Source of the DNA: Escherichia phage Es2
Sequence record: OR515477.1
Reading direction: 5' to 3' (one strand)
Length of the DNA stretch: 64,000 bases
The notes under the pieces were generated by a model. It saw nothing but the letters and a program-made list of their open reading frames with translations. It had not been told where the DNA came from and did no database searches. Position 1 is the stretch's first letter, and each line of letters begins with the position of its first letter. This document shows, piece by piece, positions 1-64,000 of this stretch. The position numbers and the translations under genes were made by a program.

Positions 1-1
1 A

Positions 2-451
2 ATTAATCTGATGATTAATGGTCCGGGTGGTTATGTTGATACTGCTGCACAGTTATCTAACTTAATTGCTAATTGCCGTGGAACAGTTATAGGGCATCTG
101 ATTGGTCCTAGTGCTTCTGCTTACTGCACAATTTTCCTATCCTGTCATGGGTGGGTAGTACATCCACATGCTACGCTAATGGGGCACACGTTCTCTGGCG
201 GATTCTGTGAGAAGGGTCAAGAAATTAAGAAAGCCTATGAATCTTACAACAAGTTCGTAGAAGATATGATGCTAGATGTCTACTATCCGTTCTTCTCAAT
301 AGACGAAATCGACGAGATGGTAAAAGACAACAAAAATATCTATCTAGATAGCAAAGAAATCCATAAGCGTATTGAAATCTTGGCAAAATATCGATCTGAG
401 CAATATAATAAAGCCCAGTTACCTCAATTAGAGGAGCACAGTGAAGAGTAA
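2..451 (+). CDS. ClpP-like serine protease, 5' end truncated by window edge
   Basis: Reading frame open to window start; INGPGG, GPSASA (active-site Ser), HPH and GGF..KGQEI segments align with the ClpP catalytic core; terminator follows. Confidence 0.5.
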   Translation: MNLMINGPGGYVDTAAQLSNLIANCRGTVIGHLIGPSASAYCTIFLSCHGWVVHPHATLMGHTFSGGFCEKGQEIKKAYESYNKFVEDMMLDVYYPFFSIDEIDEMVKDNKNIYLDSKEIHKRIEILAKYRSEQYNKAQLPQLEEHSEE

Positions 452-460
452 GTAGTTTTA

Positions 461-492
461 AGCCAGGGTTTAACGACCCTGGCTTTTCTTTT
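461..492 (+). terminator. rho-independent terminator
   Basis: Hairpin AGCCAGGGT-ttaacg-ACCCTGGCT followed by TTTCTTTT. Confidence 0.6.
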
Positions 493-554
493 ATCTAAAA
501 TTCTTCTTGACAACGACAAAATTTTATGCTCCAGAAGTGATCTTTAAAAACACA

Positions 555-583
555 TTGTAATTTTCCTCCAAAATTAGTATAAT
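555..583 (+). promoter_or_regulatory. sigma70-type early promoter
   Basis: TTGTAA (555-560), 17 bp spacer, TATAAT (578-583), AT-rich upstream. Confidence 0.5.
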
Positions 584-607
584 GGTACTGGTTAGAGGAG
601 GTTACAA

Positions 608-1264
608 TTGGAAAAGTTCTTACAATTATTAACGGTACTGCTCCAAGAAGCGAAAGATCCAGCATCGCTTCTTAAACGTCTGCTAACTATCTTAGTTGCT
701 GTCATTATTTTCTTATTTGTTAGTAATACTAGCGAGGTGATGTCATTCTTAAAGACTTTCTCCACGTCTGCGGTTCTACAGGATGTTCAAACTCAAAGGA
801 TAGATAACTTTCCTAATGTAGCTAGAGAAAAAAGCATGGTACTCTTTTCTCAAACGGGTGCGGATGCTGTTTTTGTCGTCAAGTATAAACCCGATGCCAT
901 TAATGATTATTCTAACATTATTGCATGGGAAAGCAATGCGCAATTAGATAGGGCTGACTTGGCCGATAAAGCGGTAAATAAAACGTCTGAGCTATATAGA
1001 CGTCACTTGGAAGGCTTTAACTACGCATCGGATTTAAGTGTAAAAGTAAATAAATACATGGGGTTAGATATACCTGCGTTTAAGAACGTTACTTTTAATT
1101 ACATATACACTTGTCCATATTTCAATCTAAACAATATCTATGCTGGATATATTGGTATTGCTTGGAAAGATAATCCTGTAGATGCAGCCGATTCTGAGAA
1201 ATTTAACGAGTATTTAACAAAGCTCTGTTCCCCACAACAGAGATCTTTAGGTAGATCAATATGA
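608..1264 (+). CDS. holin, T4 gpt-like (single N-terminal TM, large periplasmic domain)
   Basis: 218 aa; TM segment LLTILVAVIIFLFV; C-terminal CPYFNLNNIYAG matches the T4 holin T motif CPYFNLDNIYAG as recalled; TTG start; directly upstream of endolysin. Confidence 0.55.
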   Translation: MEKFLQLLTVLLQEAKDPASLLKRLLTILVAVIIFLFVSNTSEVMSFLKTFSTSAVLQDVQTQRIDNFPNVAREKSMVLFSQTGADAVFVVKYKPDAINDYSNIIAWESNAQLDRADLADKAVNKTSELYRRHLEGFNYASDLSVKVNKYMGLDIPAFKNVTFNYIYTCPYFNLNNIYAGYIGIAWKDNPVDAADSEKFNEYLTKLCSPQQRSLGRSI

Positions 1265-1674
1265 GTTTTAAATTTGGTAAAAATAGTGAAAAACAATTAG
1301 CTACCGTTAAGCCAGAGCTACAAAAAGTAGCTCGTAGAGCTTTAGAATTATCTCCATATGATTTCACGATCGTACAGGGTATTCGTACAGTAGCACAAAG
1401 TGCCCAGAATATTGCTAATGGTACTTCATTTTTAAAAGATCCTAGTAAAAGCAAGCATATTACTGGGGATGCCCTTGATTTTGCTCCATATATTAATGGC
1501 AAAATTGATTGGAATGATTTAGAAGCATTTTGGGCAGTTAAAAAGGCTTTTGAACAAGCAGGTAAAGAACTAGGCATTAAACTTCGTTTTGGTGCTGATT
1601 GGAATGCTTCGGGAGACTATCACGATGAAATAAAACGTGGTACCTATGATGGCGGTCATGTCGAACTAGTTTAA
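1261..1674 (+). CDS. endolysin, L-alanyl-D-glutamate peptidase (M15-like zinc peptidase)
   Basis: 137 aa, same length as T5 endolysin (from memory); H-x-x-G-D-A-x-D and D-G-G-H-V-E zinc-ligand motifs. Confidence 0.7.
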   Translation: MSFKFGKNSEKQLATVKPELQKVARRALELSPYDFTIVQGIRTVAQSAQNIANGTSFLKDPSKSKHITGDALDFAPYINGKIDWNDLEAFWAVKKAFEQAGKELGIKLRFGADWNASGDYHDEIKRGTYDGGHVELV

Positions 1675-1685
1675 TTGATAACTGA

Positions 1686-1708
1686 GGCGGGAATATTCCC
1701 GCCTTTTT
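1686..1708 (+). terminator. rho-independent terminator
   Basis: Palindrome GGCGGGAAT/ATTCCCGCC followed by TTTTT. Confidence 0.65.
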
Positions 1709-1751
1709 AGGCAAAGGGGGCTTTAATAATTTTTGAAGATAGGAGAAAGCC

Positions 1752-2168
1752 ATGTTTGCAGAACTATTCACTATGATGCTGCTAGGTATCTGGAAAATAA
1801 GTCTAGTAGTATTCGTTTTAATGATAGTTTTTACTATCCTTGCATTAACTACCCGAAATAGCTTACTAATAAAGGTTATTCACGGACTAGAGTATATAAT
1901 TATGGGTTCATTCGGCGTTTGTAAATGCAATTGCCATAGAGATACGAAATATTGTTGGTTATGGATGGAACTAGAGAATCCTATATCCATAGCTTTGGCT
2001 GTTTCATTCGGCATGATTCTTATGGCCCTTACTCTAGCATTAATTCCTTTGATGTTAGCTGGGGGAGTTACAGCGTATTTCACCCTTTTCTCCCCGATAC
2101 TTATGTACTCAATTTACCCAATAACTATGTATCTAGTTAGGAAAAGATTTATACATGCAGTAGATTAA
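1752..2168 (+). CDS. multi-pass membrane protein, unknown function
   Basis: 138 aa with three to four hydrophobic segments; RBS AGGAGA upstream. Confidence 0.4.
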   Translation: MFAELFTMMLLGIWKISLVVFVLMIVFTILALTTRNSLLIKVIHGLEYIIMGSFGVCKCNCHRDTKYCWLWMELENPISIALAVSFGMILMALTLALIPLMLAGGVTAYFTLFSPILMYSIYPITMYLVRKRFIHAVD

Positions 2169-2181
2169 GATAAAAAAGTAG

Positions 2182-2210
2182 TTGACTTTTAGCCCTAGTT
2201 ATTATATAAT
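2182..2210 (+). promoter_or_regulatory. sigma70-type early promoter
   Basis: TTGACT, 17 bp spacer, TATAAT. Confidence 0.6.
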
Positions 2211-2243
2211 ATATACATAAATTAGTTAAGAGAGGTATATATT

Positions 2244-2675
2244 ATGTCTGATCGTTTCTATACTCAAATGGCGGAACATTTTCGTATACCACATTACGAG
2301 CTAAACATTGCACTCCGTGATCATGACTCTCCTGAGTACAAAAAGCTCGAAAAGAAAGCGGAAAAATCTATTGATACAAAGGTAGGTGCATCTATGTCTA
2401 AGGGCAAAAAGTTAACTCGTCTTGATCTTAATAAAATTTTAACTGAACTTTTGGGTACTGATATTGAAGGTGCTAAATTACCGCTTCTTGTACTAGAGAC
2501 TATGATTAAAAAGGTCAAAAATAAAGAGTATAAAAAGGTAGAAGTCCCAGAAGGCAGATTAAAGGCTCCTTATCAGGAAGCATTAACCGAGTGTTTGGGT
2601 GTAAATCTTGATCTGAGCACCGCAACCGTAAAAACTATGAAAAACTTCTTAGAGGCCATTAATAACTATGAGTAA
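2244..2675 (+). CDS. hypothetical early protein
   Basis: 143 aa ORF with RBS AGAGAGG; no recognisable motif. Confidence 0.45.
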   Translation: MSDRFYTQMAEHFRIPHYELNIALRDHDSPEYKKLEKKAEKSIDTKVGASMSKGKKLTRLDLNKILTELLGTDIEGAKLPLLVLETMIKKVKNKEYKKVEVPEGRLKAPYQEALTECLGVNLDLSTATVKTMKNFLEAINNYE

Positions 2676-2958
2676 ATTAGTATATCTATTGAAAGGTTCT
2701 ACTTGCAACCCTTGCAAAATGTTTGAGCCAGTATTTGATAAAGTAGTCAATGAATATAATTTGGAAGTCCATAAAGAGACTGATAATACAGAATTAATGC
2801 AGAAATTTGGCGTACGCCAAGTTCCTGTAGTAGTTCTGGCAGATCGCTTACCTAATGGTCGAGTAGAAGCTAATCATATTTTGATTGGACGTCAGCTTCG
2901 TAAAGAAACTATGCACGAAGCTATTAAAAATTTCCTGGATGATAATCCAGAGGATTAA
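2668..2958 (+). CDS. thioredoxin/glutaredoxin-like protein
   Basis: 96 aa; C-N-P-C redox-type motif near N-terminus after a beta-strand-like LVYLLKGS. Confidence 0.4.
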   Translation: MSKLVYLLKGSTCNPCKMFEPVFDKVVNEYNLEVHKETDNTELMQKFGVRQVPVVVLADRLPNGRVEANHILIGRQLRKETMHEAIKNFLDDNPED

Positions 2959-2965
2959 TAAACCA

Positions 2966-2997
2966 AGCCTGATCTTAGCGGATCAGGCTTTTATTTT
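2966..2997 (+). terminator. rho-independent terminator
   Basis: AGCCTGATC-ttagc-GATCAGGCT followed by TTTATTTT. Confidence 0.65.
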
Positions 2998-2999
2998 AC

Positions 3000-3028
3000 T
3001 TGCTTTCAGCTAAAAATTTTGGTATAAT
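3000..3028 (+). promoter_or_regulatory. sigma70-type early promoter
   Basis: TTGCTT, 17 bp spacer, TATAAT. Confidence 0.55.
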
Positions 3029-3055
3029 ACTTATATAAATTGATTGGAGGATTAA

Positions 3056-3301
3056 ATGTTAGCGGAACAAGCAAAACGTTTAGCTAGGATAAATAGAGCT
3101 GCTCTTCTCAAGAGCAGAAAGAAGCCGTATAGATACGTTAAAAGACGGATTCTAGCTTCTGTAGAGGCTGGGGGTTCTTTTATACAATTTAATCGTGATG
3201 AAATTAGTTATGAAGCTATAAAAGCCCTCTATAAAGATGGTTATACTCTAAAACTATCAAATAATTATGGTACAACTATTTTAAATGTTATTTGGGAATA
3301 A
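3056..3301 (+). CDS. hypothetical early protein
   Basis: 81 aa ORF with RBS GGAGGA. Confidence 0.4.
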   Translation: MLAEQAKRLARINRAALLKSRKKPYRYVKRRILASVEAGGSFIQFNRDEISYEAIKALYKDGYTLKLSNNYGTTILNVIWE

Positions 3302-4167
3302 TTATGAAAAAAGAATTTAATGTACATAAAACACTAGTAGTACCTGATGATGTTAACTTATTCTTTGTTGGTGATATTCATGGATGCAACGATTTACTAG
3401 AAGATGCACTACAATTAGCTGGATATAACGGCAAGAAAGATTGCGTTGTATGCGTGGGAGATTTAATTGATCGAGGCACGCAGAACCTACAAGTTTTAGC
3501 TAAATTCCTGTATAATCCACGCTTTATCAGTGTCCGTGGTAATCATGACCAATTTATGATTGTGGGAGATTGGGCTAACTGGATGTATAACGGTGGTATG
3601 TGGGCTATGAATGAACTAGATGCAGATACCATTAAAAATATTGCCGAAGACATGGCTGAAAAAATGCCAGTATTCCTAACTGTTAAACATCGCGGCAAGA
3701 AGTATGGTGTTGTTCATGGTGGTGTACCTTTTACATACAAAGAATGTGGTAATGAAGTAGAAACCCCAGTATGGGATAATCTTATTGCACAAGTAGAAGC
3801 AGCTAAGGAAGACCCACACGACCATCCTGGATACCATGTTGAGCCATACTTATGGGATCGAGATGTAATCCAAGAAATAGGTTTTCACTTAGCTAAAAAT
3901 GGTGAAGAACACTCATATTTCCAGCGTTATGCAGGGTTTAAAGAGAAATACATGGTAGAAGTACCTCCAGTTAATGGGGTAGACTTTGTATTTCATGGAC
4001 ATACCGGAGTACCTTACCCGATTTTATACCAGAACCGTGTTTATCTTGATACTGGCGGTGTTTTCAACGGGCAGTTGACGGTTGCGCAAGTTAATGATGA
4101 AACTGGGAAAATCACAACATTTACCACGCTTCGAGAAGATAGCTGTGGTGTACAGAGGATTCTTTAA
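3292..4167 (+). CDS. serine/threonine protein phosphatase (calcineurin-like metallophosphatase)
   Basis: 291 aa; GDIHG, GDLIDRG and GNHD metallophosphatase motifs. Confidence 0.7.
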   Translation: MGIIMKKEFNVHKTLVVPDDVNLFFVGDIHGCNDLLEDALQLAGYNGKKDCVVCVGDLIDRGTQNLQVLAKFLYNPRFISVRGNHDQFMIVGDWANWMYNGGMWAMNELDADTIKNIAEDMAEKMPVFLTVKHRGKKYGVVHGGVPFTYKECGNEVETPVWDNLIAQVEAAKEDPHDHPGYHVEPYLWDRDVIQEIGFHLAKNGEEHSYFQRYAGFKEKYMVEVPPVNGVDFVFHGHTGVPYPILYQNRVYLDTGGVFNGQLTVAQVNDETGKITTFTTLREDSCGVQRIL

Positions 4168-4454
4168 TGAATGATAGAATGAAAGAAGTACAAGAAGAAT
4201 TACGAGCAATGCGTATTGATGCCCTTCGTTGGAGAGCATTAGTTAATGCTTTCGTCAAAGGAGATACCGGAGTAATATATTCTGGAATAGCAGTCAATTT
4301 TTGTTTTAATTCTCCTGCTGAAATAGAGATAGAAACAAGGCTTACTACCTACCTTAATGAGGTAGACCTTAAGGAAGGAGAGACTCCCGGGGAGTTTAAA
4401 ACTAGAGTATTAACTACCTGGGTTGATAATTTAATACAAAAAAGGAGTAAGTGA
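4167..4454 (+). CDS. hypothetical early protein
   Basis: 95 aa ORF, start overlaps upstream stop (ATGA). Confidence 0.4.
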   Translation: MNDRMKEVQEELRAMRIDALRWRALVNAFVKGDTGVIYSGIAVNFCFNSPAEIEIETRLTTYLNEVDLKEGETPGEFKTRVLTTWVDNLIQKRSK

Positions 4455-5044
4455 TGAAGGTTAAATTCTGGTCAGACTTGCACTTAGACCACCCTGGAGC
4501 ACTACGTTTCCGTCCGTGGTTTAAGAACATGAAAGAGCACGATGAGTATATTCTAGATACTTTATCCAAGCATATTGGTAAACGAACAAAACTTATTTTG
4601 CTAGGAGATATTGCAGTAGGTCGTGAAGGTCTGGCCAAATTAAAGTCGGTTATCCACAATGTCCCTAATCAACTCATTATGGGTAATCATGATGCGGAGC
4701 GTCAAGGACTGAGTATTAGGGACTTAGCGGAAGTTTATGACGATATTCAAGCTCTAGGCAAACAGACTGGAGGTGGCAAAAAGTTTTGGCTATCTCACTG
4801 CCCTTTGCACCCTAATGAACTTCGTGGCAAACTAAATATTCACGGACATGTACATACTACTTCTTTACGTGATCCACGTTATATTAATGTCTCATTTGAA
4901 ATGAGTAGAACTCCAATTCCACTAGAGGATATTGTGTCTGGTAAGTTTACTAGTTACGATAGAGTGGTTAATTGTACTACCGGCGAGGTATTACAAATAG
5001 GAGAAGACGTAGCTGCTGTATTGCGTGGCGATATAAATGTCTAA
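4451..5044 (+). CDS. metallophosphoesterase-like protein
   Basis: 197 aa; LLGDIAVG, GNHD and GHVH motifs. Confidence 0.5.
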   Translation: MMKVKFWSDLHLDHPGALRFRPWFKNMKEHDEYILDTLSKHIGKRTKLILLGDIAVGREGLAKLKSVIHNVPNQLIMGNHDAERQGLSIRDLAEVYDDIQALGKQTGGGKKFWLSHCPLHPNELRGKLNIHGHVHTTSLRDPRYINVSFEMSRTPIPLEDIVSGKFTSYDRVVNCTTGEVLQIGEDVAAVLRGDINV

Positions 5045-5152
5045 GTATATAGCTAGGGCTATTATTAAACGAATTATACAAGTGATAGCAATACTTATAG
5101 TTATTTGTATTGCCATTGGCACAGGACTAGGCATTTTAATTAAAAGTTTTAT

Positions 5153-5181
5153 TTGCTAAAATGCCTAAATTTCTGTATAAT
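5153..5181 (+). promoter_or_regulatory. sigma70-type early promoter
   Basis: TTGCTA, 17 bp spacer, TATAAT. Confidence 0.55.
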
Positions 5182-5211
5182 TACTTTATAAATTGATGAG
5201 AAGGAATAAAA

Positions 5212-5643
5212 ATGAACAAAGTCGATAAAGCCTTAGTTTTCGCAGCAGCAGATAAGTTTGAACAAGTCAAGGCAACTTTCCGAACCTTGTTCCAGTCTTA
5301 CGTTCAAGATAAGTCTAATCCTATTTCTGAACGCTTAATGGTTTGGGAATGTCATGCTTGCAATGCCCTGCTAATTGCGGATTATCGTAGTGATATAGAT
5401 AAAGATCTCTGTGAAATCCTCATCCCTGAGGAAGCAGAACGTTATCAGCTAATCTCTTTTCAAGATTTGGCAGAGCACATAATCCCTGATGATCTTTGGG
5501 ATAAATACTATGGTGATCCTGAAGATGAGGGGATGACTCCAGAAGCATGTATTGAGTTAATCTGTAAGGATCATCCTGAAATTGCAGAAAAATTTGAAAA
5601 AGTTTTTGCTTCTGAGTTCTCTGGTGTTGTTAACGATTGGTAA
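5212..5643 (+). CDS. hypothetical early protein
   Basis: 143 aa ORF with RBS GAGAAGGAA. Confidence 0.45.
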   Translation: MNKVDKALVFAAADKFEQVKATFRTLFQSYVQDKSNPISERLMVWECHACNALLIADYRSDIDKDLCEILIPEEAERYQLISFQDLAEHIIPDDLWDKYYGDPEDEGMTPEACIELICKDHPEIAEKFEKVFASEFSGVVNDW

Positions 5644-5660
5644 GTAATTAAAAAATTCAG

Positions 5661-5689
5661 TTGCTTTAAGCCTTAAAATTCTGTATAAT
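5661..5689 (+). promoter_or_regulatory. sigma70-type early promoter
   Basis: TTGCTT, 17 bp spacer, TATAAT. Confidence 0.55.
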
Positions 5690-5721
5690 AAGTTCATAAA
5701 TTAATGAGAGAGGAAATTCTA

Positions 5722-5973
5722 ATGGAAAACATGACTAAAAATGAAATGGCTAACGTTCTGGCAATTCTCCTCGACATGCAGGGTTTTGAGGGTCAGCTCA
5801 TGAAGATGTCTATTCCGGCAATGAAAAAGATGTATGATTCTCTGAATAAGAATGCTATGGCATTCAACCTTGCAAAACAGGAAGCACGTTTTGCTAAAGA
5901 GCATCAAGCGACTGCCGAACGTCGTGCAGCATCTTTTGAGCGTGAAGTTAAGCAACTGAAAGGTAAGAAATAA
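5722..5973 (+). CDS. hypothetical early protein
   Basis: Start moved to the ATG at 5722, which has RBS GAGAGGA 7 nt upstream; ORF track begins at 5704. Confidence 0.4.
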   Translation: MENMTKNEMANVLAILLDMQGFEGQLMKMSIPAMKKMYDSLNKNAMAFNLAKQEARFAKEHQATAERRAASFEREVKQLKGKK

Positions 5974-5995
5974 GGACTAAGGGAGTATATAATTA

Positions 5996-6277
5996 ATGTT
6001 GATTGAAATTCTTATTGGGTTACTAGTTCTTACTACCCTAGTAGCGATTGGCGGAGTTATTGGGATTGTGAATGCACGAAAAAGCATGGAAAATATGCTT
6101 ATTACTAATGATGGACTACACCACCGTTTGCTAGAGCAAGAGCAGGATATTGAATTAGCACAAAGACGCTCGGATATTCTTAAGGAAAAATTAAATAATA
6201 TAGAAGCAATAGTTGGGAATAATAAATTACCTGCTAAAGTAATGCGTACACAGATAATCACGGAGATTAAAAAATGA
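5996..6277 (+). CDS. small membrane-anchored coiled-coil protein
   Basis: 93 aa; N-terminal TM then charged helical region. Confidence 0.4.
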   Translation: MLIEILIGLLVLTTLVAIGGVIGIVNARKSMENMLITNDGLHHRLLEQEQDIELAQRRSDILKEKLNNIEAIVGNNKLPAKVMRTQIITEIKK

Positions 6278-6519
6278 TGATGTTTATTCTAGCGTTTTAT
6301 CTAATTGTGGTTGGTGTACTGGTTACTAAGTATCACACATGGACACCAAAGAATGTAGGTAAGGTAGCACTGTTTGTTATCCCAGTTCCACTTATTATCT
6401 TTTCTATGTTACTGGTGATGTTAATTGGTAAAGTAACAAAAACTGATATTAAACGTATTGCTGATGAATTGCAACAGTCTTGTGATATGGTAGAGGATAT
6501 TATTAAAGATGAAGCTTAA
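6274..6519 (+). CDS. small membrane protein
   Basis: 81 aa with two hydrophobic segments; ATGA overlap with upstream gene. Confidence 0.4.
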   Translation: MMMFILAFYLIVVGVLVTKYHTWTPKNVGKVALFVIPVPLIIFSMLLVMLIGKVTKTDIKRIADELQQSCDMVEDIIKDEA

Positions 6520-6835
6520 TTTTAATGAATTAAATACCTTACATGAGATATTACAGTTTGTGAATAATAATATTAGTATTCCAGATGATACTCTAGAAGT
6601 TCTCATGTTAATCGAGAAAAAGGTAGGAATTGAAATTGAGGATTCTTGGAAACCACTTTCTGTATTAACACCACTTAATATAAAAGTGATAGTTAAAAAT
6701 ATTGATACTGGTGAAGAGTGTGAAATGATTCGTAAAGAACTAGCTGATAGTTATTCACCAAAGTCTGTAGTAATGTACCATGATGATACTCCTAAGGTTC
6801 TACAGACAGCTAATTACGTATGGCGTCTACCATGA
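6509..6835 (+). CDS. hypothetical early protein
   Basis: 108 aa ORF. Confidence 0.4.
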   Translation: MKLNFNELNTLHEILQFVNNNISIPDDTLEVLMLIEKKVGIEIEDSWKPLSVLTPLNIKVIVKNIDTGEECEMIRKELADSYSPKSVVMYHDDTPKVLQTANYVWRLP

Positions 6836-6978
6836 TTGATCTAGTACCAGTTACTGCGGGGCTAATAGCATTGCTAGTATTAGCAGTATTCATTATTGTG
6901 GAGCAGGCCAAAGTAATAAGGAGACTTAAAAACAATGATAAAACGTCTTGTTTATCAGGCACCAAAGATTGTAACTGA
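6832..6978 (+). CDS. small membrane peptide (48 aa), not in ORF track
   Basis: ATGA overlap with upstream stop; hydrophobic core AGLIALLVLAVFIIV; overlaps next ORF in another frame. Confidence 0.25.
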   Translation: MIDLVPVTAGLIALLVLAVFIIVEQAKVIRRLKNNDKTSCLSGTKDCN

Positions 6979-7135
6979 GTATTTTGTATTACTGCCTCAG
7001 ATTGTATTTCTAACAGCATTATTTAATATACTTTTTCGACATCTAGGAATAACGGAAAATATCTTCTACACTTCTGAACTACTTCCCTTTATGTACGAAG
7101 GCATCATCGTGGCAATTAACGGAGTTCGTAAATGA
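6935..7135 (+). CDS. small membrane protein
   Basis: 66 aa; strong RBS AAGGAGA 8 nt upstream. Confidence 0.4.
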   Translation: MIKRLVYQAPKIVTEYFVLLPQIVFLTALFNILFRHLGITENIFYTSELLPFMYEGIIVAINGVRK

Positions 7136-7593
7136 CAGCACTACAACAACTACAGAATTACTGGTTTGATAACCAATTTAACGATCTCTTTATCCAGTTG
7201 TTTGTCGAAACGAACGGACGCTTCAACTACCGATTCTTTAATAAGTTTCACGAAACAAAATTCTCCCATACAGAAATTAACGCAGCAATTCAGGACTTAA
7301 CAGGTTCTAAGGTAATTCAGTATCGTGAAGTAGACTTTACACCAGATTGTTTTGGATTTGAATTGTTTAAGAAAGCGTATAAATTTGGCAAGTTTGAGGA
7401 TGCTCGTCAATGGGTTCATGATTTCTGGTATAATACCGATATTGTTCCTAGTCGTGTGCTGATTCTTAACTGGATTGCTAAACAACACCCACCTAAAGCT
7501 CAATCGTCCTTCTTACCAACTGACACAGGAAACCTTTACCATGACAGAAAAGAAAAATCCATTGCTGGAGCAGATGAAGGAATGGGAGAGTAA
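7132..7593 (+). CDS. hypothetical early protein
   Basis: 153 aa ORF. Confidence 0.4.
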   Translation: MTALQQLQNYWFDNQFNDLFIQLFVETNGRFNYRFFNKFHETKFSHTEINAAIQDLTGSKVIQYREVDFTPDCFGFELFKKAYKFGKFEDARQWVHDFWYNTDIVPSRVLILNWIAKQHPPKAQSSFLPTDTGNLYHDRKEKSIAGADEGMGE

Positions 7594-7912
7594 TATTGAA
7601 ACTGGTCTAGTAGACGGAGAAGATATTGTTAACTCTATGCTAGAAGTAACAGTGGATAATATTAACCCTATTTTGGCCGGGGAAACCTCAGATCTTATAG
7701 GACTTTCTAGTACATTCGATTCTTTGGCTAAATTAGCCTTAGATAACGAAGAGATAACCAAAGAAGATCTCGCTACAGCTATGAATATGGCTATTAACGC
7801 CTATATTGGTAAACGTACTGATGAACTCGATAAACAAATCAAAAAGCGTGATACAACGTTAGATCTTATGGAAATGGCCACTATGTTAAGAAGTGGTAAA
7901 CAACTTCATTAA
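7541..7912 (+). CDS. hypothetical early protein (acidic)
   Basis: Start set at an internal ATG (MTEKKNPLL) to limit overlap; the true start is uncertain. Confidence 0.35.
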   Translation: MTEKKNPLLEQMKEWESNIETGLVDGEDIVNSMLEVTVDNINPILAGETSDLIGLSSTFDSLAKLALDNEEITKEDLATAMNMAINAYIGKRTDELDKQIKKRDTTLDLMEMATMLRSGKQLH

Positions 7913-7919
7913 TTTTAGG

Positions 7920-7953
7920 GGCCAGGACTTAATTGTTCTGGCCTTTTGTGTTT
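7920..7953 (+). terminator. rho-independent terminator
   Basis: GGCCAGGAC-ttaatt-GTTCTGGCC followed by TTTTGTGTTT. Confidence 0.55.
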
Positions 7954-7966
7954 CAAGGAACTCCAA

Positions 7967-8170
7967 ATGCAAGTATACGTCCTTACTAGAGACATAAATG
8001 AGTATAATCAGGATGGTGAGTATTTTGTAAAAGTGTTCGCTGAAAAGCCAAGTAAACAACAACTATTAGACGCTGGAGTACCAGAAGACCAGGCTAAGTA
8101 TATACTACAAGATAAAGAATTTACTGGAGATGCTTACGAATGCTTCCATCTTAGTTGTGAGAATATCTAA
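7967..8170 (+). CDS. hypothetical early protein
   Basis: ORF track start at 7946 lies inside the terminator hairpin, so the ATG at 7967 is preferred. Confidence 0.3.
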   Translation: MQVYVLTRDINEYNQDGEYFVKVFAEKPSKQQLLDAGVPEDQAKYILQDKEFTGDAYECFHLSCENI

Positions 8171-8171
8171 T

Positions 8172-8618
8172 ATGAGAGAAAAAGTAAATGAATTATTAAT
8201 CGAGGAAGCGAACAACTTCCCAATAAATAGGTTTATCAAATCGGATGGATCTATTAATAGAACTAAGATTAAGCAGTTACACCCCGACTTTCAACAAGAA
8301 GCGCTAAATCTTATATTTGTCAAGAAAGCTGTTGCAGCTCATGGGGTTTTCTTCGGGTATGAGCGTGTAAATTATAAGACAATGCAACAGCAGGTTGAGA
8401 TATATTGTCCAGACCACAAGGGTTATTACTGGCAAACTGCTAGATCTCATTTAGAAGGGCATGGTTGTCGACTGTGCGCACACAAGGTTGTGCAGCGTAT
8501 CACGGATTATGGAACTTATACCGTACCAGCATGTTATCATAAATTTGTAATTGACGATAACCATATAGTTTGGTATAATAAGTTTTCAAAGTTAAGAATG
8601 GAGATAAATAGTGAGTAG
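8172..8618 (+). CDS. zinc-finger-containing protein
   Basis: C-P-D-H...H-L-E-G-H-G-C-R-L-C-A-H cysteine/histidine cluster; start at 8172 (MREKVNELL), RBS unclear. Confidence 0.4.
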   Translation: MREKVNELLIEEANNFPINRFIKSDGSINRTKIKQLHPDFQQEALNLIFVKKAVAAHGVFFGYERVNYKTMQQQVEIYCPDHKGYYWQTARSHLEGHGCRLCAHKVVQRITDYGTYTVPACYHKFVIDDNHIVWYNKFSKLRMEINSE

Positions 8619-8901
8619 CTACATTGTATGGTCAAATCCATTAGCAGCACTTAGTAATAAATTATTTAAAACAGAATGGGGTAAAAACGAAATAGACTTA
8701 GGTAGTCGCCCAATACCAAATAAGCACCCATTAGTACCCGAGCTATATAGGGTAGTTATAAATGGCACAGAGTATTTGGTCGATAAATTTGACAGAAAAC
8801 GTTTACTAGAGGGTATCTACGATAATTCTATATCAATAAATGAATTAGTGGAACATGCCCAAATATATGATAAAAGCTGGATGTTAATATGGAAATCATA
8901 G
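8611..8901 (+). CDS. hypothetical early protein
   Basis: 96 aa ORF. Confidence 0.4.
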   Translation: MSSYIVWSNPLAALSNKLFKTEWGKNEIDLGSRPIPNKHPLVPELYRVVINGTEYLVDKFDRKRLLEGIYDNSISINELVEHAQIYDKSWMLIWKS

Positions 8902-9122
8902 CAATTATTTTAGTAGTTATGTTATTCATCGTAGTACTTGTATCTTTTGCTATTATGAGCAGAGCTAGAGAACTAGCAGAAGATCTAACAAAATTACGTG
9001 GTGAAGTGGCCGCCCTTAAACTACAGCGTGAGGCTTTAAAGTTGTTTGTAGTTCAGGGTAGCGTAGCTCATACACCAGAAGACTTCATCATATACCTCAA
9101 ACGCTATATGGGGATTAAATAA
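8889..9122 (+). CDS. small membrane-anchored coiled-coil protein
   Basis: 77 aa; N-terminal TM IIAIILVVMLFIVVLV then helical region. Confidence 0.35.
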   Translation: MEIIAIILVVMLFIVVLVSFAIMSRARELAEDLTKLRGEVAALKLQREALKLFVVQGSVAHTPEDFIIYLKRYMGIK

Positions 9123-9307
9123 TGGAAACACTTTTTCTTTTAATGCTCGTAGGTTCGTTAGTAGTTATATTAGCACTCCTATTAATCTGTAATATTCTTA
9201 ATAATAAGAATTTAGGACTAAAGTGTGAGAACCAAATCCTTAATCGTGAACTTGAGCAATATAACCTAGCAGCCCATAAACTATTAGACAAACTGGAGAA
9301 TAAATAA
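9122..9307 (+). CDS. small membrane-anchored coiled-coil protein
   Basis: 61 aa; same architecture as the preceding ORF. Confidence 0.35.
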   Translation: METLFLLMLVGSLVVILALLLICNILNNKNLGLKCENQILNRELEQYNLAAHKLLDKLENK

Positions 9308-9906
9308 TGTTCACACAACAACCTATTCAAGTAGTACCAGACCATGAACTGAACACATGGGATTATAGCTTTAAAGATTTAACTGCTACTGTACAATTCA
9401 AATCTATGAAGCTAACATTTGCACACACTGACCTTAGAGCATGTAAAGATCTTGAAGGTAAGCTAGAAGATGCTCGTAAGATTTTTGGCAAGGCTCGCAT
9501 CCCGGCTGATAACCTGATTAATGCACTGATCGATGCAGGATACAAACTCGTGAAGGCTGAGGTTAACCGTCCTAGTACTCCAGTGACTATTAGAGATCCG
9601 TGGCAATCAGGGCCAATCGCAATGCTAAATAAATCATCGGATTTGCACAATGTTCCATGTGGCGGTACGCTGTCGTCTAATCAATCCTATCGAGTTGGGG
9701 AAGATTATGGGCCTTCTATACAGTTGAAACATACTCAAGAAGCTCTTGAGTCTGACATGAAAAGCGTAGCACCGGGGAACTCTGGAGTTTCTAGGAATTC
9801 TGTCTATACTGTTCATTTAAACAATCCTGGTAATCATGGAAGTTTAGAGGATGCTATTATGGAGGCGTTGGGAGCTGTCATTAATGAAGATAAGAGAGGT
9901 AATTAA
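9307..9906 (+). CDS. hypothetical early protein
   Basis: 199 aa ORF; ATGA overlap with upstream gene. Confidence 0.45.
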   Translation: MFTQQPIQVVPDHELNTWDYSFKDLTATVQFKSMKLTFAHTDLRACKDLEGKLEDARKIFGKARIPADNLINALIDAGYKLVKAEVNRPSTPVTIRDPWQSGPIAMLNKSSDLHNVPCGGTLSSNQSYRVGEDYGPSIQLKHTQEALESDMKSVAPGNSGVSRNSVYTVHLNNPGNHGSLEDAIMEALGAVINEDKRGN

Positions 9907-10253
9907 TGATATTTGGTAAAACAAAAATAGCCCCTGCTGGGGAAAATTTAATTACTCTTAGCCTCTACTATAAGGATGAAAATGTAGAAATAGAAACATT
10001 AGAGTATGTTCTTATAAATACTAATAAGCCTAAAATAGGAGAGTTACTTGGTATAATCTCTAATATCTCTGATAGGGAAGATATTCCAAGTATAACACCA
10101 AAGAATATAGCTCACTTAGCACAACAATTAGGAATCTTGTGGTATAAAGTAGATCTTCCAGCTAAAGAAAGAACCAAAGGAACCTTTGCAGAGATCGCAA
10201 GAAAACCTAAGTCAGAAAAGAAAGAAACAGGGGAGCAAGCGTCTGATATATGA
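9906..10253 (+). CDS. hypothetical early protein
   Basis: 115 aa ORF. Confidence 0.4.
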   Translation: MIFGKTKIAPAGENLITLSLYYKDENVEIETLEYVLINTNKPKIGELLGIISNISDREDIPSITPKNIAHLAQQLGILWYKVDLPAKERTKGTFAEIARKPKSEKKETGEQASDI

Positions 10254-10963
10254 TTAAAGAAGCCGAAAAATTAAAACGTCTCATCCAGCTAGCGCGGGGT
10301 GCTACACAAAAGAGTCTTTCCCAGCTAACTAATGAAGAAAAATATGCAGTAATGTTTTTAGGAGATCATTATCCTGCTAGGTGGGATAAAGGTAAGATCA
10401 AGTATGATCGTGATGCAAAACAAGTTGTTTGGTCAGGCTCATATGTAGAAGTGAATAAAGCATTAAAGGCTTTAGATCCTGAAGCAAAAGGTTTCTCTTC
10501 TAATGCTATTCATATTCTAATTGATGAAGATCTCCCAAGATTTAAGGAAGCATCATTTAAAGAAGCATTAGCTAGTGAAGATCTTATTCCTTTTAAACAC
10601 GGTAAGTATGCACATCTTCCACCACTAGAAAAAGAGAAACCTACTCTAGTTAAAGATGAAGTTTATCGTGGGATTGGCACAATGCTAGCGAGTTTGACTG
10701 TAGCTCTCCATAAAGATCTAGAGTTAACGCCCCTAGAAAACGCTGTGCATTTCATGTGCCATAAGTACGAGGATACATTTAAAGAGCTATGTAAGTCGCT
10801 AGGAATGCCAAGTTACACGATATTAAACTATGCTCCTGAATATACTAGAGCAGCTCGTGGAACTATGGATTACGATGATACAGGATCCACTGCTTCCTAT
10901 TTAGCAACTTATATCTACTTCGCATCCTTAGGTATCAAACTCAAATCCAAGAAGGAGGAATAA
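10250..10963 (+). CDS. hypothetical early protein
   Basis: 237 aa ORF, last gene before the repeat region. Confidence 0.45.
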   Translation: MIKEAEKLKRLIQLARGATQKSLSQLTNEEKYAVMFLGDHYPARWDKGKIKYDRDAKQVVWSGSYVEVNKALKALDPEAKGFSSNAIHILIDEDLPRFKEASFKEALASEDLIPFKHGKYAHLPPLEKEKPTLVKDEVYRGIGTMLASLTVALHKDLELTPLENAVHFMCHKYEDTFKELCKSLGMPSYTILNYAPEYTRAARGTMDYDDTGSTASYLATYIYFASLGIKLKSKKEE

Positions 10964-10980
10964 AAGTTAACAAAAAGTTC

Positions 10981-11010
10981 TTGCATTCTCATACCCAAAC
11001 ATGTTATAAT
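10981..11010 (+). promoter_or_regulatory. sigma70-type promoter upstream of non-coding transcript
   Basis: TTGCAT, 17 bp spacer, TATAAT. Confidence 0.45.
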
Positions 11011-11017
11011 AATCTCA

Positions 11018-11185
11018 TAGATTAACAACTACTCTAGTTGATTAACTCTAGGGGCGATGATTATTACACGAATGTCTCGTATAGCTTGCGGCCTAGCAAC
11101 AGCGGTATGACGGCATGAGTACTCACGTAATTAATCACGCGCCCACAGGAGAGACTCTCATGAAATTGGGGGTCTCTTTTTCTTT
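11018..11185 (+). ncRNA. candidate small structured RNA (about 165 nt)
   Basis: Bracketed by the promoter at 10981-11010 and a hairpin plus T-tract terminator at 11148-11185; long-range helix GGGGCG/TGATTA with TAATCA/CGCCC; only a 17-codon ORF with weak SD. Confidence 0.3.
11148..11185 (+). terminator. rho-independent terminator
   Basis: AGAGAC...GTCTCT stem followed by TTTTTCTTT. Confidence 0.45.
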
Positions 11186-11269
11186 ATATTATTTAAATAT
11201 TTTTAATGGCAATATCTGTGTTCAAGATGATACACCTGTTGCCGCTCATCTGCTAGGATGGCACAACAC

Positions 11270-11560
11270 TTTCTTCTAGACTCCTAAGTTTCTAGGAATA
11301 GTTGAGCACTAACTCTAGAGTTTACATTAAACTTTAAATCTGTTTCTCTAGTCAACTCAGGCGGTTTTCATATTCCTAGAAACTCTAGCAATAGGCGGTT
11401 AATACAGGGCGGTTTTAGGGAGGGCGGTTATTTCTAGAAGACATTTTTTGAAAACACATTTCTAGAAATTACTGTCGTATTTGCACACTGCATTTCTAGA
11501 AATTTATGGTCGGATTTGCACAAACGCCTAAGTTTTTAGGAACATATAATCTCTTGAAAA
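11270..11560. repeat. TTCTAGAA palindrome cluster and CCTAAGTTTYTAGGA repeats
   Basis: At least 4 copies of ATTTCTAGAA(A) and 4 copies of the ctRAGTTTYTAGRA element. Confidence 0.6.
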
Positions 11561-12080
11561 TGGCAGCATTATTTCGGGCCGAAGGCCCGTGATTGCCTGA
11601 GTTTTTAGAGCCACAAGAATTTTCACTTGTCAAGCTATTTTGCCCCATTTAGCAAATAAAATTTTACTTTATCTCCTCTAATCTCAAATTAACCCAAATC
11701 TTCTCAACTCTTCCCCAAAATACCCGCAAATCAGGTGCTCCGCACCAAACATGCGCCTCTCCCACAGTTCCCCCAAAATTTCTCTCGCTCTCTCAACTTC
11801 TCCCCAAACATACACAATCACACACCCTCCAATCGAAGCCACAAAAATCTTGTCGGATTCGCACATCTTAATCCTAGAAAAACCGTGTCGGATTTGCACA
11901 TACCCCACAGGATTCGAACGCAGTTCGAGATTGCTGGAGTTTTTAGGAAAATTCATTGTCGGATTCGCACACTATAAAAATTTTTCGGGTCGGATTTGCA
12001 CACTACCAAAAATTGTCGGATTCGCACATACACGCCCGCACGTAACACCCGTGGAGCAATGTCGGATTTGCACAAAAGCG
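11470..12080. repeat. dispersed 14-mer repeat GTCGGATT(T/C)GCACA, about 8 copies
   Basis: Copies near 11476, 11508, 11852, 11886, 11958, 11988, 12013 and 12058 with irregular spacing. Confidence 0.65.
11690..11830. repeat. C/A-rich low-complexity tract with CCCCAAAA-type repeats
   Basis: Strong strand compositional bias; repeated tCCCCAAAa units. Confidence 0.5.
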
Positions 12081-12099
12081 CAGGGCAATTGCCCTGCGC

Positions 12100-12310
12100 T
12101 AAATGAGAATAAAAATAAGAATCATTCTCATTTAGAAAGCGGAATGAGAATGATAATAATTCGCATTTAGAAAGCGAAATGAGAATCAATCTCATTTAAG
12201 AACGGAAACGAAAATTATTCAGGAAGTGAAACGATTCTCATTTAGAAAGTGGAATGATTCTCATTTAGAAAGTGGAATGCAAATGATAATGATTCGCATT
12301 TAAGAATGGA
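12100..12310. repeat. tandem array of ATTCTCATTTAGAAAG(Y)GGAATGA units with embedded inverted repeats
   Basis: About 5 direct repeat units plus AAATGAGAAT/ATTCTCATTT palindromic cores. Confidence 0.65.
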
Positions 12311-12333
12311 AGTGAGAAACACTGTTATTTAAG

Positions 12334-12415
12334 TTATCCACAGACTTATCAACAGCACGATTTGACTTGACAAAATTCTAGCCATTTTGAGGCGTTATCA
12401 ACAGACTTATCAACA
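12334..12415. promoter_or_regulatory. cluster of DnaA-box-like sites
   Basis: TTATCCACA (12334-12342) matches the DnaA box consensus TTATNCACA; TTATCAACA at 12346, 12395 and 12407. Confidence 0.45.
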
Positions 12416-12423
12416 GCTTATCC

Positions 12424-12443
12424 TACTGTATAAATATACAGTA
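12424..12443. promoter_or_regulatory. LexA (SOS) box-like palindrome
   Basis: TACTGTATAAATATACAGTA, CTGT-N8-ACAG, 18 of 20 match to TACTGTATATATATACAGTA. Confidence 0.45.
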
Positions 12444-12636
12444 TTCCTATGCAGTGAATAATTCTAATATACAGCTAAAACGCTCTCAAACGCATTCTAA
12501 CGCGTTTAATTTTGGTGGGGATACTAAAACACGGGCAAAATTGGAGGAGGCTTAGAAATTAGTTAGCTCGCTAACGATCACACAAGGCGACACGTAACAT
12601 CCTAACCATTAGCAGGCTAACCATCGCGGGCGCGGT

Positions 12637-12659
12637 CAAATGAGAATGATTCTCATTTG
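12637..12659. repeat. perfect 22 bp palindrome
   Basis: CAAATGAGAATGATTCTCATTTG, same core as the 12.1-12.3 kb array. Confidence 0.55.
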
Positions 12660-12809
12660 AGAATTGGGGGCACTTCCTGATAGTTGCGCCCCGTGATTAT
12701 TACAGTAGTGGGCAACCTTTACGCTTTGCCCATTCCCGCCACTCATCTTGATGTCTAGACTTGCGACGGCGTACTAAAAACCATTTATACCAGTGATTAA
12801 ACCATCGTT

Positions 12810-13013
12810 TCATAAATCCTCCTCCGGTAGTCGGTGCGTGATTTTTTCCTCCTCTCCGTAGGAATCCACTAAATGCTGATAATAACCATCGTGATCATAA
12901 ATCACTTTATCATATTCGCCACGCTCGACCGCTTGTCGGTTTTCCGGCGTATCTGGCACGTAAAAAACATCAACCATTGTACTGATTTTGGTTACAACAA
13001 TTTTATTGCTCAT
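12810..13013 (-). CDS. hypothetical small acidic protein (67 aa)
   Basis: RBS GGAG upstream of ATG; inside higher-GC cassette. Confidence 0.4.
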   Translation of the reverse strand: MSNKIVVTKISTMVDVFYVPDTPENRQAVERGEYDKVIYDHDGYYQHLVDSYGEEEKITHRLPEEDL

Positions 13014-13038
13014 AATAACGCTCCGTTATTATATAATC

Positions 13039-13383
13039 TCATTGTGCCACCTTTCGAAACGCTGTTTCAATACTTTCCGCAGTTGACTGAATATACGCGC
13101 CTTTCATGATCAGGCGCTCAGTGCATACCTTACGGAAGATATTAATAAAATCATCTTCATTTTCTGCAATTAACGCTTCACCCATAACCTGAACGTCACA
13201 AGATGCAAAGGTCAAAAATTGAAACGCTAGTTCACGGGCAACGACCTCATTGATTTTATAATGCGCCTTGCCCTCATAAATATTAATAACGCCCTTATAT
13301 GTTGGGGAAAGCTGATTTAAATAATTTGCTAATAATGCTGGGCGGCAATTAGCAATAAAACGATTGCCTTCATAAATAACCAT
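13039..13383 (-). CDS. hypothetical protein (114 aa)
   Basis: Start set at the ATG with RBS GGGAGG 6 nt upstream (MVIYEGNRF); ORF track start is 13398. Confidence 0.4.
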   Translation of the reverse strand: MVIYEGNRFIANCRPALLANYLNQLSPTYKGVINIYEGKAHYKINEVVARELAFQFLTFASCDVQVMGEALIAENEDDFINIFRKVCTERLIMKGAYIQSTAESIETAFRKVAQ

Positions 13384-13510
13384 TTGACAGCCTCCCAATT
13401 AGATAGCCAGATAATAACATAAAGATCCCCAATGAAAGGGGGTCATTTTTAAATAGGGTGGCGGTAAAACCGCCAGCCATTGCAAGGATGATAACAATAA
13501 CGCTTTTCAT
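13367..13510 (-). CDS. small two-segment hydrophobic peptide (47 aa), not in ORF track
   Basis: MKSVIVIILAMAGGFTATLF...LSLGIFMLLSGYLIG; ATGA overlap with upstream stop. Confidence 0.3.
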
Positions 13511-13719
13511 AGTACCCCACGAAACGCAGCGTAAAAGGTGGCAAAATGTTTAACTGTTTCAGCTATCACGTTGCCGCGCTTGTCAAATTTCTTTTCTGTA
13601 ACACGAAAGGCATTCTTATTACGTGCTACATATTCAATTTTACAATCTTCCCGCTCGAACGTGTTAACATCCACCAGCTTAAAGCCTTTCGAACGTGCAA
13701 GAGAAACATTGCGGATCAT
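13507..13719 (-). CDS. hypothetical basic protein (70 aa)
   Basis: RBS AGGAGAA upstream of ATG. Confidence 0.4.
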   Translation of the reverse strand: MIRNVSLARSKGFKLVDVNTFEREDCKIEYVARNKNAFRVTEKKFDKRGNVIAETVKHFATFYAAFRGVL

Positions 13720-13721
13720 TT

Positions 13722-13871
13722 TTATTCTCCTTTACTAGTCATGCAGCCCAGCAGATAAGAAAATGCAGCGATACCCGCGCCAATAATAACCGCGTGAACA
13801 CCGAAAGCTATTGCAAAAAGGGATAAAATAGCGCCCAAGATACCTGCTAGAATAGCTCGAAAAATAACCAT
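13722..13871 (-). CDS. small two-segment hydrophobic peptide (49 aa), not in ORF track
   Basis: MVIFRAILAGILGAILSLFAIAFGVHAVIIGAGIAAFSYLLG; RBS AGGAGA 7 nt upstream. Confidence 0.3.
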   Translation of the reverse strand: MVIFRAILAGILGAILSLFAIAFGVHAVIIGAGIAAFSYLLGCMTSKGE

Positions 13872-13917
13872 TTTCATTCTCCTAGTTTGCGGGGCGAAAG
13901 TAACGCCCCGTTATTAC

Positions 13918-14158
13918 TTACATTAAAACAATTTTTGCCGCTTGTTTTTTAGTACAGTGTTCCGCTTTCAGGGTATCCAGCAAAAAGCCGGCCGTTTGCT
14001 GATCGATTTTATCGGCGTTGTATAGTTCTTGGATGGTGTTATAAGTTTTAGCAATGCCGAACTCCTGCACCATTTCATGAATGATGGCGCGATTAGATAC
14101 CCAGCCTTGCGCGGTGAACAGATGACTAGCAGAAGAATAAGCAACCATTTTAAACCTC
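13918..14158 (-). CDS. hypothetical protein (80 aa)
   Basis: Start set at the ATG with RBS GGAGG upstream (MVAYSSASHLF); ORF track start is 14181. Confidence 0.4.
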
Positions 14159-14266
14159 CAAATTTTTGGGAAAATTTTCAACCGTCCTCAAACGGTGTAA
14201 AGGCATTATAACAAAAAAGGTCGCCATAAAAGGCGACCTTTACAAAACTTTACATTAGATTATTTA

Positions 14267-15277
14267 TTACTCGTTTTCGGTGTTAGTGGTAAAAGTAGAA
14301 ATATCGATACCTTTTACCATTTCATCAATCATTTCAGCGATGTTAAAACTTTGCACCATTTCCAACATTGCCGCTTCCATAGCTGCCCCTGCTACCGCTT
14401 TCGCTTTCTGGTTGCTTGGGGCATACTGGTCAACCGCTACGCTCAGCAGGTTGGCAATTACTACTCGACCGATAGGCGTATCAATATAACCTTTAATCAT
14501 GAACGGTGCTTTTTTAGCCGCTACTTTCGTAATTTGAGTCAGTGCAATTTTACCCGCTTCCAGTTTTGCAGCGTTTACAACGGCGGATTTATTAGCGGCA
14601 ACGATGTTAGCAATCTTGGTCATGGTATTTTTTCCTTTATTTTCAGTGATTTGAGTATTAACGCTTTGAGTGTTAGAATTTACAGCATGGTTTTCTACGC
14701 TGTCAATAATCTGATCTTCATCTTTCCAGAAAGAAAAACCAGCGCTTTCTATATCCCCATCATAAATATACGGGTATAGCTCCCGTGGTAACAAAAAATT
14801 ACCGTCGCCATCAAAAGCCATTATACCGGTATATTGAGATCCGTCGTTATCCGGCTTATACCATCCAGCGGGTAAATACTTCCAGATAACATCTAAAAAT
14901 CCCTCAATGCTAGAAAGTCCATTTATCAGATCAAGCCCAATAAGCTCAAAACCATTTATATTAAATGATTGACGGCCTGAATTGCTATGATACGCAACAA
15001 TAGTATTGCCCTGCGCAACAATAAAATCGGTATCCGGCCCCGCTCCCCTGCCCGTAAAGATATGGCAATCCCGATTATGTAAAACTAGCGTTGCCCCTTG
15101 CTTATATAAGGGTAGAAAACTATCCATATCATAGGCGTCATATTCATCAAAAAAGTTTTGATGAATAGTTTCAACCTTGTTAATAAAATGTTTAATGCTG
15201 GTTGACTTGCTACCGTCCAGCAGGTTACGCAATGCACCTTTTAAGACGGTTGCGTTATCTGGTTTATAAAGCCTCAT
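14267..15277 (-). CDS. hypothetical protein (336 aa), first gene of the inverted-repeat-flanked cassette
   Basis: Strong RBS GAGGAGG 7 nt upstream; Gly/Asp-rich N-terminal half and Ala/Lys-rich helical C-terminal half; no recognised catalytic motif. Confidence 0.5.
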   Translation of the reverse strand: MRLYKPDNATVLKGALRNLLDGSKSTSIKHFINKVETIHQNFFDEYDAYDMDSFLPLYKQGATLVLHNRDCHIFTGRGAGPDTDFIVAQGNTIVAYHSNSGRQSFNINGFELIGLDLINGLSSIEGFLDVIWKYLPAGWYKPDNDGSQYTGIMAFDGDGNFLLPRELYPYIYDGDIESAGFSFWKDEDQIIDSVENHAVNSNTQSVNTQITENKGKNTMTKIANIVAANKSAVVNAAKLEAGKIALTQITKVAAKKAPFMIKGYIDTPIGRVVIANLLSVAVDQYAPSNQKAKAVAGAAMEAAMLEMVQSFNIAEMIDEMVKGIDISTFTTNTENE

Positions 15278-15541
15278 TTGTTCGGCCTCCTCGTTAATCG
15301 GTGAGTGAATGATAAAGGTATTTTCTTTCTAGGGGCAAATATTATTTTACCTTTTTATTTTCTTTGCCTAACTCCTAGTTTTATGCTAATCGCGCAGCGG
15401 TACAGTAAAGAGCAAAACACGGCGAAGCCACCAGGGCGACGGGTGAAGGCTTTACTTTAATATTACCCCACTGCATTTAGCTCGTTAGAAAGCGATTTAG
15501 GCCGCTTAAAATTGATTGCAGTTGTTAACACTACCTTTTTA

Positions 15542-15561
15542 CCCTGTATATTTATACAGTA
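15542..15561. promoter_or_regulatory. LexA (SOS) box-like palindrome
   Basis: CTGTATATTTATACAG, CTGT-N8-ACAG. Confidence 0.45.
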
Positions 15562-15569
15562 GGATAACC

Positions 15570-15651
15570 TGTGGATAAGTCTGTGTAAAAGTCCTTATAT
15601 CGCCGCCTATCATGTCAAGTTATTTTACAAAATGTATAAGTCTGTGGATAA
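15570..15651. promoter_or_regulatory. DnaA-box-like sites
   Basis: TGTGGATAA at 15570-15578 and 15643-15651, reverse complement of TTATCCACA. Confidence 0.45.
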
Positions 15652-15841
15652 CTTAAATAATAGTGTTTCTCACTAACTAATTTATGCAGTTATTATATCG
15701 TAAAATATAGTTAGTTGGCTAATAGGATTTTAAAGTGATTATGAGTCCGCTAATTAAACCTGAAAAACTCATTAGCTAGTCTGCTAATCATTTTGATATA
15801 ATATAATAGAGATTAAATTAATAACATAAGGAAACAATTAG

Positions 15842-16360
15842 ATGCCTAAATATAAACATATAGATTATGACCTTTTTAATAGTTACTTTTATTATGATGA
15901 AACATCGTTATCATTTTTACGCTGGCGAGAAGATCATGCCATCGCTGGTGGTTTAAATGGTAATTATTGGCAAGTTGAATTATTAGATAAAGGACAATTC
16001 AAAGTACATAGAATTATTTTTTGTATAATGAATGGTGGTATAGATAGCGAGCTAATGATTGATCATATTGATCGTAACCCCCGTAATAATAACATTTGGA
16101 ATCTTCGCGCGGTTGATAGTTCCCAGAATAACTATAATAAGACTCCTAGTGAGTATGAAAACTATAAGCGTGCTAATGGTATCCCTAGAAACATTTACGT
16201 TAATAAAATTCGCCCCCGTGATAGTTTCGGGCGTGATTATTTAACTGCTCAAATTAAGAATCCTATTACTAACAAGCGTGTTAGTAAGTCTGGTTATGAT
16301 TTACAAGAGTTATTATTATGGCTTGAAGCTAAAAAAGCTGAATTCGGAATTGTCAATTAA
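15842..16360 (+). CDS. HNH homing endonuclease (HNH_3-type)
   Basis: IDHIDRNPRNNNIWNLR motif; sits in an AT-rich islet within the higher-GC region. Confidence 0.6.
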   Translation: MPKYKHIDYDLFNSYFYYDETSLSFLRWREDHAIAGGLNGNYWQVELLDKGQFKVHRIIFCIMNGGIDSELMIDHIDRNPRNNNIWNLRAVDSSQNNYNKTPSEYENYKRANGIPRNIYVNKIRPRDSFGRDYLTAQIKNPITNKRVSKSGYDLQELLLWLEAKKAEFGIVN

Positions 16361-16384
16361 TTTATTTTATAAATTAACTCGTTT

Positions 16385-16416
16385 AGTCTTGATTTTTAAA
16401 AGTCAAGACCTTTTTC
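16385..16416 (+). terminator. rho-independent terminator
   Basis: AGTCTTGA-loop-TCAAGAC followed by CTTTTT. Confidence 0.5.
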
Positions 16417-16585
16417 AACTATTTTTCAATTTTGCGGTTGTTAAATATTTGTTAAACCGAAAATAAGCCGCCTAAAACGCCCCAGAACGCGATGAAAGTT
16501 TTAGTCATGCCATTGCATTGCCTACCCTCGTTTATCGCTACCACGAGCTTTTTAGATTTTGTCAAGTAGGGGAAAGCAAATATAA

Positions 16586-16876
16586 ATGAAAAAATTACTT
16601 GCCTATCTGCTATGTTTTGTGGTATTCACGCGCCCGTTTCTTTTAATTTTAGTGTGCCGCGCCCTAGTCGCCGCACGCCGTCCGGTGAATCGTGTCTTTA
16701 CGTTTCTTTACAAAAATAAGGTTGCGCCATTTTCGGGAATCCCCTATTATTTATCACGTAGGGCGGCAATGACGAACTACACGGCGGGAAGTTTACCGCC
16801 ACGCTCTTTAAAAATTGGGTATATCTTAAAGCCTATCGGCGGTAAACTTATTCATTATAAGGAATCGACGATATGA
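16586..16876 (+). CDS. hypothetical protein (96 aa)
   Basis: ORF with weak RBS and unusual Arg-rich hydrophobic composition. Confidence 0.25.
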   Translation: MKKLLAYLLCFVVFTRPFLLILVCRALVAARRPVNRVFTFLYKNKVAPFSGIPYYLSRRAAMTNYTAGSLPPRSLKIGYILKPIGGKLIHYKESTI

Positions 16877-17076
16877 AACAAACGCTTTTGATAACTGGTA
16901 AACCAGCTAAAAAATTAGATGGTACTACTAAAAAATTGTTGACAGTAGCGCAAAGATCCATAAGATATAGATTCACGCAGTACAAGAAAGGCCGCCAGCA
17001 AGGTTTAGAAATGATCTGGCGAAATATTATGATTGACCTGAAAGAAAATCATAAAAAACTGCAAAAAATTGTTTGA
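16873..17076 (+). CDS. hypothetical basic protein (67 aa)
   Basis: RBS AAGGA upstream. Confidence 0.3.
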   Translation: MKQTLLITGKPAKKLDGTTKKLLTVAQRSIRYRFTQYKKGRQQGLEMIWRNIMIDLKENHKKLQKIV

Positions 17077-17306
17077 CACCCTAGCCGATAGGCTTTAAGA
17101 TGTACCCAGTTCGATGAGAGCGATAACTTGATACAATTTGACGGTCGGTGCTTACCATAATGCATCCCGCCCCCTAACTGGGATATAGCGGCCTGAGTGG
17201 AGTTCTTTAAATTGATTATAATGGCGAGCGGATTGTTACTTATTACCTGCTACTATTTTCTAGTAGGTAATGCGAAACAATCCCCTAAATAACTGGAGTT
17301 TATACT

Positions 17307-17558
17307 ATGCAAAACGTTACTAATGCGCCGAAAATTGGTCAATCCGTTTTTATCCCTTTCGTTACCAAAACGGATGAATTAACCGGAAAAGCCGAACGTA
17401 TTAAAGGTGCGGCGCTTATGCCGTTCGATACAATCGACGCGGTATACGCTGAAAATGAACGCAGTAACAACGGCAAGCCGATTTATAACGTTCGCGTTAA
17501 ATCCGGCGACGTTGTAAAGGTTGTTCAACGCAACGAAAAATGGGAAGCTGTACTGTAA
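17307..17558 (+). CDS. pre-early-type hypothetical protein (83 aa)
   Basis: Conserved TCCCCTAAAT leader plus GGAG SD; followed by perfect hairpin at 17574-17599. Confidence 0.45.
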   Translation: MQNVTNAPKIGQSVFIPFVTKTDELTGKAERIKGAALMPFDTIDAVYAENERSNNGKPIYNVRVKSGDVVKVVQRNEKWEAVL

Positions 17559-17656
17559 TCTAGTGTTAACTTTATATTCCCCTGAAATATGGGGAATATA
17601 ACGATTAACATTAGTTAATCATAATCCCTTAAATTAAACTAATAGGAGTTTATATC

Positions 17657-18064
17657 ATGACTAACGCAAAAACCGCAAAATTCGCATGGAATGAAGAAAA
17701 CACCCAAAAAGCTGTTACCATGTACCAGCAGTTAATCAACGAAAACGGTTTAGATTTCGCAAATAGTGACGGGCTGAAAGAGATTGCAAAAGCAGTAGGC
17801 GCGGCTTCTCCCGTATCCGTTCGCTCAAAATTGACCAGTGCAAAAGCCTACCAGAAAAGCGATAAGCCGCGTAAAGTTGGCGGCGGCAGTTCTGTACGCA
17901 AAGCGCATTATGTGCGTGTTATTGCTAAACATGCCATTGATTCCGGCATTATCAAAGACGCTGACGATCTGGCATCACTGGAAAGTGCAAAACTTGAAAC
18001 GCTGGACGCGGTAGCGCAATTGCTAGGCGTTGCCGATGAAGTGAAACAAGCCGCAGGCGAATAA
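17657..18064 (+). CDS. pre-early-type hypothetical protein (135 aa)
   Basis: AATCCCTTAAAT leader plus GGAG SD. Confidence 0.45.
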   Translation: MTNAKTAKFAWNEENTQKAVTMYQQLINENGLDFANSDGLKEIAKAVGAASPVSVRSKLTSAKAYQKSDKPRKVGGGSSVRKAHYVRVIAKHAIDSGIIKDADDLASLESAKLETLDAVAQLLGVADEVKQAAGE

Positions 18065-18153
18065 TAGTTATACATTGCCCTTCCTAGTGGGAGGGCAATA
18101 ATATAACTGTTTAGCGATAGTTATTTTCTTCCCTTAAATCAGGAGTTTTAAAA

Positions 18154-18351
18154 ATGATTTTCTTTCCTACTGAATCATTAATTTTAGGCTTGTTTATTAT
18201 GGCGGCCTCATTATTGTTCGCTTATTTTCAAAATGATTTAGATTCATATTATTTTAAACGTAAATCTAAGTTAGCAAAGCGTTTAGGTCTGATTTGTTTT
18301 ATTGCCGCCGTTGCTTGTGGTGTTAGTTCTAGCCTTATGCCTTTAAATTAA
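18154..18351 (+). CDS. small membrane protein (65 aa)
   Basis: TCCCTTAAAT leader; two hydrophobic segments. Confidence 0.4.
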   Translation: MIFFPTESLILGLFIMAASLLFAYFQNDLDSYYFKRKSKLAKRLGLICFIAAVACGVSSSLMPLN

Positions 18352-18447
18352 TGTTGCAAATTATAACGCCTATTATTCAAGGCGTTATATTTGGCAATAT
18401 TTGCCAATAACAAACGTTTTTTAATCCCTTTAATGGAGTTTATTACT

Positions 18448-20112
18448 ATGATTATTTCCGCAGAAAAACAAACCGTTATCCTGAAAATGGCCGCTGACTT
18501 TAATTTCTATGGTAAACGTCTGCGCGCCACTAAACTGGAGGTCTGCGACGATATATCAAAAGCGGTCTACGATACAACAAAACACTCGACCGCCATTTGT
18601 GATTGGCTGGAAGCAAATAAACCAGTTAAACCAAAAGCTGCAAAAGTAGCAAAAGCTATTAAAAACGATGAGCGCCCCGAAGCGGCTGGGATCGTTTCTA
18701 GCACGGTTGAACAGTGGGAAGTAAAACAAGGCAAACGCTTTATTATTACGTCGATTCAGAATAATACTTTCCCGCATAAAAACTTTTTGGCCTCGCTTGA
18801 ACAGTATGCTAAATACATCGGCGCTGATTTGCTTGTTTCTAAGTATATTTATAATAAAAACGGCTTCCAAAATGGTGAAGGTGCGGATGGAATCAAATAT
18901 GATTCCGCGTTCGATAAGTATATTTGCAGCAAAAACGTGTTTTTAAACAACCGCCGTTTTGCTTTCATGGCTGAAATTAACGTTTTGCCTACCGCAGATT
19001 ATCCGCTTTCTGGATTCGCTGAAACTGCAACGGCGCTTAATCTTGAAGGTCTGGCAATTGGTCACGCTAAAATCACCGCCGAAAGCGTGCCAGCTTTAAA
19101 AGGTGAAGTAGTACGCCGCATGTACTCAACCGGAACGGCAACGCTAAAAAACTACATTCAGCAGAAAGCAGGGCAAAAAGCGGAAGCGCTGCATAACTTC
19201 GGTGCGCTGATTGTTGAGTTCGACGAAGACGGTGAGTTTTTTGTACGCCAGCTTGAAACAATGGACGAAAGCGGGGTGTTTTATGATCTGAATGTTTGCG
19301 CTACTCCCGCAGGATGCTATGAAACATCGGGGCATGTTTTAGGTTTACAATATGGCGACATCCACGCAGAAAAATTAGATGATGATTGTGCCGTTGCGTC
19401 ATGGGCTGGCGAAAATAGCTTGCTTGATATTCTTAAACCAAAATATCAGTTTATCCATGACGTTCACGATTTTACATCTCGCAATCATCATAATCGTGCG
19501 TCCGGTGTATTCCTAGCGAAACAGTACGCCGCCGGACGTGATAAAGTTCTGGATGATCTTATCGATACGGGGCGCGTGCTGGAATCAATGGAACGTGATT
19601 TTAGTCAAACGATCATTGTTGAATCGAATCACGATTTGGCGCTATCCCGTTGGCTGGATGATCGTAATGCTAACATTAAAGACGATCCAGCAAACGCCGA
19701 ACTATATCACCGCCTGAATGCTGCAATTTACGCGGCAATCGGTGAACACGACGAAACGTTTAACGTGTTAGATTATGCGCTGCGCAAGGTTGCAGGTTGC
19801 GAGTTTAACGCCATTTTCCTAACAACTGACCAATCATTTAAAATTGCAGGCATCGAGTGTGGCGTACACGGTCACAACGGCATTAACGGAAGCCGTGGCA
19901 ATCCTAAACAGTTTAAGAAATTGGGCAAACTGAACACGGGGCATACGCATACGGCAAGCATTTACGGCGGGGTATACACCGCTGGCGTGGCTGGTAGTCT
20001 GGACATGGGTTACAACGTTGGCGCGTCAAGCTGGACGCAAACGCATTTAATTACCTATGCAAACGGTCAGCGCACTTTGATTGACTTTAAAAACGGTAAA
20101 TTCTTTGCGTAA
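18448..20112 (+). CDS. A1: A1-like pre-early protein with calcineurin-like metallophosphatase motifs
   Basis: 554 aa from the ATG at 18448 (T5 A1 about 556 aa, from memory); GDIH, GHNG and GHTH motifs; AATCCCTTTAAT leader. Confidence 0.55.
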   Translation: MIISAEKQTVILKMAADFNFYGKRLRATKLEVCDDISKAVYDTTKHSTAICDWLEANKPVKPKAAKVAKAIKNDERPEAAGIVSSTVEQWEVKQGKRFIITSIQNNTFPHKNFLASLEQYAKYIGADLLVSKYIYNKNGFQNGEGADGIKYDSAFDKYICSKNVFLNNRRFAFMAEINVLPTADYPLSGFAETATALNLEGLAIGHAKITAESVPALKGEVVRRMYSTGTATLKNYIQQKAGQKAEALHNFGALIVEFDEDGEFFVRQLETMDESGVFYDLNVCATPAGCYETSGHVLGLQYGDIHAEKLDDDCAVASWAGENSLLDILKPKYQFIHDVHDFTSRNHHNRASGVFLAKQYAAGRDKVLDDLIDTGRVLESMERDFSQTIIVESNHDLALSRWLDDRNANIKDDPANAELYHRLNAAIYAAIGEHDETFNVLDYALRKVAGCEFNAIFLTTDQSFKIAGIECGVHGHNGINGSRGNPKQFKKLGKLNTGHTHTASIYGGVYTAGVAGSLDMGYNVGASSWTQTHLITYANGQRTLIDFKNGKFFA

Positions 20113-20166
20113 TTAAATTATTACCCTAGCGGCTTGAAATACAGCCGCTATTATAGGAGTCAAAAA

Positions 20167-20424
20167 ATGAAAGTTACATTACCCAAAACATTAGACGAAA
20201 AAGCGTTTATTTCCCCCGATGAAATGGAATCCGATAAAGTTTACAGCTTCGGGCCTATCCTAGCCGCCAAAACTAATACTGATGGAATTATTACAGTCGA
20301 TTATCGTGATAATGATATTGTTCCCTTTGACGATGATGACGCTTTTTACGAGTGGTTAAGCGATAATAATTTACCCGTAAGTGGTGAATTAACGCCGTAT
20401 CAGATGCAAATCATTATCAAATAA
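20167..20424 (+). CDS. pre-early-type hypothetical acidic protein (85 aa)
   Basis: Start at ATG with RBS GGAG upstream (MKVTLPK). Confidence 0.4.
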   Translation: MKVTLPKTLDEKAFISPDEMESDKVYSFGPILAAKTNTDGIITVDYRDNDIVPFDDDDAFYEWLSDNNLPVSGELTPYQMQIIIK

Positions 20425-20463
20425 TTTAAATCCCCTTATTAAACTAATTGGAGTTTTATAACT

Positions 20464-20856
20464 ATGAAAAAGCAAAATATCCCATTCGACCGCGCTCAGT
20501 CCTCAATTGTTCTGGTTTATTCCAACGGCGAACGTTACCACGTCGAGGCGGGGCACGTTATTGATGACCTATTAGATTTCAATGACGCTTTGCAGGTTAC
20601 TACCTTTGCATATACGCAGGGCAAACTAACCAGCCATATTAAAGCAAAAGGCGTTTATGTTGACACGGTGAAACAAGAAACGATTATCATCGACGCCGTA
20701 AAATCCGGCCTAGCCTTTGCAGTTGTCGCGCCTTGCCTCGCTTGCCTTGATGATCAATTGATTAGTGCAAAGGTCTACACATGTGCGGGGATTCGTTCTA
20801 GCGTATCCGGTGAGGATGTTAGTTTTATCGCTGATGCGTTGGCTTATGGTCTTTAA
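20464..20856 (+). CDS. pre-early-type hypothetical protein (130 aa), possible A2-like
   Basis: AATCCCCTTATTAAA leader plus GGAG SD; A2 assignment is a guess from size and position only. Confidence 0.35.
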   Translation: MKKQNIPFDRAQSSIVLVYSNGERYHVEAGHVIDDLLDFNDALQVTTFAYTQGKLTSHIKAKGVYVDTVKQETIIIDAVKSGLAFAVVAPCLACLDDQLISAKVYTCAGIRSSVSGEDVSFIADALAYGL

Positions 20857-20936
20857 TAGTTGATTTATTATTGCCCGCTTATAAATAGCGGGTAATGCTG
20901 AATTAATCTAATCCCTTAAATGGAGAACGTAACAAA

Positions 20937-21671
20937 ATGAGTCAAGTTAAAACGAATATTACCCGCTCTTTCCCGCATATTTCCCGCGTTATGATTTGGG
21001 ATCTGGACGGCACTATCATTAATTCTTTCCATCGTGTAGCGCCTTGTTTTGATAGCGAGGGCAATTTAGATTTAAATAAATATAAAAATGAAGCCTGCAA
21101 ACATCATTTAATAATGCAGGATTCATTATTGCCATTAGTTGAATATATGCGCCAGTGTATGAATGACGCTAACACGTTAAACATTATTTGCACCGCTCGA
21201 CTGATGAGCAAGTCAGATTATTATTTCTTGCGTAAACAAGGATTGCGGGGGCGTGGAAATAGCAATATCCGCGTGTTTTCCCGCGATACCCTGCACAAAT
21301 ACTTTAAAGCTGATAAAGTTAGCGAGATATACCACAGTAAGGACGCAGTTTATAAATCTTATTATTTTGAATTATTTAAACAATTATATCCGAACGCTGA
21401 TTTTACAATGATTGATGATCATAAAGGCGTGTTAGCGGCGGCGGCATCATACGGATTTAAAACGCTGGACGCACAAGCCGTTAACGATATTCTATCAATC
21501 GGTGTTACATTGATTGGTGAAACCTTTATTGATGAATCGCTCGACGATGATAATGATTATCAGTTCCTAGCAGACCGCCTGCAATTATGTTGGGAAGGTA
21601 TGACCGAGGAAGAACGCGCAGAATATAGTTGCAGTCCTCAACAGTACATCGAGAAATTAAAAGTTGCATAA
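20937..21671 (+). CDS. dmp: 5'-deoxyribonucleotidase (HAD superfamily), Dmp-like
   Basis: 244 aa, same length as T5 Dmp (from memory); WDLDGTI HAD motif I; AATCCCTTAAAT leader. Confidence 0.65.
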   Translation: MSQVKTNITRSFPHISRVMIWDLDGTIINSFHRVAPCFDSEGNLDLNKYKNEACKHHLIMQDSLLPLVEYMRQCMNDANTLNIICTARLMSKSDYYFLRKQGLRGRGNSNIRVFSRDTLHKYFKADKVSEIYHSKDAVYKSYYFELFKQLYPNADFTMIDDHKGVLAAAASYGFKTLDAQAVNDILSIGVTLIGETFIDESLDDDNDYQFLADRLQLCWEGMTEEERAEYSCSPQQYIEKLKVA

Positions 21672-21828
21672 TAATTAAAGTTGAAATAGTCACGGTGTGT
21701 AATGATAACATGCCGTGACTATTAGTCTGCTAAGTACCGGGCGGTAATGAGACTCATTCTCATCTGGTGGGCCACTGGACACACCTCCATGTGTAATCTT
21801 ATGAAATTTGGCAAAAAGGTAATTAGCG

Positions 21829-22032
21829 CTATTTACGGACTGACTGCTCAAAGACTTCCCGCCACAGAGGGTCAGTCTTAACTAGATTATTAATATGCTC
21901 AATAGCTTCATCAAATCTCATGAATCCTTCCGGGATTTCCGAAGACTTAGGAAAAACTTGCAGCATCTCCTGTGTGATACCCATCTTTTCAAGATCTTCT
22001 TGGGTTAACTTAAACTGTCCGAATTCTTTCAT
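21829..22032 (-). CDS. hypothetical protein (67 aa)
   Basis: ORF with stop/start overlap to upstream gene. Confidence 0.4.
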   Translation of the reverse strand: MKEFGQFKLTQEDLEKMGITQEMLQVFPKSSEIPEGFMRFDEAIEHINNLVKTDPLWREVFEQSVRK

Positions 22033-22274
22033 GAACTTCTCCTGTCTACCGGCTTATCTCCAGATTCTGACATACGAAATCTCTTTCGTGACGCCCGAGA
22101 ACCGTCCGCCCACTCCCTCTCAAACTCCGCACGTTTCTTCGCAAACCTCCGCTCTCTTTCCGCAATCTCCCGCGACACTTCCGCAATATATTTACGATGC
22201 GTATTAATAGCCGCAGTCATTCCGAAAACTCCCGCGATTACCCCGATAATAAAAGCAATTACAATACTAAACAT
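22029..22274 (-). CDS. small N-terminal-TM protein with charged C-terminus (81 aa)
   Basis: MFSIVIAFIIGVIAGVFG TM then Arg/Glu-rich helix. Confidence 0.4.
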   Translation of the reverse strand: MFSIVIAFIIGVIAGVFGMTAAINTHRKYIAEVSREIAERERRFAKKRAEFEREWADGSRASRKRFRMSESGDKPVDRRSS

Positions 22275-22461
22275 CTAGTTCTCTCTCAATTTGCAGAATA
22301 CGAGTGCTATCACAACGTTGCAATTCTACTAATTTTTCTATAGCAAATTGTTGTTGTTTTACCTGGGCCTCTAGAGTTTTTAGGCGAACGTACACGGTGT
22401 AAGAAATAATGAAAGCTGACCAAACTGCTAGTACTATTAATATAGCTACTACTTCCATCAT
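22267..22461 (-). CDS. small N-terminal-TM coiled-coil protein (64 aa), paralog family
   Basis: MMEVVAILIVLAVW TM; overlapping start/stop with neighbours. Confidence 0.4.
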   Translation of the reverse strand: MMEVVAILIVLAVWSAFIISYTVYVRLKTLEAQVKQQQFAIEKLVELQRCDSTRILQIERELDV

Positions 22462-22565
22462 TTACGTTTCTCCAGTAACAGAGTTTCAATTCTAGCTAAG
22501 TGGTTATCTAAAATACATTGCCCGATAATCACAATCCCTAGTAGTGCAATAATTACCCATTCCAT
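22458..22565 (-). CDS. small N-terminal-TM peptide (35 aa), paralog family, not in ORF track
   Basis: MEWVIIALLGIVIIG...RIETLLLEKRK, similar to the N-terminus of the next ORF. Confidence 0.3.
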   Translation of the reverse strand: MEWVIIALLGIVIIGQCILDNHLARIETLLLEKRK

Positions 22566-22720
22566 TGTTTACGCTCCTCTAATAAAATTTCAATCCTAGA
22601 TAATCTGTTACTCAACTGCATTAATTTAGCTTCTACTTGTGTTATAGAGGTATCTATTACACGTAAGCCTACAAAGAGAAGTATCAGTAAGATGAATATG
22701 CCAATAATTACCCATTCCAT
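22553..22720 (-). CDS. small N-terminal-TM coiled-coil protein (55 aa), paralog family
   Basis: Start set at MEWVIIGIFILLILLF; RIEILLEERK C-terminus. Confidence 0.35.
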   Translation of the reverse strand: MEWVIIGIFILLILLFVGLRVIDTSITQVEAKLMQLSNRLSRIEILLEERKQWNG

Positions 22721-22848
22721 TAAATCCACCCCGCCATAGCTGCTAACCAAAAACCTACGAAAATAAAGAATAGGATAGTTCCGAACCCAAAACTATTTAT
22801 CCAGCTATCATATACCTCTCCACGTCTGCTCTTTCTTTTGTTTGACAT
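22720..22848 (-). CDS. small C-terminal-TM peptide (42 aa)
   Basis: Start set at the ATG with GGAG 8 nt upstream (MSNKRKSRR...); basic N-terminus then hydrophobic tail. Confidence 0.3.
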   Translation of the reverse strand: MSNKRKSRRGEVYDSWINSFGFGTILFFIFVGFWLAAMAGWI

Positions 22849-23024
22849 ATCTTTCATGCTCCTATAAATGTGATTTTTGAAATATTCTATAATTTGTGCA
22901 CAACCGACCATGCCTGTGAACTCATAGAAGGACTTCTACTTTTCTTACATAGTGGTTTCTGCCAATATACCATCCAAGAAATAAAAAATTTAGTTTACTT
23001 GGATGTCTTTTTGTTTTATACTAA

Positions 23025-23291
23025 TTACAGGTAATTAGATTGCTCTAGTTTAAATTTACAATCACCGTATTTAAGGTCAAACTGACTGAGATCCCACCAC
23101 CCAAACTTAGTACGGAGCTGTACTACTGGAAAGCGATCTCCCTTAATACGAACTTTTTGAACCTTGAGGCCGTAATGTTCCTCTCCAGCACCACCAAAAG
23201 ATTTTACAAACCCCGTACAAAATGGTTTGGGGGCAGGTGCACAACCAGATAACATAACTGCGGCAACTAGTGCAATCACAAACTTTTTCAT
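23025..23291 (-). CDS. llp: lipoprotein, Llp-like (receptor-blocking lipoprotein)
   Basis: Signal peptide with lipobox LSGC; divergently transcribed from the adjacent RBP gene as in the T5 llp/oad pair. Confidence 0.55.
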   Translation of the reverse strand: MKKFVIALVAAVMLSGCAPAPKPFCTGFVKSFGGAGEEHYGLKVQKVRIKGDRFPVVQLRTKFGWWDLSQFDLKYGDCKFKLEQSNYL

Positions 23292-23376
23292 ATTTATCTC
23301 TCCATTTCTAATTTATGAATCTATTATAGCAAAATAGAGAGATGAAAGCAAATACATTTTTATAATAGGAGATTAT
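23292..23376. promoter_or_regulatory. divergent promoter region for llp and RBP genes
   Basis: AT-rich 85 bp with TATAAT-like hexamers on both strands and SD sequences for both genes. Confidence 0.35.
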
Positions 23377-25134
23377 ATGGGTTTTTTCGCTGGAAAATAT
23401 AGCGATGGTAAGACCGTACTATCTTTAAATACTGAATCTGGTGGTGACATTAATCGTCACTATAGCCCAAATGCCAATAGTATTTTTCATAGTGATATGC
23501 CATTTGTCCTAGTTGATGGTACTTACGAGGCTGGGTTAGGTAATGCCGGGAATGGGTTTTTTGTATGTCAAATGCCCTCTGACATAATAAATATTAAATC
23601 TAATGACCCGGGTAGAGTTATACTAACTGCTATTGAAATTAATGGTACTCACAGAGCTTTTCTTAATGGTACTCAGAGTAAGGTTGGTCAAACTATAGTT
23701 GCCACTCAGGCAGACCCCTTTAGGTCTTTTGCCAGTGTTTCTCAAACCAGTGGATTTGCATTTGGTAATAGTCTAGCATCTGGCACTTATAACTACAACC
23801 CCTCTCTAGGGCATGAAGAATCTATCTCTAGAAGTGGCACAGGGGGTACTACGTTACATAGTACGTATCATGGTATAGTTAGGCCCGGTGGTGGAGCACC
23901 TGTAGGAGTTACTGTTGCAGAAGCCTTTGCACAATTAGGTTTTCCTACTAATAGTAGCACAGTACCTGTAGATGGTAATAACCCATACTATTGGGATCCT
24001 GGATGGATGGCTCCTCTAGGAGCAGCATATAGGGGGCATGATTGGTTTTATGTTTGCAATTCTAATATACGTGGATATGGTGGGGTTAGGCAAGGGCTCC
24101 CTGGTAATGTAAATACTATGTACCATGATGGTGGTAATAGATTTGTTTGTAGAGGGTCTACTACTAATTTAGCTAACCAGTCGGGTGACTCTACAATACT
24201 ACAGGACTGGTATAATATAACTCCTACTAAGGTTATTTGGTATGTTCTTAATTTAAGGTACTCAAATGGTGGAATGAGTATTTCAGGTAACCCTTTCACT
24301 GGTTCTGATATTCTTATATCTCCTTCTAATTTTATAATTAAAGGGGTAAGTCTCCCTAATACCGGGTATAAATTTATTAATCAGAATGCTTTTGGTAACC
24401 TAGGTTACCGTCCTGATATGGAGTATATAGGGAATAACGCTGCGTATACTGGGGTTTTTGGGGATACCACTGCAAGGTGTGAACTTGTAGGATCTAGTAA
24501 TGGAGGGTTGTGGTCTCCTGTAGATTATGGAGGTGCCAAATCACAGATTAGCATTTACAAATTTGGAGCAGGTAAACAGTGGTATGTAAACTCTAACGAT
24601 AATACTATTGGTAATGAGCATGGGGTTGTTTGGGGACCATCAGCAGTTCCATTACGACTTTTTGGAGGAAATGTAGGTAGCTCTTACATGGGGGATGATA
24701 TTACTCCTAGCTATCCAGGAACTGGGGATAGGTACGTTGGTTTATCAACTATTGGGCTAGGTATACCTGGTGGCAATGCTACAGTAATTCTTACTACTGA
24801 AGTTATATCAGGTAATCTTAACTGTGCAGGTGTCCCAGCTAACACATGGAATAATGGTGTGTTTCAAGTACAAGGAAGAAAAGCGCATAGTTATAGTAAT
24901 GGAGATGCAATATTCCACCAGATTCTAACGCTACCTGTGGGCTATCTAGTACCTTTTCATACTACAGCAGCTTTTAGATACACCCCTAATAATGCTTTAA
25001 GCAGGAATAGTTTTATATATACCGCTAAAAACCTAGGAAATGGAAATGTAGAGTTAGGGGTAGTTATGCATGTCAGTTTAGGTAGTGCAGTTTTCTTACC
25101 TAGACTAAGAGTAACAGTTCAACGCCTTACCTAA
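23377..25134 (+). CDS. receptor-binding tail protein, pb5-like
   Basis: 585 aa, Gly/Asn/Ser/Thr-rich; position between llp and terminase; receptor specificity not determinable. Confidence 0.55.
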
Positions 25135-25144
25135 AGGAGGAAAT

Positions 25145-25627
25145 ATGGCAAATGATGTACTAGTACCAGATCTTATGTCCCCTGAAGGGATGGATGTGAT
25201 TGAAGCTTATTTACAGTGCGGCAGCGATGTGCCTTCTGCCGCACGTAGTCTTGGAATGTCCGAAATTGCTTTCCGAGATATTATGAATCGTAGTGAAGTT
25301 AAGAACTACTTAAATGATATTTTTATGGAGAGTGGTTTCCGTAATAGGGATCGTTTATTTGGTGTTCTAGATGAAGTTATTAAACGTAAGCTAGAGGAGC
25401 TAGAAGAAACTGGCATGGGTTCTGACCAAGATATTATGGATATTCTCTGGAAAGCACATAAAATGAAAATGGAAGAAATGAAGATGATGGTAGAGTTGGA
25501 AAAAGCTAAAGCTGCTGTCCGTGCTCCTGCTAATCAGACCAATATTCAGAATAACATTATTGCTGGAGCTGGGGATCAAAACTACATGGATTTAATTACT
25601 TCCCTAGCTACTGGAGGTAAAAAGTAA
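25145..25627 (+). CDS. putative terminase small subunit
   Basis: 160 aa immediately upstream of TerL with coupled stop/start; N-terminal HTH-like segment. Confidence 0.35.
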
Positions 25628-26943
25628 TGGAAGTATCAAGACCCTATGTTAATACAGTAGACGTTATTGACTTCGGAATAGATAAACGTTTCTTCCGTCT
25701 ACCTGTTTCAGGAATACTAGCACAAGAGGGTATTACACCTAATGGTCCTCAAATAGCAATTATTAATGCACTAGAAGACCCTAGACATCGTTTTGTAACA
25801 GCGTGTGTGTCACGTCGTGTAGGCAAATCCTTCATCGCATACACACTTGGGTTTCTAAAATTGCTGGAACCCAATGTGAAGGTGTTAGTAGTTGCCCCTA
25901 ACTATTCACTGGCTAATATTGGTTGGTCACAGATTCGTGGTCTTATCAAGAAATATGGGCTACAAACAGAACGTGAGAACGCTAAGGATAAAGAGATTGA
26001 GTTAGCTAATGGTTCTCTATTTAAACTAGCTTCTGCAGCGCAGGCTGACTCCGCAGTTGGACGTTCATATGACTTTATCATTTTTGACGAAGCTGCAATT
26101 TCTGATGTAGGTGGTGATGCTTTTAGAGTTCAGTTGCGACCTACTCTGGATAAGCCTAATTCTAAGGCTCTGTTTATCTCTACTCCTCGTGGTGGTAACT
26201 GGTTTAAAGAGTTTTATGCCTACGGATTTGATGATACGCTACCTAACTGGGTATCTATTCATGGTACATATCGTGATAACCCTCGTGCCGACCTGAATGA
26301 CATTGAGGAAGCACGTCGTACTGTTAGTAAAAACTACTTCCGCCAGGAATATGAGGCTGATTTCTCTGTATTCGAAGGACAGATCTTTGATACCTTTAAC
26401 GCTATCGATCATGTTAAAGACCTCAAAGGTATGCGTCACTTCTTTAAAGATGATGAAGCATTCGAAACATTACTTGGTATTGACGTTGGTTATCGTGATC
26501 CTACGGCAGTTCTTACTATTAAATATCATTACGATACAGATACTTACTATGTATTAGAAGAGTACCAGCAGGCGGAGAAAACTACAGCTCAACATGCCGC
26601 TTATATTCAGCACTGTATAGATCGTTATAATGTAGATCGTATCTTTGTTGACTCTGCAGCAGCTCAGTTCCGTCAGGACTTAGCTTATGAACATGAAATT
26701 GCATCAGCTCCAGCTAAAAAGTCTGTCCTAGATGGCCTAGCATGTTTGCAAGCGCTATTCCAACAGGGTAAGATTATTGTAGATGCTTCATGTTCCTCCC
26801 TAATTCATGCATTGCAGAATTATAAGTGGGACTTCCAAGAAGGCGAAGAGAAATTATCACGTGAAAAACCACGTCATGATGCTAACTCTCACCTTTGTGA
26901 TGCACTGCGCTATGGAATTTACTCTATTTCCCGTGGTAAATAA
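25627..26943 (+). CDS. terminase large subunit
   Basis: 438 aa; Walker A-like VSRRVGKS and Walker B-like IIFDEAA. Confidence 0.75.
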   Translation: MEVSRPYVNTVDVIDFGIDKRFFRLPVSGILAQEGITPNGPQIAIINALEDPRHRFVTACVSRRVGKSFIAYTLGFLKLLEPNVKVLVVAPNYSLANIGWSQIRGLIKKYGLQTERENAKDKEIELANGSLFKLASAAQADSAVGRSYDFIIFDEAAISDVGGDAFRVQLRPTLDKPNSKALFISTPRGGNWFKEFYAYGFDDTLPNWVSIHGTYRDNPRADLNDIEEARRTVSKNYFRQEYEADFSVFEGQIFDTFNAIDHVKDLKGMRHFFKDDEAFETLLGIDVGYRDPTAVLTIKYHYDTDTYYVLEEYQQAEKTTAQHAAYIQHCIDRYNVDRIFVDSAAAQFRQDLAYEHEIASAPAKKSVLDGLACLQALFQQGKIIVDASCSSLIHALQNYKWDFQEGEEKLSREKPRHDANSHLCDALRYGIYSISRGK

Positions 26944-27057
26944 ATAAGTATAGGATGGGATACTACTCAGTTGGTATCCCATTCCTGCATTTTAAAATCC
27001 CCTTTACAAATTCGATACGATTATGTATACTATATTCATACAGTTGAGGAGAACACT

Positions 27058-27495
27058 ATGGCAAGCAATATAAAATATAAACGCGATGCTATATCCCTTA
27101 TGAGAGACGGAATAAAAAGTCAATATAAAAAAGACTCTCAATGTGCTATCTGCGGTTGTGCTGAAGAATTAGAGCTTCATCATTACCATACGGTGTCTCT
27201 ACTAGTTAAAAAATTTGCTAAAGAACTCCAATTGGATTTCACTGACGAAGAAACAGTCCTCTCAAATAGGACGGCATTCTATGATCGATATAGGCATGAG
27301 CTAGTAGAAGACACTGTTACCCTTTGTGTACACCATCACCAATTATTACATAAGGTTTACACAAAAGAACCTCCTTTATTTTCTGCTAATAAGCAAAAAG
27401 TGTGGGTTCAAAAGCAGAAAGACAAATTACAGAATCCTCAAGAAAAGACACAAGTCAAGACTGAAACAAAATCAGGATTCGCAAGGTTCTTATAA
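27058..27495 (+). CDS. HNH endonuclease (packaging-associated type)
   Basis: C-A-I-C-G-C ... H-H ... C-V-H-H-H motif; start set at ATG with RBS GAGGAG; ORF track start is 26971. Confidence 0.45.
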   Translation: MASNIKYKRDAISLMRDGIKSQYKKDSQCAICGCAEELELHHYHTVSLLVKKFAKELQLDFTDEETVLSNRTAFYDRYRHELVEDTVTLCVHHHQLLHKVYTKEPPLFSANKQKVWVQKQKDKLQNPQEKTQVKTETKSGFARFL

Positions 27496-28706
27496 TGGGT
27501 TTTAAAAGCTGGATTACTGAAAAGCTAAATCCGGGTCAACGTATTATAAGAGACATGGAACCAGTTAGTCACCGCACTAACCGTAAGCCTTTTACCACTG
27601 GACAAGCCTATAGCAAGATTGAGATTCTCAATCGAACTGCCAATATGGTTATAGATAGTGCGGCGGAGTGTTCTTATACTGTCGGAGATAAATATAATAT
27701 TGTCACGTATGCCAATGGCATCAAGGCAAAGACTCTAGACACTCTCTTAAATGTACGACCTAATCCATTCATGGATATAAGCACATTCCGTAGACTTGTA
27801 GTCACTGACCTACTTTTTGAAGGTTGTGCGTACATCTATTGGGATGGCACAGCACTTTATCATGTCCCTGCTGCACTAATGCAAGTAGAGGCAGATGCCA
27901 ATAAGTTTATCAAAAAATTTATATTTAATAACCAGATAGACTATCGCGTAGATGAGATTATCTTTATAAAGGATAACAGTTACGTGTGTGGCACAAATTC
28001 TCAAATTTCTGGACAATCTCGTGTTGCCACTGTTATTGATTCTCTTGAGAAGCGTTCTAAGATGCTTAACTTTAAAGAGAAGTTCCTCGATAACGGAACC
28101 GTGATTGGTCTTATTCTTGAGACGGATGAAATCCTGAACAAGAAATTGCGTGAGCGTAAACAAGAAGAATTACAACTAGATTATAATCCTAGTACTGGTC
28201 AGTCCTCTGTCCTGATTCTAGATGGTGGTATGAAAGCTAAACCGTACTCCCAAATATCCTCTTTTAAAGATCTAGACTTTAAGGAAGACATTGAAGGATT
28301 TAATAAATCTATCTGTCTAGCCTTTGGTGTTCCGCAAGTGCTACTTGATGGTGGTAATAACGCGAACATTCGACCAAACATCGAACTGTTCTATTACATG
28401 ACTATCATTCCTATGCTGAACAAACTGACTAGTTCTCTAACTTTCTTTTTTGGTTATAAGATCACTCCTAATACAAAGGAAGTCGCAGCATTAACACCAG
28501 ATAAAGAAGCAGAGGCTAAACATTTAACCTCATTGGTTAATAATGGTATTATAACCGGTAACGAAGCTCGTTCAGAGCTGAACCTGGACCCTTTAGATGA
28601 TGAGCAGATGAATAAGATTCGTATTCCTGCTAACGTCGCTGGTTCCGCAACAGGTGTATCTGGTCAAGAAGGTGGCAGACCCAAAGGTTCCACCGAGGGA
28701 GATTAA
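27495..28706 (+). CDS. portal protein
   Basis: 403 aa, same size as T5 pb7 (from memory); between terminase and protease/capsid. Confidence 0.7.
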   Translation: MGFKSWITEKLNPGQRIIRDMEPVSHRTNRKPFTTGQAYSKIEILNRTANMVIDSAAECSYTVGDKYNIVTYANGIKAKTLDTLLNVRPNPFMDISTFRRLVVTDLLFEGCAYIYWDGTALYHVPAALMQVEADANKFIKKFIFNNQIDYRVDEIIFIKDNSYVCGTNSQISGQSRVATVIDSLEKRSKMLNFKEKFLDNGTVIGLILETDEILNKKLRERKQEELQLDYNPSTGQSSVLILDGGMKAKPYSQISSFKDLDFKEDIEGFNKSICLAFGVPQVLLDGGNNANIRPNIELFYYMTIIPMLNKLTSSLTFFFGYKITPNTKEVAALTPDKEAEAKHLTSLVNNGIITGNEARSELNLDPLDDEQMNKIRIPANVAGSATGVSGQEGGRPKGSTEGD

Positions 28707-28708
28707 GA

Positions 28709-29191
28709 ATGATTGATTATAGTGGTCTAAAGACCATTTTTGGTGAAAAACTGCCAGAATCTCATATCTTCTTTGCTACGGTTGCTGCACATAAATATGT
28801 TCCTAGCTATGCTTTTCTTCGAAGAGAACTAGGGCTTTCATCTGCGCATACTAACCGTAAAGTATGGAAGAAATTTGTAGAGGCTTATGGTAAAGCAGTT
28901 CCTCCGGCCCCACCATTAACTCTTTCTAAAGATTTAACTGCTAGCATGTCAGTTGAAGAAGGAGCAGCATTAACACTTTCTGTTACTGCAACTGGTGGTA
29001 CTGGTCCATATACTTATGCATGGACTAAAGATGGTTCTCCTATTCCTGGTGCTTCAGGGGCTACCTATACTAAGCCTACAGCAGCAGCTGAGGATGCTGG
29101 CTCTTATAAAGTAACTGTAACAGATAGTAAGCGAGTAAGTAAGGATTCTACTGCGTGCACTGTGACAGTTAACCCTGGGGTTGGAGGCTAA
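28709..29191 (+). CDS. capsid decoration protein with Ig-like domain, pb10-like
   Basis: 160 aa; C-terminal TATGGTGPYTYAWTKDGSPIPGA Ig-like segment. Confidence 0.45.
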   Translation: MIDYSGLKTIFGEKLPESHIFFATVAAHKYVPSYAFLRRELGLSSAHTNRKVWKKFVEAYGKAVPPAPPLTLSKDLTASMSVEEGAALTLSVTATGGTGPYTYAWTKDGSPIPGASGATYTKPTAAAEDAGSYKVTVTDSKRVSKDSTACTVTVNPGVGG

Positions 29192-29194
29192 TAA

Positions 29195-29827
29195 ATGACA
29201 CAAGCTGCGATTGACTATAATAAGTTAAAATCAGCACCGGTTCATTTAGATGCTTATATTAAATCTATTGATAGCGAATCCAAAGAGGGTGTTGTAAAAA
29301 TCCGTGGATTCGCTAATACAATTAGTAAAGATCGCGCTGGTGATGTAATTCCTGCTTCTGCATGGAAAACGTCTAATGCACTTACTAACTACATGAAAAA
29401 CCCGATTATTCTTTTCGGACACGATCATCGTCGTCCAATCGGTAAGTGTATTGATCTTAACCCTACTGAAATGGGCCTCGAAATCGAATGCGAGATCTAT
29501 GAAAGTTCTGACCCGGCTATCTTTTCACTAATTAAAAACGGTGTACTGAAAACTTTTAGTATCGGATTCCGCTGCCTAGATGCAGAGTGGGATGAAGCTA
29601 CTGATATATTTATTATTAAAGATTTAGAACTATACGAAGTTTCGGTAGTTTCTGTACCTTGTAATCAGGACTCAACATTCAATCTCGCTAAGAGTATGAA
29701 TGGTCATGATTATACTGAATGGCGTAAATCTTTTACTGCAATAAGTTCTAAAGCTGCCCCAGCTCAAGAACGTAATCTTTCTGAACTAGAAAAACTTGCG
29801 ATAGCTTTAGGCTACGTTAAAGAATAA
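29195..29827 (+). CDS. prohead protease
   Basis: 210 aa immediately upstream of the major capsid gene; size matches T5 pb11 (from memory). Confidence 0.6.
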   Translation: MTQAAIDYNKLKSAPVHLDAYIKSIDSESKEGVVKIRGFANTISKDRAGDVIPASAWKTSNALTNYMKNPIILFGHDHRRPIGKCIDLNPTEMGLEIECEIYESSDPAIFSLIKNGVLKTFSIGFRCLDAEWDEATDIFIIKDLELYEVSVVSVPCNQDSTFNLAKSMNGHDYTEWRKSFTAISSKAAPAQERNLSELEKLAIALGYVKE

Positions 29828-29844
29828 CGGAGAATTATTTAAAA

Positions 29845-31221
29845 ATGACTATTGATATTAATAAGCTGAAAGAAGAACTTGGTCTGGGTGATCTGGCTAA
29901 ATCTCTGGAAGGTCTGACCGCTGCTCAGAAAGCTGCTGAAGCTGAACGTATGCGTAAAGAGCAGGAAGAAAAAGAACTGGCTCGTATGAATGACCTGGTT
30001 TCTAAAGCAGTTGGCGAAGATCGTCAGAAACTGGAACAAGCTCTGGAACTGGTTAAGTCTCTGGATGAGAAATCTAAGAAGAGCGCAGAACTGTTCGCAC
30101 AGACCGTAGAAAAACAACAGGAAACTATTGTTGGTCTTCAGGATGAAATTAAATCTCTGCTGACAGCTCGTGAAGGTCGTTCCTTCGTCGGTGATAGCGT
30201 AGCTAAAGCACTGTATGGTACTCAGGAAAACTTTGAAGACGAAGTAGAAAAACTGGTTCTGTTATCTTATGTAATGGAAAAAGGCGTATTCGAGACCGAG
30301 CATGGTCAGAGACACCTGAAAGCAGTGAATCAGTCTTCTTCCGTAGAAGTTTCTAGTGAAAGCTATGAAACTATTTTCTCTCAGCGTATTATCCGCGACC
30401 TGCAGAAAGAGCTGGTAGTTGGTGCACTGTTCGAAGAACTGCCGATGTCTAGTAAGATTCTTACTATGCTGGTTGAACCGGATGCTGGTAAAGCTACTTG
30501 GGTTGCTGCTTCTACCTATGGTACTGATGCAACTACTGGTGATGAAGTTAAAGGCGCTCTTAAAGAAATTCACTTCAGTACTTACAAACTGGCTGCTAAG
30601 TCCTTCATTACTGATGAAACTGAAGAAGATGCAATCTTCTCCCTGCTGCCACTGCTACGTAAGCGTCTGATTGAAGCACACGCTGTTTCTATCGAGGAAG
30701 CGTTTATGACCGGTGATGGTACTGGTAAGCCTAAAGGTCTGTTGACTCTTGCTAGCGAAGATGGTGCTAAAGTTACTACTGAAGCTAAAGCTGATGGTAC
30801 TGTTCTGGTAACTGCTAAAACCATTTCTAAACTACGTCGTAAACTGGGCCGTCATGGTCTGAAACTGAGCAAACTGGTACTTATCGTATCTATGGATGCT
30901 TACTATGATCTTCTGGAAGATGAAGAATGGCAGGATGTTGCACAGGTTGGTAACGATGCTGTTAAACTGCAAGGTCAGGTTGGTCGTATCTATGGTCTGC
31001 CGGTTGTAGTTTCTGAGTACTTCCCAGCTAAAGCAGCTGAGAAAGAGTTCGCAGTTATTGTTTATAAAGATAACTTCGTAATGCCACGCCAGCGTGCTGT
31101 TACTGTTGAACGTGAGCGTCAAGCTGGTAAACAGCGTGATGCATACTACGTTACTCAGCGTGTTAACCTGCAACGTTACTTTAGTAATGGTGTTGTATCC
31201 GGTGCTTACGCTACCGCTTAA
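29845..31221 (+). CDS. major capsid protein
   Basis: 458 aa, same size as T5 pb8 (from memory); N-terminal coiled-coil delta/scaffold-like domain; highest codon optimisation in window. Confidence 0.75.
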   Translation: MTIDINKLKEELGLGDLAKSLEGLTAAQKAAEAERMRKEQEEKELARMNDLVSKAVGEDRQKLEQALELVKSLDEKSKKSAELFAQTVEKQQETIVGLQDEIKSLLTAREGRSFVGDSVAKALYGTQENFEDEVEKLVLLSYVMEKGVFETEHGQRHLKAVNQSSSVEVSSESYETIFSQRIIRDLQKELVVGALFEELPMSSKILTMLVEPDAGKATWVAASTYGTDATTGDEVKGALKEIHFSTYKLAAKSFITDETEEDAIFSLLPLLRKRLIEAHAVSIEEAFMTGDGTGKPKGLLTLASEDGAKVTTEAKADGTVLVTAKTISKLRRKLGRHGLKLSKLVLIVSMDAYYDLLEDEEWQDVAQVGNDAVKLQGQVGRIYGLPVVVSEYFPAKAAEKEFAVIVYKDNFVMPRQRAVTVERERQAGKQRDAYYVTQRVNLQRYFSNGVVSGAYATA

Positions 31222-31242
31222 TACAGGCTTTTCAGCCGATAA

Positions 31243-31266
31243 GGAGAGCTTCGGCTCTCCTTTTTT
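31243..31266 (+). terminator. rho-independent terminator
   Basis: GGAGAGC-ttcg-GCTCTCC followed by TTTTTT. Confidence 0.65.
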
Positions 31267-31280
31267 ATTGGGAAAAATAA

Positions 31281-31793
31281 ATGCAAATAATCACAGCTGA
31301 AGACTATAGATTATACGGTGGGTTAAAACGACCGGAACTAGAATCTGGTGTAGAAATGATGATTACTGCTGCCAATGCGCTGATTACTAGCCTTCTAGGC
31401 ATGGATGATGCTGATGCGGTAGACCAGTTAATCAATACAAAACCTACTCGTAAAAAATACTTTTTAAGTTCTCCCTCAGCTACTTCAGTAACCAAAATGA
31501 CTATTAATGATAAGGAGATAGATCCCGAGCAATACAAGTTATACTCAGATGGGGTTATACTTCTTAAATTTAATCCTCCAGAAGGTTATATGGATGTAGA
31601 ATACACACAAGGTGGATTTAATCCAATACCTGAGGATCTCAAACTTGCAGCATGCATGCTAGTAGATCATTGGCACAAACAGGATTATCGCCAAGCTAAA
31701 ACAATTGGTGGAGAAACAGTTACTTTTAATAATACTAAGTCTGGTATACCAGAGCATATTCGTACTATTATTGAAGTCTACAGGAGAGTATAA
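31281..31793 (+). CDS. head completion / connector protein
   Basis: 170 aa; position after capsid gene. Confidence 0.4.
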   Translation: MQIITAEDYRLYGGLKRPELESGVEMMITAANALITSLLGMDDADAVDQLINTKPTRKKYFLSSPSATSVTKMTINDKEIDPEQYKLYSDGVILLKFNPPEGYMDVEYTQGGFNPIPEDLKLAACMLVDHWHKQDYRQAKTIGGETVTFNNTKSGIPEHIRTIIEVYRRV

Positions 31794-32560
31794 TGTCTCT
31801 TTCTGATTTAGCTACACAAATTATTAAGGAGCAACTAGATACTGCGGGACGTTCCGAGAATAATAAGAATACCGTTGTATATTCTGTTGAAACAGGACTG
31901 AAAGATCCTACTAGAGATGGTACTGTTGCTCAGGTATCTTTTAAATTCTCAAAACCTGTATCCCAAGACCTCCTTAATGTTAGGACCGCTTCTATTCTAA
32001 AAGCAGTTTCTTCTAGCTTAGATCTAACAGGAGACTTAGGTGCTTTAGAAAGTCTTATTCAAGCAACCGCTGGTAAAAAATCCTCTGTAGGTAAAAAACG
32101 TTCTACTGGTAGAGTTCAAGTAAACTTTGGGGATCCTAGAGACGTAGAAGATGGATATTCTGGTGCAGTAACAGGTGCTTCAGGACGTTTTGTATCTAAT
32201 AGCAATATGAAGGTTATTCTGGAGTTGGTTGCTAAAGAATACCTTATAAAGGATATGAAAAAAGCAGGAGCTCCACTTAAATTTAGAACAGGTCGTTTTG
32301 CAAATTCTCTAAAAGTTAAAGATGTTATGCTTAGAGATGCTGGAACTAGCAAAGGTGCTCCTGAATTAAATGTTACATATAATTATATGGTACGTCCATA
32401 TTCAGTATTTAATCCTGCAGTATCTACATATCGAAGGTTGTCATTACGACCCTACCCAGGTGCTAGAAACCCTCAAAGACTAATTGGAGAGGCGATAGCT
32501 AAAGCTGCAAGAGACTTAATTCACTCCAGATACAAAATTAAGGTTAATCAAGGAACCTAA
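31793..32560 (+). CDS. head-tail joining / tail completion protein
   Basis: 255 aa; position. Confidence 0.4.
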   Translation: MSLSDLATQIIKEQLDTAGRSENNKNTVVYSVETGLKDPTRDGTVAQVSFKFSKPVSQDLLNVRTASILKAVSSSLDLTGDLGALESLIQATAGKKSSVGKKRSTGRVQVNFGDPRDVEDGYSGAVTGASGRFVSNSNMKVILELVAKEYLIKDMKKAGAPLKFRTGRFANSLKVKDVMLRDAGTSKGAPELNVTYNYMVRPYSVFNPAVSTYRRLSLRPYPGARNPQRLIGEAIAKAARDLIHSRYKIKVNQGT

Positions 32561-32563
32561 TAA

Positions 32564-33049
32564 ATGGATCACAGAACAAGTATAGCACAAGCTCTGGTTG
32601 ACCGAATAGCCAAACAAATGGATGGCTCCCAACCAGATGAATATTTTAATAACTTGTATGGAAACGTCTCACGTCAAACTTATAAGTTTGAGGAGATAAG
32701 AGAGTTTCCTTATGTTGCAGTTCATATCGGAACTGAAACTGGGCAGTATCTTCCCTCAGGTCAACAGTGGATGTTTTTAGAACTTCCTATCCTGGTGTAT
32801 GATAAAGAGAAAACAGACATTCAAGAGCAACTTGAAAAACTCGTAGCGGATATAAAAACCGTTATTGACACAGGTGGAAATTTAGAATATACTGTTAGTA
32901 AACCTAATGGATCGACCTTCCCATGTGAGGCGACTGATATGAGCATTACATCAGTTAGTACAGATGAGGGTCTACTGGCCCCATATGGTTTAGCAGAAAT
33001 AAATGTAACAGTGAGGTATCAGCCTCCACGTAGGTCACTTCGCAGATAA
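32564..33049 (+). CDS. tail terminator protein
   Basis: 161 aa immediately upstream of the tail tube gene. Confidence 0.4.
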   Translation: MDHRTSIAQALVDRIAKQMDGSQPDEYFNNLYGNVSRQTYKFEEIREFPYVAVHIGTETGQYLPSGQQWMFLELPILVYDKEKTDIQEQLEKLVADIKTVIDTGGNLEYTVSKPNGSTFPCEATDMSITSVSTDEGLLAPYGLAEINVTVRYQPPRRSLRR

Positions 33050-33075
33050 GTTACAGATTAGGAGAAAATAATTAA

Positions 33076-34482
33076 ATGTCTTTACAACTATTACGTAATA
33101 CTCGAATCTTCGTGTCTACGGTTAAGACTGGTCACGATAAGACCAACACGCAAGAGATTCTAGTTCAGGATGATATTTCTTGGGGTCAGGACAGTAACTC
33201 AACAGATATTACTGTTAACGAAGCTGGTCCGCGTCCTACTCGTGGTTCTAAACGTTTTAACGATTCTTTAAATGCGGCTGAGTGGAGTTTTTCTACTTAT
33301 ATCCTGCCATACAAGGATAAAACTACTAGCAAACAAATTGTCCCTGACTATATGTTATGGCATGCACTTTCTAGTGGTAAAGCTATTAACCTTGATGGAG
33401 ATACCGGAGCACATAATAATGCTACTAACTTCATGGTTAACTTCAAAGATAACGCATATCACGAACTGGCTATGCTGCATATTTACATTCTAACTGACAA
33501 TGCGTGGAGTTACATTGACTCTTGCCAGATCAACCAGGCAGAAGTTAACGTTGATATTGAAGATATTGGTCGTGTAACTTGGTCTGGTAATGGTAATCAG
33601 CTCATCCCGTTAGACAGCCAACCATTTGACCCTGATGCATTAGGTATTGATGATGAAACCTATATGGCTATTCAGAGTTCTTACATTAAGAACAAGTTAA
33701 CTATCCTAAAAATTAAGGATATGGATTCTGATAAGGCATATGATATTCCTATTACTGGTGGTACTTTTACCATTAATAACAACATCACGTACCTAACCCC
33801 GAATATTATGTCACGTGTAAATATTCCAATCGGCTCATTTACTGGTGCGTTTGAACTAACGGGTTCTTTGACAGCATACCTTAATGATAAGTCTCTAGGA
33901 TCTATGGAATTATATAAAGATCTAATTAAAACCCTTAAGGTAGTTAACCGTTTTGAAATCGCACTTATTTTGGGTGGTGAATATGACGAGGAACGTCCGG
34001 CAGCTGTGTTAGTTGCTAAACAGGCGCACGTTAACATTCCTACTATTGAGACTGATGATGTACTTGGTACTTCAGTAGAGTTTAAGGCTATTCCTACAGA
34101 TTTGGATACTGGTGACGAGGGTTATCTCGGATTTTCTAACAAGTATACAAAAACTACTGTGGCTAATCTGATTGCTACGGGGGATGGTGCTAAAACTCCA
34201 CCAAAACTAGTTGAATCAATCACAGTTAAATCTGCTGGTGAGGCTACTTCTGTAACAAATAGTAATACTTTACAGATGTCTGTTGAGGTAACACCTCCAG
34301 AAGCTACTAATAAGGCTGTAACTTGGTCTATTTCTAGCGGTAACGCAGCTACGATTGATGCAGAATCAGGGTTATTAACAGCTGATGCTTCTAGAACTGG
34401 TGCAGTTACTGTGAAGGCTGTAGCTAAAGACGGTTCTGGTGTAGAAGGTACTAAAACTATCACAGTTAGTGCTGGTGGTTAA
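33076..34482 (+). CDS. major tail tube protein with C-terminal Ig-like domain, pb6-like
   Basis: 468 aa; C-terminal Ig-like (BIG2-type) segment ITVKSAGEAT...VTWSISSGNAATID. Confidence 0.65.
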   Translation: MSLQLLRNTRIFVSTVKTGHDKTNTQEILVQDDISWGQDSNSTDITVNEAGPRPTRGSKRFNDSLNAAEWSFSTYILPYKDKTTSKQIVPDYMLWHALSSGKAINLDGDTGAHNNATNFMVNFKDNAYHELAMLHIYILTDNAWSYIDSCQINQAEVNVDIEDIGRVTWSGNGNQLIPLDSQPFDPDALGIDDETYMAIQSSYIKNKLTILKIKDMDSDKAYDIPITGGTFTINNNITYLTPNIMSRVNIPIGSFTGAFELTGSLTAYLNDKSLGSMELYKDLIKTLKVVNRFEIALILGGEYDEERPAAVLVAKQAHVNIPTIETDDVLGTSVEFKAIPTDLDTGDEGYLGFSNKYTKTTVANLIATGDGAKTPPKLVESITVKSAGEATSVTNSNTLQMSVEVTPPEATNKAVTWSISSGNAATIDAESGLLTADASRTGAVTVKAVAKDGSGVEGTKTITVSAGG

Positions 34483-34486
34483 ATAA

Positions 34487-35386
34487 ATGTACTACTCTCT
34501 AATGCGAGAGTCAAAAGTTATAGTTGAGTATGATGGTAGGGCATTTCATTTTGATGCCCTATCAAACTATGATGTACAAACCTCCTACGAGGAATTCAAG
34601 ACTCTTCGTAGGACTGTTCATCGTAGAACTAACTATGCAGACTCTATTATAAATGCTCAAACCCCTTCTTCTATCTCTCTAGCAGTAAATTTTAGTAATA
34701 CTCTTACTGAAGCTAACTTCTTTGAATGGTTAGGTTTTGATAGAAAAGGTAATACTTTCTTACTCCCATTATATAGTAATAATATTGAACCTATTATGTT
34801 TAATATCTATATAGTAAATAAAGATAATAACTGTGTATATTTTGAAAACTGCTATGTATCTACAGTAGATTTTTCTTTAGATAAAAATATACCAATTCTT
34901 AATGTTGGTATTGAATCGGGAAAATTTTCCGAAGTATCTACGTATAGGGAAGCAGCTTCTATTATACAGGGTGAAGTAATGTCTTACAGCCCAGTAATAG
35001 CTTCTACTAATGGCAGCATCTTACCAGGTCTTATTTCTGCCTCTTTATCTTTCCAACAGCAGTGCTCCTGGAGAGAGGATAAGAGTGTTTTTGATATAAA
35101 TAAAATTTATAATAATAAAAGAGCTTATGTAACTGAAATGAATGCTTCGGCAACCATTTCTCTGTACTACTTAAAACGTTTTGCAGGAGACATGGTTTAC
35201 AATATCGAACCGGAGATAGATGTACCATTAAATATAAGAAATAATAATATTTCTATAGATTTTCCTTCAGCACGTATTACAAAACGCCTAGATTTCTCAG
35301 ATGTGTATAGAGTTGAGTGGGATATTATACCTACTGCTTCTTCAGACCCAGTGAGAATAGATTTCTTTGGAGAAATTAAAAAATGA
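34487..35386 (+). CDS. tail protein, p140-like
   Basis: 299 aa; position after tail tube gene. Confidence 0.4.
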   Translation: MYYSLMRESKVIVEYDGRAFHFDALSNYDVQTSYEEFKTLRRTVHRRTNYADSIINAQTPSSISLAVNFSNTLTEANFFEWLGFDRKGNTFLLPLYSNNIEPIMFNIYIVNKDNNCVYFENCYVSTVDFSLDKNIPILNVGIESGKFSEVSTYREAASIIQGEVMSYSPVIASTNGSILPGLISASLSFQQQCSWREDKSVFDINKIYNNKRAYVTEMNASATISLYYLKRFAGDMVYNIEPEIDVPLNIRNNNISIDFPSARITKRLDFSDVYRVEWDIIPTASSDPVRIDFFGEIKK

Positions 35387-35787
35387 TTAATTTAAAAGAT
35401 ATTACTCTCGATACTCGTACTATTACTCTTTCCTACCCGGGTATGCCGAACTTTAAACTAGAACTTAACTATATGTCTCGTGCTACCTCTAAACGTGTTA
35501 TTTCTTCTGCTAAACGCGATGAATGGGTTAATGGTACTTTGATTCAGGTACAGGATGATGATAAGTTCATTGAAGCCTTTGTTGACGCAGCTATTAAAGG
35601 TTGGACCGGTTTGACTGTAGGTGATGTTGAAAAACTGATGCTGATTGAAACAGATGCTGATCCTGCTACTGAAGTTCCTTTTAGCCGCGATAATGCTGTA
35701 ATGCTCATGCAGAACTCTGCTGCGTTTGATTCTTGGATCAACCAGACAGTGTTCCACTTAGATACTTTTCGTAGCCCAAAAGCGTAA
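35383..35787 (+). CDS. putative tail assembly chaperone
   Basis: 134 aa acidic protein upstream of the tape measure gene. Confidence 0.3.
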   Translation: MINLKDITLDTRTITLSYPGMPNFKLELNYMSRATSKRVISSAKRDEWVNGTLIQVQDDDKFIEAFVDAAIKGWTGLTVGDVEKLMLIETDADPATEVPFSRDNAVMLMQNSAAFDSWINQTVFHLDTFRSPKA

Positions 35788-35848
35788 AGAACTTCTAGAT
35801 GCTGTTGCTGATTTCGCAGATAAATGTATTAAAAGCTCAGCATCTAAA

Positions 35849-36217
35849 ATGACCAAACAACAATATTTAATACTTTGTGAGTCAATGGGTATAGAACCTG
35901 ATCCTAAGGCTATGCCTGTTGAACTCGAAGATTTTCCACCTATTGTGGCTATTAGTATGAATATTTATAATAGTCTGATTGACTGCTTCATACCAAGTGA
36001 CTTTCCTATCTTTATAGGTAAAGATAAGGCTGCTCTAGGTGTTTTATTTGATATTTATGGGATTACTGATCCTATAGAGAAAGAATTTGTTCTACACATT
36101 ATCAATATATTTGATGCTAAAGCTGTAGATGCTGCACGTAAACGTGCTGAGAAGCATAAACCGCAAAACGGAAGGATTCCTAACGTTAAGCCACATGCTA
36201 GATCTCGTGCACGGTAA
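35849..36217 (+). CDS. putative tail assembly chaperone
   Basis: 122 aa directly upstream of the tape measure gene. Confidence 0.3.
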   Translation: MTKQQYLILCESMGIEPDPKAMPVELEDFPPIVAISMNIYNSLIDCFIPSDFPIFIGKDKAALGVLFDIYGITDPIEKEFVLHIINIFDAKAVDAARKRAEKHKPQNGRIPNVKPHARSRAR

Positions 36218-36252
36218 AAGTTTCCTCCAATGGGCGTTCCACGATGAGGCTT

Positions 36253-36283
36253 GGCTCTGGGTGATTTGCCCAGAGCCTTTTTT
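36253..36283 (+). terminator. rho-independent terminator
   Basis: GGCTCTGGG-tgattt-CCCAGAGCC followed by TTTTTT. Confidence 0.6.
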
Positions 36284-36300
36284 ATTGGGAAAAATAAAAT

Positions 36301-39300
36301 ATGACTGACAAGCTAATACGAGAATTACTAATAGACGTTAAACAGAAGGGGGCAACTCGTACTGCAAAGTCTATTGAAAACGTATCTGATGCATTAGAGA
36401 ATGCTGCTGCTGCTTCTGAACTAACAAATGAGCAGTTAGGTAAAATGCCCAGAACTCTTTATTCCATTGAGAGGGCAGCAGACAGAGCAGCGAAAAGTCT
36501 TACTAAAATGCAAGCTAGTAGGGGTATGGCTGGTATCACTAAATCCATTGATGGTATTGGTGATAAGCTAGACTACCTAGCTATCCAGCTTATTGAAGTA
36601 ACAGATAAACTAGAAATTGGATTCGATGGAGTTTCTAGATCTGTTAAAACAATGGGTAATGATGTTGCAGCTGCAACAGAAAAAGTCCAGGATAGATTAT
36701 ACGATACTAATAGAGCATTAGGTGGCACAGCTAGGGGTTTTAATGATACTGCTGGTGCCGCTGGTAGAGCTTCTAGAGCTATTGGTAATACTTCTGGTTC
36801 AGCACGTGGTGCAACTCGTGATTTTGCGGCAATGGCTAAGATCGGTGGTAGTCTACCTATTATGTACGCAGCTCTTGCTTCCAACATCTTCGTTTTGCAA
36901 TCAGCATTTGAACAACTTAAACTAGGTGATCAGCTAAATCGTCTAGAAAAATTTGGTGTTATAGTAGGTACTCAGACAGGTACTCCTGTTCAGACCCTTG
37001 CTAGATCGTTACAAGAAGCTGCCGGATATGCTATTTCTTTTGAGGAAGCAATGAGACAGGCATCTTCAGCATCTGCTTATGGATTTGATGCTGAACAACT
37101 TAATAAATTTGGTTTAGTAGCTCGTCGTGCGGCTGCTGTTCTTGGCGTTGATATGACTGATGCACTTAACCGTGTAATTAAGGGCGTATCTAAACAAGAA
37201 ATCGAACTTCTGGATGAACTTGGTGTTACTATTCGCCTTAACGATGCTTATGCTGATTACGTTAAACAGTTAAATGCTGCAAACACAGGTATAACATATA
37301 ATGTTAATAGTCTTACCACTTTCCAGAAACAACAAGCATACGCTAACGCGGTAATTGCTGAATCTACTAAGCGGTTTGGCTACCTAGATGAAGTACTACG
37401 TGCAACTCCATGGGAGCAATTTGCTGCTAATGCAGATGCTGCACTAAGAAAAATACAACAAGCTGCTGCTAAGTATTTAGGGCCAGTAATTGATGCTATC
37501 AATACAGTATTTTATACATCTCAGGCTTCTATATCTGCGGAGGCAGCTAGAGCTCAAGAAAAAACTAATAGACAGATAGACCCTACCAACGTTGGTGCTG
37601 TTGCTTTAAGTTTAGCTGCTTCTGAAGAAGGCTATAATAAAGCTCTAGATATGTATAAGGAATCTCTTGATAAGCGTAATAAGCTAAAATCTGAGTTCGA
37701 TAAACGAATGGAACAAGCAGATTTCTATACAAAACTAGCTATACGTCAAGTTGGTGAAGGTATTCCTGTTGGTCTCGCAGCAGCAGGTGCTTCGGAGGCC
37801 AATAAGCAATTTGTAGCAGAAACTGCAGCTATGGGTCTACAAGTAACTAGACTTGGTAAGGAAGTAGAGGATTCTACAGAGAACCTCAATGCTTGGAAAT
37901 CAGCGTATCAAGCTGCTGGGGCTGCTGCTGCAAAGGCTAGTCCAGAGTTTCAGAAGCAAATTAATCTACAGAGAGATACTACTGATCCTGATGCTGTATA
38001 CGATTTTAATTCTACTGTATTAAAAGGTCTAACTGAGCAACAGAAAGCGTACAATCAGACTAAGAAAACTGCTAGTGACTTAGCTAATGATATACAGAAC
38101 GTTGCTCAGAATACAGATACTGCTGCTAAAACTAGTGCTACTTTAGCAGATGCTATAAAAAACATAGAATCTCTATCTCTAGGTACTGGTAAGAGTGCTG
38201 ATGAATACGTTAAAAATCTTAACCTAGGCTACAACACTCTGTCTGAAATGAAAACTGCGTCTCAGGCCTTATCTGAGTACGTTAAACTAACCGGTAATGA
38301 GACTAAGAACCAGTTAGCAGTTCAACAGAAGATAGCTGACGTATACAACCAAACTAAAGATAAAGAAAAGGCACAGGAAGCCGGTAGGCGTTTAGAACTC
38401 CAACAGTTAGAAGAGCAAGAAGCTGCTTTACGCCGTGTTCTTCAAACAAACCAGGGAAATAAAGCTGTTGAGAAAGAAATTGAAAAAATTCAGCTGGAGA
38501 AACTTAAACTTACTAATCAGGGTATGGAGGCTCAGAAGAAAGTTAAGGATTATACAGATAAAATTCTGGGTGTAGACCGTGAGATAGCTCTTCTGAATGA
38601 CCGTACTATGACTAGCACTCAGTATAGATTAGCACAGTTAAGGTTAGAACTAACCATAGAGGAAGAAAAATACGAGTGGTACTTAAAACAAGCGGATAAA
38701 CAAAAAGAGGCAGAGCAGTCTAGACGTGCTCAAGCACAGATAAGTAGAGAGTTATGGGAAGCAGAGAAACAAGCTACTGCTACTCATGTATCCGCCCTTA
38801 TGGATGCCTTAGAGGTTAGCCAAACGCAGAGAAATGTCACTGGTCAGTCACAGATTCTCACTGAAAGGTTATCTATTCTGCAGCAGCAGCTGGAACTGTC
38901 TAAAGGTAATACTGAAGAAGAAATTAAATATCGTAATGAGATTTATAAAACTTCAGCAGCCTTAGAGCAGCTTAGAAAACAGAGAGATAGCCAGATGCAG
39001 CAACAGGTAGGGTCTTCTGTAGGTGCTGTATATACTCCTACAACTGGACTATCTGGAGAAGATAAAGATTTTGCTGATATGGGAAATAGAATGGCTTCTT
39101 ATGATCAGGCAATCTCTAAACTATCTGAGCTAAACTCTGAAGCAACCGCTGTAGCTCAAAGCATGGGTAACTTAACCAATGCTATGATTCAATTCTCTCA
39201 GGGATCTTTAGATACTACATCTATGATTGCTTCCGGTATGCAGACTGTGGCCTCTATGATTCAATATAGTACTAGTCAACAGGTTAGTGCAATTGATCAG

Positions 39301-39981
39301 GCTATTGCAGCAGAGCAGAAACGAGATGGTAAATCTGAAGCATCTAAAGCTAAACTGAAAAAGTTAGAAGCTGAAAAGCTGAAGATTCAACAAGACGCAG
39401 CTAAGAAGCAGATTATCATCCAAACTGCCGTAGCTGTAATGCAGGCGGCAACAGCTGTACCTTACCCGTTCTCTATCCCTCTAATGGTAGCGGCAGGTTT
39501 GGCAGGTGCATTAGCTCTTGCTCAAGCATCTTCTGCATCTGGTATGTCAAGTATTGCTGATTCTGGAGCGGATACAACTAGTTACCTAACCTTAGGAGAG
39601 CGCCAGAAGAATATAGATGTGTCTATGTCTGCTAATGCTGGTGAATTATCTTATATTCGTGGCGATAAAGGCATAGGCGGTGCTAATTCATTTGTGCCTC
39701 GTGCCGAAGGTGGTAATATGTACCCTGGGGTTAGCTATCAAATGGGGGAGCATGGTACAGAAGTAGTTACCCCTATGGTTCCTATGAAAGCTACGCCTAA
39801 TGATGAGCTAAAAACCTCATCCAACTCAACTTCAGGAAGACCTATCATCCTGAATATTAGTGCTATGGATGCTGCAAGTTTTAGAGAGTTTGCTTCTAGT
39901 AATAGTGGTGCTCTAAGAGACGCGGTAGAATTAGCTCTGAATGAGAACGGTGCTAGTCTGAAAACATTAGGAAATTCTTAA
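36301..39981 (+). CDS. tail tape measure protein, pb2-like
   Basis: 1226 aa, Ala/Gln/Lys-rich coiled coil with hydrophobic segment near C-terminus. Confidence 0.75.
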   Translation: MTDKLIRELLIDVKQKGATRTAKSIENVSDALENAAAASELTNEQLGKMPRTLYSIERAADRAAKSLTKMQASRGMAGITKSIDGIGDKLDYLAIQLIEVTDKLEIGFDGVSRSVKTMGNDVAAATEKVQDRLYDTNRALGGTARGFNDTAGAAGRASRAIGNTSGSARGATRDFAAMAKIGGSLPIMYAALASNIFVLQSAFEQLKLGDQLNRLEKFGVIVGTQTGTPVQTLARSLQEAAGYAISFEEAMRQASSASAYGFDAEQLNKFGLVARRAAAVLGVDMTDALNRVIKGVSKQEIELLDELGVTIRLNDAYADYVKQLNAANTGITYNVNSLTTFQKQQAYANAVIAESTKRFGYLDEVLRATPWEQFAANADAALRKIQQAAAKYLGPVIDAINTVFYTSQASISAEAARAQEKTNRQIDPTNVGAVALSLAASEEGYNKALDMYKESLDKRNKLKSEFDKRMEQADFYTKLAIRQVGEGIPVGLAAAGASEANKQFVAETAAMGLQVTRLGKEVEDSTENLNAWKSAYQAAGAAAAKASPEFQKQINLQRDTTDPDAVYDFNSTVLKGLTEQQKAYNQTKKTASDLANDIQNVAQNTDTAAKTSATLADAIKNIESLSLGTGKSADEYVKNLNLGYNTLSEMKTASQALSEYVKLTGNETKNQLAVQQKIADVYNQTKDKEKAQEAGRRLELQQLEEQEAALRRVLQTNQGNKAVEKEIEKIQLEKLKLTNQGMEAQKKVKDYTDKILGVDREIALLNDRTMTSTQYRLAQLRLELTIEEEKYEWYLKQADKQKEAEQSRRAQAQISRELWEAEKQATATHVSALMDALEVSQTQRNVTGQSQILTERLSILQQQLELSKGNTEEEIKYRNEIYKTSAALEQLRKQRDSQMQQQVGSSVGAVYTPTTGLSGEDKDFADMGNRMASYDQAISKLSELNSEATAVAQSMGNLTNAMIQFSQGSLDTTSMIASGMQTVASMIQYSTSQQVSAIDQAIAAEQKRDGKSEASKAKLKKLEAEKLKIQQDAAKKQIIIQTAVAVMQAATAVPYPFSIPLMVAAGLAGALALAQASSASGMSSIADSGADTTSYLTLGERQKNIDVSMSANAGELSYIRGDKGIGGANSFVPRAEGGNMYPGVSYQMGEHGTEVVTPMVPMKATPNDELKTSSNSTSGRPIILNISAMDAASFREFASSNSGALRDAVELALNENGASLKTLGNS

Positions 39982-39985
39982 AACT

Positions 39986-40015
39986 GGAGGAGGACTTTGA
40001 GTCCTCCTTTTCTTT
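39986..40015 (+). terminator. rho-independent terminator
   Basis: GGAGGAC-tttga-GTCCTCC followed by TTTTCTTT. Confidence 0.6.
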
Positions 40016-40033
40016 ATGGAAAAATAAAAATTT

Positions 40034-40062
40034 CTTGATAAAATTTTCTAATACTATTATAA
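40034..40062 (+). promoter_or_regulatory. sigma70-like promoter upstream of distal tail protein gene
   Basis: TTGATA, 17 bp spacer, TATAAT. Confidence 0.4.
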
Positions 40063-40090
40063 TAATTGTATCTAAGAGGAGAAATTAACT

Positions 40091-40705
40091 ATGAGATTAC
40101 CAGACCCATACACGAATCCAGAACTTTCAGGATTAGGATTCGAAAGTGTTAACCTGATTGATAATGACCCAGTAATTCGTGATGAGTTACCTAATGGTAA
40201 AGTTAACGAAGTTAAGGTATCTGCTCAGTACTGGGGTATAAATATTTCTTACCCAGAATTGTTTCCCGATGAATATAGTGTTCTCGATTCCTTTATTCTA
40301 GAGTATAAGAGGACAGGAGGCTATATTGATGTTATATTACCTCAGTATGAGGCTTTTAGGGTTAGGGGTAATACTAACTTAGTAAATATACCAGCAGGAC
40401 AAAAAGGCTCCAATATTACTATGGATACAAAAGGTATTCTTACGGGTATCCCTAAACCAGGTGATTTATTTAAGTTATCCAATCACCCAAAAGTTTATAA
40501 AATAACATCATTTAATAGATCTGGTAATTCATGGTCTATTAACGTATATCCTGACCTATTTATAACTACTACTGGAGCTGAAAAACCAGTATTTAATGGG
40601 ATACTATTTAGAACAAAACTCATGAATGGTGATGCTTTCGGATCTACATTAAATAATAATGGAACATACTCCGGCATCTCATTAAATTTACGGGAAAGTT
40701 TATGA
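40091..40705 (+). CDS. distal tail protein, pb9-like
   Basis: 204 aa; position between tape measure and baseplate hub. Confidence 0.55.
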   Translation: MRLPDPYTNPELSGLGFESVNLIDNDPVIRDELPNGKVNEVKVSAQYWGINISYPELFPDEYSVLDSFILEYKRTGGYIDVILPQYEAFRVRGNTNLVNIPAGQKGSNITMDTKGILTGIPKPGDLFKLSNHPKVYKITSFNRSGNSWSINVYPDLFITTTGAEKPVFNGILFRTKLMNGDAFGSTLNNNGTYSGISLNLRESL

Positions 40706-43551
40706 AAAAAATACTAGATAGTGCTAGAAACTACTTAAAAAATAATAGCAGAATAAAAACTGCTAGTCTAATTTCTTTAGAATTACCTGGCTCTACTGGT
40801 ACTAGTACTGCTTTTATTTACTTAACTGACTATTTTAGAGATGTACTATATAATGGTATTTTGTACCAGGCCGGTAAAGTTAAGTCTATTAGCACACATA
40901 AACAAAATAGAGATTTATCTATTGGCAGCCTATCTTTTACTATTACAGGTACAGCGCAGGATGAAGTACTGAAATTAGTGCAGAATGGTGTATCTTTTTT
41001 AGACAGATTAGTATCAATTCACCAAGCAATTATTACAGAAGATGGTTCTATTTTATCTGTAGACCCAGACACAAATGGGCCTTTATTATACTTTAGAGGT
41101 AGAATTACTGGTGGAGGTATTAAGGATAATATTAGCACTTCGGGAGTTGGAACCTCCACAATTACTTGGAATTGTTCTAACCAATTCTATGATTTTGATA
41201 GGGTTAATGGTAGATTTACTGATGATGCTTCTCATAGAGGGCTTGAAGTTGTAGCAGGACAATTACTTCCATCTAACGGGGCTAAAAGACTTGAGTACCA
41301 AGAAGACTACGGTTTCTTTCATGCCAATAAAAGTATCTCTATTCTAGCAAAGTATCAGGTACAGGAAGAAAGATACAAACTAAAGTCTAAGAAAAAGCTA
41401 TTTGGACTATCTAGAAGTTATAGTCTTAAAAAGTATTATGAGACTGTTACTAAAGAAGTAGATATAGATTTTAACCTTGCTGCTAAGTATATACCAGTAG
41501 TTTATGGTGTACAGAAAATACCAGGAATACCTATTTTTGCGGATACGGAATTACATAATCCTAACATAGTTTATGTAGTATATGCTTTTGCTGAAGGAGA
41601 GATAGACGGTTTTCTTGACTTTTCCTTTGGGGATAACCCTATGATTTGTATGGACTCTAATGATAGCTCCGCTAGAACCTGCTTTGGTACTAAAAAAGTG
41701 GCTGGGGACACCATGCAAAGAATAGCGTCAGGAACACCTTCTAGTAGTCCTTCCGTTCATGGGCAGGAGTATAAGTATAATGATGGTAATGGTGACATAA
41801 GAATTTGGACGTATCATGGAAAACCTGACCAAACGGCTTCTGAAGTACTAGTAGATATAGCTAAAGAACGTGGGTTCTACCTTCAGAATATGAATGGCAA
41901 TGGACCGGAGTATTGGGATGCTAGGTATAAACTACTAGATACTGCATACGCAGTGGTGCGCTTCACTATTAATGAAAATAGGACTGAGATTCCTGAAGTT
42001 AGTGCTGAAATTCAAGGTAAAAAAGTAAAAGTCTATCATTCTGATGGTAGAGTAACTGCTAATAGTACTAGTTTAAATGGTATTTGGCAAACACTTGATT
42101 ACTTAACCTCTGATAGATATGGCGCTAATATTACCCTTGATCAGTTCCCTCTTCAGCAACTAATACAGGAAGCAGCTATTTTAGATATTATAGATGAATC
42201 CTATCAGGTATCTTGGCAGCCGTATTGGAGATACGTTGGGTGGACTGATCCACTAGCAGAAAATAGACAAATAGTACAAATGAATACTATTCTGGATACA
42301 TCTGAATCAGTATTTAAAAATGTGCAAGGTTTATTAGAGTCCTACGGTGGGGCTATTAACAATTTATCTGGCCAGTATAGAGTTACTGTAGAAAAATACT
42401 CTAATACTCCGCTAGAGATTAATTTTCTAGATACTTACGGTGATTTGGAGCTATCAGATACTACTGGTAGAAATAAATTCAATTCAGTTCAAGCATCTAT
42501 CGTAGATCCCGCCCTTAGTTGGAAAACTAATTCCATTACATTCTATAATTCCAAGTATAAGGAACAGGACAAGAACCTAGATAAAAAATTACAACTGTCT
42601 TTTGCTAATATTACTAATTATTATACTGCAAGAAGTTTTGCTGATAGGGAGCTTAAGAAATCCAGATACTCAAGAACACTCTCTTTCTCATTACCATATC
42701 AATTCATTGGTATTGAACCTAATGATGCTATTGCATTTACATACGACCGTTATGGGTGGGATAAGAAGTATTTCCTAGTAGACGAAGTGGAAAACTCTAG
42801 GGAAGGAAAAATAAATGTTACCCTACAGGAATATGGAGAAGATGTATTTATCAATTCTGAGCAGGTTGATAATAGCGGTAATGATATTCCTGATATTAGT
42901 AATAATGTCCTTCCTCCTAGAGACTTTAAATATACTCCTACTCCTGGCGGTTTAGTAGGCTCTATAGGTAAAAATGGTGAGTTATCTTGGCTTCCGAGTC
43001 TAACCAATAATGTAGTCTATTACTCTATCGTGCATTCCGGTCATGCTGAACCTTATATTGTGCAGCAACTAGAAACAAATCCCAACGAACGGATGATCCA
43101 AGAGATAATTGGAGAGTCTGCAGGTTTAGCAATATTTGAAATAAGGGCTGTGGATATAAACGGTAGAAGAAGTTCTCCAGTAACATTATCTATAGAACTT
43201 AACTCTGCTAAAAACCTAAGTGTAGTATCTAATTTTAGGGTAACTAATACGGCTTCTGGGGATGTAACTGAGTTTGTAGGCCCAGATGTAAAACTAGCTT
43301 GGGATAGAATACCAGAAGAAGATATAATAGAGAGTATATTCTATACTCTGGAGATCTATGATTCCCAGAATAGAATGCTAAGAAGTGTACGTATTGAAAA
43401 TCAGTATACTTATGACTATTTATTAACGTATAATAAGGCAGATTTTGCTCTTCATAACAGTGATGCTCTAGGAATCAATAGAAAACTATATTTTCGTATT
43501 AGAGCAGAAGGAGATGATGGAGAACAGTCTGTGGAGTGGGCATCCATTTAA
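40702..43551 (+). CDS. baseplate hub / tail tip protein, pb3-like
   Basis: 949 aa, same size as T5 pb3 (from memory); position. Confidence 0.65.
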   Translation: MKKILDSARNYLKNNSRIKTASLISLELPGSTGTSTAFIYLTDYFRDVLYNGILYQAGKVKSISTHKQNRDLSIGSLSFTITGTAQDEVLKLVQNGVSFLDRLVSIHQAIITEDGSILSVDPDTNGPLLYFRGRITGGGIKDNISTSGVGTSTITWNCSNQFYDFDRVNGRFTDDASHRGLEVVAGQLLPSNGAKRLEYQEDYGFFHANKSISILAKYQVQEERYKLKSKKKLFGLSRSYSLKKYYETVTKEVDIDFNLAAKYIPVVYGVQKIPGIPIFADTELHNPNIVYVVYAFAEGEIDGFLDFSFGDNPMICMDSNDSSARTCFGTKKVAGDTMQRIASGTPSSSPSVHGQEYKYNDGNGDIRIWTYHGKPDQTASEVLVDIAKERGFYLQNMNGNGPEYWDARYKLLDTAYAVVRFTINENRTEIPEVSAEIQGKKVKVYHSDGRVTANSTSLNGIWQTLDYLTSDRYGANITLDQFPLQQLIQEAAILDIIDESYQVSWQPYWRYVGWTDPLAENRQIVQMNTILDTSESVFKNVQGLLESYGGAINNLSGQYRVTVEKYSNTPLEINFLDTYGDLELSDTTGRNKFNSVQASIVDPALSWKTNSITFYNSKYKEQDKNLDKKLQLSFANITNYYTARSFADRELKKSRYSRTLSFSLPYQFIGIEPNDAIAFTYDRYGWDKKYFLVDEVENSREGKINVTLQEYGEDVFINSEQVDNSGNDIPDISNNVLPPRDFKYTPTPGGLVGSIGKNGELSWLPSLTNNVVYYSIVHSGHAEPYIVQQLETNPNERMIQEIIGESAGLAIFEIRAVDINGRRSSPVTLSIELNSAKNLSVVSNFRVTNTASGDVTEFVGPDVKLAWDRIPEEDIIESIFYTLEIYDSQNRMLRSVRIENQYTYDYLLTYNKADFALHNSDALGINRKLYFRIRAEGDDGEQSVEWASI

Positions 43552-45608
43552 TGATTTCGAATAATGCACCAGCCAAAATGGTCTTAAATAGTATAATGAC
43601 TGGATATACAATGGCATATGTCCAGCACTCTATATATACTGACTATGACGTTATTGGTAGATCTTTTTGGTTAAAGACAGAAGAAAGTATAGATAGACGT
43701 GATTATACTGGTATAGATACTTTCTTCGTAATGATTAATAATCTAACCCCTTCTACCTCCTACGGGGTTCAGGGGGCTTTCTATGACTCAATTATTGACT
43801 CAGAGTTACTGGAAGCTAAGATTGGTATCAACCTCTCTAATGAAACTAACTTTAGAACAAAGGAAAAGCCAATAATTACTGCAGCAAGATCTGAATCAGA
43901 ACCCGTCGACGTGGGTGTTGGTGCTCCAATAGTTGTTGTAGATACTACTGGGGAAGCTAGTTACTGCACTATTGAATTAAAAAGTACTGCATCAGAAGAT
44001 AGTGAATGGGTTAAGTATTATATAGGCGCATTGGGATCTACTATCAAATTTGGTGGTGTTCCGGTTGGCGACTATAAGATCAGAATATCGGGTCAAGTTA
44101 CGATGCCAGATGGTGTTACAGTTGACTCATCTGGTTATTATGAATACCCTAGCGTTTTCACTGTAGCTTATAATTTCGTACCACCTACTGCACCTACTAA
44201 CATTGCCTTTAAAGCTGCACGAATCGCAGACGGTAAGGAACGATATGATGTTAGAATAGAGTGGGACTGGGAACGTGGTGCTGGTGCTAATGTCCGTGAA
44301 TTTCTAGTCACTTATATAAACTCTGAGGAATATGCTAAGACTGGCTGGGCTAAAGCTCAAAAGATAAACGTTGGGGCTGCTAGAGCTGCAACGATCATAT
44401 CATTCCCATGGAAAGTTGAGCATACTTTTAAGGTATCATCAATTGCCTGGGGACCAAATAAGCAAGATATAACAGAATCAGCTCCTGTAACATTTATATT
44501 GAATGAAGATACTCCTCTAGACAACAGCTTTGTCAATGAGACGGGTATTGATGTTAATTATGCCTTTATTAAAGGTAGTATGAAAGATGGAGAAATCTGG
44601 AGGCAGACATTCTTAATCGACGCAGCCACTGGCGCTATTAACATTGGTCTGTTAGATGAAGAAGGAAAAGCACCTATTTCTTTTGACCCTATAAACCGTG
44701 TTGTTAACGTTGATGGGAAAGTAATTACTAGAGATATTAATGCTGCAAACTTTATTATGACTAACTTATCCGGTAAGGATAATCCAGCAATTTACACTCA
44801 AGGTAAATCTTGGGGGGATAATAACTCCGGTATTTGGATGGGCATGGATAATACCTCTGCCAAAGCTAAGTTAGACATTGGTAATGCCACACAGTGGATT
44901 CGTTATGATGGTGATGTGCTACGTATTTCTAGCGGTGTAGTAATTGGAACACCAAATGGTGACGTAGATATTGAAACTGGTTTGCAAGGCAAACAAACCG
45001 TATTTATTTATAAACTTGGTAAAAGTTTGCCAGCAAAACCATTAGAGCAAGATTATCCCCCTCCTGGTTGGTCTAAAACACCGCCTAATCGTACTGATAT
45101 GACTCAGAATATCTATGCTACTACTGGTACTTTAGATCCTGTTACTAATAGATTATTAGAGGGTACTAGCTGGTCTGATGTAGTTCAGTGGAGTGGTACT
45201 GAAGGTACTATAGGGCATGACGGACAACGTGGTCCTGGGATGTACTCCTTAGGCATACCTGGTCTTGGGGGCTGGGATGATGGACAAGCTAATTCCTTCT
45301 TCCAGAATAACTTTGGTAGTCCCCCTGTTAAATATGATGTATTAACTGAATTTAATAGTAATGCCCCACAATCAGCATTTACACGGCAATGGAATGGTTC
45401 TAGTTGGGTTAACCCTGCAATGGTTCTCCACGGAAACATGATTGTTAATGGAACAGTGACGGCAGATAAAATTGTAGCAGGAAATGCTTTCTTGTCTCAA
45501 ATTGGTGTTAATATCATCTATGATAGAAATGCTGCGTTATCCGGGAATCCTGAGGCATACTACAAGATGAAGATAGACCTAAATAGTGGGTATATCCATA
45601 TAAGGTAA
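43536..45608 (+). CDS. tail tip central fibre protein, pb4-like
   Basis: 690 aa; position after hub. Confidence 0.55.
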   Translation: MGIHLMISNNAPAKMVLNSIMTGYTMAYVQHSIYTDYDVIGRSFWLKTEESIDRRDYTGIDTFFVMINNLTPSTSYGVQGAFYDSIIDSELLEAKIGINLSNETNFRTKEKPIITAARSESEPVDVGVGAPIVVVDTTGEASYCTIELKSTASEDSEWVKYYIGALGSTIKFGGVPVGDYKIRISGQVTMPDGVTVDSSGYYEYPSVFTVAYNFVPPTAPTNIAFKAARIADGKERYDVRIEWDWERGAGANVREFLVTYINSEEYAKTGWAKAQKINVGAARAATIISFPWKVEHTFKVSSIAWGPNKQDITESAPVTFILNEDTPLDNSFVNETGIDVNYAFIKGSMKDGEIWRQTFLIDAATGAINIGLLDEEGKAPISFDPINRVVNVDGKVITRDINAANFIMTNLSGKDNPAIYTQGKSWGDNNSGIWMGMDNTSAKAKLDIGNATQWIRYDGDVLRISSGVVIGTPNGDVDIETGLQGKQTVFIYKLGKSLPAKPLEQDYPPPGWSKTPPNRTDMTQNIYATTGTLDPVTNRLLEGTSWSDVVQWSGTEGTIGHDGQRGPGMYSLGIPGLGGWDDGQANSFFQNNFGSPPVKYDVLTEFNSNAPQSAFTRQWNGSSWVNPAMVLHGNMIVNGTVTADKIVAGNAFLSQIGVNIIYDRNAALSGNPEAYYKMKIDLNSGYIHIR

Positions 45609-45614
45609 TAAATA

Positions 45615-46037
45615 ATGAGTACTGAAAATAGAGTTATAGACTTAGTAATAGATGAGAAAGTGCCTTATGGTCTACTAATGCAATTCTTAGATGTTGATGA
45701 TAGTACTTATCCCCCTACAAATACCCCTGTTAACTTAACGGGGTATTCTCTAAGGGGTACTATAAAGAATAGCCTTGATGAGACTGCGGAAACTTTAGCA
45801 TCTTTTACTACTAAAATTATTGATGCTGCTCAAGGTGCTATAGCTATAAGTTTACCCATAGAAGCGGTAGAGAATATTGGTGAAAAAGCCACCAAAGAAA
45901 GAGATAGATATAACCCTCGTCAGCGATTCGCAGGATACTATGATATAATTATGACTAGAGATGTTATAGGATCTGCAATTAGCTCCTTTCGTATAATGGA
46001 GGGTAAAGTATTTATCAGTGATGGGGTAACTAAATAA
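45615..46037 (+). CDS. tail collar protein, p132-like
   Basis: 140 aa between pb4-like and tail fibre genes. Confidence 0.45.
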
Positions 46038-48391
46038 TGGCAGTAACTACTAAAATTATCGTACAGCAGATATTAAATATTGATGATACTAAAGCTACTG
46101 CTAGTAAATTTCCTAGATATACAGTAACTCTAGGTAATTCTATTAGCTCTATTACTGCAAGTGAGTTAGTATCTTCTATTGAGGCAGCAGCTAAGTCTGC
46201 TGCAGCTGCAAAAGATTCTGAGATAGCGGCTAAAACTTCGGAGCTTAACGCTAAGAACTCTGAACAGGAAGCTGCTATTTCTGCTGGAGCTTCTGAAGCT
46301 TCTGCTACTCAGTCTGCTACCTCTGCTACTCAGTCTGCCACTTCTGCTACTAAATCTGCAGAATCAGCTGCAGCTGCAAAAACCTCTGAAACCAATGCTA
46401 AGTCTAGTGAAACAAAAGCTAAAACCTCCGAGACTAATGCAAAAACTAGTGAAACTAATGCAAAGTCTAGTGAAATCAAAGCTAAGGCCTCCGAGACTAA
46501 TGCTAAGGCTAGTGAAACTAATGCTGCTGCTTCGGCTGCAGCGGCAAAACTTAGTGAGGATAATGCAAAAATCAGTGAGACTAATGCTGCTGCATCCGCT
46601 GCGGATTCCAGTGGTTTTAGGAATGAGGCGGAAACATTCTCTACACAAGCTGCCACATCAGCTTCTGCTGCAAAAACCTCCGAAACAAAGGCTAAAACTA
46701 GCGAAACTAATGCAAAAGCTAGTGAGACTAAAGCCAAAGCTAGTGAGACTAACGCAGCTAGTTCCGCAACTTCAGCTAGTCAGTCAGTAACTACTATTCA
46801 AGGCTTAAAATCAGATGTTGAGCAGCTAAAATCAGATACTCAGGCCATTAAAAACAGTGCTGTAACAGAGACAACAGCTATAAAGGCAGATGTTGCGCAG
46901 TTAAAAACGGATACACAAGGTATTAAAGATAGCGCGGTAGCTGAGACAACAACTTTAAAAAACCAAGCTGCAACTTCTGCAACTAATGCTGCTAATTCTG
47001 CAGCAGAAGCGGGGAGACAGGCTACTGCTGCTGCTAATAGTACTAATACTGCTAAAACTGAAGCCGATCGTTCAAAAACTGAGGCTGATAGATCAGAAGC
47101 TGCTGCCAATGCTACTCCTGACATTCAGCCTCTTCCAGATGTATGGATACCGTTCAACGATTCACTGGATATGATTACGGGCTTTTCTCCATCTTATAAA
47201 AAGATTGTTATTGGTGACGATGAAATTACGATGCCGGGCGACAAGATTGTTAAATTTAATCGAGCGTCTACTGCAACGTATGTTAATAAGTCTGGCGCGT
47301 TCACAATTGCTGAAATCGATGAACCAAGATTTGAACGTGAAGGTTTGCTTATTGAGGGGCAGAGAACTAATTATCTATTAAACTCAAATAAACCGCAGTC
47401 GTGGCCTATACACTCATCACTAAATAAAGAGTTTAGTAGCGACAATTTTAACTTCAACTATGCAACAGTATCGCCGACTAATGGTATTATAGGGACAACA
47501 GGTGGCTACATGATAATCAATGTTGCCACCAGAGATAGGTTTAATCTACCTAACGGTGAAAGTTTTACTTTTTCTTGTCGTGCAAAAGGTAGCAAGTGCA
47601 GACTCAGAGCGCGTGTAGCTTACGCTGGTGATGGTGGTGCTGATGTTTTTTCGGCAGACGCATACCTTGACTTTGATTCAGTATCGGCTTCAGTAAGCGG
47701 TCAAACCAATCTTATTAGATCAAAAGTTGAACAGCGTGGAGAATGGCTTTATTTTGAAGTGACATACACGGCGGACGCTGATCGCAACGCCATAAACTGT
47801 GCTTTCTTTTTTGCTAACAAGATTAGAGAAGAACCATTTTATGAAGATTCAACGATTACGCTAGCTACATCACAAATTGAGCTTGGCTCCTGCGCATCAT
47901 CGTTTATTGTATCAGGTGGCACTCCAACCACAAGAGCAAGTGACGTTGTGACCATTCCAGCACAAAACAACCTTGCTATTAGGCCATTTACTGTTCTTTG
48001 CGAAGTAAACAAAAATTGGACTACTCCACCAAATGTAGCCCCACGTATATTTGATGTCGGTGGGCACCAGATTGATGATAATTATTTGTCACTTGGGTTT
48101 GTATCAACAGGAAAGCTGGCTGCAAATGTCGGAATGATTCAACCGCAGATTGCTGTTGATGGGGATAAGTTTGTTGTTGGTTTAAGGGCTAAATCAGACT
48201 TATCTGTTAATGCTATATTCAATGGCAATTATACAACTAACCCTAATGGTAAAGAGTTCGGAATCACGGCAACATCGTACCGATTCGGAGGGCAAACTGC
48301 GGCGGGAACTCGTCACTTATTTGGCCATATCCGCAATTTAAGAATCTGGTTTAAAGAGCTAACTGATAGACAAATGAAGGAGTATGTATGA
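46037..48391 (+). CDS. L-shaped tail fibre protein A-like, with tandem repeats and C-terminal LamG/lectin-like domain
   Basis: 784 aa; 7-aa KTSETNA-type repeats; C-terminal GTRHLFGHIRNLRIWFKELTDRQMKEY resembles a concanavalin-A-like lectin domain end motif. Confidence 0.5.
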   Translation: MAVTTKIIVQQILNIDDTKATASKFPRYTVTLGNSISSITASELVSSIEAAAKSAAAAKDSEIAAKTSELNAKNSEQEAAISAGASEASATQSATSATQSATSATKSAESAAAAKTSETNAKSSETKAKTSETNAKTSETNAKSSEIKAKASETNAKASETNAAASAAAAKLSEDNAKISETNAAASAADSSGFRNEAETFSTQAATSASAAKTSETKAKTSETNAKASETKAKASETNAASSATSASQSVTTIQGLKSDVEQLKSDTQAIKNSAVTETTAIKADVAQLKTDTQGIKDSAVAETTTLKNQAATSATNAANSAAEAGRQATAAANSTNTAKTEADRSKTEADRSEAAANATPDIQPLPDVWIPFNDSLDMITGFSPSYKKIVIGDDEITMPGDKIVKFNRASTATYVNKSGAFTIAEIDEPRFEREGLLIEGQRTNYLLNSNKPQSWPIHSSLNKEFSSDNFNFNYATVSPTNGIIGTTGGYMIINVATRDRFNLPNGESFTFSCRAKGSKCRLRARVAYAGDGGADVFSADAYLDFDSVSASVSGQTNLIRSKVEQRGEWLYFEVTYTADADRNAINCAFFFANKIREEPFYEDSTITLATSQIELGSCASSFIVSGGTPTTRASDVVTIPAQNNLAIRPFTVLCEVNKNWTTPPNVAPRIFDVGGHQIDDNYLSLGFVSTGKLAANVGMIQPQIAVDGDKFVVGLRAKSDLSVNAIFNGNYTTNPNGKEFGITATSYRFGGQTAAGTRHLFGHIRNLRIWFKELTDRQMKEYV
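46300..46770 (+). repeat. in-frame 15-nt and 21-nt tandem codon repeats within tail fibre gene
   Basis: TCTGCTACTCAGTCTGCY units then about 12 AAAACCTCTGAAACYAATGCW-like 21-mers in two blocks. Confidence 0.6.
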
Positions 48392-48666
48392 GAGATATAA
48401 TCCTAAAATTCACGGATAAATCAGCATATAAAGATTTTCTCTTAAAAATAGAGTGGGATACTAATGAAACTTTGCAAAACCAAATAATGCTTGATGAAAT
48501 TGGATATACTTATACTGAAATCTCTCCGCTAGGTGATGATGAGCCTAGATGCATCCGTAATGAGGGGTATTATGTTAATGTAAGGATTCTTGATGAATCC
48601 TTTACTTACGAATACTTTGAGCCTTTTATAGTTCAGCTAGAACAGCCTCTTAGAGAGTGGGCATAA
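48388..48666 (+). CDS. hypothetical protein (92 aa) between the fibre genes
   Basis: ORF with ATGA overlap to upstream gene. Confidence 0.35.
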   Translation: MRDIILKFTDKSAYKDFLLKIEWDTNETLQNQIMLDEIGYTYTEISPLGDDEPRCIRNEGYYVNVRILDESFTYEYFEPFIVQLEQPLREWA

Positions 48667-48675
48667 GGTTTTATA

Positions 48676-50421
48676 ATGGTAACTAAAACAGTAATTCCTA
48701 CGGATATTACAAAACTTAAAAACGAGTCACTTAATAAGAATAATAACCTGAGTGACTTAGCAGACCGTGCAGCAGCATGGCTAAATGTGCGTCCTATTGG
48801 ATCCACCCCTCTTGCGGGGGATCCTGTTGGGGACTATGATGCCGCAACTAAACGTTGGGTAGAGAATAAGATTAACACTGGTACAGTTGGACCCACTATG
48901 AATGGTGTTATGAACTACGGTGTTGGTGATTTTCACCTCCGAGATAGTCGTGCATATATTCAACCATACGAAGTCGTTTCTGACGGACAGCTTCTTAATA
49001 GGGCTGACTGGCCTGAGCTTTGGGCTTATGCTCAGATGGTTGGGCTTATAGAGGATTCCGTCTGGTTAGCGGATAAATTCCAGCGTGGTAAATACTCATC
49101 AGGAGATGGAACAACAACTTTTCGTGTTCCAGATAGGAATGGGGTACAGCAAGGGTCAATACGTGCTCTTTATGGTCGTGGTGATGGCGGTATGTCCGAC
49201 GCTAACGGTCGTGCTTTTGAATCCGCTGCACCGAATATTACAGGTGCTGTTCCTAGCTACTCAGGAGGTATGTATGCTCAGGTATTCGGTTCTGCTGCTA
49301 GAGGTGCATTCTTTTCTGATAATATGCTTTTTCCTAACGGGGATGGGGATGTCATCCCTGCAGGTAAGACACCGCTTACTGGCCGTTGTAACACGCTAAA
49401 TTTTGACGCCTCACGTTCAAGTCCAATTTACGGAGCATCAAATGATGAGATTCTTACACGAAATTTTGTAGGTGTATGGGTGATTCGTGCATCTGGTGGT
49501 TTCGTTGCAGCAAATACATCATGGAGTGTTATTAACGGCGATGCGACCAGACCGATAGACGGCACAAGAGTTGAATCAGGGAAAGTAAGCGTAGAATATA
49601 AGATTGGAACGGCTATTGAGGCGCAGGGTAATGTCTATACTGCTGCAACAATGGGTGGGGCATATTCTACCCAGCTCTCTGTTAAAAATGCCACTACGGG
49701 CAAAGAGAAAGATATCAGCGTCACAGAAGATGGTGATCTGTGGTCCGACCGCTTTAAGGCTAGATTTGGCACCCGTATGGCTTGGGCTCAGACCGGCTGG
49801 GCCTATGGCACATTTTCCCAAGCCAACCAATCCATCGGTAACGACTACAATTTCTACAGTATTCTTAGCGGCTCCCAAAGTTCAAGCACGGGCTATAAAA
49901 CTCATACCCATATTGGTCAAATCCACAATGACAACGGTTCATTTGCTGATAGCTGCTGGCATGTTGCAGGTGATGATGATAACAAATATGGTGTACGTTT
50001 AAAAATTCAGCCTAATAATAATAGTATTTATTTCTATTCTTGGTGGCCTGGTGCTTCAGCAGTCTATACTTTGCAATTAAATGCTGTATCTGATTCTCGC
50101 TTAAAGCATGATATTAAGGCTATAGACGCAACTAAGTCCATCGAGGTATTAAAAGGATTAGAATTCCAATCCTTTGTATATAATAACGATGAAAAATCTC
50201 GCGTCCGACGTGGGGTTATTGCTCAGCAAGTAGAGACTATAGAACCACTTTATGTAAAAACTAGAAGATTTTATAATAATGATGGGGTGGAGCAAGAACA
50301 GAAGGAATTAGATACGACTCCAATGCTTCTTGACACTATGCATGTCGTGCAAGAACTTATAAAACGGATTGAATCTTTGGAAGAAGAACTCAAACAATTA
50401 AAAGTACAATTAGTACAGTAA
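48676..50421 (+). CDS. tail fibre protein B-like, with phage tail collar domain and C-terminal S74 intramolecular chaperone domain
   Basis: 581 aa; N-terminal QLLNRADWPELWAY...GDGTTTFRVPD collar-type motif; C-terminal SDSRLKHDI autoproteolysis-type motif. Confidence 0.55.
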   Translation: MVTKTVIPTDITKLKNESLNKNNNLSDLADRAAAWLNVRPIGSTPLAGDPVGDYDAATKRWVENKINTGTVGPTMNGVMNYGVGDFHLRDSRAYIQPYEVVSDGQLLNRADWPELWAYAQMVGLIEDSVWLADKFQRGKYSSGDGTTTFRVPDRNGVQQGSIRALYGRGDGGMSDANGRAFESAAPNITGAVPSYSGGMYAQVFGSAARGAFFSDNMLFPNGDGDVIPAGKTPLTGRCNTLNFDASRSSPIYGASNDEILTRNFVGVWVIRASGGFVAANTSWSVINGDATRPIDGTRVESGKVSVEYKIGTAIEAQGNVYTAATMGGAYSTQLSVKNATTGKEKDISVTEDGDLWSDRFKARFGTRMAWAQTGWAYGTFSQANQSIGNDYNFYSILSGSQSSSTGYKTHTHIGQIHNDNGSFADSCWHVAGDDDNKYGVRLKIQPNNNSIYFYSWWPGASAVYTLQLNAVSDSRLKHDIKAIDATKSIEVLKGLEFQSFVYNNDEKSRVRRGVIAQQVETIEPLYVKTRRFYNNDGVEQEQKELDTTPMLLDTMHVVQELIKRIESLEEELKQLKVQLVQ

Positions 50422-50428
50422 TAAAAGA

Positions 50429-50463
50429 AAACCCCAGTGGACAAAATCCACTGGGGTTTTATT
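50429..50463. terminator. bidirectional rho-independent terminator at convergence of late and replication modules
   Basis: CCCCAGTGG-acaaaat-CCACTGGGG flanked by A-run and T-run. Confidence 0.65.
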
Positions 50464-50465
50464 AC

Positions 50466-50726
50466 TTATTTACTGCCTTCTATAATACCAAGATTATAAA
50501 TGGCTAAAAGGAATTTTAAATGCTCATTGTCACTATTAGTGCAAAGTTCTATAAAACCTTCAGGATCCCAAAAAGTAACATTACCTTCTTTATCTGTTTT
50601 CAGCACAAACTTTTCGGATTCAGTGGTTTTAATCTGATAAGTAGACATATTGGTATTAACAATACCTACCATACTAGGGTTAGTAAAATTATTTGTTTCC
50701 TGAACTTCCAAATCCACCTTCTCCAC
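50466..50726 (-). CDS. hypothetical protein (86 aa)
   Basis: ORF downstream of dUTPase gene. Confidence 0.4.
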   Translation of the reverse strand: MEKVDLEVQETNNFTNPSMVGIVNTNMSTYQIKTTESEKFVLKTDKEGNVTFWDPEGFIELCTNSDNEHLKFLLAIYNLGIIEGSK

Positions 50727-51135
50727 GTTCTGTCTCCTCTAGTTCATCAACGATTTCAAAATGATGAGTTGAATAGTGTGGTAGTACCACTAGCTGACAA
50801 AGTCTTTCAAAATTTTCCAGGGTTTGCATTTCGGAACCGTAATTGAATAGGTTCATCTTAATAGTTCCACGATAGTCTGAGTCGATCACTCCTGCGGTGT
50901 TTGCAATCATCAGATGACGCTTACCTAAGGAGCTACGAGGAACTACCAAACCGAACCAACCTCGCGGAATTTCTACCGCGACACCGGTGTCAATCATTAA
51001 GGATTTGCCTGGTGCAATAGCACGTAAATCTGCAGCAGGGTTAGTACCAAAGAATGCTCGCAGATCCATACCTGCAGCATCTTCGGAACCAATCTTAGGC
51101 ATACAATCTGGATGAGTTAATTTAATTTTAATCAT
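50689..51135 (-). CDS. dut: dUTPase
   Basis: 148 aa; AGMDLRA, RSSL, GVIDSDYRG and GGFGSSG motifs. Confidence 0.8.
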   Translation of the reverse strand: MIKIKLTHPDCMPKIGSEDAAGMDLRAFFGTNPAADLRAIAPGKSLMIDTGVAVEIPRGWFGLVVPRSSLGKRHLMIANTAGVIDSDYRGTIKMNLFNYGSEMQTLENFERLCQLVVLPHYSTHHFEIVDELEETERGEGGFGSSGNK

Positions 51136-52007
51136 TGTTCTGCAATCTCCAAAATATCTTTTGTAAACTTATCTAATACATCTTGACCTACAGCGGCGAT
51201 AGCATCTACACAGTAGGTTGGTAAATCAACCAGAATTAAGTTTCGATAAAGTAATTCTTCCGAAGCATTTAAATTCTGTATATATTTCTGTTTTCCAGGT
51301 AGTGGAAGCTGATCAATAATATCCAGAACGTTACCAAATTCACGAATAATATTATACCCGCGTTTTGCCCCAATACCTTCAACACCTCGGATATTATCCC
51401 CTAAATCACCCATAATTGCTTTCAGAGAGATAAACTGCTCTACATCGTCAACATTATGATGCTCATACATATCACGAAGATGATATTCACGACGTGTTGT
51501 AAAAGAAAAACGAGAAACTTTATCAGTTAATAAAGTATCCCAGTCACCATCAGTAGAAATCAACCAAACGTGATCATACAGATGTCCAATGAGTTTAACA
51601 ATATAAGCCGCCATATCATCTGCTTCTACACCACGAATAGTGAAAGTTGGGAATGTAGTTTCACATAATTCGAAAGCATCTTTCAAATACTCGAAGAACT
51701 GCTCATCTAATGCTTTCTCCTCTTCCGTACGCTGAGAGTATTTCTCATCTCGGTTCCCTTTATACTCGGGGAGATGCTCTAAGCGGAATGCAGACTTTCC
51801 TTTATCTCCTAAAACTATTGTAGTTCTAGCGGAATAAGATTTTGCTAGAGACTGAATAGTGGAAACATAACTTGAGGCAAATGGTTTTTTACTGTTATTA
51901 TGCTTGAAGCGAAAGCCTAAGTTAGTTCCATCGACAATCATTAGGTTACGACGGGAAGCCATTTCAGCTTCCTCTTCTTCAATAAATTTTCCCCAGGATT
52001 TACTCAT
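51132..52007 (-). CDS. flap endonuclease (5'-3' exonuclease), D15-like
   Basis: 291 aa, same size as T5 D15 (from memory); acidic clusters typical of FEN/PIN domains. Confidence 0.65.
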   Translation of the reverse strand: MSKSWGKFIEEEEAEMASRRNLMIVDGTNLGFRFKHNNSKKPFASSYVSTIQSLAKSYSARTTIVLGDKGKSAFRLEHLPEYKGNRDEKYSQRTEEEKALDEQFFEYLKDAFELCETTFPTFTIRGVEADDMAAYIVKLIGHLYDHVWLISTDGDWDTLLTDKVSRFSFTTRREYHLRDMYEHHNVDDVEQFISLKAIMGDLGDNIRGVEGIGAKRGYNIIREFGNVLDIIDQLPLPGKQKYIQNLNASEELLYRNLILVDLPTYCVDAIAAVGQDVLDKFTKDILEIAEQ

Positions 52008-52489
52008 TATTTAATTAAGTCCTCAACAGATGCATGATGTAGCCACGGCTCAAATAAACCAATTACGATTTCCATGTCTTTCTTATTTAACACCATATGG
52101 GTACGACTCATTAAGTTGTCAACCATCGGGTCTGAGCTATCCAAAGCTATTAACCACTGTCCTCTGTCTTTCTTGAATATTAATGCAGGTTTGGAGTTCA
52201 TCTGCTCACCTTCACGTGAGCATTGCTGCCACCACTTCTCTAGAGTGGATTCACCAACATTAAATAAATTACTTGATATATTATCATCTTTATACCACTT
52301 AACTTCGAAGCAGTATTTACTAATGTGTCCACTTTGTGGTGGAAGGTAGATGTCACCTTTTAGTCCATGGCTCTGGCCAAAAGCACCAGAGCCAGGAACA
52401 CGTTCCCACTCAAGACCTGTACGCTCACGTAGAATATCTCTTACCTGATATTCGCCACGTTTACCTTTCTCTCTACTATCTACAGCCAT
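52007..52489 (-). CDS. putative nuclease (PD-(D/E)XK-like), D14-like
   Basis: 160 aa; E-x-K-type segment CFEVKW and GxG-rich N-terminus; weak. Confidence 0.3.
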   Translation of the reverse strand: MAVDSREKGKRGEYQVRDILRERTGLEWERVPGSGAFGQSHGLKGDIYLPPQSGHISKYCFEVKWYKDDNISSNLFNVGESTLEKWWQQCSREGEQMNSKPALIFKKDRGQWLIALDSSDPMVDNLMSRTHMVLNKKDMEIVIGLFEPWLHHASVEDLIK

Positions 52490-52492
52490 GTT

Positions 52493-54361
52493 TTAATCTA
52501 AGTAGGAAAATCCTTCTGCATCTTTTTTGACGGTAATCTTATGGGCCAATGGATGCGTATGCCCATGAGAAACAATGATAGAATTTAGACCTTCTTCCTC
52601 ATTTAATAATTCAACAAGGGTGTCAAGTCCTTTCGTATCAATAAAGCTGATTACTTCATCAAGGAATAGAAGATTAATATTAACTTTACTAATAGATGTT
52701 AGTAGCATTCGAATAGCTAACAGAGTTGCTAAATTAATTCTACTTTGTTGACCAGTGGAGCAGTTCTCCATACTGGTACGGTTTCCATCATTGAAGATTA
52801 CTACTTGTAATTTTGTTTCATCAAGTTCAAATCCAAGTGCGAACTTACCACCAGTCATAATAGAAAGGTATTTATTAATTAATTCTTCGAATACTTTCAC
52901 ACTATGCTCTAGTTTATACCCTACCAGATTTTTCAATGCGGCGATCAGAATATCGAGATCAGCAACAGCTTCTGATACTCCATCCAGTTTGGAAGTAATC
53001 TCAGACATTTCTGCCTCAGCTTTCTCAATCTGTTCTAGTTTCGCTTTATATTTTGCATTGGCTAATTCAACATTTGCATTATGCTCTTTGGCAATTGCAA
53101 CCTTAGAACGTCCGTCAGCGATTTCCTGTTCTAGTTGTCGGATTTGCACCTGTAGGTTTTGCACATTGAGTTCTTCAAAAGAAGCATCACTCATTGAATT
53201 TTTGAACTCGTCTCTAGCTGCCACTGCTTTATCCAAAGCATCCTTTGCTCTAATATAAGTAGTGTACTCAAGTTGTTCTTTCTTCAACTGTTCTAACTTA
53301 GCTTCAAGAGATTGTTTCTCTTTGAACAGAGGATCATATTCTGTTCTAGCCATATCCATTGCTTTTTGAGCAGCAGTTGTATCAAGATGAGTACCACAGG
53401 TAGGACATTCAGTATTTGAAGCCTCTTGCTTGAACTTCTGATAACGTTTCTTAACTTCGCCCGCACATGAGGTCACAATCGTTAGGTCACGCGTAACACT
53501 TGAGATCTCTTCATTTTGGTCAATGGGCGCAGGCAAGTTTTTGAAAGGCTCGAAAGATTGTTCGGCAACTTGTACAGCTTTGTCCAAATTACGCAATTTA
53601 GTAATATTAGCCTCTTGAGACTTGGCTAATGCCGCCTTAATTTTCGATTCAGTAAGTTCTTGTGCTAATGGCCCTTCATCAAACTCTGGTACTTCTACAG
53701 GTTCCTGCAAAGTTCCCAGATTATCTTTACTATTGAGGATCTTCGTAATTACAGCCATTTGGCCCTGCAGATTACTTAAAGTAGCTGCCACTTCTTTACG
53801 ATCAGCCTTAATAGTTTCAGACATTTCTTTATACTGCTCTTGATTAAACAAGTTAACAAGAAACGCTTTACGTGTTGCATCGGTAGCTTTGAGGAAGTCT
53901 AGATTTGAACCAACAGATTGATAGATTAGTTTGGTGAAAGTTTGGAAGTCACCACCCATGATCTCTTCAATCATCTTGTACGTTTGGGTTGCAGTATGCC
54001 CACTAATATCTTCCCCGTTCTTAATCAACGTTACTTTAGCGGTTGATTTGACAACTTTATGCAGCTCATATTCATCATCATCTTTTGAAAAGTAAGCGTG
54101 CATATCGTACTCTTTTTTTGGAGCATTCCAAGAGAACAGAGCATCTTTCTTAATGCCGCGCGAGTTCTTATTATAAAATAGTTCTTCAATAACAGTAGCA
54201 ATAGTGGATTTCCCTAGCCCATTGCCACCAATTAGTTGAGTAACTGGATTCTTATCGAAATGAATTACGATGTCCTTACCGTAAGACATAACGTTACTAA
54301 ATTTTAGTGTCTTAATTGTAATCTTTGACATATTTCGCAGCTCTAGCCAAGATTCTATCAA
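52493..54361 (-). CDS. SbcC/Rad50-like ATPase
   Basis: 622 aa; Walker A GGNGLGKST, zinc-hook CPTCG within coiled coil, Walker B LLFLDEV. Confidence 0.7.
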   Translation of the reverse strand: MIESWLELRNMSKITIKTLKFSNVMSYGKDIVIHFDKNPVTQLIGGNGLGKSTIATVIEELFYNKNSRGIKKDALFSWNAPKKEYDMHAYFSKDDDEYELHKVVKSTAKVTLIKNGEDISGHTATQTYKMIEEIMGGDFQTFTKLIYQSVGSNLDFLKATDATRKAFLVNLFNQEQYKEMSETIKADRKEVAATLSNLQGQMAVITKILNSKDNLGTLQEPVEVPEFDEGPLAQELTESKIKAALAKSQEANITKLRNLDKAVQVAEQSFEPFKNLPAPIDQNEEISSVTRDLTIVTSCAGEVKKRYQKFKQEASNTECPTCGTHLDTTAAQKAMDMARTEYDPLFKEKQSLEAKLEQLKKEQLEYTTYIRAKDALDKAVAARDEFKNSMSDASFEELNVQNLQVQIRQLEQEIADGRSKVAIAKEHNANVELANAKYKAKLEQIEKAEAEMSEITSKLDGVSEAVADLDILIAALKNLVGYKLEHSVKVFEELINKYLSIMTGGKFALGFELDETKLQVVIFNDGNRTSMENCSTGQQSRINLATLLAIRMLLTSISKVNINLLFLDEVISFIDTKGLDTLVELLNEEEGLNSIIVSHGHTHPLAHKITVKKDAEGFSYLD

Positions 54362-55289
54362 TGTCGCCTTGAGATAGCTTCTCTACTTCACGGAAGTAAA
54401 GTTCAAGTTCACCTAACATATCAAGATCAACAAGATTTAACTTAGCGTCTTTAGTAACTCGATGGTTAATCTTCTTATCTAATAAATCAGAGTCTTTGAT
54501 TGACTTTAATTGAACAACGTCACCAGTAACTTCATAGACTACACGATCATAATCACTAGGTTCCATCTCTTCACCGGCTCCGATTGTTTTACGAATCAGT
54601 TGTGGTAAATCACCGAGTTCAATCCATTCTACTTTTAATGTGTCGGTATCAACGATAAGACAACCATTTGTACCTTTTGTGCGCTCTCTATGGAACGATG
54701 TAGTTAATGGAGACCCTGGGTAGAGAAGTCTAGTAGATCCGATAGTCTGGCTATTAGTATAAGAATGTAAATCGCCAGCAATTACAGTATCATAACAGTT
54801 ATACTTAGTTAGATCAATTTCTGGTTTTACATGTGGAGGGATTTCACCACGAACATGCGTGAAACATAGTTTTGATTCAGACGGTTTCCATTTGGATTTA
54901 TGGATCTCATCATACGGAACAATATCAAATTCAGGGGAACGATATGGTTTGGTAATTACTTCCCACTTACCACTCGTTACCTTATTAATAACTCCTGCAT
55001 AATGATATAGACATGAAATCGTTTTAGTTAACATTTCATGATTTCCAGTAAAGATTTTACCTGGGTGGTCAAGTCTTGACATGAACTGTTCAAGCAGTTC
55101 TATTTCTTCTGACGACGGGTCGGCAACATCAAGAATATCACCACCAGCAATATGAAGATCACAGTTATGATTATGGAATATATCATTTAACCGTTCTCCT
55201 AGCATCAGGAAACGACGCTTCTGCCATTCCTTTGGAACTTTATCTTGTCCTAGTTTGATATGATGATCAGCACTAAATAATATTCTCAT
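54312..55289 (-). CDS. SbcD/Mre11-like nuclease
   Basis: 325 aa; N-terminal DHH and GNHE metallophosphatase motifs. Confidence 0.7.
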   Translation of the reverse strand: MRILFSADHHIKLGQDKVPKEWQKRRFLMLGERLNDIFHNHNCDLHIAGGDILDVADPSSEEIELLEQFMSRLDHPGKIFTGNHEMLTKTISCLYHYAGVINKVTSGKWEVITKPYRSPEFDIVPYDEIHKSKWKPSESKLCFTHVRGEIPPHVKPEIDLTKYNCYDTVIAGDLHSYTNSQTIGSTRLLYPGSPLTTSFHRERTKGTNGCLIVDTDTLKVEWIELGDLPQLIRKTIGAGEEMEPSDYDRVVYEVTGDVVQLKSIKDSDLLDKKINHRVTKDAKLNLVDLDMLGELELYFREVEKLSQGDIDRILARAAKYVKDYN

Positions 55290-55325
55290 TGGTTAAAAAG
55301 AAAGGGGCCGAAGCCCCTCTATTTA

Positions 55326-56099
55326 TTAGTCGTCCAGATCGCTTGCAGCTTCTGAGTCAATACCTTTCTGGGAGCCTGCATTGCTATTACCAGATTTGGC
55401 ATCATCATCTTTATTCTCACGACCCTCCATGAAGGCTAGAATTGCTTCTTTCTGCTCTTCATAGGTAGGAACCGGATAGGTTTGTTCCAGAGAAGGAACT
55501 TTTTCGAACTTAATGATGTCGCCATCTTCATCACACATAGCTTCACCGATCAGGTCGACATCCGCAGCATATTGCTTAGATTCCGCACTGTTAGGATCTT
55601 GCAGCTTAATCTGGAACTGCATAGCAGCAATCTGCTGTACATCATACTCAGTATCGAAACCTTTACCTTTTTTCTCGATAGAAATATCGATATCAAATGG
55701 AGTTGCCAGGCTCAGCTGCTTCATGATAGACTGGATGCCTTTCAGAATAGTGGCCTTAACTTCCATTACTTTCAGTTTGTTATCAGAACGGTCAATAACA
55801 AAAGCGATATAGTTTTTCTTCGGTTTCAGCGGAACACGATTACCATCTTTATCCAGCTCTTTCTCGAAGAAGCCCATCTCATGAACCGGATCAGCTTTAC
55901 CACGAACAAAACTCTCTTTGTCACGGTTAAAACGGAGACATTCGAAAGGAGCTACGTTACCCTCTTTATTATTCAGCCAATAGACATAACGTGGAAGAAC
56001 ACCAGAAACGATACGAACACGAGTGATACCGTTGTTGAACTTCAGGAATTCGATTTTATCGTTAGAACCGCCAGTAGTTTCGCCCCAAGACTTAGCCAT
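55326..56099 (-). CDS. putative single-stranded DNA-binding protein
   Basis: 257 aa with acidic C-terminal tail ending DSEAASDLDD; position in replication module. Confidence 0.3.
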   Translation of the reverse strand: MAKSWGETTGGSNDKIEFLKFNNGITRVRIVSGVLPRYVYWLNNKEGNVAPFECLRFNRDKESFVRGKADPVHEMGFFEKELDKDGNRVPLKPKKNYIAFVIDRSDNKLKVMEVKATILKGIQSIMKQLSLATPFDIDISIEKKGKGFDTEYDVQQIAAMQFQIKLQDPNSAESKQYAADVDLIGEAMCDEDGDIIKFEKVPSLEQTYPVPTYEEQKEAILAFMEGRENKDDDAKSGNSNAGSQKGIDSEAASDLDD

Positions 56100-56376
56100 A
56101 TTTTATTTCCTCTTTAAAGATTAATTTCGATTTGTTAATTGCGATTAGTGGGTTAGTGTCGATTACTAAACGTGGTATCCATACTGGAACATATTGTATG
56201 TCCAAACTAGGATCGTTTGTAAACTTGTATTCGGCATAATTTCGTAGACTTAAAATTCCTAGATATTCTGCCAGTTGTCTATTAGACAATTTATTTGGAT
56301 TATCAACTATTGTTGATTCATTCAAAATGAATGAGGAACCGACCAATAATTGGTGAGCATCAGGCTCTGTAAGCAT
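56092..56376 (-). CDS. hypothetical protein (94 aa)
   Basis: RBS GAGGA upstream. Confidence 0.4.
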   Translation of the reverse strand: MLTEPDAHQLLVGSSFILNESTIVDNPNKLSNRQLAEYLGILSLRNYAEYKFTNDPSLDIQYVPVWIPRLVIDTNPLIAINKSKLIFKEEIKYG

Positions 56377-56483
56377 TCTTTTGAATAACTTAATAATTAG
56401 GTCGGAATTTCCTCTAGCTAGTAAGTATAGCTTTTCATAATCGAAGAATTTAATTTTTGTTTTCTCCTCGAATTTATGTATAT

Positions 56484-56513
56484 ATTATACTAGATTTCGA
56501 GAGAATTTAGCAA
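56484..56513 (-). promoter_or_regulatory. sigma70-type early promoter (minus strand)
   Basis: On minus strand TTGCTA, 18 bp spacer, TATAAT; a second copy of the -10 region lies near 56575. Confidence 0.45.
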
Positions 56514-56596
56514 CTAAAATTTTTATTTTTCTGCTTCGGACTTTCTTATCAATCCGAAACTTTCTCTCTCAAATTTATGTATATATTATACATCAT

Positions 56597-57949
56597 TTAT
56601 GAGCTGTTGCCAAATGCAATTTTAGCTAATTGAACTGCTTTCTCCGGAGTCATGGTAATAGTTTTCCACCCGTTGTTACGATATACTGCCATACGTCCAG
56701 AAGCCTGTCTTAGTCCAGTGCCCCCTTTCATAATTAGATCTACAACAATAGGGTCGAGTTTACCTTCGACAATACGTTGAACACGGCCTGCAAGCTGTTC
56801 AATGAGAGATTCATTATTAATGAGGCTTCCCATTATTAAACAAGACAACTCATTAAGAGAAATACCTTCAGAGAAGATGCTCTGAGCTGCTGCAAGTACA
56901 CAAGGTCCACCTTTTGCTATATCTTCCTGGATTTTTAATCGGTCATCTAAGTGGGTTGCCCCTATAATTTCATATGTTGTAACACCACGCTGTGCAAGAG
57001 CTTCTAATACTGTTTGGATTAACTCTGTTCTATCGCTTACAATGAGTACTTTATGCCCCATATTCACGTATAAATGTGCTAGATTTATAATAGTCTCTCG
57101 GTATTCAGGATGATTATATACATCGTTAGCACGTAATGCCCATGGTACGTTTTGGTTCCCTGATAACTCAACAGGTACGGAATACCTATGGATTGTAGGT
57201 GCAACAGTATTATTAACCGGTGGGCTAAAGATCTTATATCCAAAGAAATCTTTGAACATAACTTGTAGACCATCTTTTCTTTTTAATGTACCGGATAGTC
57301 CAATCTTATAGCGAGCACAGGATATTTCTAGGAAGTTAGTGAAAGTTGTAGCCACACAATGGTGAACTTCATCAACTATAACAGTACCGAATACTTTAGA
57401 AAGATTATTCGCATGTTTATTCACTGTTTGAATATTACTAACCACAATTGGTGGATCAATATTGTATTTCCCAGAACCTATGATACCTGGTTCAAACCCA
57501 AACCATTTACGAACCTCTGCCGCCCACATTTCACGAATAGATGTGTTGGTACAAATTACCAAAGTTTTTTGGCCAAATTTATACGCAAGTGCAAGGGCTA
57601 AGATAGTTTTACCAAATCCTGGCTTACCATTAATAATACAGGTATCATCGCACTCTTCATATATTGGGAGCTGGTCTTCTTCACGTAGCTTGAACTTAGG
57701 TTTTGGTATATCTACCGGAGCTAATGTACGTTTATCTACTAATTCGTATTTTACTCCTTTAGCATCTAGTAAGTCCAGACGCGTAATAGGAATCCACTTA
57801 ATCTCTTTGGCAACAACACCACTATTCTTATACATAATAGGGTATTTACTAGTCATTGTCTCAATGTGATAAGTGGTTTGTTTACTACAATAATCCCAAA
57901 GTTCATCATCGGGCTTGAAATAGGCTTTATTAGATATAACAACCTTCAT
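56597..57949 (-). CDS. SF2 DNA helicase, D10-like
   Basis: 450 aa; Walker A GKPGFGKT and DEVH box. Confidence 0.65.
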   Translation of the reverse strand: MKVVISNKAYFKPDDELWDYCSKQTTYHIETMTSKYPIMYKNSGVVAKEIKWIPITRLDLLDAKGVKYELVDKRTLAPVDIPKPKFKLREEDQLPIYEECDDTCIINGKPGFGKTILALALAYKFGQKTLVICTNTSIREMWAAEVRKWFGFEPGIIGSGKYNIDPPIVVSNIQTVNKHANNLSKVFGTVIVDEVHHCVATTFTNFLEISCARYKIGLSGTLKRKDGLQVMFKDFFGYKIFSPPVNNTVAPTIHRYSVPVELSGNQNVPWALRANDVYNHPEYRETIINLAHLYVNMGHKVLIVSDRTELIQTVLEALAQRGVTTYEIIGATHLDDRLKIQEDIAKGGPCVLAAAQSIFSEGISLNELSCLIMGSLINNESLIEQLAGRVQRIVEGKLDPIVVDLIMKGGTGLRQASGRMAVYRNNGWKTITMTPEKAVQLAKIAFGNSS

Positions 57950-58443
57950 AATTTTATTCTAAGTCTAGGAATTTCAGGCTCCTCTTGATGGACTTGATAA
58001 ATAACAGGGCTATTATTTACCAGAATATAGCTTATATAAGCTGGAACATAAGATAATACAAATGGATATGGAACTTTAGCCACATAGCATTGGTATTTTC
58101 CATTATAGATTCTAGCTGAATGCAAAACTTTAGAGGTGACAACATCATAGAACGTAGTTTTCTTCCAGTTAATAAGATTTCCATCAGAATCTATAAATTG
58201 GCTACGCTTTGACCCAACTAATTGAGACAACATTGATATTCTACCTCTAATAGGATAGAGCTTATATGGTAATTCTTTCCGTTTCTCAAATAGAATAAGC
58301 CTACGTTGAGAAAAAGTGCCAGGCAACTTCCTGTTATCTAGCACATATTTATTATATCTTGTTGTAATTACGGAATAATCACCTTCTTGCTCAATTGATA
58401 CGAACGCCCGTAAAGCATATACGGGCAATTTGAAATCAAGCAC
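57946..58443 (-). CDS. hypothetical protein (165 aa)
   Basis: ORF between polymerase and helicase genes. Confidence 0.4.
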   Translation of the reverse strand: MLDFKLPVYALRAFVSIEQEGDYSVITTRYNKYVLDNRKLPGTFSQRRLILFEKRKELPYKLYPIRGRISMLSQLVGSKRSQFIDSDGNLINWKKTTFYDVVTSKVLHSARIYNGKYQCYVAKVPYPFVLSYVPAYISYILVNNSPVIYQVHQEEPEIPRLRIKL

Positions 58444-61003
58444 CGAGAATCCTTCTCACGTTATCCAGATCTTTACATACAGCAATAAACTTATCATCCT
58501 TGTACTTGCTATGATCTGGATGCTCTTTATCCATTGCAGCTAGTTTCTTATACTCGAACTCTACATCAAGTAATACACCCTTGACATAACGAGTGTATTC
58601 ATCATCATCAATACAAGCGATTGATGGATGCTGCTTCTTCATCTTACCACAAGAGTAGTCACGAGAACCTCCAGCTTCAGAATCAGAATCAATACCAATC
58701 GGACAACCAGGAATACTGATACCACGGTCTTTCTGAATATTACGAATCAGGATTTCATTGTATTGGTCGATCAAGTCTTCACGAACAATAGCAACTACGG
58801 AGTCATGAACCAGCATAACAATCTTCATCTCTTGTTCTAGGCCAAGAGAAATGATCTCATTGTCTGCATCTACAGCACCTAAAAGGAGGCTATCAGAAGA
58901 AGCAGACTGAATGATTGCGTTAAATCCAGAACGGATTTCTTCACCCTGAACACCACGGTCTTCGGAGTGGATATTATGCAGACGACGTTTACGACCAAAG
59001 TGACTGTAGATAAATCCATGATTCTTGATCTGATCGTGGCACTTATCAATCCAACGTTTAAGCTGTGGGAACTGACCGAAGTACGTTTCAATGTACTCTT
59101 TAGCATCTGCAACAGTACACTCCACAAATGGTTCACCTGTCTTAGCAGCTTGTTCCAGAAGAGCTTCATTAACAGAATGAGCTACTTTAGCCGGGCCAGA
59201 ACCGTACAAAATACCGAAGGTGATTGCCTTAGCGGCCTGACGTAGTGCTGGGAACAACTTCTTAACATCACGAGGTTCGCATTGGAGCTTAAATACCATG
59301 TGTGCGATGTTAGAGTGGAAGTCAGGGTATTTATCAGGCTCATTTCTCATGTTGATAAATACTTGTTGCATATTTCTATCCCCAGATAGAACAGCAGCAT
59401 AATAAACTTCCGCAGTTGTTAAGTCCCATGCGATTACACGATACCCGGGAGGAGCTACTACACAACCCTTGATAATAGATTCATCACGAGGTAACTGTTG
59501 AAGGTTCAGTTTACCAGAAGAACTCAGACGACCAGAAGTAGTCATGTGTTCGTGGAAGCCAGTACGAATGCAACCATCAGCATCAATGCTCAGAAGAATC
59601 TTCTCAACGTAAGTGGAGATCAGCTTAGTCAGCTTACGAATCTCTAGCAGAGTTTTAGCGATTGGATGCTGCGTAGACAGTTCGTTCAGAGCTTCTGCAT
59701 CTGTAGAGTCCGCTCCAGTATCTGTCAATTTACCTGTTGGAGTTAAGCCAACATAATCAAACAGAAGAACACGTAGTTGCTTAACAGAGTTTGGGTTAAA
59801 CGCCTCGTTCTGGTCTTTTTCTAGCTGAACGACTTCTGGATAAGTATACAGTTTCTCACGAGCCTTATTCAGGTTATGGGTTAACTGGTACTGTGCTTCT
59901 TTCAAGCGATCAATAGAAATTGGTACACCGCGATCTTCAACACGTTGCAGGAACACGCAACCAGGCATCAAAACATCGTAGTATAGACTGCAAAGTTTTT
60001 CATTCTTCTCAATTTTTGGTAAGAAGAAGTTGTGCAAACGTATGGTGGCATCGGTATCTTTTGCAGCGTAAGGCCACATAATATCAAACGGAATTAAATC
60101 ATAGGTGAAATCTTCTTTCTTGATTTTATGTGCTTTGCAGTAATCCTCCTTGAACTTATCTAGTTCAAAGTCATAGTCGCCCATATCGGTATACTTCATT
60201 GCTAGAGATTTCAAGCCATGAGTACCACGACGCTCATCTAGAACATAATGCTGCAACATGGTATCATGGAGCCTGCGTTCTTTATGTGCTTTATCAAAGG
60301 TAAGTCCCAGATGGTACTTATAAAAGTGCATATCAAACTTCAAGTTGTGAAAAACAATAGTGTGGTTTTCACTATCCAGAATTTTCTGGAGATAATATAC
60401 TGCAACCTCTGTGAGACAATCAGAATCGATATACACACCCTGATACTCTTGGTGAGACATAGAAACACCAAGCAGATAACCATCTCGACAGTATAGTGCT
60501 GAGGTTTCGGAGTCGAATGCGACAGGTCCGATAACCATATTATACACCATCTTGATATATTCTTCCGCCTCATCAGGGTCAGTAATAGGGCGGTAATCAC
60601 CAGCTTTTGCAATCTTCTCGCGACCATTGATAATATCGTGGATATTTTCTACTGTTGCATCGAAAACTGGTTTCATTTCAGGTTTAAAGTGTAGCTGGGC
60701 TGGGCTGATACTCGCAATCCAGTTAGCATATCCATTATATTCTACACGTTTACCAGTATAGTCACCAATGCCTTTCTTACCTGCGAAATACAGGAAAGGT
60801 TCAGCACCTACTAGTATAACAAAATCGTAATCATTCGGATCAAATGGGTTTTCTGGTGTTCCAATAGTAATGTGCTTTTTAAGCAAACGACCAGATAACT
60901 TCTCGTTACACATATGGAATACATCAACTTCCTCACCGTATAGCTGGAAGTGTTTATCGTAACGAGTGTTATTTAGAGCTTTATCAACTACTGCGATTTT
61001 CAA
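58436..61003 (-). CDS. DNA polymerase, family A, with 3'-5' exonuclease domain
   Basis: 855 aa, same size as T5 DNA polymerase (from memory); exonuclease and Pol A palm segments recognisable. Confidence 0.8.
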   Translation of the reverse strand: MKIAVVDKALNNTRYDKHFQLYGEEVDVFHMCNEKLSGRLLKKHITIGTPENPFDPNDYDFVILVGAEPFLYFAGKKGIGDYTGKRVEYNGYANWIASISPAQLHFKPEMKPVFDATVENIHDIINGREKIAKAGDYRPITDPDEAEEYIKMVYNMVIGPVAFDSETSALYCRDGYLLGVSMSHQEYQGVYIDSDCLTEVAVYYLQKILDSENHTIVFHNLKFDMHFYKYHLGLTFDKAHKERRLHDTMLQHYVLDERRGTHGLKSLAMKYTDMGDYDFELDKFKEDYCKAHKIKKEDFTYDLIPFDIMWPYAAKDTDATIRLHNFFLPKIEKNEKLCSLYYDVLMPGCVFLQRVEDRGVPISIDRLKEAQYQLTHNLNKAREKLYTYPEVVQLEKDQNEAFNPNSVKQLRVLLFDYVGLTPTGKLTDTGADSTDAEALNELSTQHPIAKTLLEIRKLTKLISTYVEKILLSIDADGCIRTGFHEHMTTSGRLSSSGKLNLQQLPRDESIIKGCVVAPPGYRVIAWDLTTAEVYYAAVLSGDRNMQQVFINMRNEPDKYPDFHSNIAHMVFKLQCEPRDVKKLFPALRQAAKAITFGILYGSGPAKVAHSVNEALLEQAAKTGEPFVECTVADAKEYIETYFGQFPQLKRWIDKCHDQIKNHGFIYSHFGRKRRLHNIHSEDRGVQGEEIRSGFNAIIQSASSDSLLLGAVDADNEIISLGLEQEMKIVMLVHDSVVAIVREDLIDQYNEILIRNIQKDRGISIPGCPIGIDSDSEAGGSRDYSCGKMKKQHPSIACIDDDEYTRYVKGVLLDVEFEYKKLAAMDKEHPDHSKYKDDKFIAVCKDLDNVRRILGA

Positions 61004-61096
61004 ATTTAATCTCCTCTTGGTAAGTAAGTATAACTTCAGTGTTTCTTCTCTAACTTACCAATATATTATATCAAAGTATTAGGATAATAGCAAATA

Positions 61097-61426
61097 CTAT
61101 TTATATGTGTGTAGTAGTTTAAGCATTTCGTTGCGCTGCTTTTCTACTGCCTTAAGTTCTTCATCTATGCGCAAGAAAGCTCCGAGTACTTTCATAGATT
61201 GCTCAGTATTTTCTACAACAGCCCAATCATACGTTAGATATACCTCTTGACCAGTATCTTTTACTATAAAGTAAATATATGATGCTGGTAATTTAGAGTC
61301 TCCAAATAGATGGAAATCCTTTCGTTTATTAAGGGATTCTAGTACCGTAAACCGTTCTAATTCCACTCTTTCATGTGTTGTACTGTCGTATACTGGAACA
61401 TCCTCATAAATATATACATATTCCAT
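61097..61426 (-). CDS. hypothetical protein (109 aa)
   Basis: RBS GAGGAG upstream; own promoter. Confidence 0.45.
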   Translation of the reverse strand: MEYVYIYEDVPVYDSTTHERVELERFTVLESLNKRKDFHLFGDSKLPASYIYFIVKDTGQEVYLTYDWAVVENTEQSMKVLGAFLRIDEELKAVEKQRNEMLKLLHTYK

Positions 61427-61453
61427 AGTGACTCCTCAGTTATTTATGAAAAT

Positions 61454-61483
61454 ATTATACCAAATCTTTGAGCGATTCAGCAA
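61454..61483 (-). promoter_or_regulatory. sigma70-type early promoter (minus strand)
   Basis: On minus strand TTGCTG, 18 bp spacer, TATAAT, then RBS and ATG at 61426. Confidence 0.5.
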
Positions 61484-62345
61484 CTAAAATTTCAATACGT
61501 TTTGCTAACATATCAATTTCATCTTTGTTTAAATCCCCAGGATCTTTACCTTCAGGCAGAAGAAAGTTAGCAACTACAGGTGTTAAACGCGTTTTTGTAC
61601 GAATTAACTTGGCCAATGCTTGTGCAGCCTTATTACCAGAAGCATCATTATCTAGTAAGATAACAACAACTTTAACACCAGCAATAATATAAGGACTGAA
61701 CTTATCTGCAATGTTATCCGAGGTAAACTGATGTGTACCAAAGCAGCAAGAAGCATAGTCTATACCATTATCCTCTAGGTTCAGCATATCAAAGATACCT
61801 TCAACTAGAATAAGAACTGGAGTATTATATCGTACAGGGAAAATCGGTGGTGAAACTTGTTTTGGTTTTACTAAGTATTTAGGAGGGGCAGAACTGTTTA
61901 TAGAACGACCCAAAAATAGGATATTGCGTCCAACAGCATCTGTGATTGGGAATACAATTCTGCCTTCCCAGTCTGCTTGGTGTTGGAAAGCAAAATATTT
62001 CTTCAAGGTCTTAGAACTTATACCTCGGAAATCACCTTCGAAAAGGTAAGCAGATTCAGGAATTGCAAGATTCGTAGATCCATTCCTAATCTCTGAAATC
62101 TTTTTACGTACCTGCGATAGCCTTGGGGACTGTCGGTACTGAGTCTCATTAAAATAATGGTAAATGCTCGGTATACCTTTACCGAAGCCACAACTCAAGC
62201 AGTGCATAATACCTGTTTCAGGATCAATACGCAAACTTGGGTGTTTATCGTCATGATCTGGATTGAGACAACAGATGAGGATGTCCCCACCTGTGTCTTT
62301 ATATTCAATGCCTTTCAGATCAAGTAGTTCTGTTATTCTACTCAT
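61455..62345 (-). CDS. DNA primase (DnaG-like, zinc finger plus TOPRIM)
   Basis: 296 aa; C-x-x-H...C-x-x-C zinc finger CCLNPDHDDKHPS...CLSCG and TOPRIM-like LVEGIFD. Confidence 0.6.
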   Translation of the reverse strand: MSRITELLDLKGIEYKDTGGDILICCLNPDHDDKHPSLRIDPETGIMHCLSCGFGKGIPSIYHYFNETQYRQSPRLSQVRKKISEIRNGSTNLAIPESAYLFEGDFRGISSKTLKKYFAFQHQADWEGRIVFPITDAVGRNILFLGRSINSSAPPKYLVKPKQVSPPIFPVRYNTPVLILVEGIFDMLNLEDNGIDYASCCFGTHQFTSDNIADKFSPYIIAGVKVVVILLDNDASGNKAAQALAKLIRTKTRLTPVVANFLLPEGKDPGDLNKDEIDMLAKRIEILVAESLKDLV

Positions 62346-63811
62346 ATATCGCTGGCCTGTTCACCTGTTGAATTTTCAGTTTTGTCTTTCTTAGCACGTT
62401 TAGGTTGAGCCGGCTTATCCTTCTCAATAGGGATAACGAACTCAGCTTCCATTTGAGATATATCTTCCATTGCTAGGTTGGTAGTGTTATCCATCCGCAA
62501 GGTTTCCCAGTTCATTTTAGGCATAAACTTCACGCTATCAGAAGAACGAGTCTTAACGAAGTCAAACATAATAGCACCTTGACCATTATCAGCTTTTGCA
62601 GCATTAAGATTAGCCGCCATGTCTGCAGAATCAAGAATACCCTTTGACATACGTGTTCTACCATCTTGATCGATCTGGTAAGGAGCTACACCAGCCACGT
62701 TATGTTTCTGGCAGATAGATTTGAAAGACGAGCTAACAACCATCTGTTCTTTCCAGTCATACATATCAATGGTTTTAGAGTCTGGAAGTCGGGTTTGGTT
62801 AATATAGTCCAGTAAAGCTACTGTAACTTTATCACCATATCTAGCAACTAATTTATTTAATTCTACGTCAACTGTTGTAATGGACAGTTCAGGGTCATAA
62901 ACGATAATCATAGGAGTATGTAGTTCATATCCTTCTATTAGCTTACTCTCCATATCGTAGAAATCACTCATCTTAGCCATTGTGTACTGTTTAACGAAGT
63001 TGTCGAAAAGCTCTTCACCACCATTAAACATTCTAGCTCTAGTTCTGGCTAATCTCAACAGAGCTGCACCTTCTAGAGTATTATTACGCATTGCTAATGC
63101 TGATACACCAGCTAACATGGCTAGATTACGTCTAAATACTTCATGTTCTTTCATCTCAATTGAGAAGTATGGAGCAATATCCCCATTCAAATATTGCTGA
63201 ACCTGTATGTTTGAACAGATAATGGATTTACCAGTACCACGCCAACCACCAAGCAGTAACGTTTCTGTGCGAGCTAAACCGATTTGAGCGTCGAACTCAT
63301 TACAAATACCAAGAGCGATTAAGTTCAGTTTGGTATCTTCTTCTCTCTGGAAAATACGCATGTTATCTGCGTTGAATACTTTTCCAGTATTCGTTACTTT
63401 CTCTTCTAATTTTAAGTGAAGGGAGGCAACTCGGTTGAGAATTTCTCCCTGATCCAGCATTGTTAAATCTTGAAGCACGTCTGTTTCTAGAAGCTTCAGG
63501 AATAAATCCTGTGTATATTCGGCTTCTAGGACTTCAAGTGCCTGTTCCATGCTCACTTCTGGAATTTGAGTGTTAGCTAAGACGACTAGAGCTTGAGAAA
63601 GGCGGGCGTTCCTATTAGCTTCAAGCATAAGTGCGTCAATGGACGGCATTGTGTTATATTTTTTATAATAATTCTGGACGGCTTGGTAAATTGAGGAGAA
63701 AGCGTCATTAAAATGATCTTTATGCAGTTTTGAGAATGTTTCCAATGCTATTTGCTTCTGTTCGGAAGCTAGAAGCATCTTCAACACTACAGCTTGCACG
63801 TTAAACAAGGT
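62342..63811 (-). CDS. DnaB-like replicative helicase
   Basis: P-loop GGWRGTGKS; start uncertain (ATG at 63811 or 63865, the latter overlaps an upstream hairpin). Confidence 0.5.
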   Translation of the reverse strand, partial: TLFNVQAVVLKMLLASEQKQIALETFSKLHKDHFNDAFSSIYQAVQNYYKKYNTMPSIDALMLEANRNARLSQALVVLANTQIPEVSMEQALEVLEAEYTQDLFLKLLETDVLQDLTMLDQGEILNRVASLHLKLEEKVTNTGKVFNADNMRIFQREEDTKLNLIALGICNEFDAQIGLARTETLLLGGWRGTGKSIICSNIQVQQYLNGDIAPYFSIEMKEHEVFRRNLAMLAGVSALAMRNNTLEGAALLRLARTRARMFNGGEELFDNFVKQYTMAKMSDFYDMESKLIEGYELHTPMIIVYDPELSITTVDVELNKLVARYGDKVTVALLDYINQTRLPDSKTIDMYDWKEQMVVSSSFKSICQKHNVAGVAPYQIDQDGRTRMSKGILDSADMAANLNAAKADNGQGAIMFDFVKTRSSDSVKFMPKMNWETLRMDNTTNLAMEDISQMEAEFVIPIEKDKPAQPKRAKKDKTENSTGEQASDI

Positions 63812-63850
63812 CATTCTCCTTTGCACGCTTTCGTGCCTTCTAAATGCAAA

Positions 63851-63880
63851 AAGGGGAAGGAGCATAGCCCCCTCCCCTTA
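63851..63880 (-). terminator. putative terminator (minus strand)
   Basis: On minus strand AAGGGGA...TCCCCTT hairpin followed by TTTTGCATTT. Confidence 0.35.
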
Positions 63881-63896
63881 GGTTTAATTTACCAGA

Positions 63897-64000
63897 TTAT
63901 TCAGCAGCCGCAGCTTTTGCATCCAGTTTAGCACGCTTAGCGGCACCATCATAGTCCTTAGCAACCAGACCACGACGAGACAGCATAGATTTAACACCGC
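63897..64000 (-). CDS. 3' end of a gene continuing beyond window
   Basis: Open frame on minus strand ending ...KRAKLDAKAAAAE-stop; only 34 codons visible. Confidence 0.3.
   Translation of the reverse strand, partial: GVKSMLSRRGLVAKDYDGAAKRAKLDAKAAAAE

Follow-up and report, generated by a model that had tools for sequence, protein, structure and literature searches.

Organization of the terminal repeat region

The analysed stretch of Escherichia phage Es2 DNA (sequence record OR515477.1, 64,000 nucleotides; hereafter, the window) contains at positions 11610-21794 a block that is identified by sequence comparison as the terminal repeat (~10.2 kb) of a T5-like phage (Tequintavirus). Within it lie the pre-early genes dmp, A1 and A2 together with the injection-stop region (Table 1); early genes adjoin it on the left, and the late/receptor-binding end on the right. 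The T5 repeat spans T5 1-10219. According to blastn, T5 108-10608 is collinear with the window at 85-93% identity, T5 position 108 corresponding to window position 21687 and T5 position 10608 to window position 11221, and the MM-1 LTR (1-10407) maps onto the same span as the T5 repeat. The DNA identity of the block to T5-like terminal repeats was 88-93%. The label "pre-early/terminal-repeat-type" of the preliminary description is thus borne out by T5 synteny and DNA identity.

The genes dmp, A1 and A2 were found in the conserved order adjoining the genome terminus, dmp being the closest to it, and the core block was present and syntenic across all lineages examined, without a patchy distribution. 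Only a single repeat copy lies in the window. It adjoins early genes at one end and late genes at the other, as expected if the two copies were collapsed during assembly; in relatives deposited with both genome ends, two places match the block. In T5, the left repeat copy is known from the literature as the first-step-transfer (FST) DNA, which enters alone. The two-step DNA entry, with a second step dependent on A1 and A2, is taken from the T5 annotation and the literature (PMC10644984; bioRxiv 10.1101/866236).

Table 1. Features of the terminal repeat region of phage Es2 (positions in the window)
Feature	Position	Strand	Basis or remark
iss (injection-stop, non-coding)/repeat region 3	11221..12689	.	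85-86% identity to T5 9279-10608
Leftward pre-early operon (homologues of T5.017, T5.015, T5.014, T5.013, T5.012, T5.011)	12810..15277	-	T5 synteny, PHROG 4227, Pfam DUF7566
T5.014 homologue (Ung-dependent endonuclease)	13507-13719	-	T5 synteny
T5.011 homologue (DUF7566)	14267-15277	-	Pfam, synteny
Divergent promoter region, AT-rich	15278..15841	.	34% GC; T5 annotates pre-early promoters at the homologous site
HNH gene	15842..16360	+	Pfam HNH_3, E = 1.4e-12
Small pre-early ORFs: orf96, T5.008 and T5.007 homologues	16586..17558	+	orf96: phrog_17446
T5.008 homologue	16873-17076	+	Contains all three AGA codons of the pre-early class
T5.007 homologue	17307-17558	+	
A2 DNA-binding protein	17657..18064	+	phrog_1725, E = 8e-52; T5 annotation
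T5.005 homologue, small membrane protein	18154..18351	+	phrog_4820
A1 DNA transfer protein, 556 aa	18442..20112	+	phrog_1745, E = 5e-245
T5.003 and T5.002 homologues (pre-early)	20134..20856	+	T5 synteny; phrog_4576
dmp, deoxynucleoside-5'-monophosphatase	20937..21671	+	T5 annotation, synteny, phrog_415

The outer portion of the iss/repeat region 3 segment extends past the repeat boundary (T5 annotates iss at 9140-10149). Its GC content is ~40% and its CpG odds ratio ~1.07, and no codon periodicity was detected in the ORFs within it. The genes of the leftward operon have a GC3 of 0.33-0.44 and use AGA for none of their 26 Arg codons. The lowest 500-bp GC window of the entire sequence (29.4%) falls in the divergent promoter region, as does the sole CCWGG of the repeat (position 15431). 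The HNH gene, correctly singled out earlier as an AT-rich exception in the block (32.6% GC, GC3 24.3%), includes the sole EcoRI site of the repeat (position 16340); few T5-like phages are known to have this insert (Davison 2020). Promoter P-H22 of T5 is overlapped by T5.008, and A2 is annotated in T5 as required in second-step transfer. The A2 gene of Es2 has a GC of 47.1% and a GC3 of 0.426. The T5.005 homologue is an exception in GC3 (0.242), yet it has no AGA, ATA or CTA codons. Within the block, GC reaches its local maximum in A1, which shares 97-99% identity with annotated A1 proteins (GC3 0.42; AGA 0/21 Arg codons).

Base composition

The block had been described as 8-10 points higher in GC than the backbone. 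Positions 12300-21700 contain 39.95% GC versus 38.50% in the remainder, and this difference of +1.45 points lies inside the spread of same-size windows, among which the block ranks 59th of 546 (SD 0.96 points). With the true repeat boundaries, the values are 40.07% and 38.46%. For 60-bp lines at 12.7-15.3 kb, 43-55% GC had been claimed; their mean is 40.9% (range 26.7-55.0), the region as a whole has 40.7% GC, and lines with at least 43% GC account for 34% there versus 29% window-wide. The GC content of A1 is 44.6% rather than ~48%, and that of late genes is 39.3% (~38% had been given for structural genes). Equally high peaks were found outside the block at 48.7-50 kb (0.46-0.48) and at 30-31 kb (0.44). 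Sliding-window GC revealed no significant whole-window shift, the result that the preliminary description had itself named as speaking against its claim, and the claim of a bulk GC excess therefore fails. In T5 itself, the LTR has 40.0% GC versus ~39.1% in the unique region. The first-injected DNA is not a GC island; its G+C content only just exceeds that of the remainder. The sharp compositional discontinuity is real, being located in GC3, codon usage and dinucleotide signature rather than in bulk GC.

Codon usage of the pre-early genes

The GC3 of the pre-early genes is 39.5% versus 27.2-32.2% elsewhere (Mann-Whitney p = 2.6e-6; contiguous-block test, z = 6.4), and GC1 and GC2 are equal between the two groups. 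Among Arg codons, AGA occurs in 3 of 88 cases in pre-early genes and in 206 of 683 elsewhere (p = 1.4e-9); ATA (7.9 vs 23.9%) and CTA (12.2 vs 22.8%) follow the same direction. In the four-fold boxes, G/C-ending codons make up 44.9% in pre-early genes and 21.1% elsewhere (p = 7e-51). The two-fold Y families are unshifted, and AAG and GAG are lower in the pre-early genes (a move of the two-fold R families away from GC), which excludes a uniform GC pressure.

The codon match to the host suggested earlier was supported. The RSCU of the pre-early genes correlates with that of average E. coli genes at r = 0.68, versus r = -0.02 for the other phage genes, and all other 16-gene blocks reach at most 0.085 (contiguous-block test, z = 11). 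The shares of AGA and ATA (3.4% and 7.9%) are close to those of E. coli (3.5% and 7.1%). The change at the repeat edges is sharp: between 0 and 4 rare codons per 100 were counted in 14 of the 16 repeat genes, with the T5.013 homologue at 4.0 and the T5.008 homologue at 7.6, versus 5-13 in most flanking genes. The CAI is modestly higher (0.43 vs 0.34-0.40, p = 0.01). The highly expressed late capsid gene (29845-31221) also shuns AGA, ATA and CTA (0.7 per 100 codons, CAI 0.74); thus, rare-codon avoidance extends beyond the first-injected genes, and a high expression level by itself could contribute to it.

The same codon signature was seen in T5, in BF23 and in relatives from Pectobacterium, Proteus, Klebsiella and Vibrio. 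The share of AGA among Arg codons in pre-early versus other genes is 5 vs 42% in My1, 15 vs 56% in the Proteus phage, 3.6 vs 19% in the Klebsiella phage, 11 vs 25% in the Vibrio phage, 7 vs 28% in T5 and 4 vs 22.5% in BF23. The Klebsiella phage shows no GC3 difference at all (47.1 in pre-early genes vs 47.6 in others), which indicates that GC is an incidental by-product. The core genes hold this signature even where A1 identity is just 31-42%.

It is possible, although we give it limited credence, that strict tRNA timing is involved, so that pre-early genes avoid the codons of phage tRNAs, whose genes arrive in the second step; the complementary proposal that later genes use those codons once phage tRNAs are present is just as tentative. 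With the T5 tRNA set as reference (the Es2 tRNA region itself lies outside the window), rare codons that have a phage tRNA (AGA, ATA, CTA, GGA) make up 2.7% in pre-early genes and 6.3% in others (p = 5e-13), and those that have none (AGG, CGA, CGG, CCC) 1.2% and 1.1%. Codons readable by host tRNAs only amount to 38.0% versus 29.5% (p = 2e-7), and the lack of a shift in the two-fold Y families, which phage and host tRNAs decode alike, agrees with such timing. In addition, T5 has its tRNA genes (among them Arg-UCU, Leu-UAG and Ile2) at 28-41 kb, outside the repeat. However, BF23 is without tRNA-Arg(UCU), Ile2 and Gly(UCC), and its later genes still use AGA (22.5%), ATA (22.2%) and GGA (27.6%), so phage tRNAs are not what permits these codons. 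Moreover, AGA and ATA are shunned by the genes of the capsid and tail tube, which are expressed late, although phage tRNAs are present by then, and G-ending codons readable by phage UNN tRNAs are also low in later genes. Consequently, the "no phage tRNAs yet" component of the explanation is unproven.

Dinucleotide signature

The repeat has a CpG odds ratio of 1.37, the remainder one of 0.70. Between 12 and 22 kb, each 2-kb window gives a value of 1.13-1.52, and all other windows give 0.46-0.91. The repeat thereby overshoots the host (E. coli, 1.11). At codon boundaries, CpG has an O/E of 1.32 in pre-early genes and 0.74 in others (E. coli 1.06). GCGC occurs at 1.5 times the codon-shuffle expectation in the pre-early genes of the window and at 0.65 times in the others, and its density in the repeat is 4-7 times higher in all six lineages. 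The delta* distance between the repeat and the remainder is 199, versus an average of 44 among pieces of the remainder.

The richness in CpG, GpC and GCGC might be a DNA-level functional mark of the repeat, which codon usage partly follows, with candidate roles in nicking, packaging, end duplication, or in telling FST from host or second-step DNA. We consider this rather unlikely. The GCGC density, the CpG excess above the host level and the presence of GCGC in the T5 nick consensus speak for it, but most of the enriched CpG-containing words are predicted by the lower-order composition of the repeat, the T5 repeat has just one major nick, and a CpG rule cannot yield the AGA/ATA depletion or the AAG/GAG shifts.

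A regional mutational bias is highly improbable. Under this explanation, the repeat, being duplicated at packaging and recombinogenic, would undergo GC-biased gene conversion or another replication/repair regime, with GC and CpG raised there as a result. The compositional step does coincide with the repeat boundaries, and CpG is in excess at codon boundaries as well as inside codons. On the other hand, intergenic GC is not raised in the block (35.9 vs 34.3% outside), the CpG odds ratio of non-coding repeat DNA is just ~1.05, the HNH gene and the T5.005 homologue retain a low GC3, and the Klebsiella phage keeps the codon-specific signature without a GC3 difference. The unshifted two-fold Y families and the decrease in AAG and GAG also contradict a mutational bias.

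The preliminary description had also offered a different evolutionary origin, that is, horizontal acquisition of the pre-early module from a host-like or other phage genome with the donor composition kept. This is very unlikely. The large delta* of the repeat, its somewhat smaller distance to E. coli (127 vs 169 for the remainder) and the turnover of accessory pre-early genes among T5-like phages would agree with it; by comparison with T5, T5.016 is missing from the leftward operon of Es2. However, dmp, A1 and A2 are syntenic in each lineage examined and all carry the signature, and the two-fold R families move against GC. Had the module been acquired long ago, its composition would be expected to have approached that of the phage unless selection maintains the difference. 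Since the core genes are family-wide and keep the signature despite low A1 identity, the claim is unsupported.

Restriction-site avoidance

Palindromic hexamers were found 74 times in the pre-early/repeat DNA versus 112 expected from synonymous shuffling, and 33 of the 64 are absent from the repeat versus 20-27 from other 10-kb windows. Palindrome avoidance is genome-wide (O/E 0.71-0.86), being somewhat stronger in the repeat (0.66). An unbiased, Markov-corrected k-mer screen of the terminal repeats of five lineages against the rest of their genomes gave CCWGG, GGWCC, GGCC, CCGG and CTGAAG as the top under-represented words in the repeats, and not so elsewhere. We take CCWGG to be the recognition word of EcoRII, GGWCC that of Eco47I/SinI and CTGAAG that of Eco57I. 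In these repeats, CCWGG occurs 6 times versus 62.7 expected (O/E in the rest of the genomes 0.77), GGWCC once versus 24.3 (0.43) and CTGAAG twice versus 17.7 (0.95); GGCC has an O/E of 0.46 (0.87). When seven such words were pooled, the pre-early genes of the window contained 24 versus 47.0 expected (z = -4.2), with an O/E of 0.89 elsewhere. Type I sites are also depleted in the repeat. The depletion of recognition words holds under both the synonymous-shuffle and the Markov nulls. Hence, the avoidance of restriction sites proposed in the preliminary description was upheld.

Unlike for CCWGG, no avoidance was found for AGACC and GATC. According to the literature, Tequintaviruses resist type I, II and III systems unless the sites are in the FST region, EcoPI sites in FST are tolerated, and the phage DNA is without Dam/Dcm methylation (PMC10644984; bioRxiv 10.1101/866236). 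The retention of AGACC and GATC alongside the avoidance of CCWGG agrees with these reports.

Proposed explanation

Based on the above results, we suggest that the signatures were probably caused by translational selection and restriction avoidance acting on the first-injected DNA. Expression of dmp, A1, A2 and the accessory pre-early genes would have to rely on intact, unmodified host machinery before the remaining 92% of the genome, phage tRNA genes included, is admitted. Two selective regimes may therefore act on FST DNA, both of which the rest of the genome would escape. Translational selection would favour host-style codons (CGC, GGC, CTG, CCG, ACC, AAA, GAA) and shun AGA, ATA and CTA, possibly enabling host tRNAs to translate these genes quickly while host mRNAs compete for them; this would lift GC3 by ~10 points in an AT-rich phage and not in a GC-richer relative. 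Restriction avoidance would purge from FST DNA the sites of systems common in hosts, because solely FST sites are exposed to restriction in T5-like phages. Such a pattern is as expected for DNA that works before the phage disarms the host. Translation and restriction avoidance do not explain the CpG/GCGC excess; apart from this unexplained feature, the Es2 block newly exemplifies principles that are already known. Thus, the earlier interpretation was largely right in its appeal to selection and wrong in its premise of a large GC excess, and its alternative of a different origin is not supported.

Comparison with known systems

In temporal-class systems, the earliest genes are nearer to the host and later ones are richer in phage-tRNA codons. 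Codon usage by temporal class in T4 was reportedly described by Cowe and Sharp in 1991. In the Es2 window, codon usage also differs significantly between expression classes, but here the boundary is physical (separately entering DNA) and coincides with a dinucleotide and restriction-site boundary, and the contrast in host correlation is unusually strong. Phage codon-usage classes have been found to follow expression time in a study in which T5 is not mentioned (Mioduser, Goz & Tuller 2017, PMC5683454).

The FST region of T5/BF23 is the same element as the Es2 block (terminal repeat, dmp-A1-A2, iss). Only recognition sites in FST expose T5/BF23 to type I/II systems, EcoPI sites being tolerated there and the DNA being unmethylated (Davison & Brunel 1979, cited in PMC10644984; Skutel et al. 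2023, PMC10644984). This published rule predicts both the shortage of CCWGG, GGWCC, CTGAAG and type I sites and the absence of such a shortage for AGACC and GATC. For systems other than EcoRII, Eco47I/SinI and Eco57I, an effect of FST sites on plating has been published (PMC10644984). The accessible T5/BF23 papers count sites for the tested systems. The Es2 repeat has one EcoRI site, in the HNH insert. In these papers, we found neither a statistical family-wide demonstration of repeat-confined site avoidance nor a mention of the codon usage or dinucleotide signature of FST.

The block shares with horizontally acquired islands an abrupt change in codon usage and genome signature over a contiguous stretch. 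Unlike them, it has no bulk GC step, patchy distribution or flanking mobility genes, its sole mobile gene is without the signature of the block, and no other feature of the family's genome architecture is as conserved. An acquired island is not supported, given the GC difference of just +1.45 points and the synteny in all lineages examined.

A related idea comes from the Autographiviridae. The early-injected region is reported to set restriction sensitivity in this family, the leading segment being exposed to restriction before anti-restriction functions act (PMC12455610); the two cases differ in phage family and in entry mechanism.

Identity and Structure of the Terminal Repeat

In a megablast search, the segment 12300-21700 matched 542 records of T5-like phages with 88-93% identity, and these matches were located at genome ends and covered the genes for A1, A2, dmp (deoxynucleoside-5'-monophosphatase) and an HNH endonuclease. 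The boundaries of the repeat were placed by blastn relative to the T5 repeat (T5 1-10219), with T5 position 108 corresponding to 21687 and T5 position 10608 to 11221. The window is a Tequintavirus assembly, reversed in orientation in comparison with T5, and the early genes to the left of the repeat and late genes to the right indicate that its two terminal repeats were collapsed to one copy.

PHROGs confirmed A1, A2, dmp and the Ung-dependent endonuclease. Pfam matches in the repeat were HNH_3 and, for the T5.011 homologue, DUF7566; the Pfam search gave none for A1, A2 and dmp, the identities of which come from PHROGs and homology to annotated genomes. Thus, the pre-early/terminal-repeat-type block of the preliminary description was confirmed by megablast, blastn against T5, PHROGs and Pfam, and the AT-rich islet noticed within it is accounted for by the HNH gene. 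The T5.016 homologue is missing, the homologues of T5.015 and T5.017 being only 26 bp apart, in line with reports that accessory pre-early genes turn over at a high rate. The injection-stop region contains a 139-codon ORF with equal GC content at the three codon positions (0.43/0.44/0.44), which is probably not a gene; many tiny ORFs are annotated in this region of some relatives.

Coordinates of features in the window
Feature	Position	Strand	Remark
Left flank	1-12300		T5-type early genes, e.g., phosphatases, holin, Clp protease
Terminal repeat	~11,610-21,794		single copy
ORF in injection-stop region	11751-12170		139 codons
T5.015-T5.017 interval	13013-13039		no T5.016 homologue
Chi octamer (GCTGGTGG)	13671	-	
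CCWGG site	15431		only one in the repeat; divergent promoter region
HNH gene	15842-16360		mobile, AT-rich
Chi octamer	15944	+	within HNH gene
EcoRI site	16340		only one in the repeat; within HNH gene
T5.008 homologue	16873-17076		
Right flank	21700-40000		receptor-binding protein, terminase, capsid and tail genes
Major capsid gene	29845-31221		
Late gene	48676-50421		581 codons
GC peak	48700-50400		strongest outside the block; within the late gene

Base Composition

An excess of 8-10 GC points over the backbone had been claimed for the block. Based on the computation over the whole window, there was no significant shift: the GC content of 12300-21700 was 39.95% against 38.50% for the rest (40.07 and 38.46% with the true repeat boundaries), which ranked it 59th among 546 windows of the same length (SD 0.96 points). 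The local estimates were also too high, as the 60-bp lines across 12.7-15.3 kb averaged 40.9% instead of 43-55%, and A1 had 44.6% instead of ~48%, with matching peaks elsewhere in the window at 48.7-50 kb and 30-31 kb. In T5, GC was 40.0% in the repeat, ~39.1% in the unique region and, above both, 42.7% in the tail-fibre block. The bulk GC discontinuity was therefore rejected by computation for both the window and T5. Outside the block, GC was highest (0.46-0.48 in 500-bp windows) in a late gene with low GC3 (0.33), which probably encodes a receptor-binding or tail-fibre protein; this peak equals that of A1.

Codon Usage of the Pre-Early Genes

The curated set of 15 pre-early genes (HNH excluded) was compared with the 58 other genes. 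GC3 was 39.5% in the pre-early genes versus 29.9% in the left early block, 27.2% in the late genes and 32.2% in the replication genes, with the same GC1 and GC2 (Mann-Whitney p = 2.6e-6); only 2 of the 58 other genes reached the pre-early median. The G/C-ending codons of the four-fold boxes accounted for 44.9% in the pre-early genes and 21.1% in the others (p = 7e-51), whereas the two-fold pyrimidine-ending families exhibited no shift (35.0 vs 31.3%), and Lys AAG (18 vs 33%) and Glu GAG (25 vs 34.5%) were even lower in the pre-early genes. Intergenic GC was 35.9% in the block and 34.3% outside. The GC3 shift is thus codon-specific rather than a GC drift, and neither biased gene conversion nor a uniform GC pressure is compatible with the two-fold families and the intergenic DNA.

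AGA made up 3 of 88 Arg codons in the pre-early genes and 206 of 683 in the others; ATA (7.9 vs 23.9%) and CTA (12.2 vs 22.8%) were also reduced. The AGA and ATA shares nearly equal those of E. coli (3.5 and 7.1%). When RSCU was correlated with that of 38 ordinary genes of E. coli K-12, r was 0.68 for the pre-early genes and -0.02 for the remaining phage genes. A conservative test, in which the pre-early genes were compared with other runs of 16 contiguous genes, placed them far outside the distribution (z = 6.4 for GC3, -6.5 for rare codons and 11 for the correlation with E. coli). All three pre-early AGA codons are found in the T5.008 homologue (3/5 of its Arg codons; GC3 0.32). The homologous ORF of T5 overlaps promoter P-H22; promoter sequence may thus constrain the T5.008 homologue, or this ORF may be no real gene.

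CAI was rejected as the main discriminator, as it differed only modestly (p = 0.01); the T-ending codons preferred by the later genes are optimal in ribosomal-protein genes. Relative to E. coli ribosomal-protein genes, CAI within the window is highest for the major capsid gene (0.74), which attains it through T-ending codons with low GC3 (0.32), i.e., by a different route to host adaptation than that of the pre-early genes.

The 23-25 tRNA genes of T5 are located at 28-41 kb, that is, in second-step DNA. Rare codons with a T5 tRNA were depleted in the pre-early genes (2.7 vs 6.3% of codons) and those without one were not (1.2 vs 1.1%), in favour of strict tRNA timing, with the pre-early genes avoiding precisely those codons whose phage tRNAs are not yet available. 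This explanation is weakened by BF23, which lacks tRNA-Arg(UCU), tRNA-Ile2(CAU) and tRNA-Gly(UCC) but whose later genes still use AGA, ATA and GGA at shares of 22-28%, and by the late capsid and tail-tube genes, which likewise avoid AGA and ATA. BF23 has tRNA-Gly(GCC) in place of the missing tRNAs, and its later genes use the three codons at almost the T5 level.

Recurrence in Related Phages

In each related phage, the pre-early genes were compared with neighbouring genes.

Pre-early versus neighbouring genes in related phages
Phage	A1 identity	AGA/Arg, %	GC3, %	Other
T5		7.2 vs 27.6	39.2 vs 33.2	CpG odds ratio 1.31 vs 0.76
BF23		4.4 vs 22.5		
Pectobacterium My1	66%	5.0 vs 42.4	43.1 vs 34.3	
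Klebsiella K7_rec19	74%	3.6 vs 19.0	47.1 vs 47.6	ATA 8.8 vs 21.7%; AAG 27 vs 51%
Proteus phage 1	42%	14.9 vs 55.9		
Vibrio JSF12	34%	10.9 vs 24.8		ATA 10.5 vs 28.8%

As the Klebsiella phage, with its GC-richer backbone, retains the codon regime, the rise in GC is incidental. Signature distances between phages were 49-60 for the non-repeat parts and 52-147 for the repeats; judging by these phage-phage distances, the greater divergence of the repeats is the pattern that host tracking would produce.

Restriction Sites in the Repeat

Of the 64 palindromic hexamers, 33 were absent from the repeat, compared with 20-27 in other 10-kb windows. Pre-early genes contained 74 palindromic hexamers versus 112 expected (z = -4.1) from a shuffle in which synonymous codons were permuted inside each class, keeping proteins and codon usage; the other gene classes were depleted less or similarly (O/E 0.71-0.86).

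All 4- to 6-mers were also screened, with Markov correction, over the summed repeats of five independent lineages. The most under-represented word was CCWGG (6 vs 62.7 expected; p = 6e-20), depleted in the repeat of every lineage compared, and GGWCC (1 vs 24.3), CTGAAG (2 vs 17.7), GGCC (O/E 0.46) and CCGG (O/E 0.58) were also at the top; O/E in the non-repeat parts of the same genomes was 0.77, 0.43, 0.95, 0.87 and 0.88, respectively. We take these words to be the sites of EcoRII, Eco47I/SinI-type, Eco57I, HaeIII-type and HpaII-type enzymes, in the same order. In the window, seven such words pooled gave 24 occurrences in the pre-early genes versus 47.0 expected (z = -4.2) and O/E 0.89 elsewhere, and no avoidance of AGACC (EcoPI) or GATC was seen.

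This pattern agrees with the published restriction experiments, in which Tequintaviruses resisted restriction of types I, II and III except where their FST (first-step-transfer) DNA held sites, EcoPI sites in FST DNA were tolerated, and the DNA carried no Dam/Dcm methylation (PMC10644984; bioRxiv 10.1101/866236). Without Dcm methylation, CCWGG sites would be open to EcoRII. By the same FST rule, the HNH insert, with its EcoRI site, would confer EcoRI sensitivity as a cost of carrying a homing endonuclease. The list of purged words can be read as a record of the restriction systems that T5-like phages actually met.

CAGAG was absent from the repeat and occurred 90 times elsewhere, with an expectation of 3.6 within the repeat by the Markov model and of 6.8 by the codon shuffle. 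We do not claim this as a Salmonella-specific StyLTI signal; it is at most suggestive, mostly reflects AGA/TCT depletion and is further weakened by low CAGAG in the repeats of phages from other hosts.

Probable Selection on First-Step-Transfer DNA

The left repeat of T5 is the only part of the genome to enter at first, and its A1 and A2 are needed to admit the remainder (PMC10644984; bioRxiv 10.1101/866236). The best-supported explanation is that FST DNA has been selected for rapid translation by the host apparatus and for the absence of restriction sites. Speed would be favoured in the pre-early genes because they are translated with host machinery alone while host mRNA is still abundant, and restriction sites would be purged because only FST DNA is exposed before the pre-early protective functions act. 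Foreign origin of the block and a regional mutational bias in the repeat, by comparison, are both poorly supported; the tempting reading of the block has to be corrected, as there is neither a GC island nor a sign of foreign origin.

With selection on FST DNA, the evolutionary trace of two-step entry is clean and measurable: the first-entering 8% of the genome would be tuned to host translation and purged of restriction sites, and the other 92% keeps a phage-intrinsic signature conserved across hosts. In engineering T5-like phages for therapy, such sites and rare codons should be kept out of the repeat.

Dinucleotide Signature and GCGC

The odds ratios in the repeat and outside were 1.37 vs 0.70 for CpG, 1.50 vs 1.14 for GpC and 0.77 vs 1.16 for AG/CT. 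In 2-kb windows, the CpG odds ratio was 1.13-1.52 at 12-22 kb and 0.46-0.91 everywhere else, with no such step in GC; in collapsed T5-like assemblies, the limits of the repeat can thus be recognised by the CpG/codon step but not by plain GC. The repeat differed from the remaining sequence by a signature distance of 199, whereas 10-kb pieces of the remaining sequence differed from that sequence by 44 on average (maximum 70). At codon boundaries, CpG O/E was 1.32 in the pre-early genes, 0.74 in the others and 1.06 in E. coli, so codon choice alone is insufficient. The signature is only partially host-like, as the repeat overshoots E. coli in CpG and GpC, and TpA and CpA do not match.

In every lineage, this phage included, the density of GCGC in the terminal repeat was 4-7 times that outside, where the word is avoided; in the window, the repeat had 45 sites versus 6.4 expected from the rest. 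Relative to the codon shuffle, there were 38 vs 25 sites in the pre-early genes (O/E 1.50) and 31 vs 47.5 in the others (O/E 0.65). The CpG/GpC/GCGC excess goes beyond codon adaptation and restriction avoidance and overshoots the host.

GCGC is the core of the annotated nick consensus of T5. It seems rather unlikely that the CpG/GCGC signature is a functional mark, serving as the T5 nicking motif (end processing, repeat duplication) or in discrimination of FST DNA, in which case a pre-early nuclease or protective factor would tell FST DNA from host and second-step DNA. T5 destroys host DNA and spares its own, and how it does so is a long-standing question, on which the excess would offer a concrete handle.

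It has long been known that T5 is sensitive to restriction by way of its first-step DNA, and codon usage differs between temporal classes in T4. Such differences were described in other phages as well (PMC5683454). In the literature searched, we found no description of the Demerecviridae pre-early codon regime, the dinucleotide step or a statistical family-wide purge of sites. The pre-early signature is an unusually clean case of known principles, plus the CpG/GCGC excess.

Chi octamers, too few for interpretation, occurred twice in the 10-kb repeat and twice in the other 54 kb.

Follow-up and report, generated by a model that had tools for sequence, protein, structure and literature searches.

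The inverted repeats that bound a pre-early operon in Escherichia phage Es2 (sequence record OR515477.1), designated here arm L and arm R, are proposed to represent one conserved cis-acting element of the Demerecviridae in duplicate and may serve as landing pads for host proteins at the boundary of first-step-transfer DNA, a reading to which we give about an even chance. T5 injection stops after 8% of the genome has entered and subsequently restarts, a behaviour that has been in question since the 1960s; the mechanism is still called unknown in papers from 2023 and 2026, which also describe the role of the region as untested, and an injection-stop function of the T5 repeats has only been proposed in the literature. 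If our reading is true, host LexA and DnaA would help to set or stabilise a T5 first-step-transfer boundary that has gone unexplained for 60 years.

In the 64,000-nucleotide stretch that was analysed (the window), arm L (12311..12443) and arm R (15542..15674) are reverse complements of 133 bp each, as the preliminary description had proposed for ~130-bp inverted repeats with a diverged centre; 100/133 positions are identical between the arms, the outer block, centre, and inner block contributing 38/39, 20/43, and 42/51, respectively. In arm L, the outer block spans 12311-12349, the centre is specific to this arm, and the inner block ends in a LexA-like box. This iss-proximal copy, an ortholog of T5 IRD'-spacer-IRC', aligns without gaps to positions 9332-9462 of the T5 sequence AY587007 and is 92.8% identical to T5 over 181 bp, and the A2-proximal arm R, an ortholog of T5 IRC-spacer-IRD, aligns to T5 IRC/IRD. 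The T5 repeats (6022-6152 and 9332-9462) are inverted, measure ~131 bp, and belong to the terminal-repeat (pre-early) region; the Es2 arms share this size and location as well as the T5 placement, in which one copy is found at the inner iss edge and the other on the A2 side, upstream of the T5.011 operon. Features in Es2 run from the early genes through non-coding repeats, arm L, the minus-strand operon, arm R, hegG, A2, and A1 to dmp; by T5 annotation, arm R separates two divergent promoters, that of the DUF7566 operon and that of hegG. Alignment and placement identify the arms as the known IRC/IRD repeats, which in T5-like phages flank the pre-early operon next to the injection-stop region. 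Inverted repeats C/C' and D/D' as well as palindrome D are annotated in AY587007 (Wang 2005), an earlier source on the T5 repeats is Heusterspreute 1987, and Davison (bioRxiv 10.1101/866236) treated IRCspacerIRD and IRD'spacerIRC' at length within the injection-stop (iss) region. The repeats as such are already known, and the segment cannot be considered the undescribed module for which it was initially put forward as a candidate.

The arms enclose a pre-early operon of seven ORFs with phage-family matches (12810..15277, minus strand), in line with the initial count of seven to eight minus-strand genes. Transcription runs toward arm L, and the operon comprises a DUF7566/T5.011-like ORF (14267-15277, minus strand), five small ORFs, and a T5.017-like ORF (12810-13013, minus strand); one small ORF (13507-13719, minus strand) is predicted, by family match, to encode an endonuclease of a family named as nicking Ung-generated abasic sites. 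The putative operon promoter region (15283..15370, minus strand), assigned as the T5 P4 equivalent by homology to the T5 annotation, is located inside the arms, at a distance of approximately 170 bp from the LexA box of arm R, and contains promoter-like sites at 15370-15341 and 15338-15309. Outside arm L lies the remaining non-coding injection-stop region (11700..12310; approximate coordinates moved from T5 by alignment offset), which was assigned from the T5 annotation and repeat families D1-D5; DRD repeats (TGTCGGATTTGCACA) are found at 11465-12074, DRC palindromes of the AATGAGAATCATTCTCATTT type at 12111-12306, and, by homology to T5, the major nick position at ~12100. The idea of a GC-distinct foreign cassette has to be corrected, as the GC content of the interior is 40.9% vs 38.7% for the window, an equal or higher GC content is found in 10.7% of windows of the same size, and no interior ORF exceeds 41.8%.

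Both arms carry several copies of the DnaA-box motif TTWTNCACA in one orientation and with close phasing. Perfect TTATCCACA boxes, which the preliminary description had correctly reported for each arm, are located at 12334-12342 (plus strand) in arm L and at 15570-15578 and 15643-15651 (both minus strand) in arm R. Arm L contains an outer pair (12334..12354, plus strand) that reads TTATCCACA-gac-TTATCAACA with 12-nt phasing, paired as Davison describes, and an inner DnaA-type pair (12395..12415, plus strand) that reads TTATCAACA-gac-TTATCAACA and is kept in all Demerecviridae lineages examined; the three variant TTATCAACA boxes start at 12346, 12395, and 12407, and a degenerate third box (TTATCCTAC) follows the inner pair and runs into the LexA box. 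The boxes of arm R (15570..15651, minus strand) additionally include a TTTTACACA box at 15582-15590 (minus strand). Davison reported DnaA or DnaA* boxes in pairs, 3 bp apart, at both ends of each arm, with a usual total of eight and a total of seven in T5; Es2 shows the same pairing, with four boxes in arm L and three in arm R, which is without its fourth box, as is the case in T5. DnaA boxes have been known in the T5 repeats since 1987, and a role of the eight boxes in the injection stop was proposed by Davison. DnaA boxes are not enriched across the window (8 found vs 7.9 expected), 4/8 falling within the 266 bp of arms, where 6/10 matches to TTATNNACAG are also found.

A palindrome with the sequence characteristics of a LexA operator, as judged against the consensus (CTGT-N8-ACAG 16-mer inside the 20-mer TACTG(TA)5CAGTA), is located at the inner edge of each arm, with TACTGTATAAATATACAGTA at 12424..12443 in arm L (T5 "palindrome D", palD) matching at 19/20 positions and CCCTGTATATTTATACAGTA at 15542..15561 in arm R matching at 17/20; a palindrome in each arm had been noted before, with a score of 18/20 that applies to neither. 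Two such palindromes were found vs 0.01 expected. With a position weight matrix built from LexA operator sequences, the arm L site scored 26.3 bits, above all 24 E. coli operators in the comparison, and the arm R site scored 22.9 bits. The arm L box is kept in all 31 arm pairs and in 7 distant lineages, and CTG/CAG is unbroken in 58/62 arms; in 4/31 genomes CAG is changed to CAA in arm R, and each genome retains at least one intact box. CTGTAT-N4-ATACAG beside DnaA boxes persists in Pectobacterium, Klebsiella, Proteus, Aeromonas, and three Vibrio phage lineages, across which A1 proteins are only 30-73% identical, and its centre varies among lineages, which fits a LexA operator. The box is invariably inward of the phased DnaA boxes in all Demerecviridae lineages checked, whose A1 identity goes down to ~30%. 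In the literature, as far as our search could reach, palindrome D is nowhere named as a LexA operator and near-consensus LexA sites in the arms are unreported; the candidate LexA site in each arm, conserved from Escherichia to Vibrio phages, therefore appears to be a new addition to the description of these repeats. A third conserved palindrome, of the AAATGAGAATCATTCTCATTT type, is Fur-box-like and may also belong to the element.

The arms occupy a fixed locus in 535 phage records, all of T5-like phages, and no arm matches were found in E. coli genomes and plasmids. The segment has inverted repeats in common with transposons and MITE-like elements but shows no transposase, no variable insertion site, and no target-site duplication, the flanks (aagaatgga and aactaattt) being different. 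As had been stated initially, no recombinase or transposase was found among the ORFs between the arms; in addition, no serine or tyrosine recombinase was found in or beside the segment, and outside it lies only an HNH homing endonuclease. Operon gene order and strand are the same in 28/28 close relatives, and the opposite orientation was found only in distant lineages, i.e., in the Pectobacterium (My1) and Klebsiella phage lineages, where the operon is inverted between the arms and keeps its transcriptional order (DUF7566, T5.015-like ORF, T5.017-like ORF). While Davison described the My1- and Klebsiella-type interior as replaced, it is an inverted operon. An actively invertible or mobile cassette, in which recombination between the arms switches orientation within populations or moves the segment, could account for these flips, for the 133-bp inverted repeat with its 38/39 outer block, and for an interior length that ranges from 1.5 to 4.0 kb among genomes. 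We nevertheless consider it very improbable, given the single orientation among the 28 close relatives, the lack of a gene conversion signal between the arms, the lack of an invertase, transposase, or target-site duplication, and the restriction of the arms to this locus in T5-like phages. Of the earlier suggestions, mobility is thus not supported, and invertibility holds on an evolutionary scale only; arm-to-arm recombination would be rare and would have flipped the operon at least once in evolution.

Arm-to-arm identity within a genome does not differ from that between genomes (0.834 vs 0.833; p=0.38), i.e., there is no sign of concerted evolution, and each arm is conserved at 90-96% across phages, with a centre that is specific to each arm. 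Single-strand folding of the arms is unremarkable, and no RNA family matches to the arms were found. These observations together suggest selection on the motifs rather than on pairing of the arms. High conservation of the arms beside an interior that varies in length and content, a contrast between repeats and ORFs that Davison also noted, could be explained differently if the arms were boundary sequences for homologous recombination between co-infecting T5-like phages, which would swap the accessory operon and make the motifs incidental. This seems improbable to us, however, as distant lineages retain the motifs alone in arms that are otherwise unalignable, which recombination homology does not explain, as the motif matches are far beyond chance, and as unrelated phages carry this pair of motifs too.

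Compact DnaA-DnaA-LexA modules are also found within long non-coding regions of unrelated uncultivated phage contigs, whose sizes include ~45 kb and others. Phage contigs of ~45 kb with a compact module carry no A1, A2, or dmp within the 11-15 kb examined, and AT-rich repeats adjoin the module in these contigs as well as in T5. By contrast, the tight DnaA/LexA composite occurs at chance level in bacterial genomes, with 6 matches in 596 Gb vs ~3.5 expected by arithmetic. The AT-rich repeats, together with same-oriented DnaA boxes phased as in oriC arrays, could suggest a DnaA-dependent, LexA-modulated replication origin or a DnaA-titrating site similar to oriC or datA. Such a function would be hard to reconcile with T5 origins mapped near the genome centre and with replication genes that come only with second-step DNA (Davison); no initiator gene is nearby, four to eight boxes would probably be too few to titrate DnaA appreciably, and we attach very little weight to this explanation.

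The element could also be recognised by phage rather than host proteins, with A2, acting with the nuclease-like A1, binding the palindrome or repeats and restarting or cutting DNA for second-step transfer, a proposal that resembles Davison's cleavage model. No pre-early genes other than A1 and A2 are known to be required for second-step transfer, and A2 is a DNA-binding protein (T5 annotation; Davison). All Demerecviridae lineages have an A2 homolog alongside the module, and the A2 structure model (pLDDT 84) has a small N-terminal helical bundle with a weak, non-significant resemblance to HTH domains. The model yielded no significant structural match, however, and is not LexA-like (LexA at rank 50, probability 0.30). 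In addition, the motif holds at the LexA consensus while A2 falls to 35-43% identity, the ~45-kb contigs carry the module without A1 or A2 in the part examined, and the T5 first-step stop occurs without phage protein synthesis. Recognition by phage proteins hence appears unlikely; A2 without a LexA-like fold, chance-level occurrence of the composite in bacteria, and its recurrence in unrelated phages argue for host proteins.

In every lineage, the iss-proximal arm has the last pre-early gene on one side and the long non-coding region on the other. The second site is less constant, with one arm only in JSF10, just the LexA box in a Proteus phage, and just the DnaA boxes in Cody; Davison reported the same for "Type 4" phages, and arm R is thus likely auxiliary. 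Under the host-protein reading, each arm would be a landing pad for DNA-binding proteins that are present in every cell before phage DNA entry, consisting of same-oriented DnaA boxes with a phase of ~12 nt and a putative high-affinity LexA operator that caps the inner side. Arm L would be the universal copy, at the last few hundred bp of first-step-transfer DNA, where the pre-early operon ends, and a DnaA/LexA nucleoprotein complex at this arm would most likely constitute a protein-loaded boundary. This complex may mark the end of the transferred DNA or anchor it, and may block RNA polymerase that leaves the pre-early operon toward DNA not yet ejected from the virion; in T5-type phages, transcription of the operon proceeds into arm L, where the LexA box is met first. 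The roadblock idea would cover arm L only in T5-type phages, because there is no known transcription into arm R in these phages, and a direct "plug" role would be physically awkward, because a protein on DNA inside the cell could not obviously halt pressure-driven ejection. Arm R, as an inverted duplicate, would play the equivalent part at the opposite operon end and be dispensable in some lineages, and the enclosed genes would form an ordinary, fast-changing accessory pre-early operon.

Classical SOS repression, by contrast, can be ruled out as the mechanism, because the LexA boxes overlap no conserved promoter; the annotated T5 promoters are ~90 and ~170 bp away, and one promoter-like match (15525-15552) is not conserved in T5. 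DH5alpha is recA1, and LexA is uncleavable in this host. A T5-like phage with both LexA boxes was propagated on DH5alpha, and gating by SOS-induced LexA cleavage is therefore unlikely to be essential. Among the possibilities raised in the preliminary description, a DnaA/LexA host-factor unit holds up best, with the DnaA part already proposed by others, the LexA part new as far as searched, and SOS gating probably dispensable. Its added value is a consensus LexA operator fixed next to DnaA boxes across a whole phage family. Since the motif pair also occurs in phages unrelated to T5, the principle may reach beyond T5; a general element of virulent phages, in which a DnaA array and a LexA cap, perhaps with the Fur-box-like palindrome, recruit abundant host proteins onto first-entering or early DNA, is a tentative extension that we regard as possible though rather doubtful.

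Stepwise entry of the T7 type, in which leading DNA enters, a pause follows, and entry of the remainder depends on transcription or newly made proteins, offers a functional analogy only; in T7, ejected virion proteins rather than a known DNA site set the pause, and we know of no DnaA or LexA sites implicated in it. As in Mu G, P1 C, and Salmonella hin, inverted repeats bound a segment whose orientation differs, here between lineages; unlike in these systems, the segment has no invertase and no sign of ongoing switching, and its promoter flips together with the genes. The arms share with the oriC, datA, and DARS arrays consensus TTATCCACA boxes and weaker variants in one orientation with 11-12-nt phasing, but the arm array enters before any replication gene and has a putative LexA-operator cap. 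The candidate LexA sites resemble operators of Gammaproteobacteria, temperate phages, and colicin plasmids in their CTGT-N8-ACAG sequence with an AT-rich centre; they differ from these operators in that they occur in a virulent phage, overlap no promoter, and are fused to a DnaA-box array, and in that SOS induction cannot be a requirement, given growth on a recA1 host. Finally, T5 IRC-spacer-IRD/IRD'-spacer-IRC' represents the same element as the Es2 arms, with no structural difference and ~93% sequence identity for arm L, and with agreement in position, neighbours, DnaA pairing, centre length, and palindrome D.

The two arms that flank the pre-early operon, at 12311-12443 (arm L, proximal to the injection-stop region, iss) and 15542-15674 (arm R, proximal to A2), are near certainly a described repeat of phage T5. 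By alignment, window positions 11000-17000 correspond to T5 4791-10608 in reverse orientation, and nearly all of the 539 phage records that match this segment are T5-like; the arm sequence itself has matches in 535 phage records, each holding it at two or four positions, and was absent from the E. coli genomes and plasmids that were searched. Early genes come first in the window, followed by the iss region and then the pre-early terminal-repeat region, with A2 at 17657-18064, A1 at 18391-20112, and dmp, the last gene of the pre-early region, at 20937-21671. Directly after dmp (~21700) lie small minus-strand ORFs and a 585-aa ORF; going by this ORF layout only, the sequence beyond dmp appears to be the opposite end of the unique region, and the same layout suggests a permuted assembly or start with one collapsed terminal repeat. 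Record AY587007 annotates the arm sequences as inverted repeats C/C' and D/D', direct repeat B, and palindrome D. Davison (bioRxiv 10.1101/866236) named the arms IRCspacerIRD and IRD'spacerIRC', noted that DnaA boxes in these repeats have been known since 1987, described 25 T5-like phages with eight DnaA boxes paired 3 bp apart, and proposed that both repeat copies are part of the injection stop signal, with membrane-bound DnaA serving as the tether for the DNA; this idea is restated, still as a proposal, in papers of 2023 and 2026. The preliminary description thus picked out a genuine, already known T5 feature, but was wrong on GC content and over-reached in its "undescribed/mobile" reading; as the arms had been both annotated and discussed, the module is not undescribed.

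Arm L and the reverse complement of arm R are identical at 100 of 133 positions (38/39 in the outer block, 20/43 in the centre, and 42/51 in the inner block), which bears out the inverted repeat. Each arm holds the perfect DnaA box TTATCCACA, as had been claimed; arm L additionally holds TTATCAACA variant DnaA boxes, and the DnaA boxes of the arms show a single orientation and 12-nt phasing. The inner end of each arm is a LexA-like CTGT-N8-ACAG palindrome (12424-12443 in arm L, 15542-15561 in arm R); the presence of one such site per arm stands, and the earlier figure of 18/20 consensus matches is replaced by 19/20 for arm L and 17/20 for arm R, with two sites observed vs 0.01 expected from shuffles. 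The genes between the arms are on the minus strand, as described, and number seven ORFs where 7-8 had been given. The supposed higher GC content of the cassette did not hold up: the interior has 40.9% GC, the window as a whole 38.7%, and a GC content as high is found in one of every nine equal-sized windows.

Several smaller features accompany the arms. The outer edge of both (12311-12323 and 15662-15674) is a small palindrome, AGTGAGAAACACT, also kept in Klebsiella phage Roth50, in arm R of Pectobacterium phage My1, and in the Proteus phage (as GATAGTGAGAAACACTATC). The centre of arm R (15591-15642) occurs as two variants among T5-type phages (loci L016, L008, L034, and others): TTATACATTTTGTAAAAT, found in the window and T5, gives seven DnaA boxes, and TTATCCACAGCACAAAAT, found in most other T5-type phages, adds an eighth. 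A motif of the T5 IRB/IRB' repeat family, CTAAAACGCTCT / CTAGAACGCTCTAG, is located at 12475-12503, 15487-15512 (minus strand), and 16472-16490, and in T5-type phages, Roth50, My1, and Vibrio phages JSF10 and Cody it is found 25-30 nt to the inside of each LexA box; window-wide it shows no enrichment (25 observed vs 24 expected), yet it is clustered at these sites. An RNA element was rejected, as no Rfam match rose above noise and, with a promoter inside arm R, the two arms are not in one transcript. Intrinsic single-strand or cruciform structure was likewise rejected, with fold z-scores of only -1.2 to -1.9 and the LexA palindrome alone folding.

No link between LexA and the T5 pre-early region was found in the Davison preprint or in a full-text literature search. 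With a PWM derived from 24 E. coli operator sequences, arm L scored 26.3 bits and arm R 22.9, compared with 12.6-24.1 for the 24 operators themselves and 17.5 for the next-best site in the window; this third site, TTCTGGATAAGTATACAGTT at 59834-59853, within an 855-aa ORF (58436-61003, minus strand), is probably a chance match. Conservation was assessed in 31 distinct arm pairs (62 arms) from 40 IMG/VR loci and two T5 records (loci L001-L042), with the window; CTG/CAG is intact in 58 of the 62 arms, and every genome has at least one intact box. The iss-proximal module consists of a DnaA box, ~50 nt, two or three phased DnaA-type boxes, and then YACTGTAT-N4-ATACAGKR, and the same layout recurs in seven more lineages (Roth50, My1, Proteus M4H10_20, Aeromonas AhSzq-1, and Vibrio 234P3, JSF10, and Cody), whose A1 proteins range from 73% down to ~30% identity with that of the window. 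An origin-like site is a rival reading of such arrays of DnaA boxes, which here lead up to a LexA box that always faces the operon. Across lineages only the LexA-critical half-sites are fixed; the four central bases vary and self-complementarity is not required, which fits a LexA operator and not a hairpin. Gammaproteobacteria share this LexA motif, and the hosts of all these phages are Gammaproteobacteria; in Rhizobium and Citromicrobium phages, which infect Alphaproteobacteria, the A1 homolog sits among replication genes, without a pre-early or iss-like region. The iss-proximal copy is universal, and the second copy is dispensable, being missing from JSF10 and kept only in part by the Proteus phage and Cody.

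The LexA boxes do not overlap annotated promoters. One 10/12 promoter-like match (15525-15552, plus strand) would use the box as its -10 element; it was rejected, as T5 does not conserve the -35 flank and nothing comparable is present in arm L. The two central bases of the box (12432-12435 and 15550-15553) are always AA or TT in the 62 arms, with no case of AT or TA; AA and TT mirror each other, and across phages each is found in both arms, as though the palindrome centre flips as a unit.

A rival explanation assigns the arms to the phage proteins A1/A2 as their binding sites. A2 is a known DNA-binding pre-early protein with a predicted all-helical model (pLDDT 84), and it diverges to 35-43% identity while the LexA-type site keeps its consensus. 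A2 as a LexA mimic was considered and rejected, with no PDB sequence match and no significant fold match (LexA at rank 50, probability 0.30).

With regard to mobility, the interior contains no transposase or recombinase, as the preliminary description stated; it encodes DUF7566, small unknown proteins, and a member of a family named as Ung-abasic-site nickase, and an HNH homing endonuclease is located just outside the arms. A target duplication was looked for in the arm flanks and none was found; without recombinase, transposase, or target duplication, and given absence from E. coli genomes and plasmids, the cassette does not appear mobile. Invertibility, with an active inversion switch as a rival explanation, fared differently on two scales. 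Both arms keep their orientation relative to A2 in all 31 arm pairs (interior length, 1.5 to 4.0 kb), and the interior genes of 28 close relatives are colinear with no change of strand; arm-to-arm identity is 0.834 within a genome vs 0.833 between genomes (permutation p=0.38), and therefore the arms do not homogenise each other. The comparison of T5-like genomes thus gave a single orientation among the close relatives and an inverted interior in My1 and the Klebsiella phages (Roth50, L040/L042), where it lies on the opposite strand between the same arms with transcriptional order kept; the inverted genes are DUF7566 (36-53% amino-acid identity), a weak T5.015-like segment, and a T5.017-like gene, and the Proteus phage interior has the T5 orientation. 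Davison described the My1/Klebsiella-type interior as without DNA homology and transcribed from the opposite strand (bioRxiv 10.1101/866236); judged by these protein matches, it is an inverted operon and not a replaced one, and therefore the segment has undergone one or more flips during evolution. Exactly such a flip would result from recombination between the arms. When the arm-specific centres were compared for a swap, both arms of My1 and Roth50 resembled T5-type arm R variants (identities of 0.67-0.77 against 0.56-0.63), which is ambiguous for breakpoints. A role of the arms as recombination boundary sequences is a further rival explanation.

The iss region adjoining arm L contains further repeats. 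Palindromes of the T5 DRC / palE-I type, AAATGAGAATCATTCTCATTT and AAATGATAATGATTCGCATTT (12111-12306 and 12638-12663), resemble Fur boxes, with 14-15/19 matches for these palindromes and 14-16/19 across T5-type, My1, and Proteus phages, and TGAGAATGATTCTCA at 12641 has the 7-1-7 Fur layout. Among loci L043, L044, L123, L116, and L125, near-identical palindromes occur in marine Demerecviridae-like contigs and beside a DnaA-LexA module in unrelated contigs of ~45 kb; none were found near the arm in Roth50, AhSzq-1, or three cultured Vibrio phages. Davison makes no mention of Fur (bioRxiv 10.1101/866236), and a Fur-box reading of the DRC palindromes is only a lead. A perfect Fur-type 7-1-7 palindrome, TGATAATGATTATCA at 21548-21562, falls inside the dmp CDS, where it encodes D-D-N-D-Y, and is most likely a coding coincidence. 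Positions 11465-12074 carry seven to nine copies of TGTCGGATT(T/C)GCACA (the T5 DRD repeats), whose core, ATTTGCACA, is an 8/9 match to the DnaA-box consensus, so that, beyond the usual count of eight, the iss region may contain many additional weak DnaA sites. ATTGCCCTGCGC occurs twice, at 12088-12099, the position homologous to the T5 major nick at 7.9%, and at 15005-15016, inside the DUF7566 gene.

A scan of IMG/VR for TTATCCACA-N10-40-CTGTAT-N4-ATACAG returned 81 stretches, mostly T5-like, with several groups that are not. One such group comprises contigs of ~45 kb (L083, L102, L105, L125, and L128) with tail-fibre and ICP2-like CobT genes, and no A1, A2, or dmp was found in the 11-15 kb examined. 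Their module runs from TTATCCACAGGTTATCCACAG (or TTATCCACAGSTTATTAACA) straight into the LexA box CTGTATATCCATACAG within a 1.1-kb AT-rich non-coding region, preceded upstream by GAGAATCATTCTCATTTAG (17 nt identical to a T5 DRC repeat) or a ATTATCATTATC-type sequence. A second group (L077, L079, L082, L096, and L115) has an intergenic DnaAx2-LexA-DnaAx2 arrangement beside terminase, portal, and endolysin genes, and the marine Demerecviridae-like contigs retain AAATGATAATGATTCGCATTT along with DnaA and LexA boxes. Other non-T5-like contigs (L053; L086, L097, and L126) also carry compact DnaA-DnaA-LexA composites in long non-coding regions, and some composites in non-T5-like contigs have several LexA-like boxes. 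Seven hits (L062, L073, L087, L090, L094, L114, and L119) were discarded as false positives, their "TTATCCACA" being the reverse of the GTGGATAA start-codon region of a LexA-regulated gene, and the L120 hit appears to be a chance match. The tight composite was observed 6 times in 596 Gb of bacterial genomes vs ~3.5 expected by arithmetic; at this chance-level frequency, the composite is therefore not a borrowed host promoter.

The arms are two orthologous, independently conserved copies of a motif array; their function, as read from sequence, is much less sure than their identity. The first-step stop of T5 needs no phage protein synthesis, which leaves DNA structure, virion proteins, and pre-existing host proteins as the only possible agents. 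DnaA and LexA, which are abundant and always present, with motifs shared across hosts, may load onto the arms upon entry and form a boundary complex. Transcription of the operon is directed at the un-injected DNA; a tight LexA/DnaA complex there could keep RNA polymerase out of the entry channel, or prevent it from drawing DNA in, and could also anchor the DNA end at the membrane, in line with Davison's proposal for DnaA. Phage ESCO30, in which both LexA boxes are present, was grown on DH5alpha. As this host is recA1, SOS-triggered removal of LexA cannot be essential. For the package as a whole, element identity together with a host DnaA/LexA boundary complex, our confidence is evenly balanced. 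Set beside the repeats as already described for T5, the present analysis contributes, as leads and not as demonstrated functions, a predicted LexA operator with family-wide conservation, an interior that is inverted, not replaced, in two lineages, and DnaA-LexA composites that recur in unrelated phages.

Follow-up and report, generated by a model that had tools for sequence, protein, structure and literature searches.

A cluster of small genes on the minus strand of Escherichia phage Es2 very probably (about 80 %) is the right arm, i.e. the pre-early or first-step-transfer operon, of a T5-like phage and corresponds to T5.011-T5.017 (Table 1). It lies in a window of 64,000 nucleotides, the whole stretch of record OR515477.1 that was analysed, which is that of a Tequintavirus; no tRNA genes were found in this window. 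The region was matched by 524 phage records, nearly all of them Markadamsvirinae, and wherever the matching records annotate a terminal repeat, the region lies inside it. Orthology to T5 holds gene by gene (65-100 % protein identity), with the order 011, 012, 013, 014, 015 and 017 preserved. The cluster is placed between the hegG/divergent-promoter region on one side and the repeat-rich injection-stop region on the other. Position, orientation, gene order and the terminator after gene 011 are shared with the T5 right arm (NC_005859, 6495-9157). The two arms differ in three respects. T5.016 has no counterpart in the Es2 window, an absence that is common, T5.013 carries a loop insertion of 10 residues that is missing from Es2 013, and the 014|015 junction accommodates a peptide of 46 aa (peptide 2) in Es2 but is a 1-nt gap in T5.

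In T5-like phages, only the terminal-repeat DNA enters the cell at the outset, and T5.011 to T5.017 are injected and expressed ahead of the remaining genome. Transcription of the region is restricted to the pre-early phase in the related phage Bas33. From its position, we infer that the Es2 cluster is expressed ahead of second-step transfer, within the first minutes of infection. The cluster is already known as the T5 pre-early operon, for which a toxicity map and the mechanism of 015 have been published. Only an extra conserved membrane peptide of 46 residues and the two-module build of the 336-residue protein lie outside the textbook picture.

The gene cluster that an earlier note had described from the DNA letters is real, all of its open reading frames being present on the minus strand. 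In this direction, the gene for the 336 aa protein is followed by a terminator and then by genes for 76, 49, 70, 46, 114 and 67 aa and an ORF of 37 aa. The note had listed proteins of 336, 80, 70, 114 and 67 aa, all of which hold except the 80 aa protein, as the ATG preceded by GGAGG gives 76 aa like T5.012. The strong ribosome-binding site ascribed to the 336 aa gene was found as GAGGAGG 9 nt before the ATG. The ORF of 37 aa, the intrinsic terminator and the extended -10 element had been overlooked in that first reading. The terminator after gene 011 matches the position of annotated terminators in T5 (7534-7559) and BF23, and a pre-early promoter is predicted in BF23 at the place equivalent to the extended -10 element of Es2. 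Because these two elements split the cluster, we distinguish two transcription units. The host RNA polymerase would transcribe the arm as gene 011 alone, stopped by the intrinsic terminator, and as a second unit running from the putative extended -10 promoter through 012, 013, 014, peptide 2, 015, 017 and the 37 aa ORF. Genes of the second unit would be translationally coupled, tightly or by overlap. ATGA-type coupling had been proposed for both membrane peptides and applies to peptide 2 at its junction with 014, but not to peptide 1. Upstream of peptide 1 lies a 46-nt gap holding a hairpin, and downstream a gap of 2 nt, with the Shine-Dalgarno sequence of the next gene inside its last codons. 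Another ATGA coupling joins 017 to the 37 aa ORF, which is followed by a hairpin (12692-12667), and peptide 2 and the 114 aa gene overlap by 14 nt.

Table 1. Features of the Es2 right arm and its flanks (positions in the window; identities are protein identities to T5)
Feature	Position	Strand	Description	Basis or T5 identity
hegG-like HNH gene	15842-16360		side of the hegG/divergent-promoter region	
Gene 011 homologue	14267..15277	(-)	336 aa, '37 kD pre-early protein', Pfam DUF7566	90 % to T5.011
Candidate internal signals within gene 011	14621..14706	(-)		promoter scan
Intrinsic terminator after gene 011	14216..14241	(-)	10-bp stem and T-tract	
Extended -10 element of the 012-017 unit (candidate promoter)	14205..14213	(-)	TGtTATAAT	read from sequence
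Gene 012 homologue	13918..14148	(-)	76 aa, soluble, phrog_5145	84 % to T5.012
Peptide 1, gene 013 homologue	13722..13871	(-)	49 aa, candidate membrane hairpin	65-67 % to T5.013, loop indel
Gene 014 homologue	13507..13719	(-)	70 aa, basic, pI 10	100 % to T5.014
Peptide 2	13370..13510	(-)	46 aa, accessory gene, phrog_19184	no T5 counterpart
Gene 015 homologue	13039..13383	(-)	114 aa, Ung-dependent abasic-site nickase (by homology)	93 % to T5.015, 114/114 residues
Gene 017 homologue	12810..13013	(-)	67 aa, acidic, pI 4.6, phrog_6973	90 % to T5.017
37 aa ORF	12700..12813	(-)	basic, Trp-rich	GGAGGAGG before ATG
Repeat arrays (injection-stop region)	11280-12670		downstream of the operon	

By its full-length homology, the 114 aa protein of Es2 is a predicted Ung-dependent AP-site nickase. 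Its T5 orthologue binds Ung of the host and nicks abasic sites that Ung has created, an activity known in T5 only (PMC8201957). UniRef names the 015 homologue AP endonuclease. In RefSeq and PHROGs, the nickase name sits on T5.014, the adjacent protein of 70 aa. Another T5 record has T5.014 as 'ORF015', and the naming looks like a numbering mix-up. Gene 014 itself was found in 436 phage records, and the Es2 and T5 copies are separated by 16 differences, all synonymous. The 37 aa ORF is 81-95 % conserved in MM-1, SIA3lw and T5, where it is unannotated, with dN/dS values of 0.07-0.67. None of the small proteins had a Pfam match above threshold, and PADLOC returned none.

Peptide 1 belongs to phrog_5607 and was found in 367 phage records by DNA search. 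Its hydrophobicity is high (GRAVY 1.58), and dN/dS values of 0.03-0.26 across relatives indicate purifying selection. Two hydrophobic segments had been claimed for each peptide. By hydropathy this is correct for peptide 2, whereas in peptide 1 residues 1-46 form one continuous stretch. We nevertheless read peptide 1 as two segments from its family, since the annotation of T5.013 gives two transmembrane domains and a polar loop insertion is present in T5, after the position of His26, and in DT57C. An alternative upstream ATG at 13877, directly abutted by a Shine-Dalgarno sequence, would extend the peptide to 51 aa. The resulting M-K-M double start is present in Es2 and BF23; in most relatives there is one start only. 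A tblastn search with peptide 1 and a 40 aa peptide from MM-1 gave no matches, probably as the low-complexity filter masks both.

Peptide 2 is shifted by 3 nt at its lower coordinate relative to the earlier proposal (13370 instead of 13367) but is otherwise the ORF described there. Two hydrophobic segments (residues 1-20 and 24-41; GRAVY 1.10) flank a conserved K-x-D-P turn, and the motif GGF...DP...GYL.GRL is conserved as well. Both peptides had been called unannotated, which is true only in a relative sense, since the T5 reference annotates T5.013 and a protein identical to peptide 2 has been called in Escherichia phage Es2 (WNL62824.1). Homologues with identities down to 48 % occur in 159 phage records, and T5, SIA3lw and MM-1 lack the gene. 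dN/dS values of 0.10-0.39, once 0.62, point to purifying selection across relatives. Judged by dN/dS well below 1, membership of a PHROG family, and a ribosome-binding site with overlap coupling, peptide 2 is a real gene. For a paralogous relationship between the two peptides, hhalign gave a probability of 28 %.

T5 and SIA3lw have nothing in the 014|015 slot; Es2, KPP2018, BF23, DT57C and Epseptimaviruses have a peptide of the Es2 type there, and MM-1 and STWB21 an unrelated one-segment peptide of 40 aa. Variation is just as great in the 015|017 slot. In a Bas33 RNA-seq table, the gene of 126 nt that occupies the 014|015 slot has almost no counts, which is probably a counting artefact of a short overlapping feature but does not speak for its expression. 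Peptide 2 may be another inner-membrane hairpin micro-protein, acquired independently and acting at the same early stage as 013, and T5-like phages may swap tiny membrane peptides in the two slots flanking 015. Through these slots, the phages would carry a small mobile arsenal of unrelated one- and two-segment peptides directed at the inner membrane during the first minutes after infection. Most likely, peptide 2 would tune membrane permeability or block a membrane-based function of the host or a competitor, rather than set the time of lysis.

Published work on T5 bears on what such a cluster does. In one screen, 008, 011 and 015 were toxic, and the mechanism of 015 was worked out (PMC8201957). 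In a second screen 011, 013 and 015 were toxic when expressed alone; toxicity of 013 was seen in one study and not in PMC8201957. Gene 012 was reported as non-toxic in both. Expression of the two-transmembrane Gp013 damages the envelope and lyses some cells, and expression of 011 disorganises the nucleoid. A T5 mutant deleted from hegG to 017 is viable, grows and releases progeny, its latency being that of the dmp-minus parent, and none of the genes 011-017 is required for growth in laboratory E. coli. Any takeover role is therefore accessory. Three kinds of module had been offered for the cluster in the earlier note, namely toxin-antitoxin, holin/antiholin and membrane-depolarising host takeover. 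The last comes closest, in view of the pre-early location and the published toxicity, and the term host-takeover module is right because of the toxicity, lysis, nickase and deletion data on the T5 orthologues; the first two found no support.

Rather than general permeabilisers, the small membrane peptides could be superinfection-exclusion or anti-defence factors, which either block entry of competitor DNA at the inner membrane or disarm a membrane-bound abortive-infection effector. We consider this unlikely, although several observations fit. Presence, absence and replacement among close relatives are typical of arms-race accessory genes, the peptides are dispensable in a laboratory host, and they would be made before the remaining genome enters, when such factors are most useful. 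However, searches of Pfam, PHROG and PADLOC revealed no homology to known exclusion or anti-defence proteins, and lysis on overexpression is the sole phenotype reported for 013. Moreover, the exclusion factor of T5 is the lipoprotein Llp, which is encoded elsewhere in the T5 genome, outside the cluster.

A holin/antiholin pair or lysis-timing module with the small neighbours as regulators is far less probable. In size, hairpin topology (shown for peptide 2 and inferred for peptide 1) and the partial lysis caused by overexpressed T5 013, the peptides resemble class II holins or pinholins such as S68 of phage 21, and the M-K-M start of peptide 1 recalls S107/S105 of lambda. Unlike class II holins, they are encoded in pre-early DNA in an operon that lacks an endolysin partner or spanin, and neither has a charged tail at its C-terminus, which reads CMTSKGE in peptide 1 and GRLSNGYL in peptide 2. 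In the M-K-M start, the first ATG is abutted by the Shine-Dalgarno sequence and is missing in most relatives. The peptides are also dispensable, with no reported loss of lysis, and T5 lacking hegG-017 completes infection on the schedule of the dmp-minus parent.

Equally improbable are toxin-antitoxin cassettes in which the toxic products of 011, 013 and 015 are each neutralised by the adjacent 012, 014 and 017. By the published screens, toxic genes do alternate with non-toxic ones in the operon, and translational coupling is tight. Yet what makes 015 toxic is its host partner Ung and not a lost antidote, a virulent phage kills its host anyway, and Pfam and PADLOC gave no matches to toxin, antitoxin or defence families. 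The weakest reading takes the two small ORFs as chance, untranslated frames in intergenic spacers, in line with their very short length, the absence of peptide 2 from the T5 reference and its lack of annotation in many records, and it is almost certainly wrong, as it is largely refuted by a substitution pattern in which synonymous changes strongly outnumber non-synonymous ones across genera and is further opposed by a full-length frame retained at 48-54 % identity, by the conserved motif of peptide 2, and by ribosome-binding sites and start/stop overlaps.

Within the pre-early operon, the 336 aa protein Gp011 deserves separate consideration. The earlier statement that it has no recognisable motif remains valid in that DUF7566 is its sole match (residues 2-336, E=1.4e-113, 380 bits against a gathering cut-off of 27). 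Its AlphaFold2 model is confident and shows two domains (mean pLDDT 81; above 90 in the C-terminal module); a fold search gave no relative of solved structure, and clear homologues among structural or metabolic proteins did not emerge. A sequence-profile search of the PDB likewise retrieved nothing meaningful. An N-terminal alpha/beta domain (aa 1-190) is connected by a disordered N/T/Q-rich linker (aa 196-215) to a helical C-terminal module (aa 219-336), and dN/dS differs between them, with 0.24 in the N-domain and 0.03 in the C-module. Gp011 thus appears to be modular, a fast-evolving N-domain being joined through the linker to a highly conserved helical C-module.

At 50 % identity, 686 clusters matched Gp011, mostly across residues ~200-335 only, so that by sequence similarity the C-terminal module is common to about 700 sequence clusters bearing other N-termini. 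A HIRAN domain is present in 22 of the 147 relatives sampled. The N-domain of Gp011 itself was rejected as a divergent HIRAN domain (no Pfam HIRAN match; profile-profile probability 0.05 %). The C-module is also found as stand-alone genes elsewhere. A profile search with a diverse alignment against a set of 5.8 billion proteins returned T5-like sequences only and therefore added no diversity. The C-module would be fused to interchangeable heads, of unknown fold in T5-like phages and HIRAN DNA-end binders elsewhere, and may be what the members of a large phage family have in common. It would be the toxic or targeting part, acting on the host nucleoid.

The same module may also arise alone from an internal start in gene 011. 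TTGACA (14706-14701) and TAAATT (14682-14677), separated by an 18-nt spacer, form a promoter-like pair. Further along, AAAGGAA (14638-14632) precedes an ATG (14623-14621) that is in frame and with which the C-terminal module begins. Both hexamers, this Shine-Dalgarno-like motif and the start codon are retained in T5, SIA3lw, MM-1, BF23, KPP2018, SP76 and STWB21, and a Met starts the C-module in 142/147 distant relatives. The promoter candidate matches the consensus at 10/12 positions, a score common in this region (20 matches found against 10.8 expected), and no internal promoter was found in the one distant HIRAN-fused relative that was searched. A nested C-module product is possible. Lambda C/Nu3 and T7 gene 4A/4B are nested or internally initiated phage genes, and the likeness to gene 011 is one of gene layout only, the second product of Es2 being putative. 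Wild-type 011 resists cloning and a recoded copy does not, a difference that a separately made C-module would explain. Taken jointly, the two linked ideas of an autonomous C-module, fused or alone, and of dedicated slots for membrane micro-proteins flanking 015 are tentative and, as a pair, more doubtful than probable.

For T5-like phages, these results have several implications. The apparently misplaced Ung-nickase name in RefSeq- and PHROG-derived annotation spreads through automated pipelines to many phage genomes. A conserved membrane peptide that is missing from the model phage T5 is useful to those working on its relatives. Finally, Gp011 is the one toxic pre-early protein that 'resists functional prediction', and its head-plus-module build gives concrete constructs to try.

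The compact minus-strand gene cluster at positions 12700-15277 is, as homology and literature show, the pre-early right operon of T5-like phages. Matches to the 3.1-kb region occur in 524 phage records, nearly all from T5-like phages that infect Salmonella, Escherichia and Klebsiella, and annotated records place it inside the terminal repeat, i.e. in first-step-transfer (pre-early) DNA. Protein comparison with the T5 reference revealed one-to-one orthology of the window proteins, which are named here accordingly (see table); T5.016 has no counterpart in the window and is gone from most relatives as well. Proteins identical to the 114-aa product and to peptide 2 are found in Escherichia phage Es2. 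The open reading frames listed in the earlier note were recovered, except that the 012 homologue is slightly shorter than the 80 aa given and that the last ORF was missing from the list. T5, MM-1 and SIA3lw share this 37-aa frame at 81-95 % conservation (81 % in T5), yet it carries no annotation in the T5 reference. BF23, KPP2018 and SP76 have no such frame, and their 017 is three residues shorter at its C-terminal end.

Features of the pre-early cluster and its upstream neighbour in the window
Feature	Position	Strand	Description	Protein identity to T5
HNH homing-endonuclease gene, hegG-type	15842-16360	plus	172 aa; upstream of cluster	
011 homologue	14267-15277	minus	336 aa; GAGGAGG 9 nt before ATG	90 % (T5.011)
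Candidate internal start in 011	14621-14706	minus	promoter-like site, Shine-Dalgarno-like AAAGGAA and in-frame ATG, at C-module start	
Terminator	14241-14216	minus	10-bp stem and T-tract	
Extended -10	14213-14205	minus	TGtTATAAT, directly after terminator	
012 homologue	13918-14148	minus	76 aa	84 % (T5.012)
Peptide 1 (013)	13722-13871	minus	49 aa; loop indel relative to T5	65-67 % (T5.013)
014 homologue	13507-13719	minus	70 aa	100 % (T5.014)
Peptide 2	13370-13510	minus	46 aa	
015 homologue	13039-13383	minus	114 aa	93 % (T5.015)
017 homologue	12810-13013	minus	67 aa	90 % (T5.017)
Extra ORF	12700-12813	minus	37 aa; very basic (pI 11.3), Trp-rich	

ATGA overlaps occur at the 014/peptide-2 and 017/37-aa junctions, and peptide 2 shares 14 nt with the 114-aa gene. 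The ATGA coupling proposed for both peptides thus applies to peptide 2, whereas peptide 1 is closely spaced without it. A G+C-rich hairpin (GGGGCG-ttacttt-CGCCCC, 13889-13911) lies between 012 and peptide 1. It lacks a T-tract on the coding strand, was terminator-like in the scan on the opposite strand only, and may serve in RNA stability or processing, or else as a partial attenuator. Downstream of the cluster, densely packed direct and inverted repeats (~11280-12670) correspond to the injection-stop-signal region of T5; they include seven copies of AAATGAGAATCATTCTCATTT-type units, seven copies of TGTCGGATT(T/C)GCACA units and DnaA-box-like TTATCCACA / TTATCAACA pairs at 12333-12417. The upstream HNH gene equals in size T5 hegG, a gene reported in <15 % of Demerecviridae.

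Much is known about the T5 counterparts. When T5.002-T5.017 were cloned one by one, 008, 011 and 015 were toxic, and T5.015 was found to bind Ung and to nick Ung-generated abasic sites (Mahata et al. 2021). A further study found dmp, A1, hdi, hegG, 011, 013 and 015 toxic on expression; 013, alone among the toxic pre-early proteins in having two predicted transmembrane domains, caused shrunken, lysed cells, and 011, which 'resists functional predictions', caused uneven nucleoid staining (Annor et al., bioRxiv 2026). Homology and literature thus identify 015 as a host-DNA nickase exploiting Ung, and 011 and 013 as toxic. A host-takeover module, the most general reading in the earlier note, is therefore right, and the suggested experiments, such as inducible expression of each ORF, have largely been done for T5. 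Its more specific readings, toxin-antitoxin or holin/antiholin, were drawn from the alternation of small soluble proteins and tiny membrane peptides and found no support: no operon protein has a family or defence match pointing to either, the cluster lies in pre-early DNA, and the block is dispensable, a hegG-017 deletion mutant of T5 being viable. Against holin/antiholin there is also the lack of an endolysin in the operon and of charged C-terminal tails on the peptides.

Some database names conflict with these assignments. RefSeq NC_005859 and phrog_4227 (PHROG) call the 70-aa T5.014 homologue 'endonuclease nicking abasic sites generated by Ung', and UniRef places the AP-endonuclease name on the 114-aa T5.015. 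In another T5 record 'ORF015' is the 70-aa protein, whereas Mahata's gene list follows T5.0xx numbering; given this clash, the label on the 70-aa protein, which spreads to many phage annotations, looks misplaced.

Both small peptides are genes. Among Tequintavirus and Epseptimavirus relatives, dN/dS is 0.03-0.26 for peptide 1 and 0.10-0.39 for peptide 2 (0.62 in one pair), and each matches a PHROG family. Peptide 2 retains its full frame at 48-54 % identity, with the invariant pattern GGF...DP..LG...GYL.GRL and two hydrophobic segments flanking a K-x-D-P turn. The description of both as double-hydrophobic fits peptide 2; in the hydropathy scan residues 1-46 of peptide 1 form a single uninterrupted hydrophobic stretch, which is read as two segments by comparison with T5.013, a protein with a polar insertion in its middle and two annotated transmembrane domains. 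Kinship between the two was not demonstrable (hhalign probability 28 %).

Peptide 2 is accessory: phage-collection records comprise 436 with 014, 367 with peptide-1 DNA and 159 with peptide 2. The soluble neighbours, by contrast, are under strong constraint, 014 differing from T5 by 16 synonymous and no non-synonymous changes and 015 having a dN/dS of 0.04-0.07. Across ten loci, the 014|015 junction is empty in T5 and SIA3lw, holds a peptide-2 type in the window, KPP2018, BF23, DT57C, poul149 and SP76, and an unrelated 40-aa one-segment peptide in MM-1. STWB21 (locus L006, 2382-2641) lacks 013 at its usual place and carries at the 014|015 junction the 40-aa one-segment peptide together with a TTG-started peptide-2 homologue, which suggests retention of one or more small membrane peptides even where 013 is lost. 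The 015|017 junction is equally variable: it may contain T5.016, a hydrophobic peptide of 35 or 52 aa, or proteins of 65-70 aa, or be empty. We infer that 013 and peptide 2 may form inner-membrane hairpins made in the first minutes, altering membrane integrity or blocking a membrane-level process, and would belong to a swappable micro-protein set rather than to the lysis machinery.

The 336-aa Gp011, noted earlier as devoid of recognisable motifs, indeed matches only Pfam DUF7566 (E=1.4e-113) and phrog_4263. An exhaustive search through 1.84 billion cluster representatives yielded 686 relatives, most aligning at residues ~200-335 only, with unrelated N-termini and total lengths of 110-544 aa. 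Among 147 sampled, 22 carry an N-terminal HIRAN and one an ExoX-like domain; this C-terminal module also occurs as stand-alone 121-122-aa proteins. One HIRAN-fused relative is encoded on a 52-kb contig, among many consecutive small genes without assigned function. The AlphaFold2 model built from the relatives' alignment is confident (mean pLDDT 81), with an alpha/beta N-domain (residues 1-190), a disordered linker (196-215) and a helical C-module (218-334, pLDDT above 90). Foldseek gave no PDB match at E 0.001 or below, hence no relative of solved structure, and the viral fold library returned uncharacterised phage proteins only. A hidden HIRAN in the N-domain was considered and rejected. With a dN/dS of 0.24 against 0.03 for the C-module, the N-domain evolves some eight times faster. 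The label 'DNA N-6-adenine methyltransferase' on the phiLLS and JLBYU43 homologues found no support in domain searches of the window protein and its relatives. The MM-1 homologue (locus L001, 8508-9517) is annotated as two ORFs of 259 and 77 aa, suggesting a frameshift or sequencing error in the C-module.

Sequence conservation suggests that an internal site of 011 may yield a separate product of ~118 aa. A Met lies 3-21 residues ahead of the conserved AANK motif at the C-module start in 142 of 147 relatives, and AAAGGAA precedes the internal ATG by 5-9 nt in all T5-like loci examined and in a distant HIRAN-fused relative. In the T5-likes a promoter-like site (TTGACA, 18-nt spacer, TAAATT; 14706-14677) is found 45-85 nt upstream, although the region is rich in equally good consensus matches (20 found vs 10.8 expected); the distant HIRAN-fused relative has no such site. 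Both hexamers are retained in Tequintavirus and Epseptimavirus despite differing encoded residues, with TACAAT in SP76 and TAAACT in STWB21. A separately expressed C-module would be consistent with the cloning attempts reported for 011, which failed with the wild-type gene and succeeded with a recoded copy (Annor et al., bioRxiv 2026). Gp011 probably acts on the nucleoid or a DNA-associated host factor, as its nucleoid phenotype and HIRAN-fused relatives indirectly indicate, and the conserved C-module would be its common functional or targeting unit.

In summary, the observation holds but is ordinary, the cluster being one example of an operon already described; what interest remains attaches to the accessory peptide, to the slots for such peptides and to a modular, possibly nested Gp011.

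Follow-up and report, generated by a model that had tools for sequence, protein, structure and literature searches.

A probable free-standing HNH homing endonuclease cassette at the hegG locus of a T5-like phage

The genome paper of phage BF23 ascribed local variation between T5-like genomes largely to genes for homing endonucleases, for instance the F-Tfl genes, and the T5 HNH enzymes F-TflI, -II and -IV have been described as site-specific endonucleases (Akulenko 2004). Another T5 gene of this kind, hegG (T5.010, annotated as "putative H-N-H endonuclease P-TflVII"), occupies the locus between T5.011 and 009/hdi. Davison (10.1101/866236) described the insertion at this place, which is missing from most T5-like phages and in T5 splits the regions R1 and R2, a single continuous region in most phages. 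The hegG gene is dispensable and occurs in less than 15% of Demerecviridae, and HegG is toxic when produced by itself, with supercompaction of the nucleoid but no bulk degradation of DNA, A1 alone being necessary and sufficient for the degradation of host DNA (10.64898/2026.04.02.716235).

Here we examine the corresponding locus in a 64,000-nucleotide stretch of Escherichia phage Es2 (OR515477.1; hereafter the window). A megablast search with positions 14000-18400 returned 533 phage records, nearly all of them T5-like (Tequintavirus and relatives), with top matches at about 92-93% identity and in reversed orientation relative to the T5 record; by these matches the window belongs to a T5-like phage (Tequintavirus). 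According to the T5 annotation the HNH locus falls in the left terminal repeat, that is, in the first-step-transfer (pre-early) DNA, where it is flanked by an arm of the iss-related inverted repeat on one side and by gene 009/hdi on the other, and the genes beyond the T5.011 homologue follow in the order hegG, 009, 008/hdi, 007, A2, A1 (Table 1). We conclude that the window most likely carries, at the hegG locus in the pre-early terminal repeat, a free-standing HNH homing endonuclease cassette. Both gene and insertion are already known, since copies 92-97% identical are present in GenBank and the insertion has been described (10.1101/866236). The type of enzyme and the insertion are unsurprising and of little significance beyond annotation, for which we recommend the label HNH homing endonuclease at the hegG locus, FFH1-type allele.

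The window gene shares with T5 hegG its locus, its length of 172 aa and its promoter region. The promoter and 5' UTR are 92-95% identical in nucleotides between the two, and the 3' end with the terminator 93-94%, whereas the coding core is only 64-74% identical in nucleotides and 56% in amino acids. On these identities the window gene is a mosaic, an allele lineage of its own whose ends are T5-like, and it is best called, going by the same alignments, an allelic lineage at the hegG locus of the same kind as the FFH1 gene (FFH1/NR01-type). Like F-TflI, -II and -IV of T5 and the Seg and Mob endonucleases of T4, it is a free-standing gene of sporadic occurrence between conserved phage genes. The three F-Tfl genes differ in lying in the T5 tRNA gene region and in that site-specific activity has been demonstrated for their products, whereas the window's protein is a predicted endonuclease. 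The T4 Seg enzymes belong to the GIY-YIG type.

The cassette and its predicted product

The gene stands alone in the intergenic spacer between DUF7566 and 009/hdi, with predicted expression signals of its own. By comparison with relatives the cassette extends over 15675-16468, slightly wider than the limits of 15700-16420 drawn in the first-pass annotation. In blastn its AT-rich leader has 75-78% similarity to that stretch of the HNH-less allele which resembles a promoter, and a promoter scan finds a weak sigma-70-like match (TTCTCA, 18 nt, TATTAT; 15667-15696) spanning into it. Further downstream, 15759-15833 shows homology with the promoter that the T5 record has upstream of hegG (T5 record 5938-6012) and contains an extended -10 element, from which we infer a putative promoter belonging to the cassette, with a predicted start near 15809. 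At the other end, the segment common to HNH-less alleles provides the final codons and stop of the HNH ORF, and it is here that homology with the empty allele restarts. A terminator-like hairpin of 10 pairs (16386-16409) begins 26 nt past the stop codon and is followed by CTTTTTC, the T-run reaching to about 16415; its predicted fold has an energy of -10.6 kcal/mol (z = -3.0 against shuffles). A search of 15000-17300 against Rfam at E <= 1 gave no known RNA in the cassette or leader, a match to DapZ being at chance level (23 bits, where the gathering score is 56).

Table 1. Features of the hegG locus and its neighbourhood (window coordinates unless another record is named)
Feature	Position	Strand	Basis and remarks
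T5.011 homologue (DUF7566)	14267-15277	-	Pfam and T5 annotation
Right arm of the iss-related inverted repeat (T5 "IRC-spacer-IRD")	15544-15674	unstranded	Repeat search; outside the cassette, abutting it
AT-rich leader of cassette	15675-15754	+	blastn HSPs 15657/15678-15754 against HNH-less loci
HNH-specific segment, 597 bp	15755-16351	+	Breakpoints common to 10 HNH-less loci
Extended -10 element TGATATAAT, predicted cassette promoter	15794-15802	+	Sequence inspection
Shine-Dalgarno-like AAGGA	15830-15834	+	Sequence inspection; 7 nt upstream of the ATG at 15842
HNH_3 endonuclease gene, 172 aa (predicted)	15842-16360	+	Pfam, PHROG, I-HmuI alignment, AlphaFold/Foldseek
Short segment common to HNH-less alleles, 87-94% identical	16352-16383	+	blastn HSPs in all HNH-less loci
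Right variable segment with terminator-like hairpin	16384-16468	+	Terminator scan
008/hdi homologue (DUF7416)	16873-17076		
A2 homologue	17657-18064		
A1 homologue	18391-20112		
HNH-less element	L002 (VEc33) 3727-4073		Equivalents in L009, L012-L014, L016, L019, L027, L031 and L032

The first-pass annotation had described gene and flanks as an islet of about 30% GC within a higher-GC block of 45-50%, and had read the islet as the signature of an insertion. The islet itself is real: GC is 29.9% over 15675-16440 and 30.2% over 15700-16420, set against a mean of 38.7% (sd 2.9) for windows of islet size across the 64 kb, of which only 0.16% are as low, and the HNH ORF has a GC3 of 24% against 32-43% in its neighbours. 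Its surroundings, in contrast, are at about 40% GC (39.9% for 13000-15674, 40.0% for 16441-19000 and 39.7% for the 10-22 kb block), with only short stretches reaching 45-50%. Nor is composition a guide to the insertion, since the HNH-less allele, at 26.5-28.6% GC, is as AT-rich as the cassette, so that the low GC belongs to the locus and is not diagnostic; with the insertion the islet only grows, from about 330 bp to some 800 bp. The islet needs no further explanation. The only other equally AT-rich stretch in the window, at 34641-35407, lies inside a 299-aa ORF by structural genes and is not another endonuclease.

The identification of the gene as HNH_3-type, made in the first-pass annotation from the letters alone, is borne out by several lines of evidence. 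Residues 54-97 match Pfam HNH_3 (PF13392) over profile positions 2-45 of 46 (E = 1.4e-12; 47.5 bits against a cut-off of 24.8), the protein matches PHROG 99, "HNH endonuclease" (E = 6.6e-31), and 106 viral HNH or homing endonuclease models match at E <= 1e-3; NCBIfam gave no match for either the window's HNH protein or T5 HegG. The nearest solved relative by sequence is I-HmuI (PDB 1U3E; E = 0.008), the HNH homing nickase of Bacillus phage SPO1, which is also the best Foldseek match in the PDB (probability 0.99, 152 columns). D74, H75, N87 and N96 are invariant across an alignment of 12 homologues and align residue for residue with the DH...N...N of I-HmuI, giving a catalytic His (the general base) with an Asp before it, besides one structural and one metal-binding Asn. 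From this alignment and the predicted fold, the protein is a predicted HNH_3 / His-Me finger endonuclease with intact active-site residues.

The AlphaFold model, which is of moderate quality (pLDDT 79) and was built from the 12-sequence alignment, predicts an N-terminal beta-rich module (1-54), a beta-beta-alpha-metal core with strands at 72-75 and 88-91 followed by a helix at 93-99, a low-confidence (disordered) linker at 97-112 and a C-terminal domain of three strands and a helix (118-167). Beyond the positions of the catalytic residues, the protein has in common with I-HmuI the elongated multi-module layout and a similar size (172 aa against 174 aa), at an overall identity of 18%. The crystal structure of I-HmuI ends in a helix-turn-helix domain, which differs from the three strands and helix of our model, and the I-HmuI gene lies in a group I intron while the window gene is free-standing. 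The terminal modules searched in isolation had zero Pfam matches even at E <= 10, and in particular no AP2 domain was found in residues 112-172, C-terminal to the HNH, at that threshold. We accordingly do not class the protein as an HNH-AP2 homing endonuclease, the predicted three strands and helix being only reminiscent of the AP2 fold. A T5 nicking enzyme or a terminase-associated HNH protein is ruled out because the gene is dispensable and missing from most T5-like phages. No HNH paralogues turned up in the rest of the 64-kb window, either with tblastn or with a profile made from the homologue alignment; a weak match of 24% at 9688-10038 is not an HNH ORF.

Alleles of the locus among related phages

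We gathered 30 loci from 22 genomes via the neighbouring DUF7566 gene and added the records of T5, VEc33 and NG_A1. Window-type alleles, 92-97% identical in amino acids, are found in NG_A1, NBSal005, FFH1, fp01, NBEco002, NR01 and one metagenomic virus. Besides these and T5 HegG, a third HNH lineage (53-55% aa identity) occurs in LVR16A, VSe12 and SH9, and a fourth, short one (115 aa, 47%) in HdH2. The first-pass annotation had proposed looking for an empty site in relatives, and many T5-like phages do indeed lack the HNH gene at exactly this position, with breakpoints in common; rather than being present in all relatives at matching GC content, an HNH gene at the locus is absent from 10 of the 22 distinct related genomes. 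Among GenBank phages, 184 records contain the empty allele, 120 of them near full length, while 54 contain the window's 597-bp HNH segment, 25 of them near full length.

In the HNH-less genomes, blastn homology with the window stops exactly at 15674, returns for 16352-16383 and then resumes from 16469. Because these breakpoints are shared, we delimit the strictly HNH-specific segment as the 597 bp of 15755-16351, in place of which the HNH-less relatives have about 95 bp of unrelated sequence. A global alignment of cassette and empty allele with cheap gaps produced noise within the cassette, and so the blastn breakpoints were used. The empty allele is not a mere gap but a conserved non-coding element of 315-378 bp in which the number of TAGTTATTATTTCT units varies, the AGTCTGCTAAT motif occurs twice and a promoter-like stretch matches window 15678-15754 with 75-78% similarity; if the element is transcribed from anything, it would be from this shared promoter-like sequence. 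In most HNH-less phages it also has, in the place of the window's terminator hairpin, a perfect DnaA-box palindrome, AGTTATCCACT...AGTGGATAACT.

That the gene is followed by a terminator of its own, as the first-pass annotation had it, is true of the hairpin but not of its exclusiveness. The right variable segment is 87-94% identical in all HNH-bearing loci and at most 48% identical in most HNH-less ones, and the cassette-type hairpin variant accompanies every first-site HNH, but it is also present in L013 and L021, which have no HNH at the site. The terminator is therefore linked to the cassette without being exclusive to it.

The cassette was also said to lie next to the right arm of an inverted repeat, as it does, the end of the arm at 15674 coinciding exactly with the left breakpoint and thus with the start of the cassette. 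A possible contribution to local rearrangement had been suggested as well, and this holds in part: the TAGTTATTATTTCT repeats of the empty allele and its DnaA-box palindrome are missing from the HNH-bearing genomes, which indicates that remodelling to the left and right goes with the insertion, but the inverted-repeat arm has remained intact.

The spacer has a second site, at about 16650-16697 of the window. L021 and L023 are empty at the first site and carry a short HNH gene at the second, that of L021 (3084-3425, - strand) encoding 113 aa without the C-terminal domain and that of L023 being the equivalent, 47%-identical HNH; both second-site cassettes carry the same promoter module (78-79% identity). 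On this count the spacer is a hot spot, with at least four HNH lineages and two sites. Among the first-site lineages, the promoter/5' module is 74-100% identical and the module of 3' end and terminator 84-100%, as against 48-77% for the core, and such conserved end modules around a divergent core point to recombination between cassettes.

Homing and its alternatives

The proposal of a free-standing, homing-type insertion gains support from this presence/absence pattern, from incongruence with the flanks and from one near-isogenic pair of genomes. The hot spot speaks for it as well, as does selection on the window-type allele, whose eight full-length copies are intact with low dN/dS. The cassette is 89-99% identical in nucleotides across genomes whose DUF7566 N-terminal halves are, in binned identities, 95%, 66-77% and 54-56% identical to that of the window, and each of these backbone groups has HNH-less members too. 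By these comparisons the distribution of the HNH gene is incongruent with the flanking backbone, part of which could come from recombination of the mosaic DUF7566 gene and not from movement of the HNH gene.

The pair consists of VSe12, whose HNH (third lineage, type C) belongs to a sister lineage with 55% aa identity to the window's protein, and VEc33, which has none. A divergent tract of about 1 kb is centred on the HNH locus and takes in some 400 bp of the left flank and some 130 bp of the right one; outside it the two are 99-100% identical, over about 2 kb on the left side and about 3.3 kb on the right. The identity on the left is interrupted by an indel of about 440 bp near the DUF7566 stop codon (L028 against L006). 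This tract has the footprint expected of a recent conversion with co-conversion of the flanks, and the same alignment could equally reflect loss, by conversion to the empty allele. For the window-type allele no near-isogenic pair with and without the gene was found among 25 loci, the best being 93-95% identical in the flanks. With at least four lineages at a hot spot and one near-isogenic pair, the locus offers a natural system for testing whether and where T5-family HNH genes home or cut.

In the reading that we favour, host RNA polymerase would transcribe the cassette from the extended -10 promoter, as homology with the T5 promoter suggests, once the first 8% of the genome has entered the cell. 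DNA would be bound by the N- and C-terminal modules of the protein and nicked or cut at the predicted beta-beta-alpha-metal site (D74/H75/N96). The population pattern suggests that in a mixed infection the cut would fall in a related phage's HNH-less allele, at or close to the segment of about 95 bp that the insertion replaces, and that recombinational repair from the HNH-bearing genome would then copy the cassette together with some flanking sequence. A genome bearing the cassette would presumably be immune because the target segment is gone.

We consider it unlikely that the gene is instead a domesticated pre-early nuclease, which would damage or nick the DNA of the host or of a defence element during takeover and be retained because it is useful, not because it homes. 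Its place among the pre-early host-takeover genes and its own predicted promoter would suit such a role, as would the toxicity of T5 HegG alone and a nucleoid supercompaction typical of DNA damage (10.64898/2026.04.02.716235). Selection on the protein would suit it too: the eight full-length copies of the window-type allele are all intact, with pairwise dN/dS of 0.05-0.18, and on these low values the protein is under purifying selection. However, HegG expression left chromosomal DNA undegraded, A1 alone suffices for host DNA degradation, and hegG is both dispensable and confined to a minority of the Demerecviridae (10.64898/2026.04.02.716235). Further, most close relatives have the empty allele, and unrelated-looking HNH lineages, some without the C-terminal domain, alternate at the spot; sporadic presence and alternating lineages fit selfish elements better than a conserved function.

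A more elaborate version of the homing cassette, which we regard as doubtful, would make the spacer a dedicated landing pad in which HNH cores are swapped between fixed 5' and 3' modules, with a possible attack on rival phages that interferes with two-step transfer in addition to homing. As the enzyme would be produced from the DNA that is injected first, its target in co-infecting T5-like phages may be this same region, next to their injection-stop (DnaA-box) repeats.

It is quite improbable that the cassette is an immobile relic, that is, that the HNH gene was ancestral at the locus and has been lost repeatedly, the AT-rich islet reflecting a non-coding repeat region. The equal AT-richness of the HNH-less allele would be in keeping with this, as would the retention of the cassette-type terminator in the HNH-less L013 and L021, as in a deletion derivative, and the continuity of R1 and R2 in most phages (10.1101/866236). 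However, the HNH-less allele holds the segment of about 95 bp and the repeats that the HNH-bearing allele lacks, which makes the two alleles alternative segments and not a deletion series. The same allele is, moreover, more than 90% identical on backbones that are merely 54-77% identical, all copies are intact and under purifying selection, and the site is occupied by different HNH lineages.

Least probable of all, and very much so, is a weapon of competition, in which the nuclease, by analogy with the free-standing T4 endonuclease SegB, for which marker exclusion is established (PMC2330249), would cut a co-infecting T5-like phage near the injection-stop repeats without necessarily copying the cassette, so that the rival's markers would be excluded or its second-step DNA transfer blocked; pre-early expression is to be expected, and the presumed target lies in the rival's first-step-transfer DNA next to IRC-spacer-IRD and the DnaA-box repeats, but the VSe12/VEc33 conversion tract is what ordinary homing with co-conversion would produce, and the idea overlaps largely with homing itself.

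Neighbouring repeats and genes

The inverted repeat that the cassette abuts is about 131 nt long, with arms at 12311-12441 and 15544-15674 that are 77-97% complementary, and it brackets the leftward pre-early operon. The right arm contains two consensus DnaA boxes, TTATCCACA, on the - strand (15570-15578 and 15643-15651) and the left arm one on the + strand (12334-12342), so that three of the four DnaA boxes observed in the 64-kb window, where 0.59 are expected, lie inside the arms. Davison (10.1101/866236) names the T5 arms IRD'-spacer-IRC' (in the injection-stop region) and IRC-spacer-IRD, describes their DnaA boxes and proposes the arms as part of the injection-stop signal. Just left of the left arm, in the injection-stop / Repeat Region 3 area, we also observed a pair of 91-nt direct repeats (12110-12333; 80% identical, 133 nt apart).

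The DUF7566 gene on the - strand is itself a mosaic among relatives. Its C-terminal third is 87-96% identical everywhere, and its N-terminal two thirds fall into discrete groups at about 95%, 85%, 66-77% and 51-56% identity, a grouping that suggests module exchange. T5 gene 011 has been reported to be toxic. In VEc33 and NG_A1 an extra ORF of 495 bp, missing in VSe12, T5 and the window, lies between the T5.011 and T5.012 homologues.

On the other side of the cassette, a 96-aa ORF (16586-16876, + strand) spans the position of T5 gene 009, which has 35 aa in T5 and 57 aa in L018; conservation is limited to the C-terminal part of this ORF, so that the long frame is probably partly spurious. In the area of the second HNH site the window is 11 bases longer than its relatives, at about 16678-16688. 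The hdi (DUF7416) gene is bracketed by a 39-nt inverted repeat (16802-16840 and 17084-17122; 82% complementary), the right copy of which overlaps a strong promoter-like site (TTGACA, 17 nt, TAAGAT; 17073-17101), and this repeat region matches a stretch of T5 with the annotated pre-early promoters P-H22 and P-D/E20. Far from the locus, a long run of degenerate 21-nt (7-codon) repeats at 46241-47064 lies within a coding region, probably a tail-fibre gene.
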